This document shows positions 1 through 32,000 of a stretch of DNA of 32,000 nucleotides, in pieces. Numbering within the stretch: the first letter of the stretch is position 1; each line of letters opens with the position of its first letter. This DNA is from Candidatus Electronema halotolerans (lineage in GTDB: Bacteria; Desulfobacterota; Desulfobulbia; Desulfobulbales; Desulfobulbaceae): the NCBI GenBank assembly GCA_942493095.1, contig OW818675.1, positions 930,001 to 962,000 of the forward strand, in the 5' to 3' direction. Under the pieces are notes generated by a model. The model searched no databases, had not been told where the DNA came from, and worked only from the letters and a program-made list of their open reading frames with translations. The position numbers were made by a program, and so were the translations under genes.

Positions 1-2104
1 AGTTGGTGATGTTTTCATCTACCGGGGCAATGAGCAGCTTTTTGACCACCACTGCGCCAATGCGGAACCGGCGCAGCAGGGCAAGGCGCTGGGTGTTGTC
101 GGCCCGCCAGAAGTCCCGCAGATGATAATTCAAATACCATTCATGGGGAACTGGAAAAAGCCGGTAGTTTCCTTCTGGATACATGAAAATTTTCGGCGGA
201 ACAGGCGGATTGCGCCGCAGCCAGGCAATCGCCTCCTGCAAGGCTGGACTGATTTGGCGAAGATTGTATGTTTTAGCCAGCACATAGCCGCCTTGCAGGA
301 AGGCAAGAGCTGCAATCAGGGTGATCAGCCATTTGGGCCGGGGCAGGCAGACGGTCCGCTCGGCGATGGGCAGGAGAAGAAATGGCAGGCCGGGCAGGAA
401 AAAACGGGCATCCGGCGCGCTGGCAAGAAACGCGGCGGCCAGCAGAGTGTAGGACAGCCCGACTCCCCAGAGCCAGATGCTTGAATCTTGGGCTGGCTGG
501 CGGCAGCGCAAACCCAGCAGCTGCAAGATGGCAGCGGCAATTCCGGCCAGCACCAAGAGCCAGAGCAGCAGGCCGCCATAAATGAAATAATTGGCTGTGA
601 TCCGCAGATCACCAGGATGATTGGCAATGATAGAAGCCTTGCGTTCTGAGATCACCGGCTTTTTTTTGGCAGATGCAGCTTTGTGCTTGTGAGCGGGCTG
701 AAGTGATGTATTCGCCGCGTGCGCCTCCGGCCATACTCTTTTCACGATCTGGTGGAATTTTTCCATAGGATAAAAAGGCGAGCCTGTTTCCTTATGGATG
801 GCCGCGCCTAATCCCCAGGTGCAAAGGCCGATCAGGACAAATGAACAGGCGCAGATTGCGGCTGTTCTGAGCAGACTGGTCCGCTGGATGGTCCAAATCA
901 GCAGGCAGAGGAAAAAGGCGGGGAAAAAGAGAATTGCGCTGACTTTCACGCCCAAGGCAAAGGCCATGAACAGGGTTGCCGCCAGCCAGCGGTTTTTTCG
1001 CAGCAAATAAAAGGCGGTCATGGCCTGCGCGGTCATGGGCACGTCCTGATAAAAGGTGACGGAAAAAATCAGGGTCATGGGCAGACTGGCCAAGATCAGC
1101 AGATAGGGCATGGCCGCTCTGGTCTCAACCCCGCCCCGGCTGCGGGCCAAGAGATAGGCGATGCCGAGGAACTGAATCAGATACAGGGCTTGATAGAACT
1201 GCACTGCGGCAAAGGAGCCGTGGGCGAGCCGGAAGAACACCGCCCCCAGATAATGCCAGAGAAAGGAATGCGGATAGGTCCGCTTTTCGGCATGGCCCCA
1301 GCCTGTGGGAATTTCAGCCGTGAAATTGGCTTTTGACAGCACCTTGGCCTGCTGTTCCAGCATGTAATAGTGAGTGACTTCATCGCCGACCATGACCTGC
1401 GGCGCAGCCATGCCTGTCCAGAAAACACCGAGTGCGGCGGCCAGAATGATCAGCGGCGCGCCCAATGTTGTGCCTCTGGCTGGACGGCGGCAGAGCCGCT
1501 GCCACTGTTCCATGAGCTTCTGCTGGAAACGGTGGCCATCTGTCTCTTCCGGCTTCATTTCCATGCCTTCCAGTTTGCTGATCCGCCGCAGCAGGGCGCG
1601 CTGATTCTTCTCCAGTTCAGAAATGGTGATGGAAAAATGAAACACTAAGAGCAGGAGAAAGGCGATGAACAGACCGGCTGCTGCTGCGCCGTAATGCACG
1701 CCCAGCAGGCTGGGAAAGGAACGGAGCAGATTGGGAAACAGGGCAGTGAGCAGGACAATCAGGCTGACCGTGCTCCATGTCAGGCCGTAGCGTTTTTGCA
1801 GGCCGGTTTTCAGCCATGCGGAAATGGTGAGGAAGAGCAGGGACAGACTGAAGAAAATCGCAATCAGGCGGATGCGGAAGGCTGGGTCAAGGCCGCCGAT
1901 GAAGCGGGCCAGACTTTCCTCCAAGGCCACTGCGGCCATGAACAGGCCGGCGAGCAGGCCCAGGAGGCCGCCGAATCGGTTGATCCGCCGGTCCCAGAGC
2001 GCAGTCACCACCAGCATGACAAGGAGCACGCCAAGAAAAAGCAGGAAAAGCTGTGGCAGGGCTGTGCCGAGCCAGCGGGCGGCAAAGGCGGTGATGGTGT
2101 CCAT
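1..2104 (-). CDS. Polytopic membrane protein, candidate GT-C/PMT_2 (ArnT-like) glycosyltransferase with an N-terminal DUF2304-like module. The C-terminus lies beyond the window start.
   Basis: Absent from the supplied track because it has no stop inside the window. Hand translation of the minus strand from ATG 2104..2102 reads to position 2 without a stop (~701 codons): MDTITAFAARWLGTALPQLFLLFLGVLLVM...SELEKNQRALLRRISKLEG...VGDEVTHYYMLEQQAKVL...ILFFPAFFLCLLIW...KKLLIAPVDENITN. The profile is multi-pass hydrophobic. The first ~170 aa (about 4 TM segments plus a short coiled coil) resemble DUF2304. The rest resembles GT-C enzymes, with an acidic DE motif after the first TM of that part. All short track ORFs in 122..2147 are shadows of this frame. 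Confidence 0.6.
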   Translation of the reverse strand, partial: MDTITAFAARWLGTALPQLFLLFLGVLLVMLVVTALWDRRINRFGGLLGLLAGLFMAAVALEESLARFIGGLDPAFRIRLIAIFFSLSLLFLTISAWLKTGLQKRYGLTWSTVSLIVLLTALFPNLLRSFPSLLGVHYGAAAAGLFIAFLLLLVFHFSITISELEKNQRALLRRISKLEGMEMKPEETDGHRFQQKLMEQWQRLCRRPARGTTLGAPLIILAAALGVFWTGMAAPQVMVGDEVTHYYMLEQQAKVLSKANFTAEIPTGWGHAEKRTYPHSFLWHYLGAVFFRLAHGSFAAVQFYQALYLIQFLGIAYLLARSRGGVETRAAMPYLLILASLPMTLIFSVTFYQDVPMTAQAMTAFYLLRKNRWLAATLFMAFALGVKVSAILFFPAFFLCLLIWTIQRTSLLRTAAICACSFVLIGLCTWGLGAAIHKETGSPFYPMEKFHQIVKRVWPEAHAANTSLQPAHKHKAASAKKKPVISERKASIIANHPGDLRITANYFIYGGLLLWLLVLAGIAAAILQLLGLRCRQPAQDSSIWLWGVGLSYTLLAAAFLASAPDARFFLPGLPFLLLPIAERTVCLPRPKWLITLIAALAFLQGGYVLAKTYNLRQISPALQEAIAWLRRNPPVPPKIFMYPEGNYRLFPVPHEWYLNYHLRDFWRADNTQRLALLRRFRIGAVVVKKLLIAPVDENITN

Positions 2105-2163
2105 GAACTGTTTGCTGATGTTAGGTGTTATAGCTGAAGCAGGATAAAGTGGTCACAGCGGCA

Positions 2164-4935
2164 TCACGCCCTCTTTCTCGCCTCCTCCACCAAGTCATAA
2201 ACCAGCTCCTGCGCCTGCCGGGGTGTCAGTTCATCCGGGTTGATGCCCTCCAGCAGCTTGCGCAGCTTGTCCTCCTTGGGCGGGAAGAGCGAGAGCTGCT
2301 GCCCCTGCTTCTTTCCTGATACAGCAATAGTCGGCTCGCCCGCCGGTGTGAACTCGCCCCGCTCAATGTTAGTCAGGATTTCTTGCGCCCGCTGCACCAC
2401 CTGCTTAGGCACGCCTGCCAAGGCCGCCACCTGAATGCCATAGCTGCGGCTGGCCTTGCCTTTGACTAACTTGTGCAGGAAGATGATGCTGCCCTTGTGC
2501 TCCCGCACGGCAATGGAGTAATTCTGGATGCGCTGCTTAGTGGCTGCGAGGTCAGTCAGCTCGTGGTAATGGGTGGCGAACATGGTCTTGACTCCGCGTC
2601 CGTTCTTGTCGGCCAGCTCCTCAGCCACGGCCCAGGCTATAGCCAAGCCGTCGTAGGTTGACGTGCCCCGCCCGATCTCATCAAGAATAACCAAGCTGCG
2701 TTCGGTCGCATTGTTGAGGATGTTGGCGGTCTCGTTCATCTCGACCATGAAGGTTGACTGGCCGCGCCGCAGATCGTCCATTGCTCCCACCCGCGTAAAG
2801 ATGCGGTCAACAAGGCATATCTCCGCCTGCGCTGCCGGAACAAAGCTGCCGATATGGGCCATGAGCACAATCAGGGCGGTCTGCCGCAGCACAGTTGACT
2901 TGCCTGCCATGTTCGGGCCAGTGATGATCAGCAGCTCGTGCTCGTCCTGATCCAACAGCACGTCATTAGGGACAAAGCGGCCCGCTTCCAAGCTGCGCTC
3001 AATCACCGGGTGGCGGCCTTCTGCTATATATAGTGTGTCCGCGTCAGTCATCCTTGGCCGAACGTACTGATAGCGGGCTGCCGCCTCAGCCAGATTAGTG
3101 AAGAAGTCGCTGCGGGCCACGGCATGGGCCGCTTGCAGGAGCCGCTCGCTCTGGGCCGCAATCTGCCCGCGTATCTGGATGAACAAGTCGTATTCCAGCG
3201 TCAGCCGCCGCTCCTCTGCCGTGCTGATCTTCTCCTCCAGCTCCTTCAGCTCCGGGGTGATGAAGCGCTCGGCATTGGCCAAGGTCTGCTTGCGGATGAA
3301 ATACTCTGGCAGCTCGCCCTTCTGCTGCGCCCGGCTGACCTCGAAATAGTAGCCAAAGACCCGGTTGCAGCCCACCTTGAGCTTGGCAATGCCGCTCCGC
3401 TCCCGCTCCTTGGCCTCCAAGTTCAGGACAAGCTGCTTGCCGTCCCGGAGCAGGTGGAGCAGCTCGTCCAGCTCCTCGTTGAAGCCCTCGCGGATCAGGT
3501 TGCCTTCGCGCAGGGTGACAGGCGCATCTTCCCGGATAGCCTGATGGATGAGATCATGCAGATCAAAGAGCGGGTCCAGCTCAAGGCCGATCTCTTGCAG
3601 CAGGCCGCCCGGCGTGTTCATGAGCAGCTTTTTCAGCTCTGGCAGACAGGCGAGCGAGAGCTTGAGCGCGGCCATGTCACGGGCATTGCCGTGCCCAAGG
3701 ACAAGGCGGCTGCACAGGCGTTCCATGTCATAAATGCCCTTGAGCAGCTCCTGCATCTCGCGCCGCCGCAGGTTGTCGGCAAGGAGTATATCCACTGCTT
3801 CCAGCCGCTGCTCAATCCGCGCCCTGTCTTGGAGCGGGAAGAGGAGCCGCTGCCGGAGCAGGCGTGCGCCCATTGGCGTGCAGGTCAGATCAAGCACTGA
3901 GAGGAGCGAGCCGTGCCGCTTGCCGCCGATCAGGGTCTCGGTCAGCTCCAAGTTGCGGCGCGAGGAGTCATCAATGATCAGGAAGCCGGAGCGGGAGAGC
4001 AGGCGGAGCTGGCGGATAAAGGTCAGCTCGGTCTTCTGGGTTTCCTGGATGTAGGCCAGCAGGCCGCCCGCCGCCCGGATGCCGCTGTCCATGCCCTCGC
4101 AGCCAAAGCCTGCCAGGCTGCTGACCCGGAAGTGCTCCAGCAGGGTGCTGCGGGCATTGTGGCCTTCAAAGCTGCTGCTCTCGCGCAGGGTCAGACAGAG
4201 GTTCGGCAGGAGCATCCTCAAGTTGTCGATCAGGGCAGTCAGCGGCTCGGCTTCGTCCTCGGCCAGAAGCAGCTCGGCAGGCTGCATCCGGGTGATCTCG
4301 TCCTCAACCAAGTCAAAGCGGCCCTCGTTGAGCGGCACTTCGCTGATCAGGAAATTGCCGGTGGAGACATCAAGAAAGCTGAGGCCGACAGCCAGCAGCT
4401 TCTGCCCTTTGCGGCTCGCAGTCAGGGCGCAGACAAAGGTGTTGCTCTTCTCATCCAATATCTGCTCGTCCGTGGTCACGCCGGGCGAGACCACCCGCAC
4501 CACCTCGCGCCGGACGATGCCCTTGCTCTGCTTGGGGTCTTCCACCTGCTCACAGATGGCCACCCGGAAGCCAGCCCGCACCATCTTGCTCAGGTAGCTG
4601 GAAACCGCGTGATACGGCACGCCGCACATCGGCACCTCGTTCTCATCGCCCTTGTTGCGCGAGGTCAGGGTGATGCCCAGCACCCGCGAGGCCATTTCCG
4701 CATCATCAAAGAACATCTCGTAGAAGTCGCCCATGCGGTAAAACAAGATCGTGCCAGGGTGCTGCTCCTTGAGTTCAAGGTACTGCCGGAGCATGGGCGT
4801 GATCTTGAGGGCAGCGGGCTGGTCAGGGGCGGTGTTGTCAGAAGCCACGGTGATGGTGCTATGGTTAGGATTGACGGGAAAGGCGCTGGTGAGGAGATTC
4901 AAGGCGATGCCGAAGAAAGGATCACTATCGGCCAA
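2164..4935 (-). CDS. mutS: DNA mismatch repair protein MutS
   Basis: 923-aa ORF with MutS hallmarks: TPMLRQYLELKEQHPGTILFYRMGDFYEMFFDDA (mismatch-binding domain), Walker A GPNMAGKST, STFMVEM and DEIGRGTSTYDG. The longest ORF starts at TTG 4935. An in-frame GTG at 4848 would give a canonical-length N-terminus, so the start is uncertain. Confidence 0.95.
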   Translation of the reverse strand: MADSDPFFGIALNLLTSAFPVNPNHSTITVASDNTAPDQPAALKITPMLRQYLELKEQHPGTILFYRMGDFYEMFFDDAEMASRVLGITLTSRNKGDENEVPMCGVPYHAVSSYLSKMVRAGFRVAICEQVEDPKQSKGIVRREVVRVVSPGVTTDEQILDEKSNTFVCALTASRKGQKLLAVGLSFLDVSTGNFLISEVPLNEGRFDLVEDEITRMQPAELLLAEDEAEPLTALIDNLRMLLPNLCLTLRESSSFEGHNARSTLLEHFRVSSLAGFGCEGMDSGIRAAGGLLAYIQETQKTELTFIRQLRLLSRSGFLIIDDSSRRNLELTETLIGGKRHGSLLSVLDLTCTPMGARLLRQRLLFPLQDRARIEQRLEAVDILLADNLRRREMQELLKGIYDMERLCSRLVLGHGNARDMAALKLSLACLPELKKLLMNTPGGLLQEIGLELDPLFDLHDLIHQAIREDAPVTLREGNLIREGFNEELDELLHLLRDGKQLVLNLEAKERERSGIAKLKVGCNRVFGYYFEVSRAQQKGELPEYFIRKQTLANAERFITPELKELEEKISTAEERRLTLEYDLFIQIRGQIAAQSERLLQAAHAVARSDFFTNLAEAAARYQYVRPRMTDADTLYIAEGRHPVIERSLEAGRFVPNDVLLDQDEHELLIITGPNMAGKSTVLRQTALIVLMAHIGSFVPAAQAEICLVDRIFTRVGAMDDLRRGQSTFMVEMNETANILNNATERSLVILDEIGRGTSTYDGLAIAWAVAEELADKNGRGVKTMFATHYHELTDLAATKQRIQNYSIAVREHKGSIIFLHKLVKGKASRSYGIQVAALAGVPKQVVQRAQEILTNIERGEFTPAGEPTIAVSGKKQGQQLSLFPPKEDKLRKLLEGINPDELTPRQAQELVYDLVEEARKRA

Positions 4936-5037
4936 TTTACGGAAGATTCTTTCCTATGGCAATAAGAAAATTACGAAAAGCCGTCTGTGCAAAATGCCTT
5001 GGAGTCAGGCTCCCTTTCTCTCCCGCAGCATCACCAG

Positions 5038-5198
5038 AAGCACTCCCGTGCAATTCATCATTGCACGGGAGAACTACGCACCATCGCACGAGAGAAGTAT
5101 CTGCCGTTGTACTCTGGTGCAACCCACCGTTGCACGAGAGAGGTATCCATCATCGCACGAGAGAAGTACGCATCGTTACACGGGAGAAGTATCTGCTG
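5038..5198. repeat. Array of seven phased 23-nt units (two 69-nt modules plus one extra unit) built on the core TTGCACG(A/G)GAGA(A/G)(C/G)TA
   Basis: Direct-type units start at 5061, 5084, 5130, 5153 and 5176. They read ttgcacgggagaacta, tcgcacgagagaagta, ttgcacgagagaggta, tcgcacgagagaagta and ttacacgggagaagta. Inverted-type units start at 5038 and 5107, so spacing is exactly 23 nt throughout. Each inverted unit pairs with the next direct unit. The first hairpin spans 5043-5071 (11-bp perfect stem ctcccgtgcaa/ttgcacgggag, 7-nt loop). The second spans 5112-5140 (11 of 12 bp, loop ccacc). The two hairpins are 69 nt apart. Confidence 0.85.
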
Positions 5199-5209
5199 AA
5201 AGCAGCAAA

Positions 5210-5250
5210 TGCCGCCCAAGCCAGTTAGACAGTGCTTGTGAGTCAAACTC
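5210..5250. repeat. Copy 1 of a 40-nt direct repeat. Its last 23 nt also form one arm of an inverted repeat with 6565-6587.
   Basis: 5210-5249 (tgccgcccaagccagttagacagtgcttgtgagtcaaact) matches 6466-6505 at 35/40 positions by hand count. 5228-5250 (gacagtgcttgtgagtcaaactc) matches the reverse complement of 6565-6587 at 22/23. Confidence 0.85.
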
Positions 5251-5254
5251 GCTG

Positions 5255-6292
5255 TCAGGCCCCGGATGATTGATTGAGGTGCTCCTGCTTCCTCGCTTCG
5301 ACAACCGCGCAGAACTCAGCCTTGTTTTTATTGAAATAAGCCTGACACTCTTCCGAGAAGCCAAAGACGGCCCAAGGAGCGGTCTCTGCGGCCAGGCTCA
5401 AGACGCGGTCAACCGTAATCTCGCCGCCTTGAATCTCTGCGGTGCCGCCAGAGCAGATCAGGGAGGCGGCATAGGTCTTGCCAGCGGGAATGAAATAGAT
5501 GTTGCGCTGGGTGACTTTCTTGTATGCCCAGAGCAGATCATCAAGGCGCAGGATGTCAAAACTGAAAAAGGATGACTGAATAAGAAACTCTTTGGTGACT
5601 GTCCAACTGCCGGCTTTGAAGGCGTTGGGTGAGTTGAACTGCCGCTCTGCCGCTGAGGAGATGAGGTGCGGCTTGCCCCAGTTGCTGACCTTTTTGCACA
5701 GCGGGTGCGAGTCAGGGTTCCGCAGGCGCAGCCATGCCGGAATTCCTATGCTGGCCAAGATGACGAGCAGGCAGGCCAAGACCGCAATGACGAACCAGCC
5801 AATGGAGCGAAATTCGTCCTTGCTGTTTAGATAAAACGGATAGAAGCGGCTGCGGTTATCCCGCATCTCCTTGTCGCTGAAAAGGTTCTGGGACACCTCG
5901 GCAGGCATTGGCTCCAATGCGCCCTCAACCGTGGTCTTGGCCGTGTAGCCGCCTTCGTAGATAAGGAATTTGTCTCCCATGACCAGCGCATAATACTTTG
6001 CATCCACAGACTCGCTTTGCTTGACACCGTTCTTGGTGCGGACGCTGATCTTCGTCAGGCCGGTGTCTATTGCTTTTGAGCCGGATACTCTGGCAAAGTA
6101 GCGCGGGGCCGCCGACACATCCTTAATCTGGTCCAGATCAGCCGCGCTGAGATTGTGCGGCCCGCTGATGAAGTTCTCAATGTACCGCTGCTGCGTGAAG
6201 AGCAGCAGGGCAATGCAGACGATGATGACAGCGCAGACTGTGAGCCGCCTCCCGCTCCGCTCCTTGATCATTCTGTGAATCCATGTTTCCAT
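5255..6292 (-). CDS. Hypothetical two-TM membrane protein with no confidently recognised family (architecture loosely like DUF6709 or bacterial PH-domain proteins)
   Basis: The track ORF 5255..6502 is over-extended into the repeat region. ATG 6292 (METWIHRMIKERSGRR...) lies 9 nt after a GGAGGAG Shine-Dalgarno sequence; ATG 6301 is an alternative. One TM segment follows the basic N-terminus (LTVCAVIIVCIALLLF) and a second sits mid-protein (IGWFVIAVLACLLVILASIGIPAW). The C-terminal ~130 aa are soluble. Confidence 0.7.
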   Translation of the reverse strand: METWIHRMIKERSGRRLTVCAVIIVCIALLLFTQQRYIENFISGPHNLSAADLDQIKDVSAAPRYFARVSGSKAIDTGLTKISVRTKNGVKQSESVDAKYYALVMGDKFLIYEGGYTAKTTVEGALEPMPAEVSQNLFSDKEMRDNRSRFYPFYLNSKDEFRSIGWFVIAVLACLLVILASIGIPAWLRLRNPDSHPLCKKVSNWGKPHLISSAAERQFNSPNAFKAGSWTVTKEFLIQSSFFSFDILRLDDLLWAYKKVTQRNIYFIPAGKTYAASLICSGGTAEIQGGEITVDRVLSLAAETAPWAVFGFSEECQAYFNKNKAEFCAVVEARKQEHLNQSSGA

Positions 6293-6389
6293 CCGCTTCA
6301 TCTCCTCCGCATTGGTTATTCTGCCTGCGCTCGTTATGAGCAGTTCGTAGCGCATGATCACGGCGCACCCGCGCCATGCAGGGCAAAAC

Positions 6390-6418
6390 ATCCTAAAAAG
6401 CCGCACAGGCTTTGTCAA
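6390..6418 (-). promoter_or_regulatory. Candidate sigma70 promoter for the hypothetical membrane protein gene
   Basis: The minus strand reads TTGACA (6418..6413), a 17-nt spacer, then TAGGAT (6395..6390). This lies ~95 nt upstream of ATG 6292. Motif match only. Confidence 0.4.
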
Positions 6419-6465
6419 GGAAAAGCTGTGGTTGCTTGTCAGTTCGGAGGAAATGGGACAGAAAG

Positions 6466-6587
6466 TGCCGCCCAAGCCAGCTAGACAGCACTTGTGCATC
6501 AAACTGGATAACGCTTATGAGTCAGGCTCACAAGCGTTTATGACTCAGACTCATAAGTGCTTATGAGTTTGAGTCACAAGCACTGTC
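6466..6587. repeat. Composite palindromic repeat block: copy 2 of the 40-nt direct repeat, three contiguous hairpins and the inverted-repeat arm
   Basis: 6466-6505 is the direct-repeat copy. The hairpins are 6511-6537 (11-bp stem), 6538-6556 (6-bp stem) and 6557-6583 (10-bp stem), all built from cttatga/tca(c/t)aag arms. 6565-6587 is the inverted arm of 5228-5250. 6484-6506 and 6565-6587 are also mutually inverted. The 11-mer gagtcaggctc (6519-6529) recurs at 5002-5012. Confidence 0.85.
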
Positions 6588-6624
6588 GAGTGTGGCCGCT
6601 TCCGTCAGCCAGTCAGCCGTCAAT

Positions 6625-7902
6625 CTACAGCAGCCCCTCCACCCGCTTCATGGCGCAGAAGTCGCCGCACATGGTGCAGACTCCCTTGTCCGCAGGCTGC
6701 GAGGACTCGCGGTAGGCCCGCGCCTTGTCCGGGTCAATGGCAAGGGCGAACTGGCCTTCCCAGTCCAAGCTGCGCCGCGCCTTGCTCATGGCATGATCAA
6801 GTTCGATGGCTCCGGGCAGTCCCTTGGCTATGTCGCCTGCATGGGCGGCAATCTTGGAGGCCATGATGCCCTCTTTCACGTCATCAGCAGAGGGCAGGCG
6901 CAGATGCTCTGCCGGGGTGACATAGCAGAGGAAGTCGGCCCCGTGCATGGCTGCCAGTGCCCCGCCAATGGCCGAGGTGATGTGATCGTAGCCAGGGGCA
7001 ATGTCTGTCACCAAGGGGCCGAGGACATAGAACGGCGCGTCATGACAGAGCTTCTTTTGCAGCTTCATGTTCATCTCCACCTCGTGCAGCGGCACATGAC
7101 CCGGCCCTTCAATCATCACCTGCACATTGTGCGCCCAAGCCCGCTTGGTCAGCTCGCCAAGGGTGATCAGCTCCTCAATCTGGGGCGCGTCGGTGGAATC
7201 CTTGACCGCGCCAGGCCGCAAACCGTCGCCAAGGCTGATGCAGACATCGTGCCGCTCGCAGATGGCCAGCAAACGGTCAAAGTGCTCATAAAAAGGATTC
7301 TCCTGCCCGGTCTTGGCCATCCACTCGAAGAGAATTGAGCCGCCCCGGCTGACAATGCCGCAGAGACGGGGATTGGCGCGCAGGCTTTGGGCGCACTTGC
7401 TGGTCAGGCCAGCGTGAATGGTGATGAAGTCAATACCGTTCTCCGCATGAATCTCCACGGTCTTGAACCAGTCCTCAATGGTGATCTCGGCAGTGGGCTT
7501 GCCAGTCCGGGTCAGGGTGTCGTAAATCGGCACTGTGCCGATCATTAGCGGCACTTCCGCCACCAGCCGCTTGCGGAAGCCCTCTGTATCGCCGGACACG
7601 CTCAAGTCCATGACCCCGTCCGCCTTGTGCTGCACAGCCAGCCGGGCCTTGTTCATCTCTGACTCAAAGGAGCAGACATCCTTGGACACGCCCAAATTGA
7701 CATTGATCTTGGTCTTCAGCCCTGCCCCGACTCCGGCGGCCTTGAGGCAGCGATGATGCTTGTTGGCCGGAATGGCGATCCGGCCCTGCGCCAGCCGCAT
7801 CATAAGGTCTTCTTTGCTGATCGGCTCGGTGCGCAGCACCTCCTCCATCTGCGGGGTAAGGATGCCCTTGCGGGCCGCGTCCATCTGGGTCGTATAAGTC
7901 AT
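6625..7902 (-). CDS. thiC: Phosphomethylpyrimidine synthase ThiC (short, ~425-aa form)
   Basis: Strongly ThiC-like throughout (MTYTTQMDAARKGILTPQMEEV..., DFITIHAG, VMIEGPGHVPL). It carries the C-terminal radical-SAM Cys motif CTMCGDFCAM. It overlaps the thiE stop by 4 nt. Confidence 0.93.
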   Translation of the reverse strand: MTYTTQMDAARKGILTPQMEEVLRTEPISKEDLMMRLAQGRIAIPANKHHRCLKAAGVGAGLKTKINVNLGVSKDVCSFESEMNKARLAVQHKADGVMDLSVSGDTEGFRKRLVAEVPLMIGTVPIYDTLTRTGKPTAEITIEDWFKTVEIHAENGIDFITIHAGLTSKCAQSLRANPRLCGIVSRGGSILFEWMAKTGQENPFYEHFDRLLAICERHDVCISLGDGLRPGAVKDSTDAPQIEELITLGELTKRAWAHNVQVMIEGPGHVPLHEVEMNMKLQKKLCHDAPFYVLGPLVTDIAPGYDHITSAIGGALAAMHGADFLCYVTPAEHLRLPSADDVKEGIMASKIAAHAGDIAKGLPGAIELDHAMSKARRSLDWEGQFALAIDPDKARAYRESSQPADKGVCTMCGDFCAMKRVEGLL

Positions 7903-8945
7903 TCCTTCTCTCCTGAAAAGTTGATAATCTTGTTGATTTCCAGCACTCGCTGGCCGATGTCTTCCGCGCCAATGATTTCTGTGACCAAGCAGACGGTCTT
8001 TGCCCCTTTGGCCAGCACTTGGGGCAGATTGTCCCGCTTGATGCCGCCAATGGCGACAAAGGGAATTGCTGCATTCCTGACTGCCCAGTCCAAATACGCC
8101 AGGCCGACCGGGGCGCAGACATCCTCCTTGGTCTGGGTGCTGAAGATCGGCCCAACCCCGATATAGTCCGCGCCATCTTCAACAGCCTGCTGCGCCTGCT
8201 CCGGGCTGTGGGTTGAGCAGCCAAGGAGCATGTCCGGGGCAATCTTGCGCAGCTCACGGATGGGCAGGTCGTCCTGGCCTTGGTGGATGCCGTCCGCGCC
8301 GACCATCAGGGCAATGTCGGCATAATCGTTGATGATGAAGGGAATGCCCGCATCCTGCGTGATTTGGCGGATGGCAGCGCATTCCTCATACATGGCGCGG
8401 ATGCTCTTGTCCTTCAGCTTTTCCCGGTACTGCATGACCGCAACTCCGCCCTCTGCCATCTGCCGGGCCACTTCCACGTTGCTGCGGCCAAGTGAGAACT
8501 TCTCGCCCAGTATCCCGTAGATGCCCGCAGGCAAGGTGCGGCGGAAGAGCGGCAGGAAGCGGGACTCCAGTTCATAGACGGCAAAACGGAGCTGCTCAAC
8601 CTGCTTGCCCGCCTGATACTCACCCTGCGCCTTGAGCACTTCCTCCAAGACACGGGCCGCCTCCTGCACCCGCTTGCAATTGGCTTGGACTGTGTCGCGC
8701 AGGCCGCTGCGCTGATCAGCAGAATCTTGATTGGAAGTAATCCTGCCAACATCTTCGCCAGCAGCACGGGCAGCGAGCAAAGCCATTTCCCGGCCCTTGA
8801 ACAGCTCGCGCAAGAAATGGCGCAGCTTGCGCAGTTCAGCGGAAAGCTGCTGGTTGTCGAAATGAAAGCGGGCAATGTCCTCCAGCACCCGCAGCCCTTC
8901 AGCGGCCCGGTTGCAGTTTGCATCAAGCAGTCGTGATTCGTTCAT
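7899..8945 (-). CDS. thiE: Thiamine-phosphate synthase ThiE with an N-terminal ~130-aa ThiD2-like extension
   Basis: The C-terminal ~210 aa are typical TMP-TENI/ThiE (GIYGILGEKF..., VMQYREK, IINDYADIALMVGADGIHQGQDDL, GVGPIFSTQTK). The N-terminal LDANCNRAAEGLRVLEDIARF motif is the extension seen on some ThiE proteins. Translationally coupled to thiC. Confidence 0.85.
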   Translation of the reverse strand: MNESRLLDANCNRAAEGLRVLEDIARFHFDNQQLSAELRKLRHFLRELFKGREMALLAARAAGEDVGRITSNQDSADQRSGLRDTVQANCKRVQEAARVLEEVLKAQGEYQAGKQVEQLRFAVYELESRFLPLFRRTLPAGIYGILGEKFSLGRSNVEVARQMAEGGVAVMQYREKLKDKSIRAMYEECAAIRQITQDAGIPFIINDYADIALMVGADGIHQGQDDLPIRELRKIAPDMLLGCSTHSPEQAQQAVEDGADYIGVGPIFSTQTKEDVCAPVGLAYLDWAVRNAAIPFVAIGGIKRDNLPQVLAKGAKTVCLVTEIIGAEDIGQRVLEINKIINFSGEKE

Positions 8946-9012
8946 GATCTTTTTCTGTCAGTTAAATATGTTGAGCTGTTGCGGCACTGCTGTCTGTACG
9001 AATTTATCCGTA

Positions 9013-9828
9013 TTATTGACTTATTGTCCGAAGTAGCTGATATTTCTTTTGCAACTTTTCTTCATCCGTCAATCTGTCATCGTGTCCATACAATGCAGAT
9101 TTCCAGCTGCCATGCACAGGATTGCTGATCAAAATCCATTTCCTGCCCCAATACTGCCGGTGCTTTTTCGCTGCATCTCTTCGCTCTGCCGGACTGCTCT
9201 TTCCCAAGAAAGTAAAATCATTATAGTCATCACCAATCAGCAGCAGAATACGAAACTTTTTTGCAATAAATGCCCTTCGTGAAATTTTATCCGAACCCCA
9301 TTCAGGACGTTCTTTCTGACAAAGCACCTGATCGGGCATAACTTCAGGATCAATTACTTTCCTGATATTTCCTACCGTCTCGTCTTTCAACGTCCGATTG
9401 GTCACATAGAAAATAGTAACGCCTTTTTCTTTTGCGAAGCGGATAAAGGAAACAGCACCCGGCAGGGGAGCAGCTACAGACTCCTTGAGCCACTCCGTCC
9501 ACAGTTGCGGATCATACTCTTTTCCAGCCAAGAGAAATCGTGCCGCCAAGGGAGAATTATCCAGCACAGTTTCATCAACATCAACAATAACGGCAGGCGG
9601 TAAGCGGTAAAAATCCCCCTGCTGCTCCAAAGCCGCTGTCCAAGAAGGATCATTCAGGGCTTTTTCCAAGTTTAACGTGGCGAGATAAAATGCCTGCTCT
9701 GCCGCCATATTCCATTCCGCTGATGCCTGTGCCCACAATACGCCGAGGAACATTTCCGGTGGATTTTCCGATTTGGCGGACGTGTAGAATACGATGCAGC
9801 ATAAGCAGATAATGAACTTTTTTATCAT
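9013..9828 (-). CDS. Secreted class B acid phosphatase / lipoprotein e(P4)-type 5'-nucleotidase (HAD subfamily IIIB)
   Basis: Has an N-terminal signal-like segment (MIKKFIICLCCIVFYTSA) and the HAD motif I VIVDVDETVLDNSP. A later GDDYNDF-type acidic motif follows, with length and layout typical of e(P4). Visibly AT-richer than its neighbours. Confidence 0.75.
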   Translation of the reverse strand: MIKKFIICLCCIVFYTSAKSENPPEMFLGVLWAQASAEWNMAAEQAFYLATLNLEKALNDPSWTAALEQQGDFYRLPPAVIVDVDETVLDNSPLAARFLLAGKEYDPQLWTEWLKESVAAPLPGAVSFIRFAKEKGVTIFYVTNRTLKDETVGNIRKVIDPEVMPDQVLCQKERPEWGSDKISRRAFIAKKFRILLLIGDDYNDFTFLGKSSPAERRDAAKKHRQYWGRKWILISNPVHGSWKSALYGHDDRLTDEEKLQKKYQLLRTISQ

Positions 9829-9830
9829 AT

Positions 9831-10322
9831 TTATCTCTTTATAAAAATGTTCAGTCTATATGCAAGATCAGGAAACTGCTGCTGCACCAGCTCCTCTGTA
9901 GCAATTTCATTGTCCTCATATTCAAAACCCGGAGCAACGGCCTCGCTGATCAAGGCATAATCATCTTTGCCACCGCAAATCTGCGAAGCCTTCCACCAGC
10001 CGCCCGGCACCAGCAGTTGCAGTGTCTCGCCATTTCTGATTTCCGAGCCAAGGATTCGCTCTGACAGGATTCCGTCCGGCGAAACAATGGTGTATCTGAC
10101 CGGAGCGCCGAGATGATGATAATGAAGAATATCAGACTTGTTTCTATGCAGAAAGCCGCCCGGACTTTCCTTGGTCAGCAGGTAATAAATGGAAGTCAGG
10201 AGCAGTCTCCTGCCATAGTCACAGTCAAGATGCAGGCTGGACTCATAAGTCCTGCGGAAAAAGCCGCCTTCGGTCGGGTGCGGCTCAAGCCGGAGCAGCG
10301 TGATCAGTTCTTCTTTGGTCAT
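9831..10322 (-). CDS. Cupin-fold protein, DUF985 family
   Basis: LEPHPTEGGFFRRTYES near the N-terminus, at ~160 aa, matches the DUF985 (cupin_5) pattern. The stop is 2 nt before the phosphatase start. Confidence 0.7.
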   Translation of the reverse strand: MTKEELITLLRLEPHPTEGGFFRRTYESSLHLDCDYGRRLLLTSIYYLLTKESPGGFLHRNKSDILHYHHLGAPVRYTIVSPDGILSERILGSEIRNGETLQLLVPGGWWKASQICGGKDDYALISEAVAPGFEYEDNEIATEELVQQQFPDLAYRLNIFIKR

Positions 10323-10385
10323 TTGCTTGTTTTCACAGGCAGATTCATGCGGCGCGGCAGACCGCGCAATTCGGGCGCGCCATCA

Positions 10386-10413
10386 ATTTCAGTCATAACG
10401 CGGCAGATGTCAA
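10386..10413 (-). promoter_or_regulatory. Weak candidate sigma70 promoter upstream of the cupin-phosphatase-thiE-thiC gene string
   Basis: The minus strand reads TTGACA (10413..10408), a 16-nt spacer, then TGAAAT (10391..10386). Motif match only. Confidence 0.25.
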
Positions 10414-10441
10414 TGCTTTTCCGCCTGCTGCTGTTGCATCA

Positions 10442-10470
10442 GCCCAAGGCCGCACCTTGGGCTTTTGAGG
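10442..10470 (+). terminator. Intrinsic-terminator-like hairpin whose U-tract is on the plus strand, inside an all-minus-strand gene block
   Basis: gcccaagg (10442-10449), loop ccgca, ccttgggc (10455-10462), then ttttgaggttt. On the minus strand the same hairpin follows the gmhA stop but lacks a U-tract. Confidence 0.35.
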
Positions 10471-10493
10471 TTTCATCGGCTGCGGACTGCGCT

Positions 10494-11129
10494 TCAAGCC
10501 CTGTGAACTTGCCCGTTCCCGCCAAAGAGCATGGTTTCCACCAGCTCGCAGAGCAGATGCTCGATCCAGAGGTGCGCCTCCTGAATGCGGGGTGTTGACT
10601 TGGACGGCACATTGAGAAGCAGGTCGCAGTGCTGGGCCACACCCTGCGGCGGAATGCTCAGGCCGCCGCTCAAAGCGGCAGTGGTCAGTCCCATTTCCTT
10701 GGCAGTGGCCAAGGCTTCGACCACATTGGTCGAGGTGCCGGAAGTGCTGATGCCAAGAGCCATATCGCCGGTCTTGCCCAAGGCCTGCACCTGCTTGACA
10801 AAAATCAGATCATACGAAAAGTCGTTGCTCACAGCGGTGATGATCGAGGTGTCCGTGGTCAGGGCGATTGCAGGCAGCGGGGCGCGGTTGATCAGGAAGC
10901 GGTTGACGAATTCCGCCGCGATATGCTGGGCATCCGCCGCGCTGCCACCGTTGCCGAAAATGAGCAGCTTGCCGCCTCTGCGAAAGGTTTCGGCGATCAG
11001 TTCGGCCAGCTCAATGAGCTTGTCGGCAGACTGGGCGGCAAAGGCATCTTTGGCCTCCTTGCTGGCAGCAAGGCTGGCCTGAATTACGGCTGAAGCGTCC
11101 ATTGCATTCATCTGTGAGTAGTTGTTCAA
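10494..11129 (-). CDS. gmhA: SIS-domain D-sedoheptulose-7-phosphate isomerase (GmhA/DiaA family)
   Basis: KLLIFGNGGSAADAQHIAAEF, GISTSGTSTNV and a ~200-aa length are typical of GmhA. The exact start among several N-terminal Met codons is uncertain. Confidence 0.85.
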   Translation of the reverse strand: MNNYSQMNAMDASAVIQASLAASKEAKDAFAAQSADKLIELAELIAETFRRGGKLLIFGNGGSAADAQHIAAEFVNRFLINRAPLPAIALTTDTSIITAVSNDFSYDLIFVKQVQALGKTGDMALGISTSGTSTNVVEALATAKEMGLTTAALSGGLSIPPQGVAQHCDLLLNVPSKSTPRIQEAHLWIEHLLCELVETMLFGGNGQVHRA

Positions 11130-11156
11130 AAATCAACACGCATCCCAAGGACAGGC

Positions 11157-12284
11157 CTATTGCGCTTGCACAAACTTGCCGTCCTTGACTTCATACATGG
11201 TGTAGCCCACGCCAGTGGCATCGCCGTGCTGGTCAAATCTGATTTCGCCAAAGGGCGTGACCGCAATCTGGTTGTGCAGAATATCCGCCACCTTGTCCGC
11301 ATCAGTTGAGCCAGCCTTTTCCACGGCATTGGTCACGGCTATGGCTGCCGCGACCGCATTGTCAAAAAACGGCCCCGGCTCGCCGCCATACTTGCTTGTG
11401 TAAGCTTGGCGGTACTGCTTGGTCACTGGATTGCTGGACACATCCGCTGGCCCGGTCGCATACACGCCTTCCGCGTATTTGCCCGCAATCTTGATGAAAG
11501 TGTCATCTTTAACGCCATCATCTGAAATAAAAAGCGTCTTCATTCCCTTCCGGCGCATCTGGGTGATGACCTTGGAAGCCTCCGGGTGATAGCCGCCGAA
11601 AATCACTGCGTCGGCACGGGTGCGCTTGATTTTCTGCACCACTGCTGAATAATCCACCGCCCCAGGCGTGATGCCCTCGAACAGCACCACCTGCGCCAGC
11701 GCGCCTTGGCGGATGATCTCCCGCGCATCTTCAGCCAAGCCTTTGCCATAGTCGCCCTTGTCATGGATGATGGCAATTTTTTTCATCGGCTCATCTTTTA
11801 ACAAATCAACGGCAAAATCGACAATGGTTTTGGCCTGGGCATTGTTCGGGGCAATGGTGCGGTAAAAGTTGGGATACTTGCCGCTCTCGGTCAGATCGCT
11901 GTCTGTGGCGGACGGCGACATGACAATCACGTCCGCATCCGTGTACACCGGCAGGGCCGCCTTGGTCGCGCTGGAGCAGATATGGCCGATGACCAGCTTC
12001 ACCCCTGCGGAAACTAATTTGGCCGCTGTGTTGGCCGCCACTTCCGGCTTGCAGACATCATCCTCAATCTGCAGCTCCACCTTGGCCCCGTTGATGCCGC
12101 CATTGGCATTGAGATGCTCGGCCACCAGCTCCGCCGCCCGCGCTGTCGGCTGGCCGTAGGAAGCCAAGTCGCCGCTCAACGCTCCTGCCACCCCGATCTT
12201 GACCGGAGCAGGGTCAGCAGCCCAGACATTGGCGGCCAAGACGGCGGCGGCAGCAAAGAAAATCAGTTGCGCATACATCTTCAT
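11157..12284 (-). CDS. Periplasmic branched-chain amino acid-type (LivJ/LivK family) ABC substrate-binding protein, with no adjacent transporter genes
   Basis: Signal peptide MKMYAQLIFFAAAAVLAANVWA, then KIGVAGALSGDLASYGQ and type I periplasmic binding protein features. I chose ATG 12284 (7 nt after AGGAGG) over the track start 12311. Confidence 0.85.
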   Translation of the reverse strand: MKMYAQLIFFAAAAVLAANVWAADPAPVKIGVAGALSGDLASYGQPTARAAELVAEHLNANGGINGAKVELQIEDDVCKPEVAANTAAKLVSAGVKLVIGHICSSATKAALPVYTDADVIVMSPSATDSDLTESGKYPNFYRTIAPNNAQAKTIVDFAVDLLKDEPMKKIAIIHDKGDYGKGLAEDAREIIRQGALAQVVLFEGITPGAVDYSAVVQKIKRTRADAVIFGGYHPEASKVITQMRRKGMKTLFISDDGVKDDTFIKIAGKYAEGVYATGPADVSSNPVTKQYRQAYTSKYGGEPGPFFDNAVAAAIAVTNAVEKAGSTDADKVADILHNQIAVTPFGEIRFDQHGDATGVGYTMYEVKDGKFVQAQ

Positions 12285-12412
12285 CAGCATACCTCCTTGC
12301 AAAGGATTCATCGTTCTGCCTGCGTTGCAAAGCAGGCTTCAATCTGCTATCTTTTCACACTGCCGGAAAAAAAGCATCAAAAAACTGACAAAGACAGGCT
12401 CTGAGCCAGAAC

Positions 12413-13489
12413 ATGAACCGAAATTTTTATTATCAGATGGGCAGGCCGCTGTCGCCCCTCTACAGCCTGACCATGCGGCTGCGGGAGCAGTTTTATCTCA
12501 ACGGGGTGCTGTCCTCGCACGTGCTTGATGTGCCGGTGATCAGCATCGGCAACCTGCTGCTGGGCGGCACTGGCAAGACCCCGCTGGTTCAGCATTTCGC
12601 CCGGCTGCTGCAAGACAACGGCTTCCGGCCCGCTGTGATCAGCCGGGGCTATGGCGGCGCGACCAAAGCCCGGATCAACGTGGTTTCCGACGGCGGCAAG
12701 GTGCTCTTAGATGCGGCGTATGTCGGCGACGAGCCGCGCCTGCTGGCTGAAACTCTGCCCGGCGTGCCAGTCCTGACCGGAGTGGTGCGGCGGCTGCCTG
12801 CGGCCAAGGCTGTGGAAATGGGGGCCAATGTTTTGCTCTTGGATGACGGCTTCCAGCATCTGGCCGTGCGCCGCGACCTTGACTTGGTGCTCTTCAGCGC
12901 GGACAAGCTGGCAGGCAATTCGCGGGTCTTTCCCGGCGGCGACCTGCGCGAGCCAGTGCGCGCCTTGTATCGCAGCCATGCCTTTGTCCTTACTGGCGCG
13001 GATGAAGCCAATATTGAGCAGGCGGCCCGCTTCCGCAGCCTGCTGCAAGAAAAATTTCCAGACAGGCCGGTCTTTTTCAGCGGCAGCCAAGCGGTCAGAT
13101 TAGTGCGGCAGGAGGCGGACGGGGGCAGAGTCACGGTCAGGGAGGAGGAGCTGACAGGCCGCCGTTGCTTTGCCTTCTGCGGCATTGCCCGGCCTGAAGG
13201 CTTTCAAAAAACCCTCAGCCAGCTTGCCATAACACCTCTCGTCTTTCATGCCCTGCCAGATCATCATGCCTACACCGAACGGGCCGCCCGCCAGCTCCTG
13301 CGGACAGCCGAACAGACCGGAGCAGACTGTCTGCTTTGCACGGAAAAAGATTTGGTCAAACTGCGCGGTCTTTCAGTCAAGCTGCCGCTCTACGGCGTGA
13401 TCATGCAGGCCGCGCCAGAGTCAGGCTTGGACAGATTAGTCCTCAGCTGCGCGGCAGGCAAAAAGCAGCGGCTGACTGCGGCGCGTTGA
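12413..13489 (+). CDS. lpxK: Tetraacyldisaccharide 4'-kinase LpxK
   Basis: P-loop SIGNLLLGGTGKTPLV, ISRGYGG and LLDDGFQH are LpxK signatures. Length 358 aa. Confidence 0.92.
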   Translation: MNRNFYYQMGRPLSPLYSLTMRLREQFYLNGVLSSHVLDVPVISIGNLLLGGTGKTPLVQHFARLLQDNGFRPAVISRGYGGATKARINVVSDGGKVLLDAAYVGDEPRLLAETLPGVPVLTGVVRRLPAAKAVEMGANVLLLDDGFQHLAVRRDLDLVLFSADKLAGNSRVFPGGDLREPVRALYRSHAFVLTGADEANIEQAARFRSLLQEKFPDRPVFFSGSQAVRLVRQEADGGRVTVREEELTGRRCFAFCGIARPEGFQKTLSQLAITPLVFHALPDHHAYTERAARQLLRTAEQTGADCLLCTEKDLVKLRGLSVKLPLYGVIMQAAPESGLDRLVLSCAAGKKQRLTAAR

Positions 13490-13769
13490 TGTGTCAAAAA
13501 CAACACACTTGCCCAAACAGAGCCTGTCTGTGTGCTTTTTGCCACAGCCGCCTGCTGGACAGCCCTGCTGCCCCCTCCTGCCGCTCTTTTTTTTATCAAC
13601 CTGAGTTTGCGCGAAAAGTTTTATTTTTTACTCCTGCTGGTCCAAAAAATAAAATTTTTGGTCGGCCTTTTGCATGAGAACGTGATACAAAGGAAGGAGC
13701 AGCGAGCAATAAAACACCATCAATCAGAGCGCAGGCACTGCCGGAGGAACCGGCAAGAGGTGAAAGAAC

Positions 13770-14753
13770 ATGGCGATCAACCTTGACCCGCATCAGCACA
13801 CATTGGAGCATTCAGTTAGCTGTAGCGGCATTGGATTGCATTCTGGCAGAACCATCAATTTGACCATCAAACCAGCAGAGGAAAACAGCGGCATCAGCTT
13901 CCGTCGCGCTGATCTGCATAAAAAAGCAAGCATTCCGGCAAGAATGGAGCATATCAGCGACACCACTCTTGCCACCACCCTTGGCAGCGGCGCAGAGCGG
14001 ATTTCCACCACCGAGCATCTGCTCGCCGCCCTGCACGGCGCAGGCATTGACAACGCCGACATTGAGCTGGACGGCCATGAAGTTCCGATCATGGACGGCA
14101 GCGCAGGCCCCTTTGTTCAGCTCTTGGACAAGGCAGGCCGCAAACGGCAGCGCAGCCTGCGCAAAGTCATCCGCTTCACCAAGCCGGTCTCCTGCATCTC
14201 CGGCGACAAATTCATCCGCATTGAGCCGTACGAAGGTTTCAAAATTACCGGCAGCATCAGCTTCGGCACTGACCTGATCAAGGATCAGAGCTATTCCATA
14301 GAACTCGATTCAGAACGTTTTGCCAAGGAAATCGCGCAGGCCCGCACTTTCGGCTTTGTTGAGCAGGTTGAGGAGCTGTGGCGGAACGGGCTGGCCTTGG
14401 GCGGCAGCCTGCAAAATGTGATCGCCATTCATTGGGACCGCCGCCGCATCCTCAATGAAGGCGGCCTCCGCTTTGAGGACGAGTTTGTCCGGCATAAAAT
14501 TTTAGATTTAATTGGAGATTTGGCCCTGCTCGGCAGTCCGGTGCTCGGCCACGTCATTGCCAGCCGTTCCGGTCATGCCCTTCATCACAGCCTGATGCAG
14601 GCTGTGGCCGCCTCCCCGGACAGCTGGGAATATGTTGAATTTCGCAAGCCGGGTCAGCCCCATGTTACCGCCCCGGCCAGACCCCGGAGGAAAAGATATC
14701 CTGTCTCTCTTCCGGGCCTGCTGTTCCCTGCTTCTGCGCCCTGTCCGGCCTGA
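13770..14753 (+). CDS. lpxC: UDP-3-O-acyl-N-acetylglucosamine deacetylase LpxC
   Basis: TLEHSVSCSGIGLHSGR, TTEHLLAAL, EVPIMDGSA, HKILDLIGDL and SGHALH are classic LpxC motifs. There is a ~25-aa Pro/Arg-rich C-terminal tail. Confidence 0.93.
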   Translation: MAINLDPHQHTLEHSVSCSGIGLHSGRTINLTIKPAEENSGISFRRADLHKKASIPARMEHISDTTLATTLGSGAERISTTEHLLAALHGAGIDNADIELDGHEVPIMDGSAGPFVQLLDKAGRKRQRSLRKVIRFTKPVSCISGDKFIRIEPYEGFKITGSISFGTDLIKDQSYSIELDSERFAKEIAQARTFGFVEQVEELWRNGLALGGSLQNVIAIHWDRRRILNEGGLRFEDEFVRHKILDLIGDLALLGSPVLGHVIASRSGHALHHSLMQAVAASPDSWEYVEFRKPGQPHVTAPARPRRKRYPVSLPGLLFPASAPCPA

Positions 14754-14803
14754 GCAGCTTTTTTCGTTGCTTGTTGTTGTTCCTCTTTTTGTTCCGTGCC
14801 CTG

Positions 14804-14836
14804 CCCGCTGGCCGCCAAGCCAGCGGGCTTTTTTTG
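14804..14836 (+). terminator. Rho-independent terminator after lpxC
   Basis: cccgctggc (14804-14812), loop cgccaa, gccagcggg (14819-14827), followed by cttttttt. A second weaker hairpin with a T7 run follows at about 14838-14870. Confidence 0.8.
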
Positions 14837-15155
14837 TCAGGCTTCAGTCCAGATGAGAGCCTGTTTTTTTAGACATTTTATCAATTTCACAAATAAATAA
14901 CACTCAACAGGGTGACGACCGGAATTTGCTCAGGCTCTGACAGAAGGGCATGCAAGAATACAGAACGGTTCTGCGCAATGGCATGGGCATGCCTTTGCGG
15001 AAGTTTTCGGTGAACATTGTCGGCCCGCATGATGCTGCCTCTGGAAAAAACAAAAAGCACAGTAAGTTGAATTTCACAGGCTCACCGAATCAGGCAGGGA
15101 CAAGCCGCGCATCATCCCTGCCATTCTGACAGGATGCAAGAGTATTTCGTCCTGC

Positions 15156-16169
15156 TCAGACCTTGCCGGTGAAAAACTGCTCGGCCAGCTCAACTTCCTC
15201 TTTGGAGCCGATGATTAGGGGCACCCGCTGGTGTAGTTCCTGCGGCTCAAGATCAAGGATGTTGCGGCCTTGATCATCAATGGCCCGGCCACCGGCCTGC
15301 TCGACCACAAAGGCCAAGGGCGCGGCCTCATAGAGCAGGCGCAGCTTGCCCGGTTTGTCTGGGCTTTTCCGGTCACGGGGATAGACAAAGACCCCACCCT
15401 TGATCAGATTGCGGTGGAAATCCGCGACCAAGGAGCCGATGTAGCGCAGGCTGTAAGAACGCTCGCCGCGCTCGTCCAGCTCTTTCAGCCGCTCGATATA
15501 GGCTGTTGTGTCATCATGCCAGTAGCGCGAGTACGCCTCGTTGATGCTGTAGTATTGGGCCTGTTCCGGGATTCTGATGTCAGGATGAGAGAGAAAGAAC
15601 TCGCCCACGCTGGGATCAAGGGTGAAGCCCTGCACGCCTTCGCCGACTGTATAGACCAGCATGGTGCTGGAGCCGTAAATGATGTAGCCTGCCGCCACCT
15701 GATCCCGGCCCTTCTGGAGCAGGTCGCTCATCTCGCCCTGCTTGCCGTGACTCCTGCGGCGATGGATGGAAAAGATGGTGCCAATGCTGACATTGACATC
15801 AATATTGGAAGAGCCGTCTAACGGATCAAAGGCCAAGGTGTATTTGCCCTCATAGCCGTCCAAAACCGGAATAACGTCTTCGTCTTCCTCTGACCCCATG
15901 ATGCAGACGTAGCCGCACTGCTCCATCCGCCGCTTGATGGTCAGATTGGCAAAATCGTCTAACTTCTGCACCTGTTCGCCTTGGACGTTGATCTGGCCTG
16001 ACTGCCCCAAGATGTCGGCCAGCCCGGCCATGTTGACCTCAGAGCTGATGATCTTGCCAGCCACGATCAGGTCATTGAGCAGGCCGGTCAGCTCGCCGGT
16101 GGCTTCCGGGTGGCTGCGCTGGCTGTCCATGATCTGACGGCTGACCGTGATGCCCTTGCGTTTCGGCAT
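15156..16169 (-). CDS. fbp: Fructose-1,6-bisphosphatase, class 1
   Basis: [34 protein letters not shown] and GGVFVYP are FBPase class I motifs. Length 337 aa. Confidence 0.93.
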
Positions 16170-16203
16170 GATGTCCTCCTTGCTGTGATTTCAGCGGATG
16201 AAA

Positions 16204-17754
16204 TTATTTTTCTTTCTCGCCCGGCTGCCAGCTGCGGACAAAGTTGAGCAGAGTGCGCACGGCAATGCCGGACGGTCCCTTGGGAATATAGCTTTTTTCG
16301 GTGAAATCCCAAGCCGTGCCGGCAATGTCCAAGTGCGCCCAAGGCGTGTTGCCGACAAATTCCTGCAAATAGGCGGCAGCAGTGATCGTGCCTGCCTCTC
16401 TGCCGCCGCTGTTTTTGATGTCCGCCACTGTCGATTTGATCTGCTTGGAATACTCCGGCCCCAAGGGCAGCCGCCAGAGCGGCTCGCCAGCCCGCCCGCC
16501 AGCAGCAAGAAGCTGCTCGGCCAGCCCGTCGTCATTGGCCAAAAGGCCGGTGCGGTGATGGCCCAGGCCGACAATCACGGCGCCGGTGAGGGTGGCAAGA
16601 TCAATCACCGCATCCGGCTTCCATGTTTCAATGCCATAGGCCAAGGCATCAGCAAGAATCAGCCGCCCTTCCGCGTCGGTGTTGATAATCTCCGAGGTGA
16701 TGCCGCCGTAGTGGGTGATGATGTCGCCCGGCTTCAGGGCCGCGCCGGATGGCATGTTTTCCGAGGCTGGAATCAGGGCGACCACATTGATGCCTTTTGG
16801 CTTTTCCTCGGCAATGGCCTGCATGGCGCAGATCACGGCTGCCCCGCCGCACATGTCATATTTCATCTCCTCCATTTTCTGCGGCGGCTTGAGGCTGATG
16901 CCGCCCGCATCAAAGGTCAGGCCCTTGCCGACCAGCATCAGGGTGGGCGTTTTTTTGTCTTTGTCGCCACCGCCCTGATAGCGGAGGATCACTAATTTGG
17001 CTGGCTGGATTGAACCTTGGCTGACCCCAAGCAGGCCGCCCATGCCCAGCTTCTTCATCTCCGGCCTGCTCAAGACCGTGCATTCCAAGTCATGGTCCTT
17101 GGCCAATTTCTCGCCGAATTCAGCAAACCGCTTGGGTGTCCAGACATTGCCCGGCTCATTGGCCATATCTCTGGCAATGCAGGCCGCCTGCGCCGCCCGT
17201 TCGCCCTGGCTCAGGCCCTGCTTGACCGCCTCGGCTTTCATATCTCCAACATGAAGATAGACCTTTTCCAGCTTGGAGGCAGGCTCGTCGTCCTTTTTTT
17301 TGCTCTTATGACAGTCGAAAGAATAGCTGGCCAAGACCAAGCTCTCGCTCAGGCATTCAGCTATATCCGCATCCGGCAGGCTGATGTTTTCCGGCAGAAC
17401 CAGCAGCATGTTCTTCACTTGCAGCTTGGCGGCCTGCCGGGCTGCCGTGCCTGCGGCCTGGCGGAGCTGCTCGCGCAGGGCATCGGCATTGTCGCTGATT
17501 TTGCCCAGCCCAATCGCCAGGACCCGGTTGGCGGCCAGATTGTGCTTGATGTCCTTTTTGGCCGCAGAAGGATAGTACAGGAACAGCTCTCCCTGTTTGC
17601 CGGAAAAATCGCCGTTTTTCCAAGCATATTTGATATTCCGCCGCAGGGCCTTGCAAGGGCAGAGCACGGCCTTGCCGCCGCTCTCCCGAAGGAAATAGAC
17701 CAGCAGGTCGCCTTCAAACAGCTCCAGCATGTCCTTGTTCAGCTCGATTTTCAT
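16204..17754 (-). CDS. pepA: Leucyl aminopeptidase (M17 family)
   Basis: VGKGLTFDAGGISLKP, MKYDMCGGAAV and the M17 signature NTDAEGRLILADAL. Length 516 aa. Only 34 nt upstream of fbp, so probably co-transcribed. Confidence 0.93.
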   Translation of the reverse strand: MKIELNKDMLELFEGDLLVYFLRESGGKAVLCPCKALRRNIKYAWKNGDFSGKQGELFLYYPSAAKKDIKHNLAANRVLAIGLGKISDNADALREQLRQAAGTAARQAAKLQVKNMLLVLPENISLPDADIAECLSESLVLASYSFDCHKSKKKDDEPASKLEKVYLHVGDMKAEAVKQGLSQGERAAQAACIARDMANEPGNVWTPKRFAEFGEKLAKDHDLECTVLSRPEMKKLGMGGLLGVSQGSIQPAKLVILRYQGGGDKDKKTPTLMLVGKGLTFDAGGISLKPPQKMEEMKYDMCGGAAVICAMQAIAEEKPKGINVVALIPASENMPSGAALKPGDIITHYGGITSEIINTDAEGRLILADALAYGIETWKPDAVIDLATLTGAVIVGLGHHRTGLLANDDGLAEQLLAAGGRAGEPLWRLPLGPEYSKQIKSTVADIKNSGGREAGTITAAAYLQEFVGNTPWAHLDIAGTAWDFTEKSYIPKGPSGIAVRTLLNFVRSWQPGEKEK

Positions 17755-17889
17755 AGCGTTCTCTCTGGGAAAAGTTGTGTATTATCCTTCTGAGCGGTTG
17801 TCATTATACTCGTTTCAGGCAATTGGCAAAACAGTTCATTTCAGGTAACATGCAGAAATTGGCAAACCAATCCAACACAGGAGAAAAAG

Positions 17890-18927
17890 ATGATTTTCGA
17901 GCTTGTCCTTGCTGTCAGTTGCGCCCTTGGCATCTCCACCGTGTGCAGTCTGCTGGAGGCGGGTCTGTACTCGCTCTCCTTGAGCCGGATTGAAATGATG
18001 GCCGCAGAGCGTCCGGCCAAGGCGGCAGTGCTGAGAAAGCTGAAAAACAATATTGATCAGCCGATCACGGCAATTCTCACCCTGAACACGGTTGCCCACA
18101 CTATGGGCGCGTCCGTGGCAGGCGCGGCGGCGGCTGATGTGTTCGGAGAAAATGGGCTGGTCTGGTTCTCGGCCTTTTTCACCCTTGCCGTGCTGCTTTT
18201 TTCTGAAATTCTGCCGAAAATCGTTGGAGTCGCCTTCAGCGTGTCGCTGGCACCCTACATGGCCCGGCCCTTGGAGCTGCTGGTCATCATGTTCAAGCCG
18301 GTGATTCTGATCGGCCAGCTGATATCCAGCCTGATGCCCAAGAGCACGGAGAATTCCATTTCCGCCGAGGAGCTGACCACGGTCGCCCGCCTGAGCCGCA
18401 AGGCCGGAGAGATTGGCAGTGATCAGGAGGCGGTGATCATCAACATCATCGCCCTGAGCGGCAAGCGGGTCCGGCAGGTCATGACCCCGCGCACGGTCAC
18501 GTTCACGATGAGCAAGGACAGCTCCATTGCCGAGGCCGTGAAATTGGAGGAAAAATGGCGCTCTCACAGCCGGGTGCCGGTCTATGGCAAGGACAGCAGC
18601 GATGTGGTTGGCATAGTCCGCAGCTACGAGGTCATGCAGGCCGCTGTCGCAGGCAGTTACGAGCGCACCTTGGAAGAGCTGATGATCCCGGCCCACTTTG
18701 TCCCGGAAATTGCGCCCTTGGACAAGGTGATGCTGGAGTTTTTTGAACGGCGGCAGCATCTTTTCGTTGTTGTGGATGAATACGGCAGCGTCACCGGGGT
18801 GATCAGCTTGGAGGACATTGTCGAGGAAATCATGGGCCGGGAGATCATGGACGAATCAGACCGGACTGGCAATCTGCGCGCTTTGGCCAGAGCGAGTAGA
18901 AAAGGCGGAACTGCGGCAAACGGATGA
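17890..18927 (+). CDS. CNNM/DUF21 membrane domain plus CBS-pair protein (hemolysin/CorB-like), lacking a CorC_HlyC C-terminal domain
   Basis: The N-terminal 4-TM DUF21 pattern includes AEAGLYSLS-like and EILPK motifs, followed by a CBS pair (VMTPRT...VPVY...; ...HLFVVVDEYGSVTGVISLEDIVEEI). AGGAG-type Shine-Dalgarno sequence before ATG 17890. Confidence 0.85.
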   Translation: MIFELVLAVSCALGISTVCSLLEAGLYSLSLSRIEMMAAERPAKAAVLRKLKNNIDQPITAILTLNTVAHTMGASVAGAAAADVFGENGLVWFSAFFTLAVLLFSEILPKIVGVAFSVSLAPYMARPLELLVIMFKPVILIGQLISSLMPKSTENSISAEELTTVARLSRKAGEIGSDQEAVIINIIALSGKRVRQVMTPRTVTFTMSKDSSIAEAVKLEEKWRSHSRVPVYGKDSSDVVGIVRSYEVMQAAVAGSYERTLEELMIPAHFVPEIAPLDKVMLEFFERRQHLFVVVDEYGSVTGVISLEDIVEEIMGREIMDESDRTGNLRALARASRKGGTAANG

Positions 18928-18972
18928 AATCAGAATTGTCAGCGCGGCGCAAACAGGTTAGAGTGGTGAAAA

Positions 18973-19968
18973 ATGATTTCAACCACCTTGCGCCATGACA
19001 TTTCTGCCATGACAGATTCAAGCGTCACCCCTCTCGATTTCAGCGGCCTCAACACCTATTCCCTGCACGACCGTCCTGCCAAAGTGACTGTGACCGACTT
19101 TGCCCAGCCGGTCCGGCCCGGCATGACCGTGCAGGAGCTGATTGCCGCTCTGCCCAAGCAGCTGGCAGGCAATGATTTTCCAGAGCTGGTGGAGCGGATT
19201 GCAACGGCAGTGCAAAACAAGCGGCCTGTTTTGGTCGGCATGGGCGCGCACGTCATCAAGGTCGGTTTGGCCCCGATCTTGATTGATTTGATGGAGCACG
19301 GCATCATTTCCGCCATTGCCATGAACGGGGCAGGCATTATTCATGATGCGGAAATTGCGATGGTGGGCCGCACTTCTGAGGACGTGGCTGACGTGCTTGG
19401 GAGCGGAGCTTTTGGCGCGGCGCGGGAAACCGGCGTGGTTTTGAACGAGGCCATCAATCGTGGCGCGGCAGAGGGCATTGGTCTGGGCGCGGCAGTGGGC
19501 AATCAGCTCCTCCGGCACAATTTTCGCTTCAATGACCACAGTCTGGTGGCACGGGCACGGCGGCTGCATATTCCCGTGACCGTGCATGTGGCAATGGGCA
19601 CGGACATCATTCATATTCATCCTGATGCGAACGGCGCGGCCATTGGTCAGTGCAGTCATCATGATTTCCGGGTCTTCTGCCGTTTGGTCAGCGGACTGGA
19701 AGGCGGGGTGTATCTCAATATTGGCTCGGCAGTGCTGCTGCCAGAGGTTTTTCTCAAGGCCTTGACTGTGGTGCGCAATCTGGGTTATGAGGTGAAGCAG
19801 TTCACCACCGCGAATTTTGATTTCATCCGCGCCTATCGGCCCAGTACCAATGTGGTGCAGCGGCCCACGCTGGAGGGCGGCAAGGGGTTTAATTTCACTG
19901 GGCATCATGAGCTGATGATTCCGCTGCTGGCTGCTGCGGTTTTGGATAAATTGGCAGGTCCTGAATAA
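18973..19968 (+). CDS. Deoxyhypusine synthase-like (DHS-like NAD-binding fold) protein of unknown function
   Basis: The layout VLVGMGAHVIKVGLAP...AMNGAGIIHDAE...IPVTVHVAMGTDIIH...LNIGSAVLLPE resembles bacterial DHS-like proteins, from memory only. Preferred over the antisense 332-aa ORF, which is His/Arg/Gln-rich and low in complexity. Confidence 0.5.
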   Translation: MISTTLRHDISAMTDSSVTPLDFSGLNTYSLHDRPAKVTVTDFAQPVRPGMTVQELIAALPKQLAGNDFPELVERIATAVQNKRPVLVGMGAHVIKVGLAPILIDLMEHGIISAIAMNGAGIIHDAEIAMVGRTSEDVADVLGSGAFGAARETGVVLNEAINRGAAEGIGLGAAVGNQLLRHNFRFNDHSLVARARRLHIPVTVHVAMGTDIIHIHPDANGAAIGQCSHHDFRVFCRLVSGLEGGVYLNIGSAVLLPEVFLKALTVVRNLGYEVKQFTTANFDFIRAYRPSTNVVQRPTLEGGKGFNFTGHHELMIPLLAAAVLDKLAGPE

Positions 19969-20118
19969 TATTGTGCATACAGGCTGATACGAAACGGAAC
20001 GTCTGTACGGCTGCATTCTTCATCTGGATATCAGAGAAGGCAGAATATGGATACAGTACGGCAGCAGCTAAGTAGAATGCTGTTTTGACACTAATCTACG
20101 CAATAAAGAGAAATAAGC

Positions 20119-20802
20119 ATGTCCAAAAAAAAACAATCTCGCGGCAACTGCGTTTTCTGCGGGCGGCAGATGACAAGAGGCGGCTTGGTCAAGCATTTGG
20201 CAAGCTGCGCCGCACGCAAGGAAGCGGTGAGCAAGGCCGACCAGAAACCCGGAAAAGAGCAGACCATCTATCATCTGCAAATCCAAGACGCTTGGGCCGG
20301 TGATTTCTGGCTGCATCTGGAAATGCCCGCTTCAGAAACCTTGGATGAATTGGACAGCTACCTGCGGATAATCTGGCTCGAATGCTGCGGCCATCTCAGC
20401 CAATTTTCTTTTGACAGCCGGGGGTATGAAGAAATAGCAATGAGCAAAAAAGCAGGCTCAGTGTTCAAGCCGGGCGTTGAGCTGCTCCATGTTTATGACT
20501 TCGGCACCTCATCAGAGACAAAGATCAAAGTTGTCGGCGCACGGCAGGGCAAGGCCTTGACAAAGCATTCCATTTATCTGATGGCCCGCAATGAGCCGCC
20601 GGAGGTGAAATGCTGCAAATGCGACGAGCCTGCCGCGTGGCTGTGCATGGAATGCGCGTATGAGGAGACAGGCGCGCCTCTTCTGCTCTGCGAGAAACAT
20701 ATCAAGCCGCATGAGGATGATGAGCATTTCCTGCTGCCGTTTATCAACTCGCCAAGAACTGGACTGTGCGGCTATGACGGGCCAGGAGAGCCGCCGTATT
20801 GA
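20119..20802 (+). CDS. Zinc-finger protein with a possible pRiA4b ORF-3-like (PF07929-like) central domain
   Basis: N-terminal C2HC motif (CVFCGRQM...HLASC). Central YHLQIQDAWAGDFWLHLEMPASETLDELDSYLRIIWLECCGHLSQF resembles the pRiA4b ORF-3 core. The C-terminal Cys/His cluster is CCKCDEPAAWLCMECAY...LCEKHIKPHEDDEH. Confidence 0.45.
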   Translation: MSKKKQSRGNCVFCGRQMTRGGLVKHLASCAARKEAVSKADQKPGKEQTIYHLQIQDAWAGDFWLHLEMPASETLDELDSYLRIIWLECCGHLSQFSFDSRGYEEIAMSKKAGSVFKPGVELLHVYDFGTSSETKIKVVGARQGKALTKHSIYLMARNEPPEVKCCKCDEPAAWLCMECAYEETGAPLLLCEKHIKPHEDDEHFLLPFINSPRTGLCGYDGPGEPPY

Positions 20803-20888
20803 GCTGCGTCCGCAGCTCCAAGGGCCGGGACGCATCAGCATTTGCTTCACCTTTCACCCTTCACCCCTTTCACCTCCTGCCGGAAACA

Positions 20889-22271
20889 ATGAATCTGTCC
20901 GCAAACATGCGCAGCCAAACAAAATATCTGCCTACAGCCCTGATCGCCGCAGGCGCGGCAGTCATGCTCTTTGCCCCTTCGCCGCTGACCAAAGCGGCAG
21001 TGCTGGCCCTGCTCTCCCTTGGCTTCTGGGCCACCGCCCTGATGCCGGAGCATATTACCGCCCTGCTCTTTTTCCTGCTGGCCCTGCTCTTTTCCGTCAC
21101 CAGCTCCGACATAGTCTTTTCCGGCTTCAGCTCCGCTGCAGTCTGGCTGGTCTTTGGCGGTTTAATTATCGGCAGCGCCGTTTCAGCAACAGGTCTGGGC
21201 GCACGGACCGCCCGCGCTGCCGCGTTCTGGCTGCATGGCAGCTATCTGAAAATCATCATCGGCTTAGTGGCGGCCTCACTGCTTTTCAGCTTTTTCATGC
21301 CCTCGGCAATGGGCCGGGTGGTGCTTCTGACCCCGATTGCCCTGTCCATTGCTGATCATTTCGGCTTTCAAGAAGGGCGGAAAGGCCGCACCGGCATCCT
21401 GCTGGCTGTGATCCTTGGCACGTACATTCCCGCCTTCGGCATCCTGCCTGCCAATGTGCCCAACATGGTTTTGGCTGGCATGGCTGAGACCCAGTATCAT
21501 TTTTCCATTCTCTACGGTTCGTACCTGCTTCTCCATTTTCCGCTCCTGAGTCTGAGCAAAGCGGTGCTGATCGTCGGTTTCATTCTTTTTCTTTATCCTG
21601 ATCAGCCTGCAGCCATTGCTGATCAGAAGCAGAGCAAGGCGGAGCCATTTTCCCGCAACGAGCGGATACTGACCGCTGTGCTGTTAGTCATGCTCGTTCT
21701 GTGGATGACGGATTTCCTCCATCATATTTCTCCGGCGTGGATTGCTCTGGGCGGAGCAGTGCTGCTCCTCCTACCGGGCGTGGATATTGTCAGCACAGCC
21801 CAGTTCAACCAGAAAATCAAATGGTCTTCCATTATTTTCGTGGCCGGCATCCTTGGCTTGGGCGGCATGATCAGCAAAACCGGACTGGGCAGCGCAGCAG
21901 CATCAGGTGTCATCAAACTGCTGCCGCTGGCCAAAGAGCAGGATTTTCTCAACTACATGTCTGTCAGCATGGCCTCAGCCTTGGCAGGCATGGCCGCCAC
22001 CCTGCCTGCGGTGCCTGCGGTTTTCACCCCGCTCACGGACAGCCTTGCCCAAGTCACCGGCCTGCCAGTGCCGACCCTGCTCATGATGCAGGTGGTCGGC
22101 TTCTCCACCATCGTCTTTCCCTATCAGGCCCCACCGATTGTGGTCGGGCTGCAAATGGGCGGGGAAAAACCAATGACTGCGGCCAAGATAACCCTGCCCT
22201 TGGCCCTGATCAGCCTCTTTATCCTTCTGCCGCTCAATTATTTTTGGTGGAAAATTCTGGACTGGCTGTGA
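20889..22271 (+). CDS. Anion permease of the ArsB/NhaD-DASS (SLC13-like) superfamily
   Basis: ~460 aa with about 12 hydrophobic segments and DASS-like repeats (FSGFSSAAVWLVFGGLIIGSAV..., GGMISKTGLG). The track start 20799 overlaps the previous gene, so I use ATG 20889 (MNLSANMRSQ...). Confidence 0.65.
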   Translation: MNLSANMRSQTKYLPTALIAAGAAVMLFAPSPLTKAAVLALLSLGFWATALMPEHITALLFFLLALLFSVTSSDIVFSGFSSAAVWLVFGGLIIGSAVSATGLGARTARAAAFWLHGSYLKIIIGLVAASLLFSFFMPSAMGRVVLLTPIALSIADHFGFQEGRKGRTGILLAVILGTYIPAFGILPANVPNMVLAGMAETQYHFSILYGSYLLLHFPLLSLSKAVLIVGFILFLYPDQPAAIADQKQSKAEPFSRNERILTAVLLVMLVLWMTDFLHHISPAWIALGGAVLLLLPGVDIVSTAQFNQKIKWSSIIFVAGILGLGGMISKTGLGSAAASGVIKLLPLAKEQDFLNYMSVSMASALAGMAATLPAVPAVFTPLTDSLAQVTGLPVPTLLMMQVVGFSTIVFPYQAPPIVVGLQMGGEKPMTAAKITLPLALISLFILLPLNYFWWKILDWL

Positions 22272-22417
22272 ATAATATGCTATTTGTAAAACACAATGCG
22301 TCTGTTCCGCACAGTTGAAAACAGAGTGTTTTGCTGCAACAAAGGACGTGAGGAGGAGGGACAGTTGCGGGTATATGCTCATAACTGCCTGGCAATTCAA
22401 AAAGTGAGGAGTGAATT

Positions 22418-23002
22418 ATGACCAAGAAACTTACGGTGCTGCTCTCAGGCTCTGTCCTGCTGGCCGCACTGACCGCCTCGCCTGGACACAGCTGCGTGGG
22501 CCGGATACTGAATTTTTCCATTGACGGCTCGCCTGAGCAGAAGGCGGCAGGCCAGCTCATGGCCACCTATATCAACGAGCGCACCGGCACCACGGTCAAT
22601 CTGGTGGAAAATTCGCCGACTGAGGACGGCTCCTGTCCTGCTGACACAGACATCTGCATCCAGTATCTCAAGCCCGCCTTGGACGGCATGGGCAGCGAAC
22701 AGCCCCAAGATGAGCAGGAAGCCTACAGCAGGGCCAAGGAATATTATCTGGAAAACAAGCAGATGGTCTGGCTCAAGCCCTTCAGCTTCAAGGGGCCTGT
22801 CCAGCAGGCGGACAGCTCGATAGCTGTGCCGGTCTCTCCCCGCGCTTCTTTGACCAAATTTCCGGTGCTGGATCGGGTGATCAACAAACTGAGCGGCATG
22901 ATCACTGATGACGCGCTGCAAGAGATGATGAACAATCTCCAAGGCAGCAGCGACCCGGCAGTGGCGGCCAAGGAATTCCTCAAGTCCCGCAAACTGATCT
23001 GA
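22418..23002 (+). CDS. Small secreted protein resembling a reduced OpuAC/OpuBC-type (glycine betaine family) substrate-binding domain
   Basis: Signal peptide MTKKLTVLLSGSVLLAALTA. EQKAAGQLMATYINERTG, VWLKPFSF and C-terminal DPAVAAKEFLKSRKLI resemble OpuAC landmarks. At 194 aa it is much shorter than a full binding protein. AGGAG Shine-Dalgarno sequence upstream. Confidence 0.35.
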   Translation: MTKKLTVLLSGSVLLAALTASPGHSCVGRILNFSIDGSPEQKAAGQLMATYINERTGTTVNLVENSPTEDGSCPADTDICIQYLKPALDGMGSEQPQDEQEAYSRAKEYYLENKQMVWLKPFSFKGPVQQADSSIAVPVSPRASLTKFPVLDRVINKLSGMITDDALQEMMNNLQGSSDPAVAAKEFLKSRKLI

Positions 23003-23012
23003 GAGAAAGACC

Positions 23013-23519
23013 ATGCTGAAAAAGCTGATCGTGGCCCTGTTCCTGCTGCTCCTTGCCGCAGGTTCCGCCGCCGCGCACGGGGATATTTCCAACCTGCCGG
23101 ATTCTGTGCAGATCATGCAGTATAAAATGCTGCTCTACATGGACCCTGATGATGCGGAGACCAAAAACAAGCTGGCCATGGTCTATTTCCGCACTGATCA
23201 GCCAGAGTTGGCTGTGCAGGAGCTGAAAGGGGTTCTGGCAAAGGATGCCCATAATTTCAACGCGCTGGATGGCATGGGCGTTCTTCTTCTCCGGCAGAGA
23301 AAAGCGGAGGAGGCTTTGCAATATCTGCAGCAAGCCCTTGCGGTCAATGACAAGGATGTCATGCTTCATGCGCATCTTTCGCTGGCCTATGAGCAGCTTG
23401 GTCAGGCTGATCAAGCCGCCGCATCGCTGAAAAAAGCGAAAGAATTGTCTTCCGGCCCGAATGGTGCTGCGGCAATCGAGAAGGAAATCAAGCTGATAAA
23501 AGGCGGTCCCGCAAAATAG
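23013..23519 (+). CDS. Secreted TPR-repeat protein
   Basis: Signal peptide MLKKLIVALFLLLLAAGSAAA, then TPR-like repeats (LAMVYFRTDQPELAVQELKGVLAKDAHNFNAL..., ALQYLQQALAVNDKDVMLHAHLSLAYEQLGQADQAAASLKKA). Confidence 0.7.
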   Translation: MLKKLIVALFLLLLAAGSAAAHGDISNLPDSVQIMQYKMLLYMDPDDAETKNKLAMVYFRTDQPELAVQELKGVLAKDAHNFNALDGMGVLLLRQRKAEEALQYLQQALAVNDKDVMLHAHLSLAYEQLGQADQAAASLKKAKELSSGPNGAAAIEKEIKLIKGGPAK

Positions 23520-23610
23520 CCCTTTTTTTGCCTTGGGACATGTTCGCAATTTCTTGCCGTGCCATATCGGCTGACCACCACCATCAACAGATTCGCTCCA
23601 TAATAATAAC

Positions 23611-24528
23611 ATGAAAAGAATACTGCACGTTGTCTGCATCGCTGTTCTGCTCTCGCTCCAAGCCTGCGGCGGCGACAGCGGCAACAAGGCTGTGGACAGC
23701 AATCTGCCGCCGCTCCGCTTCTGCTTCATGATCTGCGACAGCCGGGAACTGTCAACTGCCCGTTTCGCGCCCTTCACTAAGTATTTGGAAGAAAAGCTGG
23801 GCCGCAAGGTGGAGATGATCCTGAAAAACACCTTTGAGGTCGAAGATCTGGCCAAAAAAAAGGAGTTTGATTTCTTCCACGTCAATTCCGTGGTTGCAAT
23901 TTTGCTCAAGGAGCGCTACAAAGCTGATTTTCTTGGCGTGGATATTCAAGGCCGCTATGGCCACAAGGCCACCGGCACCCTGATCGCCCGCAAGGACAGC
24001 GGCATCAAAACGATGGCTGACATCAAGGGCAAGACCTTGGTTTTCGGCCCGGCCTTGGCTCCGTTCGGCTACATGGCGCAGTATTCGATGATGCTGGAAA
24101 ACGGCATTGACCCGGAGACAGACCTGCTCCGCTACGACATTCCGCCGGGTGCGCTCAAGCATGACAAGATCATGTATGGTGTTGATTTCGGCAAATACGA
24201 CGTGGGTGCCGCGCCGCGCATTGATCTTGACCGCATGGTTGCAGGCGACATCATCAACTTGGACGACTACAACATCATTGCCGAGAGCGAGCAGATGCCC
24301 TATTGCACGGTCGGCGCGCTGCCTCATGTTGATCCTGAGCTGAAAAACAAGGTCAAAGACCTGATCCTCAACCTGAAAAAAGACGAGACCGCTTTAGTTG
24401 ATGGCGAAGTGCTGAAAGTCCTCAAGCGGATGGGTTTGGACGGTTTTGCCCCGGCAGTGGACAGCGAGTATGACATCATCCGGGAGAAGCTCAAGCTCTG
24501 CAACATGGCTCCCTACACTAAATATTGA
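23611..24528 (+). CDS. PhnD-like (phosphate/phosphonate-type) periplasmic substrate-binding lipoprotein, with no cognate permease or ATPase nearby
   Basis: Lipobox LLSLQAC. Overall PhnD/PBP-2-like pattern (LRFCFMI...ARFAPFTKYLEEKLGRKVEM..., GKTLVFGPALAPFGYM, YGVDFGKYDVGA). Confidence 0.6.
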   Translation: MKRILHVVCIAVLLSLQACGGDSGNKAVDSNLPPLRFCFMICDSRELSTARFAPFTKYLEEKLGRKVEMILKNTFEVEDLAKKKEFDFFHVNSVVAILLKERYKADFLGVDIQGRYGHKATGTLIARKDSGIKTMADIKGKTLVFGPALAPFGYMAQYSMMLENGIDPETDLLRYDIPPGALKHDKIMYGVDFGKYDVGAAPRIDLDRMVAGDIINLDDYNIIAESEQMPYCTVGALPHVDPELKNKVKDLILNLKKDETALVDGEVLKVLKRMGLDGFAPAVDSEYDIIREKLKLCNMAPYTKY

Positions 24529-24547
24529 TTTCAAAAGAGGACTCAGC

Positions 24548-25513
24548 ATGAAACGCAGTGTTCTTTTCTTTTTTGCCGCTCTTGCGGCAGTTGCTCTGAG
24601 CTTTCATCCTGCCTTTGCCGCAGAGACGGTGGTCAATAAAGGCGTGATCGACAAGGACACGGTCTGGTCAGGCGATATTTTGATCAAGGGTGATGTGGAA
24701 GTGGCTGAAAATATCACCTTGATCATCATGCCCGGCACCACAGTCCGTTTTGCCAAGATTGAACGCTTTGGCCCGGACAAGCTGTATAACGACAAGGAGA
24801 ACCATTTTGCCCGCGCAGAGATATTTGTCAAGGGCAAGATGCTGGCTCAGGGCAGCAAGGAGAGCCAGATCACGTTCACCAGCGCGGAAAGCAGTCCCAA
24901 GCCCGGCGACTGGAGTTCGCTCAACTTCAGCGGCAGCACCGGCAATATTCTGGAGCACTGTGTGATCATGTATGGCGACACAGCCGTGCATTGCCATTCT
25001 TCACATGTTGTTGTCGCCAATAATGTCTTCAAGCACAACGGCACCGCCTTTGGCTGCAAGAATCTGAAAGACATCCCTGTGCAGACTGTGATGCCGGTTA
25101 TGTACAATCTCTTCACAGAGAATGGCGGCGGCATGATTATTGGCGGCGGTGCTGCTCCGGCAGTCTTTCATAACGAGATCACTGGCAATGAATTTTTTGG
25201 CATCTATGTCAAAAAAGGCGGCTGCTCGGATGTGCGCTTCAACAGCATCAGCAAGAACGGCAAGGGCGTGATTCTCTACGAAGCCAAGAATCTTTTTCTG
25301 CGCGACAACAACATTGCTGACAACATCGACTACAATGTCTCCATGCTGGAAGGGCAGGAGCAGGATTTGGCCTTTCCGCACAACTGGTGGGGCACAGCGG
25401 ATGAGAAGAAAATCCGCGAGAAAGTCATGGACAAAACCAGTGACAGCGGCTTGGGCAAGGCTGACTTGAGCAATTTCTACACATCTCCTGTTGCCGGAGC
25501 AGGAAATATCTGA
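24548..25513 (+). CDS. Secreted right-handed parallel beta-helix repeat protein (NosD/CASH-like)
   Basis: Signal peptide MKRSVLFFFAALAAVALSFHPAFA. PbH1-type repeats are present (VVANNVFKHNGTAFG, MYNLFTENGGGMII, FHNEITGNEFFGIYV, RFNSISKNGKGVIL, LRDNNIADNIDYNV). The terminal HNWWGT motif is common in NosD-like proteins. The track start 24446 overlaps the previous gene, so ATG 24548 is used. Confidence 0.7.
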   Translation: MKRSVLFFFAALAAVALSFHPAFAAETVVNKGVIDKDTVWSGDILIKGDVEVAENITLIIMPGTTVRFAKIERFGPDKLYNDKENHFARAEIFVKGKMLAQGSKESQITFTSAESSPKPGDWSSLNFSGSTGNILEHCVIMYGDTAVHCHSSHVVVANNVFKHNGTAFGCKNLKDIPVQTVMPVMYNLFTENGGGMIIGGGAAPAVFHNEITGNEFFGIYVKKGGCSDVRFNSISKNGKGVILYEAKNLFLRDNNIADNIDYNVSMLEGQEQDLAFPHNWWGTADEKKIREKVMDKTSDSGLGKADLSNFYTSPVAGAGNI

Positions 25514-25518
25514 TAGAC

Positions 25519-26085
25519 TTGCCAACCATGTTGCTTGCTCAGAAACTGTCCGGCAATATTCTGGACATATTGACAAAAGCCGCCTTGGCAGTGCTGACCG
25601 CAGTCATGCTGGTCATGCTGGTTCAGCACGAGCTTGCCGCCCGCAATTCGGCAACTGTGCTGGACAGCAGAGAGCAGGAGCTGCACAAGATTCAGCAGCG
25701 CATGGAATTGGACAGCAAAATCTTTCATGAAGTTGCGGTCTTCTTTGAAGAGCGGCGGTATCGGCAGGCTATGGAAAAATTGAAAGAAGTGCAGACCATG
25801 CATCCCGACAGCTCCACAGCCCTGCTCTGGCAGGCCCGTCTTCAGTATGAGGAAGGCATGGTCGCGGAGTCCTTGGCTGACTATCGGCAGGCAGTGGACA
25901 GCGAGCCAGGTTTTATTGACAGAAAATCGCCGCTCTTTGTCGGCAAGCGCATCAAGGAGAAGGTTGACGAGTCGCAGGAAAAACTCCAGCGGGAAATGCA
26001 GCTCAAGCCGAATGACATGTCCGTCCAAAAAGCTCTTGATGACCTTCTTTATCTGAAGCGGCGGCTGGCCGGCGGATGTGAATAA
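25519..26085 (+). CDS. Single-TM protein with a TPR-like soluble domain
   Basis: TM segment ILTKAALAVLTAVMLVMLV, then helical repeats (RRYRQAMEKLKEVQTMHPDSSTALLWQARLQYEEGMVAESLADYRQAV). The start is TTG 25519 or ATG 25528. The stop directly abuts the yedE ATG. Confidence 0.6.
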   Translation: MPTMLLAQKLSGNILDILTKAALAVLTAVMLVMLVQHELAARNSATVLDSREQELHKIQQRMELDSKIFHEVAVFFEERRYRQAMEKLKEVQTMHPDSSTALLWQARLQYEEGMVAESLADYRQAVDSEPGFIDRKSPLFVGKRIKEKVDESQEKLQREMQLKPNDMSVQKALDDLLYLKRRLAGGCE

Positions 26086-27153
26086 ATGGCGCGTTTGAAA
26101 CTCCCTGACCTTGCCGTCAGCACCGGCATCGTTCTTGGTGCGGGGGCAGTGGTTCTGACTCTGCTCGGCAATCCGACCAATTCCGGCATTTGCATCTCCT
26201 GTTTTTTGGAGAATTTGGCTGGCTCGCTCCAGATGCACGACAGCCTGCGCATGAGTTATGTCAGGCCGGAACTGCTCGGTTTTTTGCTCGGCTCCTTTGT
26301 CACTGCCAAGAAGATGCGCCGCTTCCGGGTCACGGGCGGCTCATCGCCGCTGATCCGCTTTTTGCTCGGCTTGTTCATGATCGTCGGCTGCGGCATTTTT
26401 ATTGGCTGTCCGATCAAAATGATTTTGCGCTTGGCCGCAGGCGACCTGACCGCAATTGCCGCCCTGCTCGGCCTGATGTTTGGCATCTGGCTGGGAGGCC
26501 GCTACATCCGGGCTGGTTCCGTGTTGGATCGGGATAAGGAGCTGCCGCAAATCAACGGCTACATTTTGCCCGGCATTGGCCTGCTCTTGCTGCTTTTTGT
26601 TCTGCTCAAACCGAGCTTTATTGTCCAAGGAGCCACTGGCCCAGGGGCGCAACATGCCAATCTCTGGATTTCGTTAGCTGTTGGGCTGCTGATCGGCGGC
26701 ATGGCCCAGCGTTCTGGTCTCTGCATCACTGGCGGCCTGCGCAACTTCTTTCTTTTCAAAGAGAAAACCCTGCTCTGGGGCATTGTTGCCGCCTTTGCAT
26801 CAGCCTTTTTTGTCTCTCTGATCAGCGGTCAATTCAATCTTGGTTTTTACGATCAGCCGGGTGCGCATCCTGACAATCTGTGGACGTTTCTGGCCATGGT
26901 GCTGGTCGGTTTGGCCGCAGTGATTGTTGATGGCTGCCCGTTCCGCCAGCTCATCAAGGCGGGACAGGGTGATGTGGACGCAGGACTGACCTGCTTTGGC
27001 ATGTTGACCGGCGCGGCGTTTGTGGTAAGCTGGCAGCTCCGCAGCACTTCTGCCGGGCCGGAATTCAACGGCAAGATTGCCACGCTGGCCGGACTGATCT
27101 TCTGTCTGACTGTGGTGCTGGCGTATCGCAGGAAATCTGCGGCAGCACGGTGA
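26086..27153 (+). CDS. yedE: YedE-family putative selenium/sulfur-compound transport membrane protein
   Basis: 355 aa and polytopic, with YedE-family Cys motifs (NSGICISCFLENLAG, RSGLCITGGLRNF, VDGCPFRQL). The ATG follows the upstream stop with no gap. Confidence 0.8.
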   Translation: MARLKLPDLAVSTGIVLGAGAVVLTLLGNPTNSGICISCFLENLAGSLQMHDSLRMSYVRPELLGFLLGSFVTAKKMRRFRVTGGSSPLIRFLLGLFMIVGCGIFIGCPIKMILRLAAGDLTAIAALLGLMFGIWLGGRYIRAGSVLDRDKELPQINGYILPGIGLLLLLFVLLKPSFIVQGATGPGAQHANLWISLAVGLLIGGMAQRSGLCITGGLRNFFLFKEKTLLWGIVAAFASAFFVSLISGQFNLGFYDQPGAHPDNLWTFLAMVLVGLAAVIVDGCPFRQLIKAGQGDVDAGLTCFGMLTGAAFVVSWQLRSTSAGPEFNGKIATLAGLIFCLTVVLAYRRKSAAAR

Positions 27154-27261
27154 AGTTGACTATGCGGTGGACTTCACAAATTCATCTGTTCAACACCCGC
27201 CTTTGTGATGGTGATAGCAAAAGGCGACTTCAATTCTTCACCACATTACATTGAGTAAATT

Positions 27262-27468
27262 ATGAGTACAGGTACAGTGAAGTGGTTTAATGCGGACAAA
27301 GGCTTTGGGTTTATTACTCCAGACGACGGAGGTAAAGACCTGTTTGTCCATCACTCAGAAATCAAGACTGGCGGCGGTTATGCCACGCTCAACGATGGCC
27401 AGAAGGTTGAGTTTGAAGCAGGGCAGGGTAAAAAAGGGCCATGTGCAAATAATGTCAGATCGTTGTAA
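27262..27468 (+). CDS. csp: Cold-shock protein (CspA family)
   Basis: [34 protein letters not shown] carries RNP1 (KGFGFI) and RNP2 (LFVHH). Length 68 aa. GC is lower than the flanking core genes. Confidence 0.95.
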
Positions 27469-27563
27469 TCCGGCGGCATAAGCACATATCCGGCAATCAA
27501 GCCGAGCAGTTAATAGAGGCGCGTTTGCTGCGCACATTGCAACGCGCAGCTTTAATCTTATAC

Positions 27564-27608
27564 CGTTAAGAGTGGTGATCGTTTTGCGCCCACTCTTAAC
27601 GATTTTTT
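27564..27608 (+). terminator. Rho-independent terminator after csp
   Basis: 12-bp perfect stem cgttaagagtgg (27564-27575) / ccactcttaacg (27590-27601), 14-nt loop, then a-tttttt. A smaller hairpin gctgcgc/gcgcagc at 27527-27550 precedes it. Confidence 0.8.
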
Positions 27609-27769
27609 GCAAGCAATGAGTTATTTTTTTAGGCTCTCCGAGTTTTTCTGTGGTTGACAAAATCGGGTGGTGCCCCTGTTGAGTGTTGCTGTCTCGAAAA
27701 TTATGTGATACCGATTGGTTAGCATTACTGAGACAACTACTCCGTAAAGTGAGTTGTGGATTCAACTCG

Positions 27770-27927
27770 CAAGTGCAACTTTTTTTGGTTATCCAAAAAG
27801 CATAGGTTGGCTGGCACTTTGAATACTTCATGTAAATTTTCAATTATTTTCTCTTAGTTAGCGACAAAAGCAAAGTTGTGACACTCCCGTAACTGCCTTT
27901 TCTTGCAACCAAAAAAAGTTGCACTTG
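27770..27927. repeat. 158-bp AT-rich element bounded by 21-bp perfect inverted repeats (MITE-like or long cruciform)
   Basis: caagtgcaactttttttggtt (27770-27790) is the exact reverse complement of aaccaaaaaaagttgcacttg (27907-27927). Weaker complementarity (about 8/12) continues ~11 nt outward. No ORF is credible inside it. It lies 22 nt upstream of the yedE remnant. Confidence 0.85.
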
Positions 27928-27948
27928 GAACTTGAATTCACCGTTTGA

Positions 27949-28062
27949 ATGCTGACCAGCGCGGCCTTTGTCGTGAGCTGGCAGCTCCGCAGTAGCTCCG
28001 GTCGCCGGACCGGAGTTCAACGACAGAATTTTCACTCTGGTTGGGCTGATTGCGTCTCATTA
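27949..28062 (+). pseudogene. yedE: Frameshifted, truncated duplicate of the yedE 3' end
   Basis: Aligns by hand to 27001-27112: 39/44 identical over the first 44 nt and about three quarters overall. It translates as MLTSAAFVVSWQLRSS, then after a 4-nt insertion as AGPEFNDRIFTLVGLI. Intact yedE reads MLTGAAFVVSWQLRSTSAGPEFNGKIATLAGLI. The last ~14 yedE codons are missing. Confidence 0.8.
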
Positions 28063-28069
28063 TAACGAA

Positions 28070-28726
28070 ATGATCCAGATCGATATATTTTGTAGACAGT
28101 GTCAAAAAAATCATCATCAACTTGTGAATGAAAAAGAGTCAATTTCAATACAATGCGAATCTTGTGGAGCTGCGCTTGCATCTATTTCTCCAATTAACGG
28201 ATATGTATACATTCTATCGAATCCATGTATGCCAAATTTAGTCAAGATAGGGTTTACTACACGAAATATTTACGAAAGGATTTCTGAACTTAATTCTTCA
28301 AGCGGCATACCTGAACCTTTTGTGATTGAAGCTGCTTTTTGTAGTATCAACCCTAAAAAGGATGAACAAATAATCCATGCTGAATTAGATAAAAATCGTA
28401 CTAATAGAAATCGTGAGTTTTTTCAATTTGAACCGCTTGATGCAATTGATAAAATAGTAAAAATACTTGAAAAGCAACCTGATTATATTGGGACGAACAG
28501 CATGGTTAACTGTGAAAGACTTCTTCAGAGAAAAAAAGAAGAAGAAAGAATTTTTAAGAAGAAACAGAATTATTTTTTATCTCAAGGCATATTTGCAGAA
28601 GACCCAGGAAGATCAGTTGCTATGTATTCATTTAAATGTATTGGATGTAAAAATAGATTTTATTCCAAATATCCTAAAAACAATAGAACTGCTTGCCCTT
28701 TCTGCTTTTCTTGTGAAATTGAATGA
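28070..28726 (+). CDS. T5orf172/MUG113 (GIY-YIG-like) domain protein flanked by N- and C-terminal zinc ribbons
   Basis: GYVYILSNPCMPNLVKIGFTTRNIYERISELNSS...PFVIEAAF...IIHAELDKNRTNRNREFFQF fits the T5orf172 pattern. The N-terminal zinc ribbon is CRQC...CESC and the C-terminal one is CIGC...CPFC. GC is ~30% (18/60 in a sampled stretch) against ~55-60% in the flanks. Confidence 0.75.
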   Translation: MIQIDIFCRQCQKNHHQLVNEKESISIQCESCGAALASISPINGYVYILSNPCMPNLVKIGFTTRNIYERISELNSSSGIPEPFVIEAAFCSINPKKDEQIIHAELDKNRTNRNREFFQFEPLDAIDKIVKILEKQPDYIGTNSMVNCERLLQRKKEEERIFKKKQNYFLSQGIFAEDPGRSVAMYSFKCIGCKNRFYSKYPKNNRTACPFCFSCEIE

Positions 28727-28863
28727 AAAAATTATGAAATATATTAACTGGATTAAAACATAGCGTTGTTTTTAAAACATGATTTGGACGGCATGCCGCT
28801 TCATGAAATTCCGCACAAGATCATTTATCTGTGCCCTAAATATGTGGACAAAATACAATCATC

Positions 28864-29409
28864 ATGAACTGGTTCAAAAAAAAGGAAAAGCCGCAGGAGC
28901 CGGAAAAGGAAGAGGTCACACGCGGCCTGCTGATCTTTGCTCACCCGACCACAGTCATCGCGGTGGAGGAACTGCTCAAGGACGAGGGATATAAAATTCG
29001 GGTGGTCAGTCCGCCGCCTGCCTACCGCACCGGCTGCGACTTGAGCGTGGAATTTCCGCTGGAAGCGGAAGCCGCCATCACTGAGCTGCTCAATGCAGTC
29101 AAGCTGCATCCGCTTGATGTGGTGCCGATCACCTCGGAAGGCATGGAGCCGCTTCAGTTTGTCCGCAAAAAATGGTATGGCAAATACCTGATGGTCCGGG
29201 CGGCCAACATGAAGATCACCGTAGATACAGAGACCAAGGTCATTGTCAATATCTCTGGCGGCGGCTGCCCGGACGTGCCCTATCTTGCCACGACCATGAT
29301 CGGTAAGCGGCTTGACGAGGCTCCTGCCCCGGACGAAGTCGGCTTCTCCCTTTGCGCCTATTCCCTCAACACTGCCCGGGAAGAGATGATCCGGGAAATC
29401 GGAGCATAA
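28864..29409 (+). CDS. DUF3343 (putative Se/S carrier-like) domain fused to an unidentified ~90-aa C-terminal domain with a GGGCPDVP motif
   Basis: Residues ~20-85 (GLLIFAHPTTVIAVEELLKDEGYKIRVVSPPPAYRTGCDLSVEFPLEAEAAITELL) match the DUF3343 layout, including its conserved Cys. The C-terminal half (KWYGKYLMVRAANMKITVD...NISGGGCPDVPYLATTMIGKRL) is not recognised. Confidence 0.6.
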   Translation: MNWFKKKEKPQEPEKEEVTRGLLIFAHPTTVIAVEELLKDEGYKIRVVSPPPAYRTGCDLSVEFPLEAEAAITELLNAVKLHPLDVVPITSEGMEPLQFVRKKWYGKYLMVRAANMKITVDTETKVIVNISGGGCPDVPYLATTMIGKRLDEAPAPDEVGFSLCAYSLNTAREEMIREIGA

Positions 29410-29411
29410 TC

Positions 29412-30281
29412 ATGCTGTTGTTAGTTGGTGCGGTTCCTGCTGACCGCCTCCCCCTGATCATCGGCCCGGTCTCGCTCACTGACCGGGGCATCAAGATTGA
29501 CGGTCATGAGCTGCCCATCAACCGGGGCAATGAGGCCATGATGAAGGCTGCCTGCCTGATCTGCCAGGAATACGGCGTGGAGCCGCCGGTCGGCATGGTG
29601 GCAGGCGACATTGGCAAGCGCGAAGGCAGCGAGGCAATTTACAAGCACTTGGCCGAGCATCTGCCGACGATGGGGGTCAAGGTGATGACCCTGCATTATG
29701 TGATGCCTGATCTCAAGCTGAATAAGAAGGTGCTGGCCACGGTCGAGACCATGAAGGAAAGCAGGCCTGCTCTGATTGCCGACGCGGGCAGCATGTATGT
29801 GGCCAAGGCGGGCGGCGATGCCAAAATGTACGATGTTTTCACCCCGGACATTGGCGAGGCCACCTTTCTGGCTGATGAGAAGGCCGATCATCCCGCCTAC
29901 ACACGCGGTTTCATCTTCAACATGGAAGATGACGTGCCGGAGCTGATCCGCCGGGCATACATGGGCGGCAACGCGCCCAAGACCATGTTTGTCAAAGGGG
30001 CAGTGGATTATGTCTGCCAAGACGGCGAGATTGTTGACACCATTGCCGAGCCGAGCATTGAGACGATGGAGCCGATTGGCGGCACGGGTGATTTGATCAC
30101 CGGCATGATCAGCGGCCTGATGCACGCTGGCCGCAGTCCGCTCTTAGCCTGCCGCATTGCCGGACGGGTCAACCGGGCTGCTGGCGAGCTGGCCAATCCG
30201 ACCCCGGCCACGCAGGTGGAGGAAATCCTCCGCTGCCTGCCCAAAGCTCTTGCCAAGGTGGAAAAGGAGCTGGGGCTGTGA
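29412..30281 (+). CDS. Stand-alone YjeF_C-like (ribokinase-fold, NAD(P)HX dehydratase-type) protein
   Basis: VFTPDIGEATFLA and EPIGGTGDLITGMISGLMHAG resemble the TPHxGE and GxGDxLxG motifs of YjeF C-terminal domains. ATG 29412 lies 2 nt after the upstream stop. The track start 29352 overlaps the previous gene. Confidence 0.55.
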   Translation: MLLLVGAVPADRLPLIIGPVSLTDRGIKIDGHELPINRGNEAMMKAACLICQEYGVEPPVGMVAGDIGKREGSEAIYKHLAEHLPTMGVKVMTLHYVMPDLKLNKKVLATVETMKESRPALIADAGSMYVAKAGGDAKMYDVFTPDIGEATFLADEKADHPAYTRGFIFNMEDDVPELIRRAYMGGNAPKTMFVKGAVDYVCQDGEIVDTIAEPSIETMEPIGGTGDLITGMISGLMHAGRSPLLACRIAGRVNRAAGELANPTPATQVEEILRCLPKALAKVEKELGL

Positions 30282-30469
30282 GCCGGATGCAGTTCACTGC
30301 TGTGGTCGAATATTGCAAAGACATAGGTCTCTATGTGGGCTATATGCCGCAGTTTCCCGATGCGCACTCGCAAGGGGAAACGCTTGATGAACTGAACCGG
30401 CTGCTTGAAGACGGAGAGCCTTCGTTCAGTTCTGAGTTTGTCGGCACCCAGCAGATTGCCATAGCGTGA
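30278..30469 (+). CDS. hicB: HicB-family (UPF0150-like) antitoxin
   Basis: FTAVVEYCKDIGLYVGYMPQFPDAHSQGETLDELNRLLED fits small HicB antitoxins. GTG 30278 lies 8 nt after AGGAG and overlaps the upstream stop. ATG 30287 is an alternative start. Confidence 0.65.
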   Translation: MSRMQFTAVVEYCKDIGLYVGYMPQFPDAHSQGETLDELNRLLEDGEPSFSSEFVGTQQIAIA

Positions 30470-30633
30470 AGGGAAATATGCCTGCCCTTTCGCACAAGCA
30501 GTTCCGCCACGCTGACGGACGGGCAACCACCGTTCCGTTGCATCAAGGAAGAGACATTTCTCCGATTCTCCTGCGGCAGCTTGCACAAGACATCAGCATC
30601 TCGGTTGAAGAGCTGCTCAATGCAGGAGCCTGA
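30466..30633 (+). pseudogene. hicA: N-terminally shortened HicA-family toxin remnant (51-55 codons, below the track cutoff)
   Basis: Hand translation gives (VKGN)MPALSHKQFRHADGRATTVPLHQGRDISPILLRQLAQDISISVEELLNAGA. This matches the HicA C-terminal core (GSHxxFxHPDGRxxTVPxHxGRDI...). About 15 N-terminal residues before the SH motif appear to be missing. GTG 30466 overlaps the hicB stop. Confidence 0.5.
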
Positions 30634-30636
30634 ACC

Positions 30637-31026
30637 ATGCGCAATAAATTTCTTGGCACTGGCGAACAGGGCTTTCATCCGCTCCGCAAGATGCGGGTTG
30701 CCTTGTCCGGCGCACGCTATGCCGTGCTCCATGATTTTGCGGTCGCCTACAAGACAGTGCTCTCGGTCTTGATTCTGGTGTGCTGTTTTTACTATCGTCA
30801 ATGGCTTGATTTCAGCATGGTCTTGGTCGCCACCGGCCTGATGATGATTTCTGAAATGTTCAACACCACCATAGAAGCTCTGTGCGACTTTCTCGAACCA
30901 CGGGAAAACGAGCGAATCGGTATTATCAAGGATATTTCGGCGGCAGCGGCAGGGATCAGCATCTTAGTCTGGAGCATTGTCCTCTTGCTGGAAGCAATGC
31001 AGGTCTGGCAGAAGCTGGCCGGATGA
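30637..31026 (+). CDS. dgkA: Diacylglycerol kinase (prokaryotic DgkA family)
   Basis: SEMFNTTIEALCD and IKDISAAAAGISILVW are DAGK_prokar motifs. Length 129 aa with 3 TM segments. Confidence 0.85.
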   Translation: MRNKFLGTGEQGFHPLRKMRVALSGARYAVLHDFAVAYKTVLSVLILVCCFYYRQWLDFSMVLVATGLMMISEMFNTTIEALCDFLEPRENERIGIIKDISAAAAGISILVWSIVLLLEAMQVWQKLAG

Positions 31027-31059
31027 AAGTTGGCATCACCTATAATTCCAATCAACACA

Positions 31060-31677
31060 ATGAGCTGGCAGCACGAAATACGCCACATCCGGCTTCCCCA
31101 AGCAGTCTGGCAGGACATTGTCGCCCATTGCCAAAGAAAGCTGGCCGGTGAGTTCTTGCCCGGTGAAACCCAAGTCAAGCGGGCCTTCGGCATTCTTGTC
31201 GGAGTGAGAAACGGCGACGAGCTGCAGGTGCGGCAGGTCTTGACCATAAAAAAAAACGCCCGCAATGTGGAGCCGATCAAGAGCTTCATGGACAAGCTCA
31301 TGGAGCAGTATGCCATTCCCTCAACCACGCCACTGAATCAGCGCGGCTGGGTCACTGATCCGCAGGAGTTCAAGGAGTGCATGGACTTCTGCAAGCGCGA
31401 GGGCCTGATCATGTTCGGGGCCTATCACATTCATGTGGTGCCGTGGCCCGGCGACCCGCTCCGCGACACCCCGACCGGCTTGGACACCGTGCTGGTCCGA
31501 GGCAGCAAGCTCTTTTCCTTCATCATCTCCATGGTCGATCCTGAGCAGCCCATCATCCGGGCCTTTTATGAAGGCCAGATTGACGCGGAGACCCCCATCC
31601 TGTTCGAGCAGGACGAAGAATCATCTGAACCGCAGAGCATTTCATGGCCGCAGGCGCAGCGACTCAACCTGAACTGA
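31060..31677 (+). CDS. Hypothetical protein with a divergent MPN/JAB (JAMM-like) motif
   Basis: PGETQVKRAFGILVG resembles the E-x-x-G-x-L-x-G region. AYHIHVVPWPGDPLRDTPTGLD resembles HxH...(S/T)xxD, but with a 13-residue spacer instead of 7. I use ATG 31060 rather than the track TTG 31030. Confidence 0.4.
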   Translation: MSWQHEIRHIRLPQAVWQDIVAHCQRKLAGEFLPGETQVKRAFGILVGVRNGDELQVRQVLTIKKNARNVEPIKSFMDKLMEQYAIPSTTPLNQRGWVTDPQEFKECMDFCKREGLIMFGAYHIHVVPWPGDPLRDTPTGLDTVLVRGSKLFSFIISMVDPEQPIIRAFYEGQIDAETPILFEQDEESSEPQSISWPQAQRLNLN

Positions 31678-32000
31678 TTGTTGAATACACCGATCCTTTG
31701 GAAGGCTTCAAGGGCTGGTTGGTCATTGATTCACTCACGCACCGGCTGGCCGCTGGCGGGATGCGGGTGCAGAAAGGTCTGACCTGTGAAGTGGTGCGCC
31801 AGTTAGCCGCAACCATGACCTTGAAGATGCGCATTGCTGGCATCCGGGCGGACGGTGCCAAGTGCGGCATTGACTATGACCCGCGCAGTCCGGGCAAGCA
31901 GGAGGCCCTGTTCCGCTTCATCCGGGCGATCAAGCCGTATCTGCTCGAACGCTATTCAATGGGGCCGGACCTCAACACCACCATGCCGGAGCTGGACGCG
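31644..32000 (+). CDS. Glu/Leu/Phe/Val dehydrogenase family protein, N-terminal 119 codons (continues past the window end)
   Basis: Not in the track because it has no stop in the window. Hand translation gives MAAGAATQPELIVEYTDPLEGFKGWLVIDSLTHRLAAGGMRVQKGLTCEVVRQLAATMTLKMRIAGIRADGAKCGIDYDP... The GGxR and GGAKxGI-type dimerisation and catalytic motifs are present. It overlaps the upstream gene by 34 nt. Confidence 0.7.
   Translation, partial: MAAGAATQPELIVEYTDPLEGFKGWLVIDSLTHRLAAGGMRVQKGLTCEVVRQLAATMTLKMRIAGIRADGAKCGIDYDPRSPGKQEALFRFIRAIKPYLLERYSMGPDLNTTMPELDA

Follow-up and report, generated by a model that had tools for sequence, protein, structure and literature searches.

The gene string at positions 22418–30281 of the window, the whole 32,000-nucleotide stretch of the Candidatus Electronema halotolerans genome analysed here, belongs to a ~15-gene supercluster that is restricted to sulfur-cycling Desulfobulbia, cable bacteria included, and of which the window holds the Electronema-type copy. 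From gene content, synteny, distribution, conserved residues, cysteine/selenocysteine (Cys/Sec) pairs and expression in cable bacteria, we propose, with a probability of roughly 40%, that the cluster imports sulfur or selenium across the envelope by means of reactive cysteines and feeds a dedicated pathway forming C–S(e) bonds. A search of the literature found no published description of this gene set, in agreement with the statement of an earlier, sequence-only reading that no system of this composition had been described. The conserved unit exceeds the bounds drawn by that reading at both ends and comprises the following genes in the window.

~20889–22271, + strand: DASS/SLC13-family anion symporter, first gene of the conserved unit
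22418–23002, + strand: A, secreted protein reduced to one lobe of an OpuAC/ProX-type binding protein
23013–23519, + strand: B, periplasmic TPR protein
23611–24528, + strand: C, PhnD/PtxB/ArrX-like lipoprotein
24548–25513, + strand: D, periplasmic right-handed β-helix protein
25519–26085, + strand: E, single-pass membrane TPR protein
26086–27153, + strand: F (yedE), YedE-family channel with ten transmembrane helices, TIGR04112
28864–29409, + strand: G, DUF3343–DUF8182 fusion
29412–30281, + strand: H, ribokinase-superfamily (Carb_kinase/YjeF_C-like) protein
31030–31677, + strand: J, cluster-specific JAMM/MPN+ metalloprotease
31644 to beyond 32000 (past the window end), + strand: K, 5' part of a divergent gene of the Glu/Leu/Phe/Val-dehydrogenase family

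Genes A–H were all located at the positions and on the strand previously claimed for them, and the same intergenic gaps were obtained (10, 91, 19, 5 and 0 nt from A to F, and 2 nt between G and H), the D–E gap becoming 14 nt instead of 5 with the gene-caller start of E (ATG at 25528). The signal or lipoprotein sequences claimed for A–D and the membrane-anchored TPR architecture of E were borne out, the domain assignments hold as calls, the NosD name of D being a generic β-helix call only, and no ABC permease or ATPase gene lies within or adjoining the string, as had been stated. In the window, csp, a low-GC islet, HicAB and DAGK are inserted within the string.

The gene set is found in the same order in 57 species-level genomes. 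The order A-B-C-D-E-YedE is kept in 45–51 of 46–52 assessable loci, all from Desulfobulbia (A was found in 45/46, B in 47/49, C in 51/52 and F in 47/47), and genes G–N are adjacent in 84–93% of the non-cable loci. The families of D (114 homologues, all Desulfobulbia-type) and J (145 homologues, each belonging to this type of cluster) are similarly small and clade-restricted. The seven-gene set put forward by the sequence-only reading is co-conserved across the 57 species, but was too small, having missed the symporter, J and K, as well as the ThiS, lyase and ThiF genes of relatives. We find it scarcely credible that these genes form no functional unit and are adjacent by inheritance in one bacterial family, each serving unrelated transporters or sensors elsewhere. 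The insertions in the window and the division of the Electrothrix set into three pieces would suit such a view, but order and orientation have been retained at just 35–60% protein identity, E–F and J–K are joined by abutting or overlapping stop and start codons, G and H are almost contiguous, A–D are alike in proteome abundance, and auxiliary genes have been gained and lost along with the core.

YedE, G and H constitute a widespread, tightly linked core triad, which recurs, accompanied by TusA but lacking the periplasmic genes, in ~28 unrelated metagenome contigs; the earlier notion of a YedE conduit served by cytoplasmic handlers fits this linkage. F scores 397 bits against TIGR04112 (seleno_YedE; cut-off 200), and its residues Cys36, 39, 102, 108, 213 and 284 are invariant, Cys36 being encoded by TGA in one locus (L124). 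G combines a DUF3343 domain (PF11823, residues 21–87), the proposed Se/S carrier, which contains Cys58, with a DUF8182 domain carrying the invariant motif ISGGGC135PD; both cysteines are invariant, and the AF2 model of the protein (pLDDT 84) gave no convincing match to PDB folds. H follows G in every case and displays an intact GGTGD motif; it reaches 43 bits against Carb_kinase (cut-off 27) and 32.5 against TIGR00196 (cut-off 130), and Nnr was its sole profile match in the PDB (E = 3e-7).

The membrane protein E, composed of one transmembrane helix and TPR repeats, is encoded by a gene whose stop codon abuts the yedE start, and its C-terminal tail, RRxAGGCE, is invariant in 54/54 orthologues. 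Next to YedE–G–H, E is found in 58 loci and TusA in 28, both together in none, the two being mutually exclusive at this position. Since the charges flanking the transmembrane helix are nearly balanced, the topology is ambiguous and the tail cysteine could lie on either side of the membrane.

The composition of the triad bears on the view that the cluster serves selenium acquisition only, which we regard as unlikely. YedE–G–H would then be the canonical predicted selenium-uptake module and A–E high-affinity accessories for the scarce selenium of sulfidic sediment; the imported selenium would supply general selenoprotein and selenouridine synthesis, and the JAMM, dehydrogenase, lyase, ThiS and ThiF genes would be neighbours with a separate job. 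Besides the TIGR04112 score of F, the YedEs of the simple modules reach 477–501 bits on this model and their TusA-like partner best matches selenium_YedF, YedE is almost confined to SelD-containing organisms (PMC5322559, which also proposes the carrier role of DUF3343), C weakly matches TIGR04553 (putative selenate-binding protein), the Cys/Sec pairs indicate that these organisms use selenocysteine, and G–H are physically apart from J–K–L in Electrothrix. On the other hand, the selenium label of TIGR04112 derives from comparative genomics only (PMC5322559), and the nickel and MFS exporters embedded in some loci would have no role in selenium uptake. J, moreover, is as clade-restricted as D and lies next to G–H in 25/29 non-cable loci, a linkage difficult to account for if these genes were unrelated, given a protein identity of 45–60%. 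In one variant locus (L107), genes I–N are replaced by a PALP enzyme, an aminotransferase and a YggS-like gene sited between F and G, so that a different C–S(e) bond-forming module is again found inside the transport module.

The symporter (Pfam Na_sulph_symp, 112 bits; TIGR00785, 118 bits) lies upstream of A and co-directional with it in 27/37 assessable loci and in 15/15 loci of the cable-bacteria type; its open reading frame begins at TTG 20799, and the length of the orthologues (458–463 amino acids) makes an ATG at ~20889 the probable start. J, for which an alternative start exists at ~31060, gave a weak Pfam JAB match and conserves the complete JAMM motif (E46, H133xH135 and D146), and is orthologous to the gene of ~190 amino acids that follows ThiS in relatives. 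K begins 34 nt before the end of J, and its fragment is 75% identical over 114 amino acids to K of another locus (L005), with distant similarity only to glutamate dehydrogenases. Downstream, relatives encode ThiS, which ends in GG, two lyases (L and M) closest to the C–S bond-forming CMLE/Tad1/XcbD branch of the fumarate-lyase family, and ThiF.

Conserved reactive residues recur among the exported proteins. A matches OpuBC/OpuCC/EgtUC/ProX-type binding proteins in the PDB at profile level (E = 1e-22), covering lobe 1 only, and conservation among its orthologues reveals an invariant Cys26 (CVGR) at or adjoining the mature N-terminus, as well as an invariant ERTGT motif. B, which has a signal peptide and matches Pfam TPR families, begins in its mature form with a His22 (AxA|HG...) that is invariant in 54/54 orthologues; H121 is a further invariant residue. 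C possesses a textbook lipobox (LQAC) and matches PF12974 at 145 bits, staying under the cut-off of TIGR03431; among PDB entries PtxB comes closest (E = 4e-14), and its nearest solved relatives bind phosphite, phosphonate or arsenic oxyanions. Cys42 and Cys232 of C are invariant, position 232 being TGA-encoded selenocysteine in two lineages (L062 and L009).

D has a signal peptide, matches Pfam NosD (51 bits) and Beta_helix (46 bits), and displays invariant C172, H182xH184 and NWWG (numbered on the 355-amino-acid open reading frame beginning at 24446). Membership of the NosD family was rejected, with a score of 24.9 against a cut-off of 300 on TIGR04247 and NosD ranking 37th among the structural matches of the AF2 model (pLDDT 89). 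The top matches were the mannuronan C5-epimerases AlgG and AlgE (E = 7e-6, TM 0.46–0.50), and the NosD analogy drawn earlier is accordingly weak, D being a generic β-helix protein nearer to AlgG. This likeness could be taken to indicate modification or secretion of an envelope polysaccharide, with D as an AlgG-like enzyme and B and E as AlgK/PelB-like TPR scaffolds, acting with a Wzz/GNVR co-polymerase and a Wza-like exporter and perhaps drawing on YedE–G–H for the sulfur of a sulfated or thiolated polymer. A GNVR/Wzz gene is indeed found in ~30 species loci just upstream of the symporter gene or A, in ~15 a Poly_export gene is found there, sugar transferases follow H in L107, and D-like modules are common in giant surface proteins. 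However, the GNVR gene, mostly divergent, is lacking in the window and its closest relative (L010), and the conserved co-directional unit contains no glycosyltransferase or synthase. D shares the β-helix fold of AlgG and AlgE, but the epimerase catalytic motif was not identified in it, and the residues that it conserves are Cys and His. The Cys/Sec pair in C, the folds of the binding proteins and the exclusivity of E and TusA would also be left unexplained. A polysaccharide role is very improbable.

The invariant terminal Cys and His residues and the replacement of Cys by Sec are consistent with a covalent chalcogen relay, and this pattern agrees with the trans-envelope relay suggested by the sequence-only reading; we infer the substrate (sulfur or selenium), which way it moves and each transfer step, and likewise the metal–chalcogenide product allowed for in that reading would be conjectural. 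In the proposed import pathway, lipoprotein C, with its phosphite/arsenite-type binding fold and reactive Cys/Sec232, would capture a periplasmic chalcogen, either an S/Se oxyanion or a persulfide- or selenide-type adduct, which may be handled further by A (N-terminal Cys), B (N-terminal His) and D (β-helix with Cys and HxH). The chalcogen would then pass through the Cys-lined YedE pore, aided by the membrane-tethered E, whose GGC tail may play the role held by TusA in the simpler modules, and would be accepted in the cytoplasm by the two invariant cysteines of G, alongside the ATP-using H. The adjacent clade-specific pathway (the JAMM hydrolase, the glutamate-dehydrogenase-like enzyme, the CMLE/XcbD-type lyases and, in relatives, ThiS/ThiF) could use it to build a C–S or C–Se bond onto an acidic carbon skeleton, for which the DASS symporter might be the importer, and thereby yield a specialized small thiol or selenol compound.

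Counting against this import model, organisms of sulfidic sediment are hardly in need of a high-affinity sulfur importer. In addition, at least eight loci have an RcnA-type Ni/Co exporter inserted between A and B, at least seven have an MFS exporter between F and G, and extra β-helix genes are embedded in some versions of the cluster, which points to export and periplasmic assembly rather than plain import. The nickel exporters in particular bring into consideration the outward assembly of a periplasmic metal–sulfur cofactor, in which the cytoplasmic enzymes would make a thiolated or thiocarboxylated ligand exported via YedE or MFS, nickel or cobalt would leave via RcnA/NicO, and A–E would be chaperones or scaffolds for a metal–thiolate or dithiolene complex. 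In cable bacteria the product could be the nickel bis(dithiolene) (NiBiD) of the conductive fibres, the genes for which have yet to be assigned (PMC13534509). The His-rich loops of the RcnA proteins in the cluster are expanded to ~85–125 amino acids with ~35–50 His, an expansion that PMC11247825 describes as peculiar to the RcnA of cable bacteria, the N-terminal His of B and the HxH of D resemble metal sites, and the set, whose A–D products are abundant periplasmic proteins, is kept by all cable bacteria. Nevertheless, the cluster also occurs outside cable bacteria, in ~39 species whose copies are often the more complete ones, while the NiBiD Raman signature has been reported solely from cable bacteria (PMC13534509), although nearly all of these non-cable taxa are uncultured and hence were never examined for NiBiD. 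Binding-protein folds such as those of A and C usually serve uptake or sensing, every characterized YeeE/YedE relative is an importer according to PMC13047784 and PMC13293266, which cite Tanaka 2020 and Ikei 2024, and there is no confident route from these enzymes to an ethene-tetrathiolate ligand. A cofactor-assembling role is, in our view, quite unlikely.

Seven cable bacteria carry the gene set in their core genome. In Electrothrix, where G–H and J–K–L occupy separate places, neither ThiS nor lyase M nor ThiF was found beside it, and ThiS was not detected in Electronema, the window included; the lack of ThiS, M and ThiF at the locus in cable bacteria speaks against the cofactor route, and their cytoplasmic pathway may differ. 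In the proteome of E. aureum, the products A–E and H were recovered with iBAQ values of 3e6–4e7 (supplements of PMC13293266), and A–D are of similar, high abundance (A 3.1e7, C 3.8e7 and D 2.8e7, with H at 1.2e7; PMC13293266).

The sequence-only reading described a co-directional, closely packed gene string encoding envelope proteins and a YedE channel with no ABC transporter, and the ORF listing bears this out, with gaps of 10, 91, 19, 5 and 0 nt up to yedE and of 2 nt between G and H. The domain calls made for the string hold against Pfam and NCBIfam, and neither the string nor the conserved cluster to which it belongs contains an ABC permease or ATPase gene. The longest ORF of D opens at 24446; its orthologues begin with MKRS, which corresponds to 24548. 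The gene order conserved across relatives indicates that an upstream symporter gene (DASS), J and K are also part of the unit.

Members of the unit in the window (A to H from the ORF listing; the DASS gene, J and K by conserved order)
20799-22271, ORF of the DASS gene, SLC13-family symporter
22418-23002, + strand, A, 194 aa, single-lobe OpuAC/ProX-type binding protein
23013-23519, + strand, B, 168 aa, periplasmic TPR protein
23611-24528, + strand, C, 305 aa, PhnD-like lipoprotein
24548-25513, + strand, D, 321 aa, beta-helix protein
25519-26085, + strand, E, 188 aa, membrane-anchored TPR protein with a GGC tail
26086-27153, + strand, F, 355 aa, YedE
28864-29409, + strand, G, 181 aa, DUF3343-DUF8182 fusion
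29412-30281, + strand, H, 289 aa, kinase-fold protein
31030-31677, J, JAMM protein
from 31644, K, glutamate-dehydrogenase-like, first 119 codons, overlapping the end of J by 34 nt and running off the window

Two intervals of the unit have received other DNA in this genome. The F-G gap holds foreign DNA, consisting of a csp gene (27262-27468) and a low-GC islet. The csp gene lies between the 3' end of yedE (26996-27110) and a degenerate second copy of it some 950 nt downstream (27944-28060; about 115 nt can be aligned, 49 nt of them at 86% identity), which looks like the trace of an insertion into the end of yedE that carried in a replacement 3' end. The islet gene (28070-28726; GC content about 36%, against about 56% in its surroundings) encodes a protein with a T5orf172/MUG113 domain (61 bits in Pfam) and a match of 99.5 bits to PDC-S57, a candidate defence family of PADLOC. 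BLAST gave no counterpart for it in the closest relative (L010), and a mobile defence gene that entered the yedE-G interval is the probable explanation. The H-J gap holds HicBA and a diacylglycerol kinase gene (30278-31026: a HicB-like gene without a family match, plus genes for a HicA toxin and a prokaryotic diacylglycerol kinase), an insert common to other Electronema genomes, with the kinase gene present in seven and HicB in four of the other Electronema-type loci. Just upstream of the DASS gene, two ORFs (18973-19968, 331 aa; 20119-20802, 227 aa) have no Pfam, NCBIfam or PADLOC match and no counterpart in any related locus; the cysteine pairs in which the 227-aa product is rich suggest a zinc-ribbon-like protein.

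A scan of one genome per GTDB species returned 57 loci, all from Desulfobulbia/Thermodesulfobacteriota, in cable bacteria (Candidatus Electrothrix and Electronema), Desulfocapsa- and Desulfobulbus-labelled MAGs, SEEP-SRB2 and the isolate Desulfobulbaceae bacterium B35, the closest to the window being that of Ca. Electronema sp. KV (72-95% protein identity). A tblastn matrix gave a single order throughout, DASS-A-[RcnA/NicO]-B-C-D-E-YedE-[MFS]-G-H-ThiS-J-K-L-M-ThiF, in which J is a JAMM protein of about 190 aa, K belongs to the Glu/Leu/Phe/Val-dehydrogenase family and L and M are Lyase_1/ADSL_C proteins. Counting only loci with enough flanking DNA, A was present in 45 of 46, B in 47 of 49, C and E each in 51 of 52 and F in all 47, and G through ThiF were adjacent in 84-93% of the non-cable loci. 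The check on co-conservation and synteny proposed in the sequence-only reading thus came out in favour of a unit, the same gene order being kept across all 57 species-level loci, and a merely fortuitous adjacency of these genes is extremely improbable. In the marine Ca. Electrothrix aestuarii the set is found in three places (DASS-A to F; G-H; J-K-L with a ferredoxin). ThiS occurs in 25 of 29 and ThiF in 16 of 19 non-cable loci; tblastn at E <= 10 detected no ThiS in the window or in Electronema-type loci, and the position of ThiF in the conserved order falls beyond the window end. The distribution of D is similarly narrow, with 114 homologues in a collection of 5.8 billion proteins, those with named hosts coming nearly all from Candidatus Electrothrix or Electronema, plus one Desulfobulbaceae MAG. 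In a deep-sea MAG (L008, 1-3641 and 13785-18894), the cluster stands beside P-II regulator and nitrogenase-like genes and is followed by three more genes for beta-helix proteins (of 391, 350 and 958 aa) and one for a PEMT-like protein.

The core of the unit is of a known, though only predicted, kind. F scores 397 bits on TIGR04112, 'YedE family putative selenium transporter' (cut-off 200), over model positions 3-336 of 337, and the module defined by this model, YedE with a TusA/YedF-like protein and DUF3343, is predicted to transport selenium (Lin et al. 2015, PMC5322559), a prediction drawn from comparative genomics only (PMC5322559). The window shares with that module the YedE-G-H triad, in which a DUF3343-containing protein follows a YedE above the curated cut-off. 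It differs in that E replaces TusA, four secreted proteins and the DASS symporter precede YedE, and a JAMM/dehydrogenase/lyase pathway (plus ThiS/ThiF) follows. A function confined to selenium uptake is rather unlikely.

A metagenome scan with the G alignment revealed about 28 contigs with a compact YedE-TusA-G-H module, whose YedE scores 477-501 bits on TIGR04112, whose TusA/YedF-like partner has 72-81 aa and whose proteins are 40-55% identical to those of the window. None of these contigs contains A-E or the ThiS-to-ThiF set (I-N), which points to F-G-H as an ancestral triad and to A-E (periplasmic) and I-N (cytoplasmic) as Desulfobulbia-specific additions, the sizes of the added families being well matched (114 matches for D, 145 for J). 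Among loci holding both F and G, 58 have E without TusA, 28 have TusA without E, none has both and one has neither; TusA was found neither in the window nor in any of the 58 E-containing loci. This mutual exclusivity indicates that E occupies the place of TusA in the simpler module. A further variant (L107/L109) has the order ArsP-type permease-A-C-E-F-PALP enzyme-class III aminotransferase-YggS-like-G-H, and the genes between F and G suggest a different C-S(e) bond-forming module at the same place. In L107 (604-11454), sugar transferases and a CDF metal exporter follow, and B, D and the ThiS/JAMM/lyase set are missing.

Other systems with a channel of this fold are known: TsuA/TsuB (YeeE/YeeD) serve thiosulfate uptake, and a YTD cluster of YeeE, TusA and DsrEFH (type II) has been described in Desulfobulbales, including the same organisms (PMC13293266, PMC13047784). 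These systems share with the window a YeeE/YedE-fold channel with pore cysteines and the handing, predicted in the window, of a sulfur species to a cytoplasmic cysteine carrier; F, however, reaches 32 bits on the TsuA model (cut-off 645), and no TusA or DsrE-like genes are present in the window. Identity with the YTD cluster was ruled out, as the cable-bacterial YTD genes form a separate locus (CAK8715254-279, against CAK8719629-725 for the present genes) of different composition.

Of the proteins encoded upstream of YedE, A has no Pfam match on its own; a profile of 20 orthologues matched OpuBC/OpuCC/ProX/EgtUC binding proteins (E 1e-22) over chain residues 27-125 and 230-289, so that about 100 residues of lobe 2 are missing, and the two-lobe architecture with them. 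The term 'OpuAC-like mini-protein' is therefore apt, only lobe 1 being aligned. C has a textbook lipobox and scores 145 bits on PF12974, but stays below the PhnD-type cut-offs (83 bits against 261 for TIGR03431 and 73 against 112 for TIGR01098); its nearest solved relatives, PtxB, PhnD, ArrX and HtxB, bind phosphite, phosphonate or arsenic oxyanions, and no ABC permease and ATPase pair adjoins it in the window string or the conserved cluster. B and E contain TPR repeats (Pfam).

D carries a signal peptide and was modelled as a right-handed parallel beta-helix (AF2, pLDDT 89), with Pfam matches to NosD (51 bits) and Beta_helix. The earlier label 'NosD-like' thus holds for the periplasmic fold and the Pfam family and fails for membership of the NosD family proper, since D reaches 24.9 bits on TIGR04247 (cut-off 300). 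Its best fold matches were the mannuronan C5-epimerases AlgG/AlgE (E 7e-6, TM 0.46-0.50), NosD itself (7o0y) ranking 37th (E 0.019), and a profile of D found no NosD chain in the PDB by sequence. What D has in common with the NosD of NosDFY-NosL, which serves the copper-sulfide centre of N2O reductase, is a periplasmic beta-helix encoded together with envelope trafficking proteins; no NosF, NosY, NosL or NosZ was found in the window or in annotated related loci, and D was ruled out as a NosD on these combined grounds. An exhaustive profile search (629 representatives at E <= 1e-30) showed the D module to be common in giant surface proteins, with only a few orthologues of about 320 aa standing alone, and gave no functional clue. 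The AlgG-like fold, together with Wzz and Wza genes conserved upstream in related loci, would suit a role related to polysaccharides, which we nevertheless consider very unlikely for the unit as a whole. These neighbours, immediately upstream of DASS/A and mostly divergent (for example L005 5399-7581 and L003 4640-6007), encode a GNVR/Wzz polysaccharide co-polymerase (in about 30 species) and a Wza-like Poly_export protein (in about 15); both genes are absent from the window and from L010.

Alignments of 36-61 orthologues per family revealed residues, conserved at 95% or above, that are suggestive of a covalent relay. These are Cys26 of A, in a CVGR motif directly after the signal peptide, with ERTGT; the lipobox Cys19, Cys42 and Cys232 of C; Cys172, His182-x-His184 and NWWG of D; six cysteines of F; Cys58, the DUF3343 cysteine, and ISGGGC135PD of G; and the full JAMM motif of J (E46, H133xH135 and D146; 36 orthologues). 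In B, His22 is the first residue past the AxA cleavage site in 54 of 54 sequences and His121 is also conserved; the extreme C-terminus of E, RRxAGGCE, is identical in 54 of 54; and the GGTGD motif of H is invariant. Glycine-flanked or terminal cysteines are the carrier arms of known sulfur proteins, namely the C-terminal GGCGG of SoxY and the penultimate cysteine of DsrC, and the tail of E (...AGGCE) resembles them. On the other hand, E differs from both in architecture, being a TPR protein anchored in the membrane that has neither an immunoglobulin-like fold as in SoxY nor the DsrC fold, no Sox or Dsr partners are adjacent and covalent loading of E is only putative; the charges flanking its membrane segment do not settle on which side of the membrane the tail lies.

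Two of these cysteines are replaced by in-frame TGA codons in relatives: Cys232 of C in two lineages (L062, 9553; L009, 9615) and Cys36 of YedE in one contig (L124, 774), with the reading frame conserved beyond each TGA. The two C proteins are 76% identical, run to full length through the TGA and share a hairpin 17-19 nt downstream; the SECIS-like hairpin after the TGA is, in both, statistically indistinguishable from those of shuffled sequences. We regard these proteins, which include a periplasmic lipoprotein, as candidates for new selenoproteins, and the Cys/Sec pairs mark Cys232 of C and Cys36 of YedE as reactive residues.

On the cytoplasmic side, G matches PF11823 at its N-terminus, and its AF2 model (pLDDT 84) retrieved only generic ACT/ferredoxin-like folds (TM about 0.28). 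H passes the Pfam Carb_kinase cut-off (43 bits against 27) and falls short of the NAD(P)HX dehydratase (YjeF_C) model TIGR00196 (32.5 bits against 129.85); it matches the C-terminal part of Nnr only and, weakly, ThiM. J lies just under the Pfam JAB cut-off (21.0 against 22.5) with a complete E...HxH-x10-D catalytic motif, while K shows distant similarity to glutamate dehydrogenases only. L and M belong to the CMLE/Tad1/XcbD branch of the fumarate-lyase superfamily, with 'fumarate lyase', Tad1 and CMLE as their nearest solved structures, and fall under every cut-off, including that of XcbD (414-449 bits against 600). XcbD, the 3-sulfopropionylcysteine synthase of bacterial coenzyme M biosynthesis (XcbC/XcbD), offers a precedent for adding a thiol to an enoate (cysteine to sulfoacrylate), although neither ComA/XcbB nor XcbE is encoded in the cluster. 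In relatives, ThiS ends in AGG and ThiF is MoeB-like, so that a GG-ended ThiS-like protein, a MoeB/ThiF-type E1 and a JAMM protease are paired beside biosynthetic enzymes, as in the sulfur-carrier-protein thiocarboxylate pathways with a JAMM hydrolase (CysO/Mec+, HcyS/HcyD, QbsCDE and chuangxinmycin Cxm; PMC5925218). In contrast to those pathways, the C-S bond-forming partners would be of the fumarate-lyase family rather than PLP enzymes, and neither ThiS nor ThiF is present in the window or was detected in Electronema-type loci.

From the anatomy, distribution, conservation and expression of the cluster we infer its functional steps, and the most economical reading, to which we assign a probability of roughly 0.4, is chalcogen import by YedE-G-H with a periplasmic front end and a cytoplasmic back end. 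The triad would move reactive sulfur or selenium species inwards; the Cys/His-terminal proteins and the Cys/Sec lipoprotein would form the front end in Desulfobulbia, without an ABC transporter, and the cytoplasmic enzymes would fix the chalcogen into a small acidic molecule. Consistent with such a direction, PMC13047784 and PMC13293266 describe all characterised YeeE/YedE relatives as importers.

A different role is raised by nickel. In at least eight non-cable loci, A and B are separated by a Ni/Co efflux gene of RcnA/NicO type, which scores 177 bits (cut-off 195); loci of this arrangement are L068 (3073-4092), L007 (7386-8276), L008, L038, L041, L046, L052, L059, L061, L084, L098 and L104. 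In the two read, the His-rich loop of the embedded protein is greatly expanded, spanning about 125 aa in L068, of which about 50 are His, and about 85 aa in L007, of which about 35 are His. An expanded RcnA loop of 100-123 aa with 33-53 His was presented as peculiar to cable bacteria, and rcnA was reported absent from other Desulfobulbales (PMC11247825); the RcnA-type genes of uncultured non-cable Desulfobulbia are at odds with that confinement. MFS exporters are found between F and G in at least seven loci, followed in some by extra beta-helix genes. Nickel ethene-tetrathiolate oligomers (nickel bis(dithiolene), NiBiD), whose biosynthetic genes are unknown, are a constituent of the conductive fibres in cable bacteria (PMC13534509), and together with the embedded nickel and MFS exporters this makes a role in periplasmic nickel-sulfur assembly conceivable. 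Outward-facing assembly of a metal-sulfur cofactor is, in general, unlikely. Decidedly unlikely is the specific proposal that the cluster is the assembly line, or its ancestral form, for cable-bacterial NiBiD and for related conductive structures made of metal thiolates in SEEP-SRB2 and other uncultured Desulfobulbia. Under that proposal, YedE-G-H and the JAMM/dehydrogenase/lyase enzymes would yield a sulfur-rich ligand, the RcnA-type exporter would supply nickel, and periplasmic assembly or templating of the complex would fall to the abundant secreted A-D together with the Cys-tailed E. Against a nickel-sulfur role, about 39 non-cable species carry the cluster in a form no less complete, the NiBiD signature has been reported from cable bacteria only, and no credible route could be written from the cluster enzymes to the NiBiD ligand.

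In cable bacteria the genes are both core and well expressed. According to the supplements of PMC13293266, L, K, J, H, G, F, D, C, B, A and the SLC13 permease belong to the core gene set of seven cable-bacteria genomes. The E. aureum GS accessions (CAK8719629-CAK8719725) follow the gene order of locus L019, and their counterparts in Electrothrix communis RB are WLE95387-388, 95436-442 and 95728-730; accessions were assigned to genes from annotation and order rather than from sequence. The iBAQ values in the same supplements are 3.8e7 for C, 3.1e7 for A, 2.8e7 for D, 1.2e7 for H, 9.9e6 for B and 3.0e6 for the hypothetical protein between F and D (E), on a scale where ribosomal S13 has 3.8e7 and S12 2.8e7. 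The text of PMC13293266 does not discuss the cluster genes.

The searched literature yielded no description of the cluster, of DUF8182 or of a link between YedE and a kinase-fold protein, and no discussion of the G fusion and H; the constant kinase-fold partner, the exchange of TusA for E, the periplasmic set, the Cys/Sec lipoprotein and the attached pathway were likewise not found there, in agreement with the earlier statement that no described system has this composition. Few components of sulfur and selenium trafficking are as poorly understood as the YedE family and DUF3343, and the cluster offers them defined, testable partners: a kinase-fold enzyme constantly accompanying the DUF3343 fusion, a Cys-tailed membrane protein substituting for TusA, a binding-protein-like lipoprotein with a predicted Cys/Sec active residue and a predicted dedicated C-S bond-forming pathway. 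Its core status and expression concern organisms for whose conductive nickel-sulfur material no biosynthetic genes are known. Should the nickel link not hold, a covalent chalcogen relay in the periplasm that dispenses with an ABC transporter would still represent a new transport architecture. Experiments are possible, since the isolate B35 carries a complete version (JBKIWM010000001.1, 2,630,528-2,651,445).

Promoter and terminator scans returned counts indistinguishable from those of shuffled sequences and are thus uninformative on operon structure; no tRNA genes were found in the window, and neither the window nor seven related loci gave an Rfam match to a riboswitch or other RNA family. Apart from the cluster, the sulfur-cofactor genes of the window are limited to thiC and a ThiD2-ThiE fusion (6625-8945, - strand), which lie about 14 kb upstream of the cluster and are unrelated to it.

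Follow-up and report, generated by a model that had tools for sequence, protein, structure and literature searches.

The window, by which we mean the whole 32-kb stretch of DNA analyzed here, derives from the cable bacterium Candidatus Electronema halotolerans and contains, on the plus strand, an intact yedE gene (26086 to 27153), whose 355-residue product is a YedE-family putative selenium transporter. Residues 11 to 344 match NCBIfam TIGR04112 (seleno_YedE) with 396.6 bits against a cut-off of 200, that is, above the equivalog cut-off, and the product also matches Pfam Sulf_transp; the yedE genes of Ca. Electronema relatives are 84 to 96% identical. Downstream on the same strand lies the DUF3343 gene, coding for a putative Se-S carrier (28864 to 29409; Pfam Se_S_carrier, E 1.4e-16), followed by a Carb_kinase-like gene (29412 to 30281; Pfam PF01256, E 3.8e-11), which always comes next after DUF3343, the synteny between these two being found in more than 40 loci. 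The GC content measured for the flanking genes is 0.57 to 0.60, in keeping with the 55 to 60% given in a first-pass annotation of the window.

The interval between yedE and DUF3343 opens with a csp module (27154 to 27622, plus strand), in which an AT-rich leader is followed by the csp gene (27262 to 27468; Pfam CSD, E 5e-28), a shorter GC hairpin (27527 to 27550) and a terminator hairpin, perfect over 12 bp (27564 to 27601), with the T-run ATTTTTT behind it. A consensus promoter and terminator scan gave nothing above shuffled expectation and missed the latter hairpin because its loop measures 14 nt, and an Rfam search of 26900 to 29000 returned only a sub-threshold IRES match (E 0.95) and no known RNA family. 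The search against plasmid DNA matched generic csp genes only, and a role of csp as a retron Se72-type effector was discarded, since its score of 49 bits falls below the cut-off of 82 and a reverse transcriptase is lacking.

The following 321 nt (27623 to 27943; GC of about 0.40; no strand assigned) are unique to this genome and hold an inverted repeat with 35-nt arms (27756 to 27790 and 27907 to 27941) and a spacer of 116 nt (2 matches against 0 expected). The core of these arms is a 21-bp perfect inverted repeat (27770 to 27790 and 27907 to 27927), the right arm stops 2 nt 5' of a yedE fragment, and the segment folds at -59.6 kcal/mol (z -4.1). A multi-copy MITE was considered and rejected, as no further copy of the 35-nt repeat occurs in the window or in the 91 compared loci. 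Furthermore, the segment bears no likeness to yedE or to the yedE fragment of another locus, L002, and a hidden yedE remnant in 27600 to 27950, linking to that fragment, was dismissed (z <1 on the plus strand). Two independent short-read contigs come to an end inside this segment, at ~27657.

Beyond the yedE fragment (27944 to 28058) lies the T5orf172 module (28059 to 28729, plus strand; GC 0.318), whose gene (28070 to 28726) codes for 218 amino acids, with a T5orf172/GIY-YIG-type domain (residues 44 to 132) placed between an N-terminal and a C-terminal CxxC..CxxC arrangement. Pfam T5orf172 scores 61.3 bits (cut-off 20) and MUG113 scores 54.5 bits (cut-off 22.3). Residues G44, Y47, K59-I-G61, R65, R70, E73 and E116 are invariant, and the conservation of G44, Y47, K59, R65, R70 and E116 would be compatible with nuclease activity. 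For the AlphaFold model, which has a mean pLDDT of 86, the best Foldseek matches in the PDB are Slx1 GIY-YIG nucleases and UPF0213, all of them non-significant (E 0.1 to 1.1, probability of at most 0.91, TM of about 0.3), and a sequence search found no relative in the PDB. The protein also matches the PADLOC candidate defence family PDC-S57 (E 4.6e-29), but the match covers only the first 120 of the 212 profile positions (5 to 120), corresponding to the nuclease domain. A weak repeat (28104 to 28136 and 28852 to 28884; z 3.1) was rejected as a remnant of the DUF3343 5' end, its residues being native to T5orf172 homologues elsewhere.

The interval is closed by an AT-rich spacer (28730 to 28863; GC 0.321; no strand assigned), in the place where loci L082 to L085 carry DUF6557 genes, with or without UPF0175. 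Homology to L082 ends at 28729 and restarts at 28853, so that 28730 to 28852 is unique to this genome. The csp gene, the two hairpins, the 21-bp inverted repeat and the AT-rich T5orf172 gene were all located as the first-pass annotation had listed them.

A working yedE 3' end and its decayed copy

The end of yedE had been reported to recur downstream as a diverged and frameshifted duplicate. A formal local alignment paired 27001 to 27098 (plus strand; repeat family D1), within yedE codons ~306 to 338, with 27949 to 28050, giving 80 identical positions out of 98 (82%), three small gaps and a net gain of 4 nt in the downstream copy. The alignment score of 89 lies about 35 SD above 500 shuffled controls (16.8 +/- 2.1, maximum 26), which rules out a chance origin of the repeat. 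In a repeat search, the first block was ungapped over 26996 to 27044 and 27944 to 27992 (42/49, 86%), in agreement with the 39/44 counted earlier at the start of the repeat. The repeat itself, its significance above shuffles and the 4-nt insertion were thus borne out, and the overall identity, estimated by hand at about 75%, was 82% over the 98 aligned positions. The truncation of the copy also stands, with its limits slightly shifted: nucleotide likeness to yedE ends at about 28050 to 28058, a few bases before the 28062 first proposed, so that the last ~16 yedE codons, and not ~14, are missing.

The downstream copy (27944 to 28058, plus strand) corresponds to codons ~304 to 339, is truncated at both ends and, when translated, yields YedE residues 306 to 322 and 323 to 338 in two frames. 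Besides the 4-nt insertion, it carries 13 private substitutions, distributed 4/5/4 by codon position, nine of which alter first or second codon positions where ten functional orthologues show no variation; in the functional yedE copies, 19 of the 22 private changes are at third positions. This distribution points to a copy that evolves free of coding constraint, namely, a dead fragment, displaced and decaying, and we consider this orphan to be without function. Its GC content of 0.583, in surroundings of 0.32 to 0.40, shows that it has retained the native composition, and its identity of 76 to 81% to Electronema yedE copies, compared to 58 to 66% to those of Electrothrix and others, marks it as clearly of Electronema type. 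Two explanations had been offered for the ~25% divergence between the copies, namely, an old event or a foreign-derived replacement end. The former holds, in that the divergence of ~20% is due to age and decay, while a foreign origin of the functional yedE end was rejected, since sliding identity against seven relatives gave no mosaic break.

A variable interval between conserved genes

In 12 Electronema-type loci with a full yedE-DUF3343 interval, 0.9 to 2.5 kb of AT-rich cargo is found, different in each locus. The cargo comprises TA pairs, R-M, GmrSD, HamC-like, methyltransferase, csp and T5orf172 genes; in particular, we could recognize UPF0175 with DUF3368, PIN, VapB-like, HamC/DUF3223 (E 8e-64), GmrSD_N and N6_N4 methyltransferase pairs. 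It is enriched in TA and anti-phage genes, and it includes non-defence items too, such as csp and a methyltransferase of unassigned role. The variable region extends from the last yedE codons, its left anchor, to the ATG of DUF3343, its right anchor, with homology among Electronema loci resuming 0 to 2 nt ahead of this ATG. For the window locus, homology to the other Electronema loci stops at 27126 to 27157 and restarts at 28847 to 28864, and everything between the yedE stop codon and the ATG of DUF3343 is lineage-specific inserted DNA, in agreement with the earlier proposal. The upstream region of L093 was set aside as an inverted-duplication artefact at a contig end.

The empty site that the first reading had predicted from synteny was seen in seven distant Desulfobulbales loci (L023, L024, L025, L028, L035, L040 and L041), where the spacer between yedE and DUF3343 measures 28 to 58 nt. 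None was found within Electronema among the genomes compared, and for this reason the insertions are deduced by comparison and not from a before-and-after pair. A close relative, L153 (88% identity in TPR and 98% in DUF3343), has wholly different cargo and no scar, which would represent a clean cargo swap.

The proposal that about 27154 to 28863 is a single foreign element did not survive the comparison, because its csp and T5orf172 modules are shared separately with other loci. Homology over the csp module is contiguous with L152 (90%, to 27622) and with L002 (82%, to 27608), and L082 keeps the 3' half of the csp terminator (z 8.8); the module is missing from L153 and from nine other Electronema loci. 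It is likely to be an old part of the islet, common to these three relatives, though as a remnant in L082. The T5orf172 DNA is 87% identical to the gene at the same site in L082 to L085 and, among Electronema loci, was found only in this genome and in that lineage, where it looks vertically inherited at one site; in L082 to L084, it begins 24 nt past the stop codon of an orphan yedE end. As T5orf172 lies outside the repeat pair, it was not delivered by the event that made the duplication. The islet of the window is thus a composite of the csp module, the unique 321-nt piece, the yedE fragment and the T5orf172 module.

Orphan gene ends and the origin of the duplicate

Four more loci, L002, L005, L008 and L082, have an orphan yedE end, in direct orientation after an intact yedE, and the fragments of the five loci start at codons ~234 (in L002), ~304, ~307, ~324 and ~326. 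Three of the four additional orphans reach their own stop codon, and their tails resemble the functional tails of other strains. Furthermore, L002 features a mirror-image orphan, a DUF3343 5' end (nt 11 to 70, 55/60 identical, z 31) upstream of a TA pair.

On the basis of these comparisons, we consider it probable, at roughly two chances in three, that the duplicate is a recombination scar in a hypervariable accessory-gene hotspot between yedE and DUF3343, in which cargo turnover is anchored in the flanks and is accompanied by an occasional illegitimate join. Cargo would turn over by homologous recombination, with the conserved flanking genes as anchors, and a crossover in both flanks would produce a clean swap. 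Occasionally, one end would pair homologously, while the other would join illegitimately inside the resident flanking gene, a one-sided join resembling homology-facilitated illegitimate recombination; the same product would also arise if a circular DNA with part of the yedE end were integrated by one crossover. In either case, the functional end of the gene would come from the incoming DNA, and the resident one would be pushed inward as an orphan and then decay. Genome and metagenome scans recovered no donor allele for the illegitimate junctions.

For the window, it is possible to hypothesize a history in which a T5orf172 cassette lay at first directly after the yedE stop codon; a csp module with its own yedE end would then have arrived, displacing the old end together with T5orf172, and deletions and insertions would later have trimmed the orphan to codons ~304 to 339 and added the 321-nt inverted-repeat segment. 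Judging from the L002 fragment, which starts at codon 234, the ancestral duplicate probably measured ~120 codons. Two metagenome scans found no intact yedE followed directly by T5orf172, the predicted ancestral state, and the second returned only more distant T5orf172 homologues in other contexts. Of the 40 overlapping positions in the orphans of the window and of L082, ~10 are mismatched, and the two fragments do not begin at the same codon, despite adjacent T5orf172 genes that are 87% identical; the fragments may represent separate events, or they may have been altered by gene conversion, and this mismatch makes the proposed order of events insecure.

AT-rich DNA flanked by direct repeats of the 3' end of a gene is the classic signature of an integrative element, and the repeat is confirmed here. 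The locus could accordingly be conceived as a degenerate site-specific integrative island, in which an integrase-bearing element entered the yedE 3' end, the replacement end was carried at attP, the integrase was later lost and the two copies are attL and attR. The more distant T5orf172 homologues (61%) of L086 and L087, which adjoin two tyrosine-recombinase genes and IS66, would agree with such an origin. However, the first-pass annotation was right that no integrase or transposase is present, as we verified across the 32-kb window, and the intervals of ~15 Electronema-type loci contain no recombinase or mobility gene. The orphan breakpoints vary and share no common crossover core, the probable ancestral length of the duplicate far exceeds that of an att core, and the repeats do not bracket the whole insert, since the T5orf172 module and the spacer to 28863 lie downstream. 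Together with the mirror-image DUF3343 duplicate in L002, these features make an integrative island unlikely.

T5orf172 could instead be an active homing-type GIY-YIG endonuclease that cuts the yedE end or the cargo-free junction, with repair driving insertions and duplications. Phage genes of T5orf172, a GIY-YIG subfamily, when fused to CxxC zinc fingers, act as homing endonuclease genes, are found beside conserved genes and border the regions of genetic exchange (PMC10448857). The CxxC pairs near the two termini of the protein, its invariant residues, the Slx1 nucleases as best fold matches and the location directly downstream of a yedE end in two lineages are all in favor of this possibility. 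Nevertheless, orphans and cargo turnover are also found without T5orf172 (L002, L005, L008, L153 and L154), the gene seems vertically inherited at a single site, the Foldseek matches are non-significant (E 0.1 to 0.5) and the match to PDC-S57 suggests a candidate defence role as well; we regard a homing nuclease as unlikely, slightly more so than an integrative island. A point against the recombination scar is that all five detectable yedE breakpoints fall within the last third of the gene, which might reflect a targeted break and not random illegitimate joins, although survivorship is an explanation as well, as yedE must stay intact. A version in which the hotspot is still active, the chromosomal nuclease cutting the yedE 3' end or the empty junction and repair copying cassettes in and leaving imprecise end duplications, appears slightly less credible again; if true, it would be the equivalent, on a bacterial chromosome, of the nuclease genes that phages carry at exchange boundaries, and it would account for the position of all these breakpoints.

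Finally, the yedE 3' region might have undergone a local tandem duplication, with the copies later diverging and being separated by csp and other inserted DNA. Slipped or unequal recombination is a known origin of direct repeats 0.95 kb apart, and the orphan is clearly of Electronema type. What lies downstream of one copy is unrelated to what lies downstream of the other, however, and the stop codon of the L082 orphan leads to T5orf172 and not to csp. Similar orphans are found again in other genomes, where their partners differ, and also at the opposite flank, and the tails of those in L005 and L008 are closer to the functional tails of other strains than to that of their own genome. Of the readings considered, we hold tandem duplication to be the least probable.

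Relation to known systems and implications

Variable defence hotspots flanked by core genes have been described in E. coli (PMC10121019) and in Pseudomonas aeruginosa (PMC10250203). The Electronema site resembles them in its fixed position between conserved genes, in its strain-variable AT-rich cargo of TA and anti-phage genes and in the lack of integrase and transposase genes. Different from those hotspots, the Electronema islets are very small (0.9 to 2.5 kb), belong to uncultured cable bacteria, split selenium-utilization genes that elsewhere adjoin as an operon and have kept orphan ends of both flanks.

Homology-facilitated illegitimate recombination is the model proposed for the displacement of T6SS effector-immunity modules in V. 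cholerae and of Rhs 3' ends (PMC5361080, where orphan C-terminal modules of Rhs/CDI are also cited). In those arrays, as in the yedE loci, an intact gene stands ahead of further copies of its 3' end that have lost their 5' part, each leading into a different gene; the newest module is the closest to the intact gene, and an integrase is lacking. On the other hand, yedE codes for a transporter and not for a polymorphic toxin, the payload is the gene next to the end, unrelated to it, and the same process is seen on the opposite flank, DUF3343. Since the yedE end is conserved and not variable, its orphans offer no alternative function and simply decay.

With integrase islands in the 3' ends of tRNA and protein genes, the locus has in common the direct repeat of the target end, the rebuilt working end and the AT-rich foreign insert; it departs from them in the absence of a recombinase and of a fixed crossover, in the long and diverged duplicate and in the foreign DNA lying partly outside the repeats. 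As for the phage T5orf172 homing genes, the domain score exceeds the threshold, the nuclease domain lies between zinc-ribbon-like CxxC pairs and the gene is intergenic beside a conserved gene, where exchange has its boundary, as in phages. Different from these, it is bacterial and chromosomal, and it reaches no more than 49% identity to phage genes, over residues 43 to 147 of the protein only.

The Electronema hotspot is a new example of a kind of hotspot well known in other bacteria, and it leaves current concepts unchanged. Its value lies in being a clear and small case of accessory and defence genes turning over at a fixed chromosomal site without an integrase, where scars on both flanking genes make the order of arrivals readable. 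As a functional consequence, a predicted terminator now lies between yedE and DUF3343, together with a gene for a candidate defence nuclease. The predicted selenium operon formed by the two genes is physically split in Electronema and is probably split transcriptionally too, which matters wherever selenium metabolism is deduced from gene adjacency.

To our knowledge, cable bacteria have as yet been neither obtained in pure culture nor engineered. The gap between yedE and DUF3343 would be a naturally permissive insertion site, with about 1 to 2.5 kb of foreign DNA tolerated in every Electronema lineage, and might serve as a strain-typing marker or as a candidate landing site.

Flanking genes and content of the window

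Ca. Electronema halotolerans is a cable bacterium for which a closed genome has been published (PMC10030654). yedE (26086-27153) encodes a genuine member of the YedE family of putative selenium transporters (TIGR04112, 396.6 bits, cut-off 200; the profile match stops at residue 344), and the gene at 28864-29409 encodes a DUF3343/Se-S-carrier domain; the association of both with selenium utilisation is documented (PMC5322559). The remaining window contains ordinary core genes (mutS, thiC, lpxK, lpxC, fbp and pepA), and neither an integrase nor a transposase was found anywhere in it, in agreement with the first-pass annotation.

A decaying copy of the yedE end

The AT-rich islet between the two genes had been reported to hold a duplicate of the yedE 3' end, which proved to be real: in a local alignment of 27001-27098 with 27949-28050, 80 of 98 positions are identical (82%), the downstream copy showing a net gain of 4 nt from three small gaps, and the score of 89 is significant above shuffled controls (16.8 ± 2.1, maximum 26, in 500 shuffles). 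A repeat search widened the first ungapped block to 26996-27044 and 27944-27992 (86%). Since the translated copy matches YedE residues 306-322 and 323-338 in two frames, and similarity fades at about 28050-28058, the fragment (27944-28058) spans codons ~304-339 of 355.

Compared with ten functional Electronema copies, the fragment carries a 4-nt insertion and 13 private substitutions (4, 5 and 4 by codon position), nine of which fall at first or second positions invariant in all ten; over the same stretch of the functional copies, third positions account for 19 of the 22 private changes. Furthermore, its GC content (0.583) is native, its identity is 76-81% to Electronema copies versus 58-66% to those of Electrothrix and other Desulfobulbaceae, and no mosaic break was found in the functional yedE relative to its relatives. 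On these grounds, the divergence between the copies most plausibly means that a displaced resident end has decayed, rather than that a foreign replacement end was brought in, the alternative also offered at first.

A composite islet

The csp gene, the hairpins, the 21-bp inverted repeat and the AT-rich T5orf172 gene are all present as first listed. The csp module (leader, csp at 27262-27468, and hairpins, among them a 12-bp perfect hairpin plus T-run at 27564-27610) occupies 27154-27622. Among the fetched comparison loci (designated by L and a number), it is contiguous with yedE in L152 (90% identity, up to 27622) and L002 (82%, up to 27608), and the 3' half of the csp terminator is retained in L082 (z 8.8), which makes the module an old one, common to a sub-clade. 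A unique segment (27623-27943), the yedE fragment, a T5orf172 module (28059-28729) 87% identical to L082-L085, and a second unique segment (28730-28852) follow. As first proposed, the DNA separating yedE from DUF3343 is foreign, but rather than a single element it comprises three or more modules that differ in age, stacked at a hotspot found across the genus.

The 21-bp perfect inverted repeat in the first unique segment is the core of 35-nt arms (27756-27790 and 27907-27941) separated by a 116-nt spacer, the right arm stopping 2 nt short of the yedE fragment. The repeat has a folding energy of -59.6 kcal/mol (z -4.1). Rfam gave no match to it, neither the window nor the fetched loci contain a second copy, and a target-site duplication is not obvious; candidate identities are a MITE, a junction by-product and an RNA gene. 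L080 and L081, independent short-read (Logan) contigs from ERR9670067 and ERR9669565, are 100% identical to the window and end at exactly the same point, 27657, 35 nt inside the unique segment; heterogeneity among strains or a fault of assembly in this AT-rich, inverted-repeat stretch may be the cause.

Cargo turnover between conserved flanks

Gene neighbourhoods were mapped in 79 loci retrieved around relatives of YedE. The predicted empty site occurs in seven more distant Desulfobulbales (L023, L024, L025, L028, L035, L040 and L041), where DUF3343 follows yedE after 28-58 nt, and the csp-containing spacing is not common to all relatives. In Ca. Electronema genomes, the interval is AT-rich, 0.9-2.5 kb long and different in every one: UPF0175 plus DUF3368 (L001); csp, HamC/DUF3223 and a 79/138-aa pair (L002); a 289-aa (L003) or a 276-aa ORF (L004); PIN with 85-aa and 322-aa ORFs (L005); the 79/138-aa pair with other partners (L006, L008 and L053); of that pair the antitoxin-like ORF only (L007); csp followed by a restriction-modification pair similar to that of L154 (L152); a 205-aa ORF, GmrSD_N and an 80-aa/PIN pair (L153); and a putative restriction gene with an N6_N4 methyltransferase (L154).

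The variable region is tightly bounded on both sides: on the left, copies agree through AYRRK, the last 3-8 YedE residues already varying between genomes, and on the right homology begins 0-2 nt ahead of the DUF3343 start codon. L153, which is closely related to the window (88% identity in the TPR protein, 98% in DUF3343), carries entirely different cargo and no scar, homology breaking at 27142 and 28864, which is the outcome expected of a clean double crossover in the flanking genes.

Nearly every Electronema genome has a YedE tail of its own after AYRRK (27139-27153 in the window, and the corresponding ends in L001-L008 and L053), with SAAAR, VTAQR, TVAQQ, AASYTG, QVRG, IIDR and VRRSSED among others. 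AT-rich cargo DNA supplies the coding sequence of the tail in some genomes, so that the transporter C-terminus is rewritten time and again as cargo is exchanged. L006 and L007, two contigs of one assembly (Ca. Electronema sp. TJ), present two versions of the locus with different cargo and tails, which suggests co-existing strains or filaments differing at the hotspot.

In the marine cable-bacteria genus Ca. Electrothrix (L009-L015, L021 and L057), TPR-yedE is kept and neither DUF3343 nor the Carb_kinase-like gene occurs within 6 kb downstream; the linkage is altogether broken. Outside cable bacteria the site takes non-defence cargo too: in L048, L050 and L051 (other Desulfobacterota) an MFS-like membrane-protein gene of ~400 aa fills the interval, with a further ~3 kb in L051. 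A second small variable islet lies 1.4 kb downstream of the first, where a HicB/HicA toxin-antitoxin pair (30278-30633) sits between Carb_kinase-like and DAGK-like genes; it is missing in the close relatives L082, L085 and L153, which have a 12-30 nt spacer instead, and found in L002, L004 and L053, with HicB only in L005.

The T5orf172 gene and scars in other loci

The T5orf172 gene (28070-28726; 218 aa) has a GC content of 0.318, against 0.57-0.60 in the adjacent genes, as the first reading had noticed. Its protein bears a T5orf172/MUG113 domain between two pairs of CxxC motifs, with G44, Y47, K59-I-G61, R65, R70, E73 and E116 among the residues invariant in 12 homologues. It matches the PADLOC candidate defence family PDC-S57 (E 4.6e-29) over the nuclease-domain part only, and the best PDB fold matches of its confident model (pLDDT 86) are Slx1 GIY-YIG nucleases, at non-significant E values of 0.1-0.5. 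Homologues with 61-68% identity are found in unrelated surroundings, some of them mobile, so the gene family moves. In L096, a homologue (50-53% identical; 133-549 and 2621-2815) is apparently split by ~2 kb of inserted DNA.

In L082-L085, whose DUF3343 and Carb_kinase-like genes share 92-93% DNA identity with those of the window, T5orf172 lies 24 nt beyond the stop codon of a different yedE-end fragment (codons ~326-355), and DUF6557, with or without UPF0175, separates it from DUF3343. At this locus the gene looks vertically inherited, and it did not come in with the event that made the duplicate. Phage T5orf172 genes that also encode zinc-finger DNA-binding domains are considered to be homing endonuclease genes marking boundaries of exchange (PMC10448857). 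However, that the nuclease drives the hotspot seems quite improbable, because the gene looks vertical here and turnover also occurs in lineages without it.

Orphan yedE ends, that is, displaced partial copies, occur in four further loci. The one in L002 begins at codon ~234, carries internal deletions and comes straight after the csp terminator; those in L005 (codons 307-355), L008 (324-355) and L082 (~326-355) reach their own stop codons. The L005 and L008 tails resemble functional tails of other strains, and both loci share a module of an 85-87-aa ORF plus orphan, after which the sequences differ. Moreover, 60 nt of the DUF3343 5' end (nt 11-70; 55/60 identical, z 31) recur as an orphan in L002 at 8547-8606, upstream of the TA-like 79/138-aa pair that abuts intact DUF3343. 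This is the mirror image of the yedE case.

Origin of the duplicate and nature of the hotspot

A site-specific integrase could be invoked for the duplicate. Against it stand several features taken together: breakpoints vary, duplicated segments are long, both flanks bear scars, close relatives show clean swaps, and no locus has a recombinase. For the missing integrase the simplest explanation is that recombination is anchored in the conserved flanks; this would drive cargo turnover, the second join being occasionally illegitimate (homology-facilitated illegitimate recombination); alternatively, a single crossover of circular DNA bearing a partial end may have occurred. We favour flank-anchored recombination, by either route, as the origin of the duplicate; a donor allele was sought and none recovered, and we infer this step. 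The same model has been put forward for T6SS effector-immunity modules, which are displaced sequentially, and for orphan Rhs 3' ends (PMC5361080).

It is likely that, in the window genome, T5orf172 at one time directly followed a then-functional yedE end, that the csp module arrived with its own yedE end, and that erosion ensued. This order is weakened because the window and L082 orphans differ in their start and at ~10 of 40 overlapping positions, differences which could reflect gene conversion or separate events. The first-pass view of an insertion into yedE thus retains the foreign DNA and the displaced, decaying end, but neither the single event nor the co-arrival of T5orf172.

The yedE-DUF3343 site is a core-gene-flanked toxin-antitoxin/defence hotspot with sequential-displacement scars, of a kind already known; its value is mainly that of a neat natural archive of cargo turnover without an integrase, and of a permissive site in the genomes of cable bacteria.

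Follow-up and report, generated by a model that had tools for sequence, protein, structure and literature searches.

The open reading frame at 28070..28726 on the + strand of the window, the 32,000-nucleotide stretch of DNA from Candidatus Electronema halotolerans analyzed here, is a genuine, functional gene and more than a chance reading frame, because it has orthologues, belongs to a large family, and is under purifying selection. As it stands, the encoded protein belongs to a known family of nucleases, is itself uncharacterized, and is encoded in an ordinary setting of accessory genes. The function predicted for it, which we hold at about even confidence, is that of a soluble, stand-alone T5orf172 nuclease effector acting in conflict with phages or mobile elements. 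The single-gene nuclease effector offered as an alternative in the original prediction remains the best reading; that the window protein is a nuclease, that it acts on DNA, and that it serves in defence are inferences.

Gene, domains and predicted structure

The gene (NCBI GCAAIG_04435) starts at an ATG and encodes a protein of 218 amino acids (∼25 kDa) laid out as zinc ribbon, T5orf172 core, and zinc ribbon; one copy was detected for the E. halotolerans genome. The original prediction had described this reading frame as having ∼30% GC and the layout CxxC..CxxC / T5orf172 / CxxC..CxxC, and each of these features is present at 28070..28726. The gene is foreign-looking. The GC content of the ORF is ∼30%, and GC is 0.30–0.34 over positions 28100–28900 versus 0.55–0.62 in the flanks. 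The protein contains no transmembrane segment, the maximum Kyte-Doolittle hydropathy over 19 residues being 1.17.

The N-terminal zinc ribbon (28091..28165, + strand; C8-x2-C11 ... C29-x2-C32) has weak, sub-threshold similarity to ribbons of the S27e, IF2-beta, and FmdB types, and in the predicted structure it lies within a four-strand beta region (strands at residues 2–8, 13–19, 25–28, and 35–39) whose fourth strand falls just past the ribbon coordinates. The T5orf172 (GIY-YIG-like) core (28199..28465, + strand; residues 44–132) matches Pfam T5orf172 PF10544 with E 1.4e-16 and 61.3 bits (cutoff 20) over profile positions 1–99 of 101, and MUG113 PF13455 with E 1.8e-14 and 54.5 bits (cutoff 22.3). 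These matches, both above the curated cutoffs, uphold the assignment of the core to the GIY-YIG clan between two zinc ribbons, for which the original prediction had proposed profile searches and structure prediction as checks. Core residues are G44, Y47, K59-I60-G61, R65, R70, E99, H103, and E116-F117, of which the Arg and Glu are counterparts, matched by motif, of residues needed in Odn and SNIPE. In Odn, a characterized T5orf172 relative, the Glu is required, as seen with E180A (PMC8263062), and the catalytic Glu of SNIPE is essential, as seen with E414A (PMC13190303). A long charged helix (residues 142–171) connects the core to the C-terminal zinc ribbon (28637..28705, + strand; C190-x2-C193 ... 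C209-x2-C212), and linker and ribbon together are basic, with a pI of ∼9.

The AlphaFold2 model of the 218-residue protein has a pLDDT of 86. A Foldseek search of BFVD with this model returned 118 matches at E ≤ 1e-3, nearly all to T5orf172/BRO proteins, the best being ‘T5 Orf172’ at 4e-10 and many superimposing with an rmsd of 1.1–2.8 Å across ∼90 residues, in agreement with the T5orf172 assignment. Against the PDB the top Foldseek matches are Slx1 and UPF0213, whose weakness (E 0.1–1.1) counts against the preferred reading, and a sequence search of PDB chains with the full protein found no relative.

The two-ribbon family

The family search gave 15,492 matches at E ≤ 1e-3, with 185 at 1e-30, and a profile of the two-ribbon form matches at least 950 proteins at 1e-10. 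In a sample of 160 proteins, composed of the first 12 homologues and the top representative matches, the N-terminal ribbon is present in 126 and both ribbons in 57. Comparison of 47 two-ribbon members spanning 26–82% identity reveals that the cysteines C8, C29, C32, C190, C193, C209, and C212 are invariant, as are G44, Y47, K59, G61, R70, E99, and E116, with C11, R65, and H103 at least 90% conserved. Y47, R70 together with R65, and E116 answer to the catalytic-type residues of the T5orf172 family, namely a first-strand Tyr, a helix-1 Arg, and a metal-binding Glu. The protein also matches PHROG 16524 at 1e-30. Searches of phage records by tblastn and a viral contig scan gave matches mainly to the core (residues ∼41–147), two of them reaching further, with no record covering 80% of the protein. 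The phage, plasmid, and IMG/VR searches, in which matches centred on the core, found no full-length two-ribbon relative. The view that the double-ribbon architecture is uncharacterized holds insofar as its exact form has no characterized member or solved structure; the architecture is less unusual than had been supposed, since the combination of a Zn-finger with T5orf172 has been described for phage homing-endonuclease genes (PMC10448857) and both ribbons occur in more than a third of the sample.

The pattern of conservation bears on whether the protein is instead a domesticated or relic mobile-element nuclease that now cleaves little or not at all and works chiefly as a regulator binding specific DNA sequences. 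A model for such a protein is PLE CapR, a T5orf172-related repressor with a CxxC...CxC Zn-finger (PMC10448857); two conserved ribbons, judged from sequence, would imply strong nucleic-acid binding, and retention of the gene at a fixed locus under purifying selection would also suit a regulator. The invariance of Y47, R70, and E116 in divergent members is nevertheless unexpected if catalysis is dispensable, and no obvious regulated partner gene is conserved alongside, which leaves a regulatory role quite improbable.

A variable cargo site between yedE and a Se/S-carrier-like gene

The gene occupies a gap that is a fast-changing cargo hotspot in Electronema cable bacteria. The left conserved border is an intact yedE (26086..27153, + strand), a putative selenium transporter gene (NCBIfam TIGR04112, E 8.5e-119; Pfam Sulf_transp) whose product is 84–89% identical in amino acid sequence to YedE in other Electronema genomes. 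The right conserved border is a Se/S-carrier-like gene (PF11823; 28864..29409, + strand; Pfam E 1.4e-16), 98.9% identical at the amino acid level in the related locus L001. The gap between these two genes measures 30–100 bp in many other Desulfobulbales and 0.9–2.2 kb in the recovered Electronema and Electronema-like loci, where it is mostly of low GC (0.33–0.46). Its cargo varies and includes toxin-antitoxin genes (UPF0175/DUF3368-PIN, a pair of 79 and 138 aa, and PIN), a HamC-like gene, a methyltransferase-like gene, and unknowns. Just three to five related assemblies carry the T5orf172 gene at this site; different cargo occupies the remaining Electronema and Electronema-like loci recovered, which hence provide no clean empty site, and empty sites occur only in distant Desulfobulbales. 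In the closest extra locus, L139, the sequence breaks off 562 nt 5′ of the Se/S-carrier gene.

Between the intact yedE and a degraded second copy of its 3′ end lies a cspA-type cold-shock gene (27262..27468, + strand; Pfam CSD, E 5e-28), followed by a terminator-like hairpin with a T-run (27564..27608, + strand) that was read from the sequence, having been missed by the scan because its loop exceeds 8 nt. The promoter and terminator scan itself gave nothing above shuffle expectation. The block of yedE, cspA, and hairpin (26900–27608) aligns at 82% to locus L011 of Electronema sp. KV, and a 23-nt piece of the hairpin recurs directly 5′ of the yedE remnant in L001. Adjoining the remnant of the window is a putative MITE-like inverted-repeat element (27756..27941, repeat I1) with 35-nt inverted repeats that are 89% complementary and 116 nt apart and a fold z-score of −4.8; it has no Rfam match, and elsewhere just a 24-nt match was found, in L011. 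A search for known RNAs within 27100–28900 gave a single sub-threshold chance match.

On the other side of the gene, a low-GC spacer (28727..28863) stands in place of the DUF6557 genes, with or without UPF0175/DUF3368, of close relatives. Homology to L001 and L089 ends ∼4 nt past the T5orf172 stop and restarts ∼10 nt before the next ATG, and homology to the compared Electronema loci restarts at 28847–28863; no trace of DUF6557 was found in the spacer. A two-gene system with DUF6557 was considered and rejected, as DUF6557 lies 3′ of the gene only in L001–L003 and L089.

The yedE remnant and the in-frame junction

A decayed 3′ remnant of yedE (27944 to ∼28053, + strand; ∼aa 305–340) was delimited from repeat D1, alignment, translations, and blastn. 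Aligned to the corresponding end of the intact yedE, it is 86% identical over its first 49 nt, which form a direct repeat (26996–27044 / 27944–27992), and ∼76–80% identical overall, and by blastn it is 78–82% identical to yedE of other genomes. It is frameshifted by a 4-nt indel and is without the last ∼16 codons and the stop. The distal half of the remnant is in frame with the ORF: in that frame a stop at 27974–27976 is followed by AGSSAVAPVAGPEFNDRIFTLVGLIASHYNE, which continues directly to the ATG at 28070. The absence of a stop from 27977 to this ATG, as originally described, is thus read directly in the sequence, but the accompanying claim of a seamless join between cassette and host reading frame loses its meaning when the orthologous loci are considered. 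In L001, L002, and L003, representing two or three related assemblies, the remnant still terminates in a TGA of its own, 22 nt short of the ATG, and therefore the in-frame join of the window is a lineage-specific deletion. No ATG, GTG, or TTG lies between the stop at 27974–27976 and the ATG, and a 31-codon stretch of the same composition is free of stops in ∼27% of shuffles. An in-frame yedE fusion was accordingly discarded as a meaningful feature.

At this site L011, L014, L017, and L159 have yedE remnants too, accompanied by different cargo and no T5orf172, and the starts of the remnants within yedE vary between genomes (aa 234, 306, 307, and 324). The remnants of the window and of L001 overlap over only ∼40–60 nt, and their identity, ∼74% over ∼40 nt by hand count, fits neutral decay and is not diagnostic of orthology.

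The repeated yedE 3′ end could be read as an att-site duplication, in which case the gene would belong to the left part of an integrase-type island inserted site-specifically in the 3′ end of yedE and bringing a surrogate 3′ end with it. Many islands insert at the 3′ ends of genes, and the 86% direct repeat is of the kind such insertion would leave. No integrase or recombinase is encoded within 27154–28863, however, the differing starts of the remnants indicate that there is no fixed crossover site, and the T5orf172 gene lies to the right of the repeat pair and not between its copies. Integrase-mediated insertion with att duplication was rejected for want of a recombinase and for the variable remnant starts, and we consider it very improbable.

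Inheritance and selection

Synonymous divergence of the T5orf172 gene in the three pairs formed by three relatives is 0.39, 0.36, and 0.25, compared with 0.32–0.70 for the flanking genes (Se_S_carrier, Carb_kinase, and DAGK); L001–L089 is the only pair in which dS of the gene is somewhat below that of the flanks. Since gene dS is about equal to flank dS in three relatives, the gene has been inherited vertically and is not a recent arrival. Its dN/dS is 0.20–0.25 (about 0.24), with 0.01–0.10 in the flanks. These values point to vertical inheritance under purifying selection. The GC content of the gene stays at 30–33% despite a dS of ∼0.4, a point that counts against the preferred reading.

These values weigh on the possibility, put forward in the original prediction, that the gene is a homing cassette with the 3′ end of yedE as its target. 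If this were a free-standing homing endonuclease gene, its product would cleave an allele lacking the gene, in or close to the 3′ end of yedE or the junction of yedE and the Se/S-carrier gene, and repair of the break would copy the gene in, leaving duplicated yedE 3′ fragments. A small, stand-alone ORF of 218 aa uniting a nuclease domain with a DNA-binding module suits such an element, as does the position of the gene, which begins 22 nt past the yedE stop codon in L001–L003, and the unit homologous with L001 (28059–28730) is barely more than the ORF. T5orf172 genes of ICP1, T5-like, and other phages, which carry Zn-finger modules and adjoin conserved genes, are treated as free-standing homing-endonuclease genes (PMC10448857), and in a prophage one relative (P0164) is flanked by the portal and large-terminase genes, where homing-endonuclease genes are classically located. 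Recent spread by homing should leave the gene much less diverged than its flanks, or place it at one site in unrelated hosts. Neither sign was seen, and a dS equal to that of the flanks in the three lineages argues against recent spread; a dN/dS of ∼0.24 in a gene that keeps its place in the chromosome speaks for retention at the level of the host. The yedE remnants in L011, L159, L014, and L017 have differing starts and accompany other cargo, and 950 nt upstream this genome has an intact yedE 3′ end. The survey of homologues proposed with the cassette idea found none of the other relatives examined beside yedE. A single detected copy in the genome and family clusters of 1–2 contigs apiece are likewise unlike an expanding element. 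Taken with the vertical dS, the remnants lacking T5orf172 and the relatives located elsewhere make homing at yedE unlikely.

Genomic contexts of relatives

Non-syntenic relatives (31–61% identity) are found in unrelated places. The prophage relative P0164, flanked by portal and TerL genes, is full-length and 46% identical; P0100 adjoins a type I-E cas3; P0166 and P0011 lie in toxin-antitoxin-rich islands; P0199 is directly 3′ of an integrase and 5′ of a HepT/MNT pair; P0006 is in an integrase/IS66 island; and P0188 is in an integrative element with TerS and an integrase. In total there are ∼9 independent contexts, namely one type I-E CRISPR-Cas, ∼4 toxin-antitoxin, three integrase, one prophage, and one uninformative, a small sample, the counts being raw tallies. 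No neighbouring gene is conserved among these contexts. The upstream ORFs of P0006 and P0007, considered as a possible partner, are mutually unrelated and have no Pfam matches.

Proximity to toxin-antitoxin genes, both in these relatives, which often adjoin HepT/MNT, YoeB, and DUF4258 modules, and in the hotspot itself, raises the alternative of an addiction-type or toxin-like nuclease that, much as the toxin-antitoxin pairs of the hotspot may do, stabilizes the islet or what was once a mobile element. An untethered T5orf172 nuclease is moreover toxic in E. coli (PMC13190303). There is no conserved adjacent small gene that might encode an antitoxin, and DUF6557, which follows the gene in L001 and L089, is missing in the window and in other contexts; a role of this kind therefore appears to have a low probability. 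The same surroundings also count against the preferred reading of a defence effector, in that the local islet consists of toxin-antitoxin genes and unknowns and holds no recognized defence systems. No immunity or targeting mechanism is visible at the window locus.

Comparison with known systems

The ICP1 and T5-like phage putative homing endonucleases, Odn (Gp88), and PLE CapR have PF10544 with its conserved Arg and Glu in common with the window protein. Like the window protein, the phage T5orf172 proteins are small and combine a nuclease core with cysteine-based Zn-finger DNA-binding modules, and their genes likewise reside in mobile or variable DNA. They differ in having fingers of the CapR/DUF723 type, which are often repeated to one side of the core, whereas in the window protein the core is flanked by single ribbons and no Pfam match to DUF723 or to a CapR-like domain was found at E ≤ 1. 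The window gene differs further in being chromosomal, apparently single-copy, vertically inherited, and not beside phage essential genes.

SNIPE (PD-lambda-1) is a single-gene, direct, membrane-bound anti-phage defence in which a DNA-binding module accompanies a GIY-YIG/T5orf172 core that cuts DNA (PMC13190303). Its nuclease domain is homologous to that of the window protein (PADLOC PD-Lambda-1, E 4e-10, profile positions 355–482 of 496). SNIPE has ∼490 aa, with an N-terminal membrane anchor and the DNA/TMP-binding domain DUF4041 ahead of the nuclease, whereas the window protein has 218 aa and neither of these, and no DUF4041 Pfam match. To spare its own cell, SNIPE relies on its anchoring in the membrane and on contacting the injection machinery (PMC13190303), a protection that cannot apply to a protein without a transmembrane segment. 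SNIPE without its TM segment is soluble and toxic in E. coli (PMC13190303), and this potential toxicity of soluble T5orf172 nucleases joined to DNA-binding modules also counts against a defence role. The best-scoring PADLOC model is candidate PDC-S57, a single-gene T5orf172 protein (E 4.6e-29), with a match limited to profile positions 5–120 of 212 (protein residues 43–160) and no curated PADLOC cutoff. The PDC-S57 profile begins at the core, so that neither ribbon is in common, and the system is a computational candidate only, for which the literature search found no published experimental support.

I-TevI and SegA-G of phage T4 belong to the same superfamily (Pfam clan) and share the modular arrangement of nuclease core, linker, and DNA-binding module, and the linker of I-TevI carries a Zn finger. 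They have no significant sequence or Foldseek match to the window protein, which has Lys59 in place of the Tyr of YIG. The structure-specific endonuclease Slx1, the best PDB Foldseek match (6sei_A, probability 0.91, ∼110 aligned columns), resembles the window protein in placing a Cys-rich zinc domain, in Slx1 a C-terminal zinc-binding RING, after its GIY-YIG core, although the match is not significant (E 0.1–0.5, TM-scores ∼0.3). Slx1 is eukaryotic, acts in DNA repair, needs Slx4, and is without an N-terminal ribbon.

Proposed mechanism and implications

The T5orf172 gene is among the cargo of a small variable islet lodged between the conserved and normally adjacent yedE and Se/S-carrier genes. 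Under the preferred reading, it was acquired before the E. halotolerans-like lineages split and then passed on vertically with selection retaining it. The neighbouring cargo (DUF6557, the UPF0175/DUF3368 toxin-antitoxin pair, and the old yedE 3′ end) would have been trimmed by deletions, one of which would have taken the stop codon of the remnant and thereby created an accidental in-frame junction. The zinc ribbons and the basic linker helix are predicted to place the protein on nucleic acid, most likely DNA, where the core would then cut by means of the conserved Tyr47, Arg65/Arg70, and Glu116, with self-damage presumably averted by sequence or structure specificity rather than by membrane tethering.

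Two broader readings are speculative and decidedly doubtful: the two-ribbon proteins could constitute a widespread, unrecognized class of soluble, autonomous single-gene nucleases whose paired ribbons might recognize invading DNA by its sequence or structure, or the enzyme could break the yedE 3′ end and so drive the turnover of cargo and the duplication of yedE fragments. Breaks made by the enzyme at this site would, if real, make for a homing-like process on the chromosome of a filamentous, multicellular bacterium. Should the protein prove to be an active soluble nuclease that spares its own host, the T5orf172 conflict nucleases would gain a compact (∼200 aa) effector encoded by a single gene, next to the SNIPE, phage homing-endonuclease, and Odn types, and it would illustrate how specificity can come from paired zinc ribbons. 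For uncultured cable bacteria, whose phage defence and gene flow are almost unexplored, the locus is a clean natural example of a cargo hotspot bounded by two genes.

The two-ribbon T5orf172 protein

The open reading frame at 28070..28726 (+) in the cable bacterium Candidatus Electronema halotolerans encodes a 218-aa product identical to NCBI GCAAIG_04435, located on a 3.2-Mb contig. The start codon is ATG, and MI(Q/H/L)I opens every orthologue. The architecture is as originally described, with a zinc ribbon at the N-terminus (C8xxC11...C29xxC32), a T5orf172 core, a second ribbon at the C-terminus (C190xxC193...C209xxC212), and a GC content of 0.30–0.34 over 28100-28900 compared with 0.55–0.62 in both flanks. 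HMM searches confirm the assignment of the core, aa 44-132, which matches Pfam T5orf172 (E 1.4e-16, 61 bits, cutoff 20) and MUG113 (E 1.8e-14). Within the reading frame, an A-rich segment of 33 nt (28104-28136) is 76% identical to its partner in repeat D2, 28852-28884, which spans the start codon of the Se/S-carrier gene; this likeness probably reflects chance between A-rich sequences.

Exhaustive profile searching with the protein gave 15,492 matching proteins at a threshold of E ≤ 1e-3 and 185 at 1e-30. The N-terminal ribbon is present in 126 of 160 sequences sampled and both ribbons in 57. At E ≤ 1e-10, a second profile, built from 47 two-ribbon members of 26–82% identity, identifies at least 950 proteins. 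Almost all of these are metagenomic and named at most 'GIY-YIG nuclease family protein', and most of the clusters contain 1–2 contigs. Phage, plasmid and IMG/VR searches yielded no full-length two-ribbon relative, the matches being centred on the core domain. All eight cysteines are invariant or nearly so in the 47 members, as are residues G44, Y47, K59, G61, R70, E99, and E116. In Odn (E180A; PMC8263062) and SNIPE (E414A; PMC13190303), the two characterised T5orf172 nucleases, cleavage depends on the residues equivalent to the conserved Arg and Glu, and by this analogy the protein may be taken as an active endonuclease whose ribbons would bind nucleic acid.

The AlphaFold2 model (12 input sequences; pLDDT 86, pTM 0.55) has an N-terminal ribbon with four strands, an alpha/beta core, a charged helix of 30 residues (aa 142-171), and a small C-terminal ribbon; the linker and C-terminal ribbon are basic. 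Foldseek comparison with BFVD gives 118 matches at E ≤ 1e-3, the best at 4e-10, almost all to T5orf172/BRO-type viral proteins. In the PDB only weak hits were obtained, to the GIY-YIG nucleases Slx1 and UPF0213 (E 0.1–1). A sequence search of the PDB found no matching chain, and no transmembrane segment was found in the protein sequence.

Inheritance and selection

An orthologue occupies the equivalent site in four assemblies (L001, L002, L003, and L089; one NCBI genome assembly, two Logan run assemblies, and one JGI metagenome contig), which probably represent two or three related lineages. Amino acid identity to the window protein is 82% in L001-L003 and 85% in L089, and each orthologue lies upstream of Se/S-carrier, Carb_kinase, and diacylglycerol kinase (DAGK) genes, as in the window, where the Se/S-carrier-like gene (28864..29409) is followed by the Carb_kinase-like gene. 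Substitution rates were calculated by the Nei-Gojobori method for the pairs window/L001, window/L089, and L001/L089, in that order. For the T5orf172 gene dS is 0.39, 0.36, and 0.25, with dN/dS of 0.20–0.25; for the flanking Se_S_carrier, Carb_kinase, and DAGK genes dS is 0.32–0.42, 0.34–0.38, and 0.41–0.70, with dN/dS of 0.01–0.10. By these rates the gene has diverged in step with its neighbours since these lineages last shared an ancestor, and it is constrained, more loosely than core genes. A selfish gene that had homed recently or was decaying does not fit this pattern.

DNA homology between the window and L001 covers 28059-28730, barely beyond the reading frame, and restarts ∼10 nt before the Se/S-carrier ATG. 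In the window, just 137 nt of unrelated, low-GC sequence separates the T5orf172 and Se/S-carrier genes. A DUF6557 gene occupies this interval in L001, and in L089 the interval holds DUF6557, UPF0175, and a DUF3368/PIN gene reduced to a stump; in L139, with a Se/S-carrier 98% identical, a full DUF3368/PIN gene lies directly upstream of it. In the simplest history, an ancestral islet of yedE remnant, T5orf172, DUF6557, UPF0175, and DUF3368 would have been trimmed by deletions, with T5orf172 the part that persists in all lineages for which this stretch can be seen. The DUF6557 gene (Pfam, 4.9e-37; L001 1078-1662, L089 732-1319) lies directly 3' of the orthologue, has a dN/dS of ∼0.36 between L001 and L089, the closest relatives, and occurs neither in the window nor in any other family context examined.

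Farther downstream, at 30278-30633, a HicA-toxin-like ORF of 55 aa (Pfam HicA_toxin, 1.8e-07) overlaps an ORF of 63 aa; both sit between the Carb_kinase-like and diacylglycerol kinase genes, which are only 25 nt apart in L001 and 12 nt apart in L089. The two ORFs look like a toxin-antitoxin-like pair that entered this lineage as a second small insertion.

The yedE remnant and the cargo hotspot

Intact yedE (26086..27153, +; TIGR04112, E 8.5e-119) is followed by a diverged, frameshifted copy of its 3' end at 27944..∼28053 (+), whose first 49 nt match at 86% identity and which carries a 4-nt indel. The frame of the T5orf172 ORF contains a stop at 27974-27976, beyond which the distal half of the remnant (AGPEFNDRIFTLVGLI...) reaches the ATG without a stop or alternative start codon, so the reported absence of a stop between 27977 and 28070 is correct. 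In L001-L003 a yedE 3' fragment (aa 327-353) again precedes the orthologue and closes with yedE's own TGA, 22 nt before the ATG, indicating that a deletion in the window took away the stop and the ∼16 codons before it. When sequence of this composition is shuffled, runs of 31 codons are stop-free in ∼27% of cases. With the stop retained in L001-L003 and an open stretch this common, the 'seamless' join of a cassette to the host frame is an accident for which no special explanation is needed.

A cspA-type cold-shock gene (27262..27468, +), with a hairpin and T-run extending to 27608, directly follows intact yedE in the window and in Electronema sp. KV (L011). Window 27262-27608 and L011 7178-7525 are 82% identical in nucleotides and 96% in amino acids, and yedE fragments come after this block in both; a 23-nt piece of the hairpin also lies ahead of the L001 yedE remnant (about 150-172). 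The block and recurring hairpin piece suggest a shared older rearrangement. A 186-nt element with 35-nt inverted repeats (89% complementary) at 27756-27941 abuts the remnant. Its predicted fold is much more stable than those of shuffled sequences (z −4.8), Rfam contains no match to it, and the other loci compared contain a single match, of 24 nt (L011 642-665); the element could be MITE-like.

The distance from yedE stop to Se/S-carrier start is 30–100 bp in many Desulfobulbales (e.g., L044, L032, L033, L034, L049) and 0.9–2.2 kb in nine Electronema genomes (L010-L017, L062) and seven Electronema-like metagenome loci (L140-L145, L159), with a GC content of 0.33–0.46 in the nine genome loci measured. 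Together with L139 and the window itself (gap 27154-28863), these loci mark a cargo hotspot that is mostly low in GC. Homology between genomes stops at the yedE stop and restarts at the Se/S-carrier start. The content of the gap differs between these loci and includes a UPF0175/DUF3368 pair, a 79-aa + 138-aa pair that recurs in several, PIN genes, a DUF3223 protein (PADLOC HamC, 8e-64), a methyltransferase-like gene, and several unknowns. In L011 a stand-alone low-GC DUF3223 gene (7743-8390) lies where the window has T5orf172; no HamA or HamB partner was seen in the gap.

Four loci without T5orf172 also contain pieces of yedE from its 3' end: L011 (aa 234-319), L014 (aa 307-355), L017 (aa 324-355), and L159 (aa 306-355). 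A fixed att site was rejected as the source of the remnants because the fragment start codons differ between genomes, and the T5orf172 gene as their cause because these four loci lack it. The remnants therefore reflect repeated imprecise replacement at the gap, most likely by recombination anchored in yedE; the gap of the window contains no recombinase gene. In view of these remnants and of the co-divergence of the gene with its flanks, the proposal of homing into the yedE 3' end is not supported.

Genomic settings of relatives and comparison with known systems

None of the relatives at 31–61% identity whose settings were examined lies next to yedE. P0006 lies in an island of low GC content that also carries two tyrosine integrases, IS66, and a toxin-antitoxin pair; P0011 near a HepT/MNT pair; P0100 beside type I-E cas3; P0166 in an island rich in toxin-antitoxin genes; P0188 in an integrative element that also encodes a small terminase and an integrase; P0199 between an integrase, which it follows directly, and a HepT/MNT pair; and P0110 among small unknown ORFs. 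P0164 (L133 8001-8636), a full-length two-ribbon relative of 46% identity, sits on the opposite strand in a lambda-like prophage, flanked by the portal gene and the gene for a GpA-type large terminase; free-standing homing-endonuclease genes and phage morons typically occupy this position. No neighbour gene is common to these contexts. The pattern is that of a single-gene accessory 'conflict' module on mobile or variable DNA, in a sample too small for a claim of defence-island enrichment.

The closest described kind is the phage T5orf172 homing-endonuclease genes, which combine the core with cysteine Zn-finger DNA-binding modules and lie beside essential phage genes (PMC10448857). The domain logic is common to both, but the window gene fails the recent-homing tests, and it was not placed in the homing-endonuclease class. 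SNIPE/PD-lambda-1 shares only the nuclease domain (PADLOC 4e-10) and relies on a membrane anchor and DUF4041, both of which the window protein lacks. SNIPE lacking its anchor is toxic (PMC13190303), so a soluble relative must limit self-damage some other way. The best PADLOC score, to PDC-S57 (4.6e-29), covers the core only, and no literature on PDC-S57 was found. The gene was assigned to neither the SNIPE nor the PDC-S57 class. It is filed as a T5orf172 family member of an uncharacterised two-ribbon subfamily.

Of the two original proposals, the single-gene nuclease effector is still the best reading, its nuclease activity being predicted; a role in conflict or defence has about an even chance. 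The most useful by-product of the analysis is a well-defined cargo hotspot between yedE and the Se/S-carrier gene in cable bacteria.
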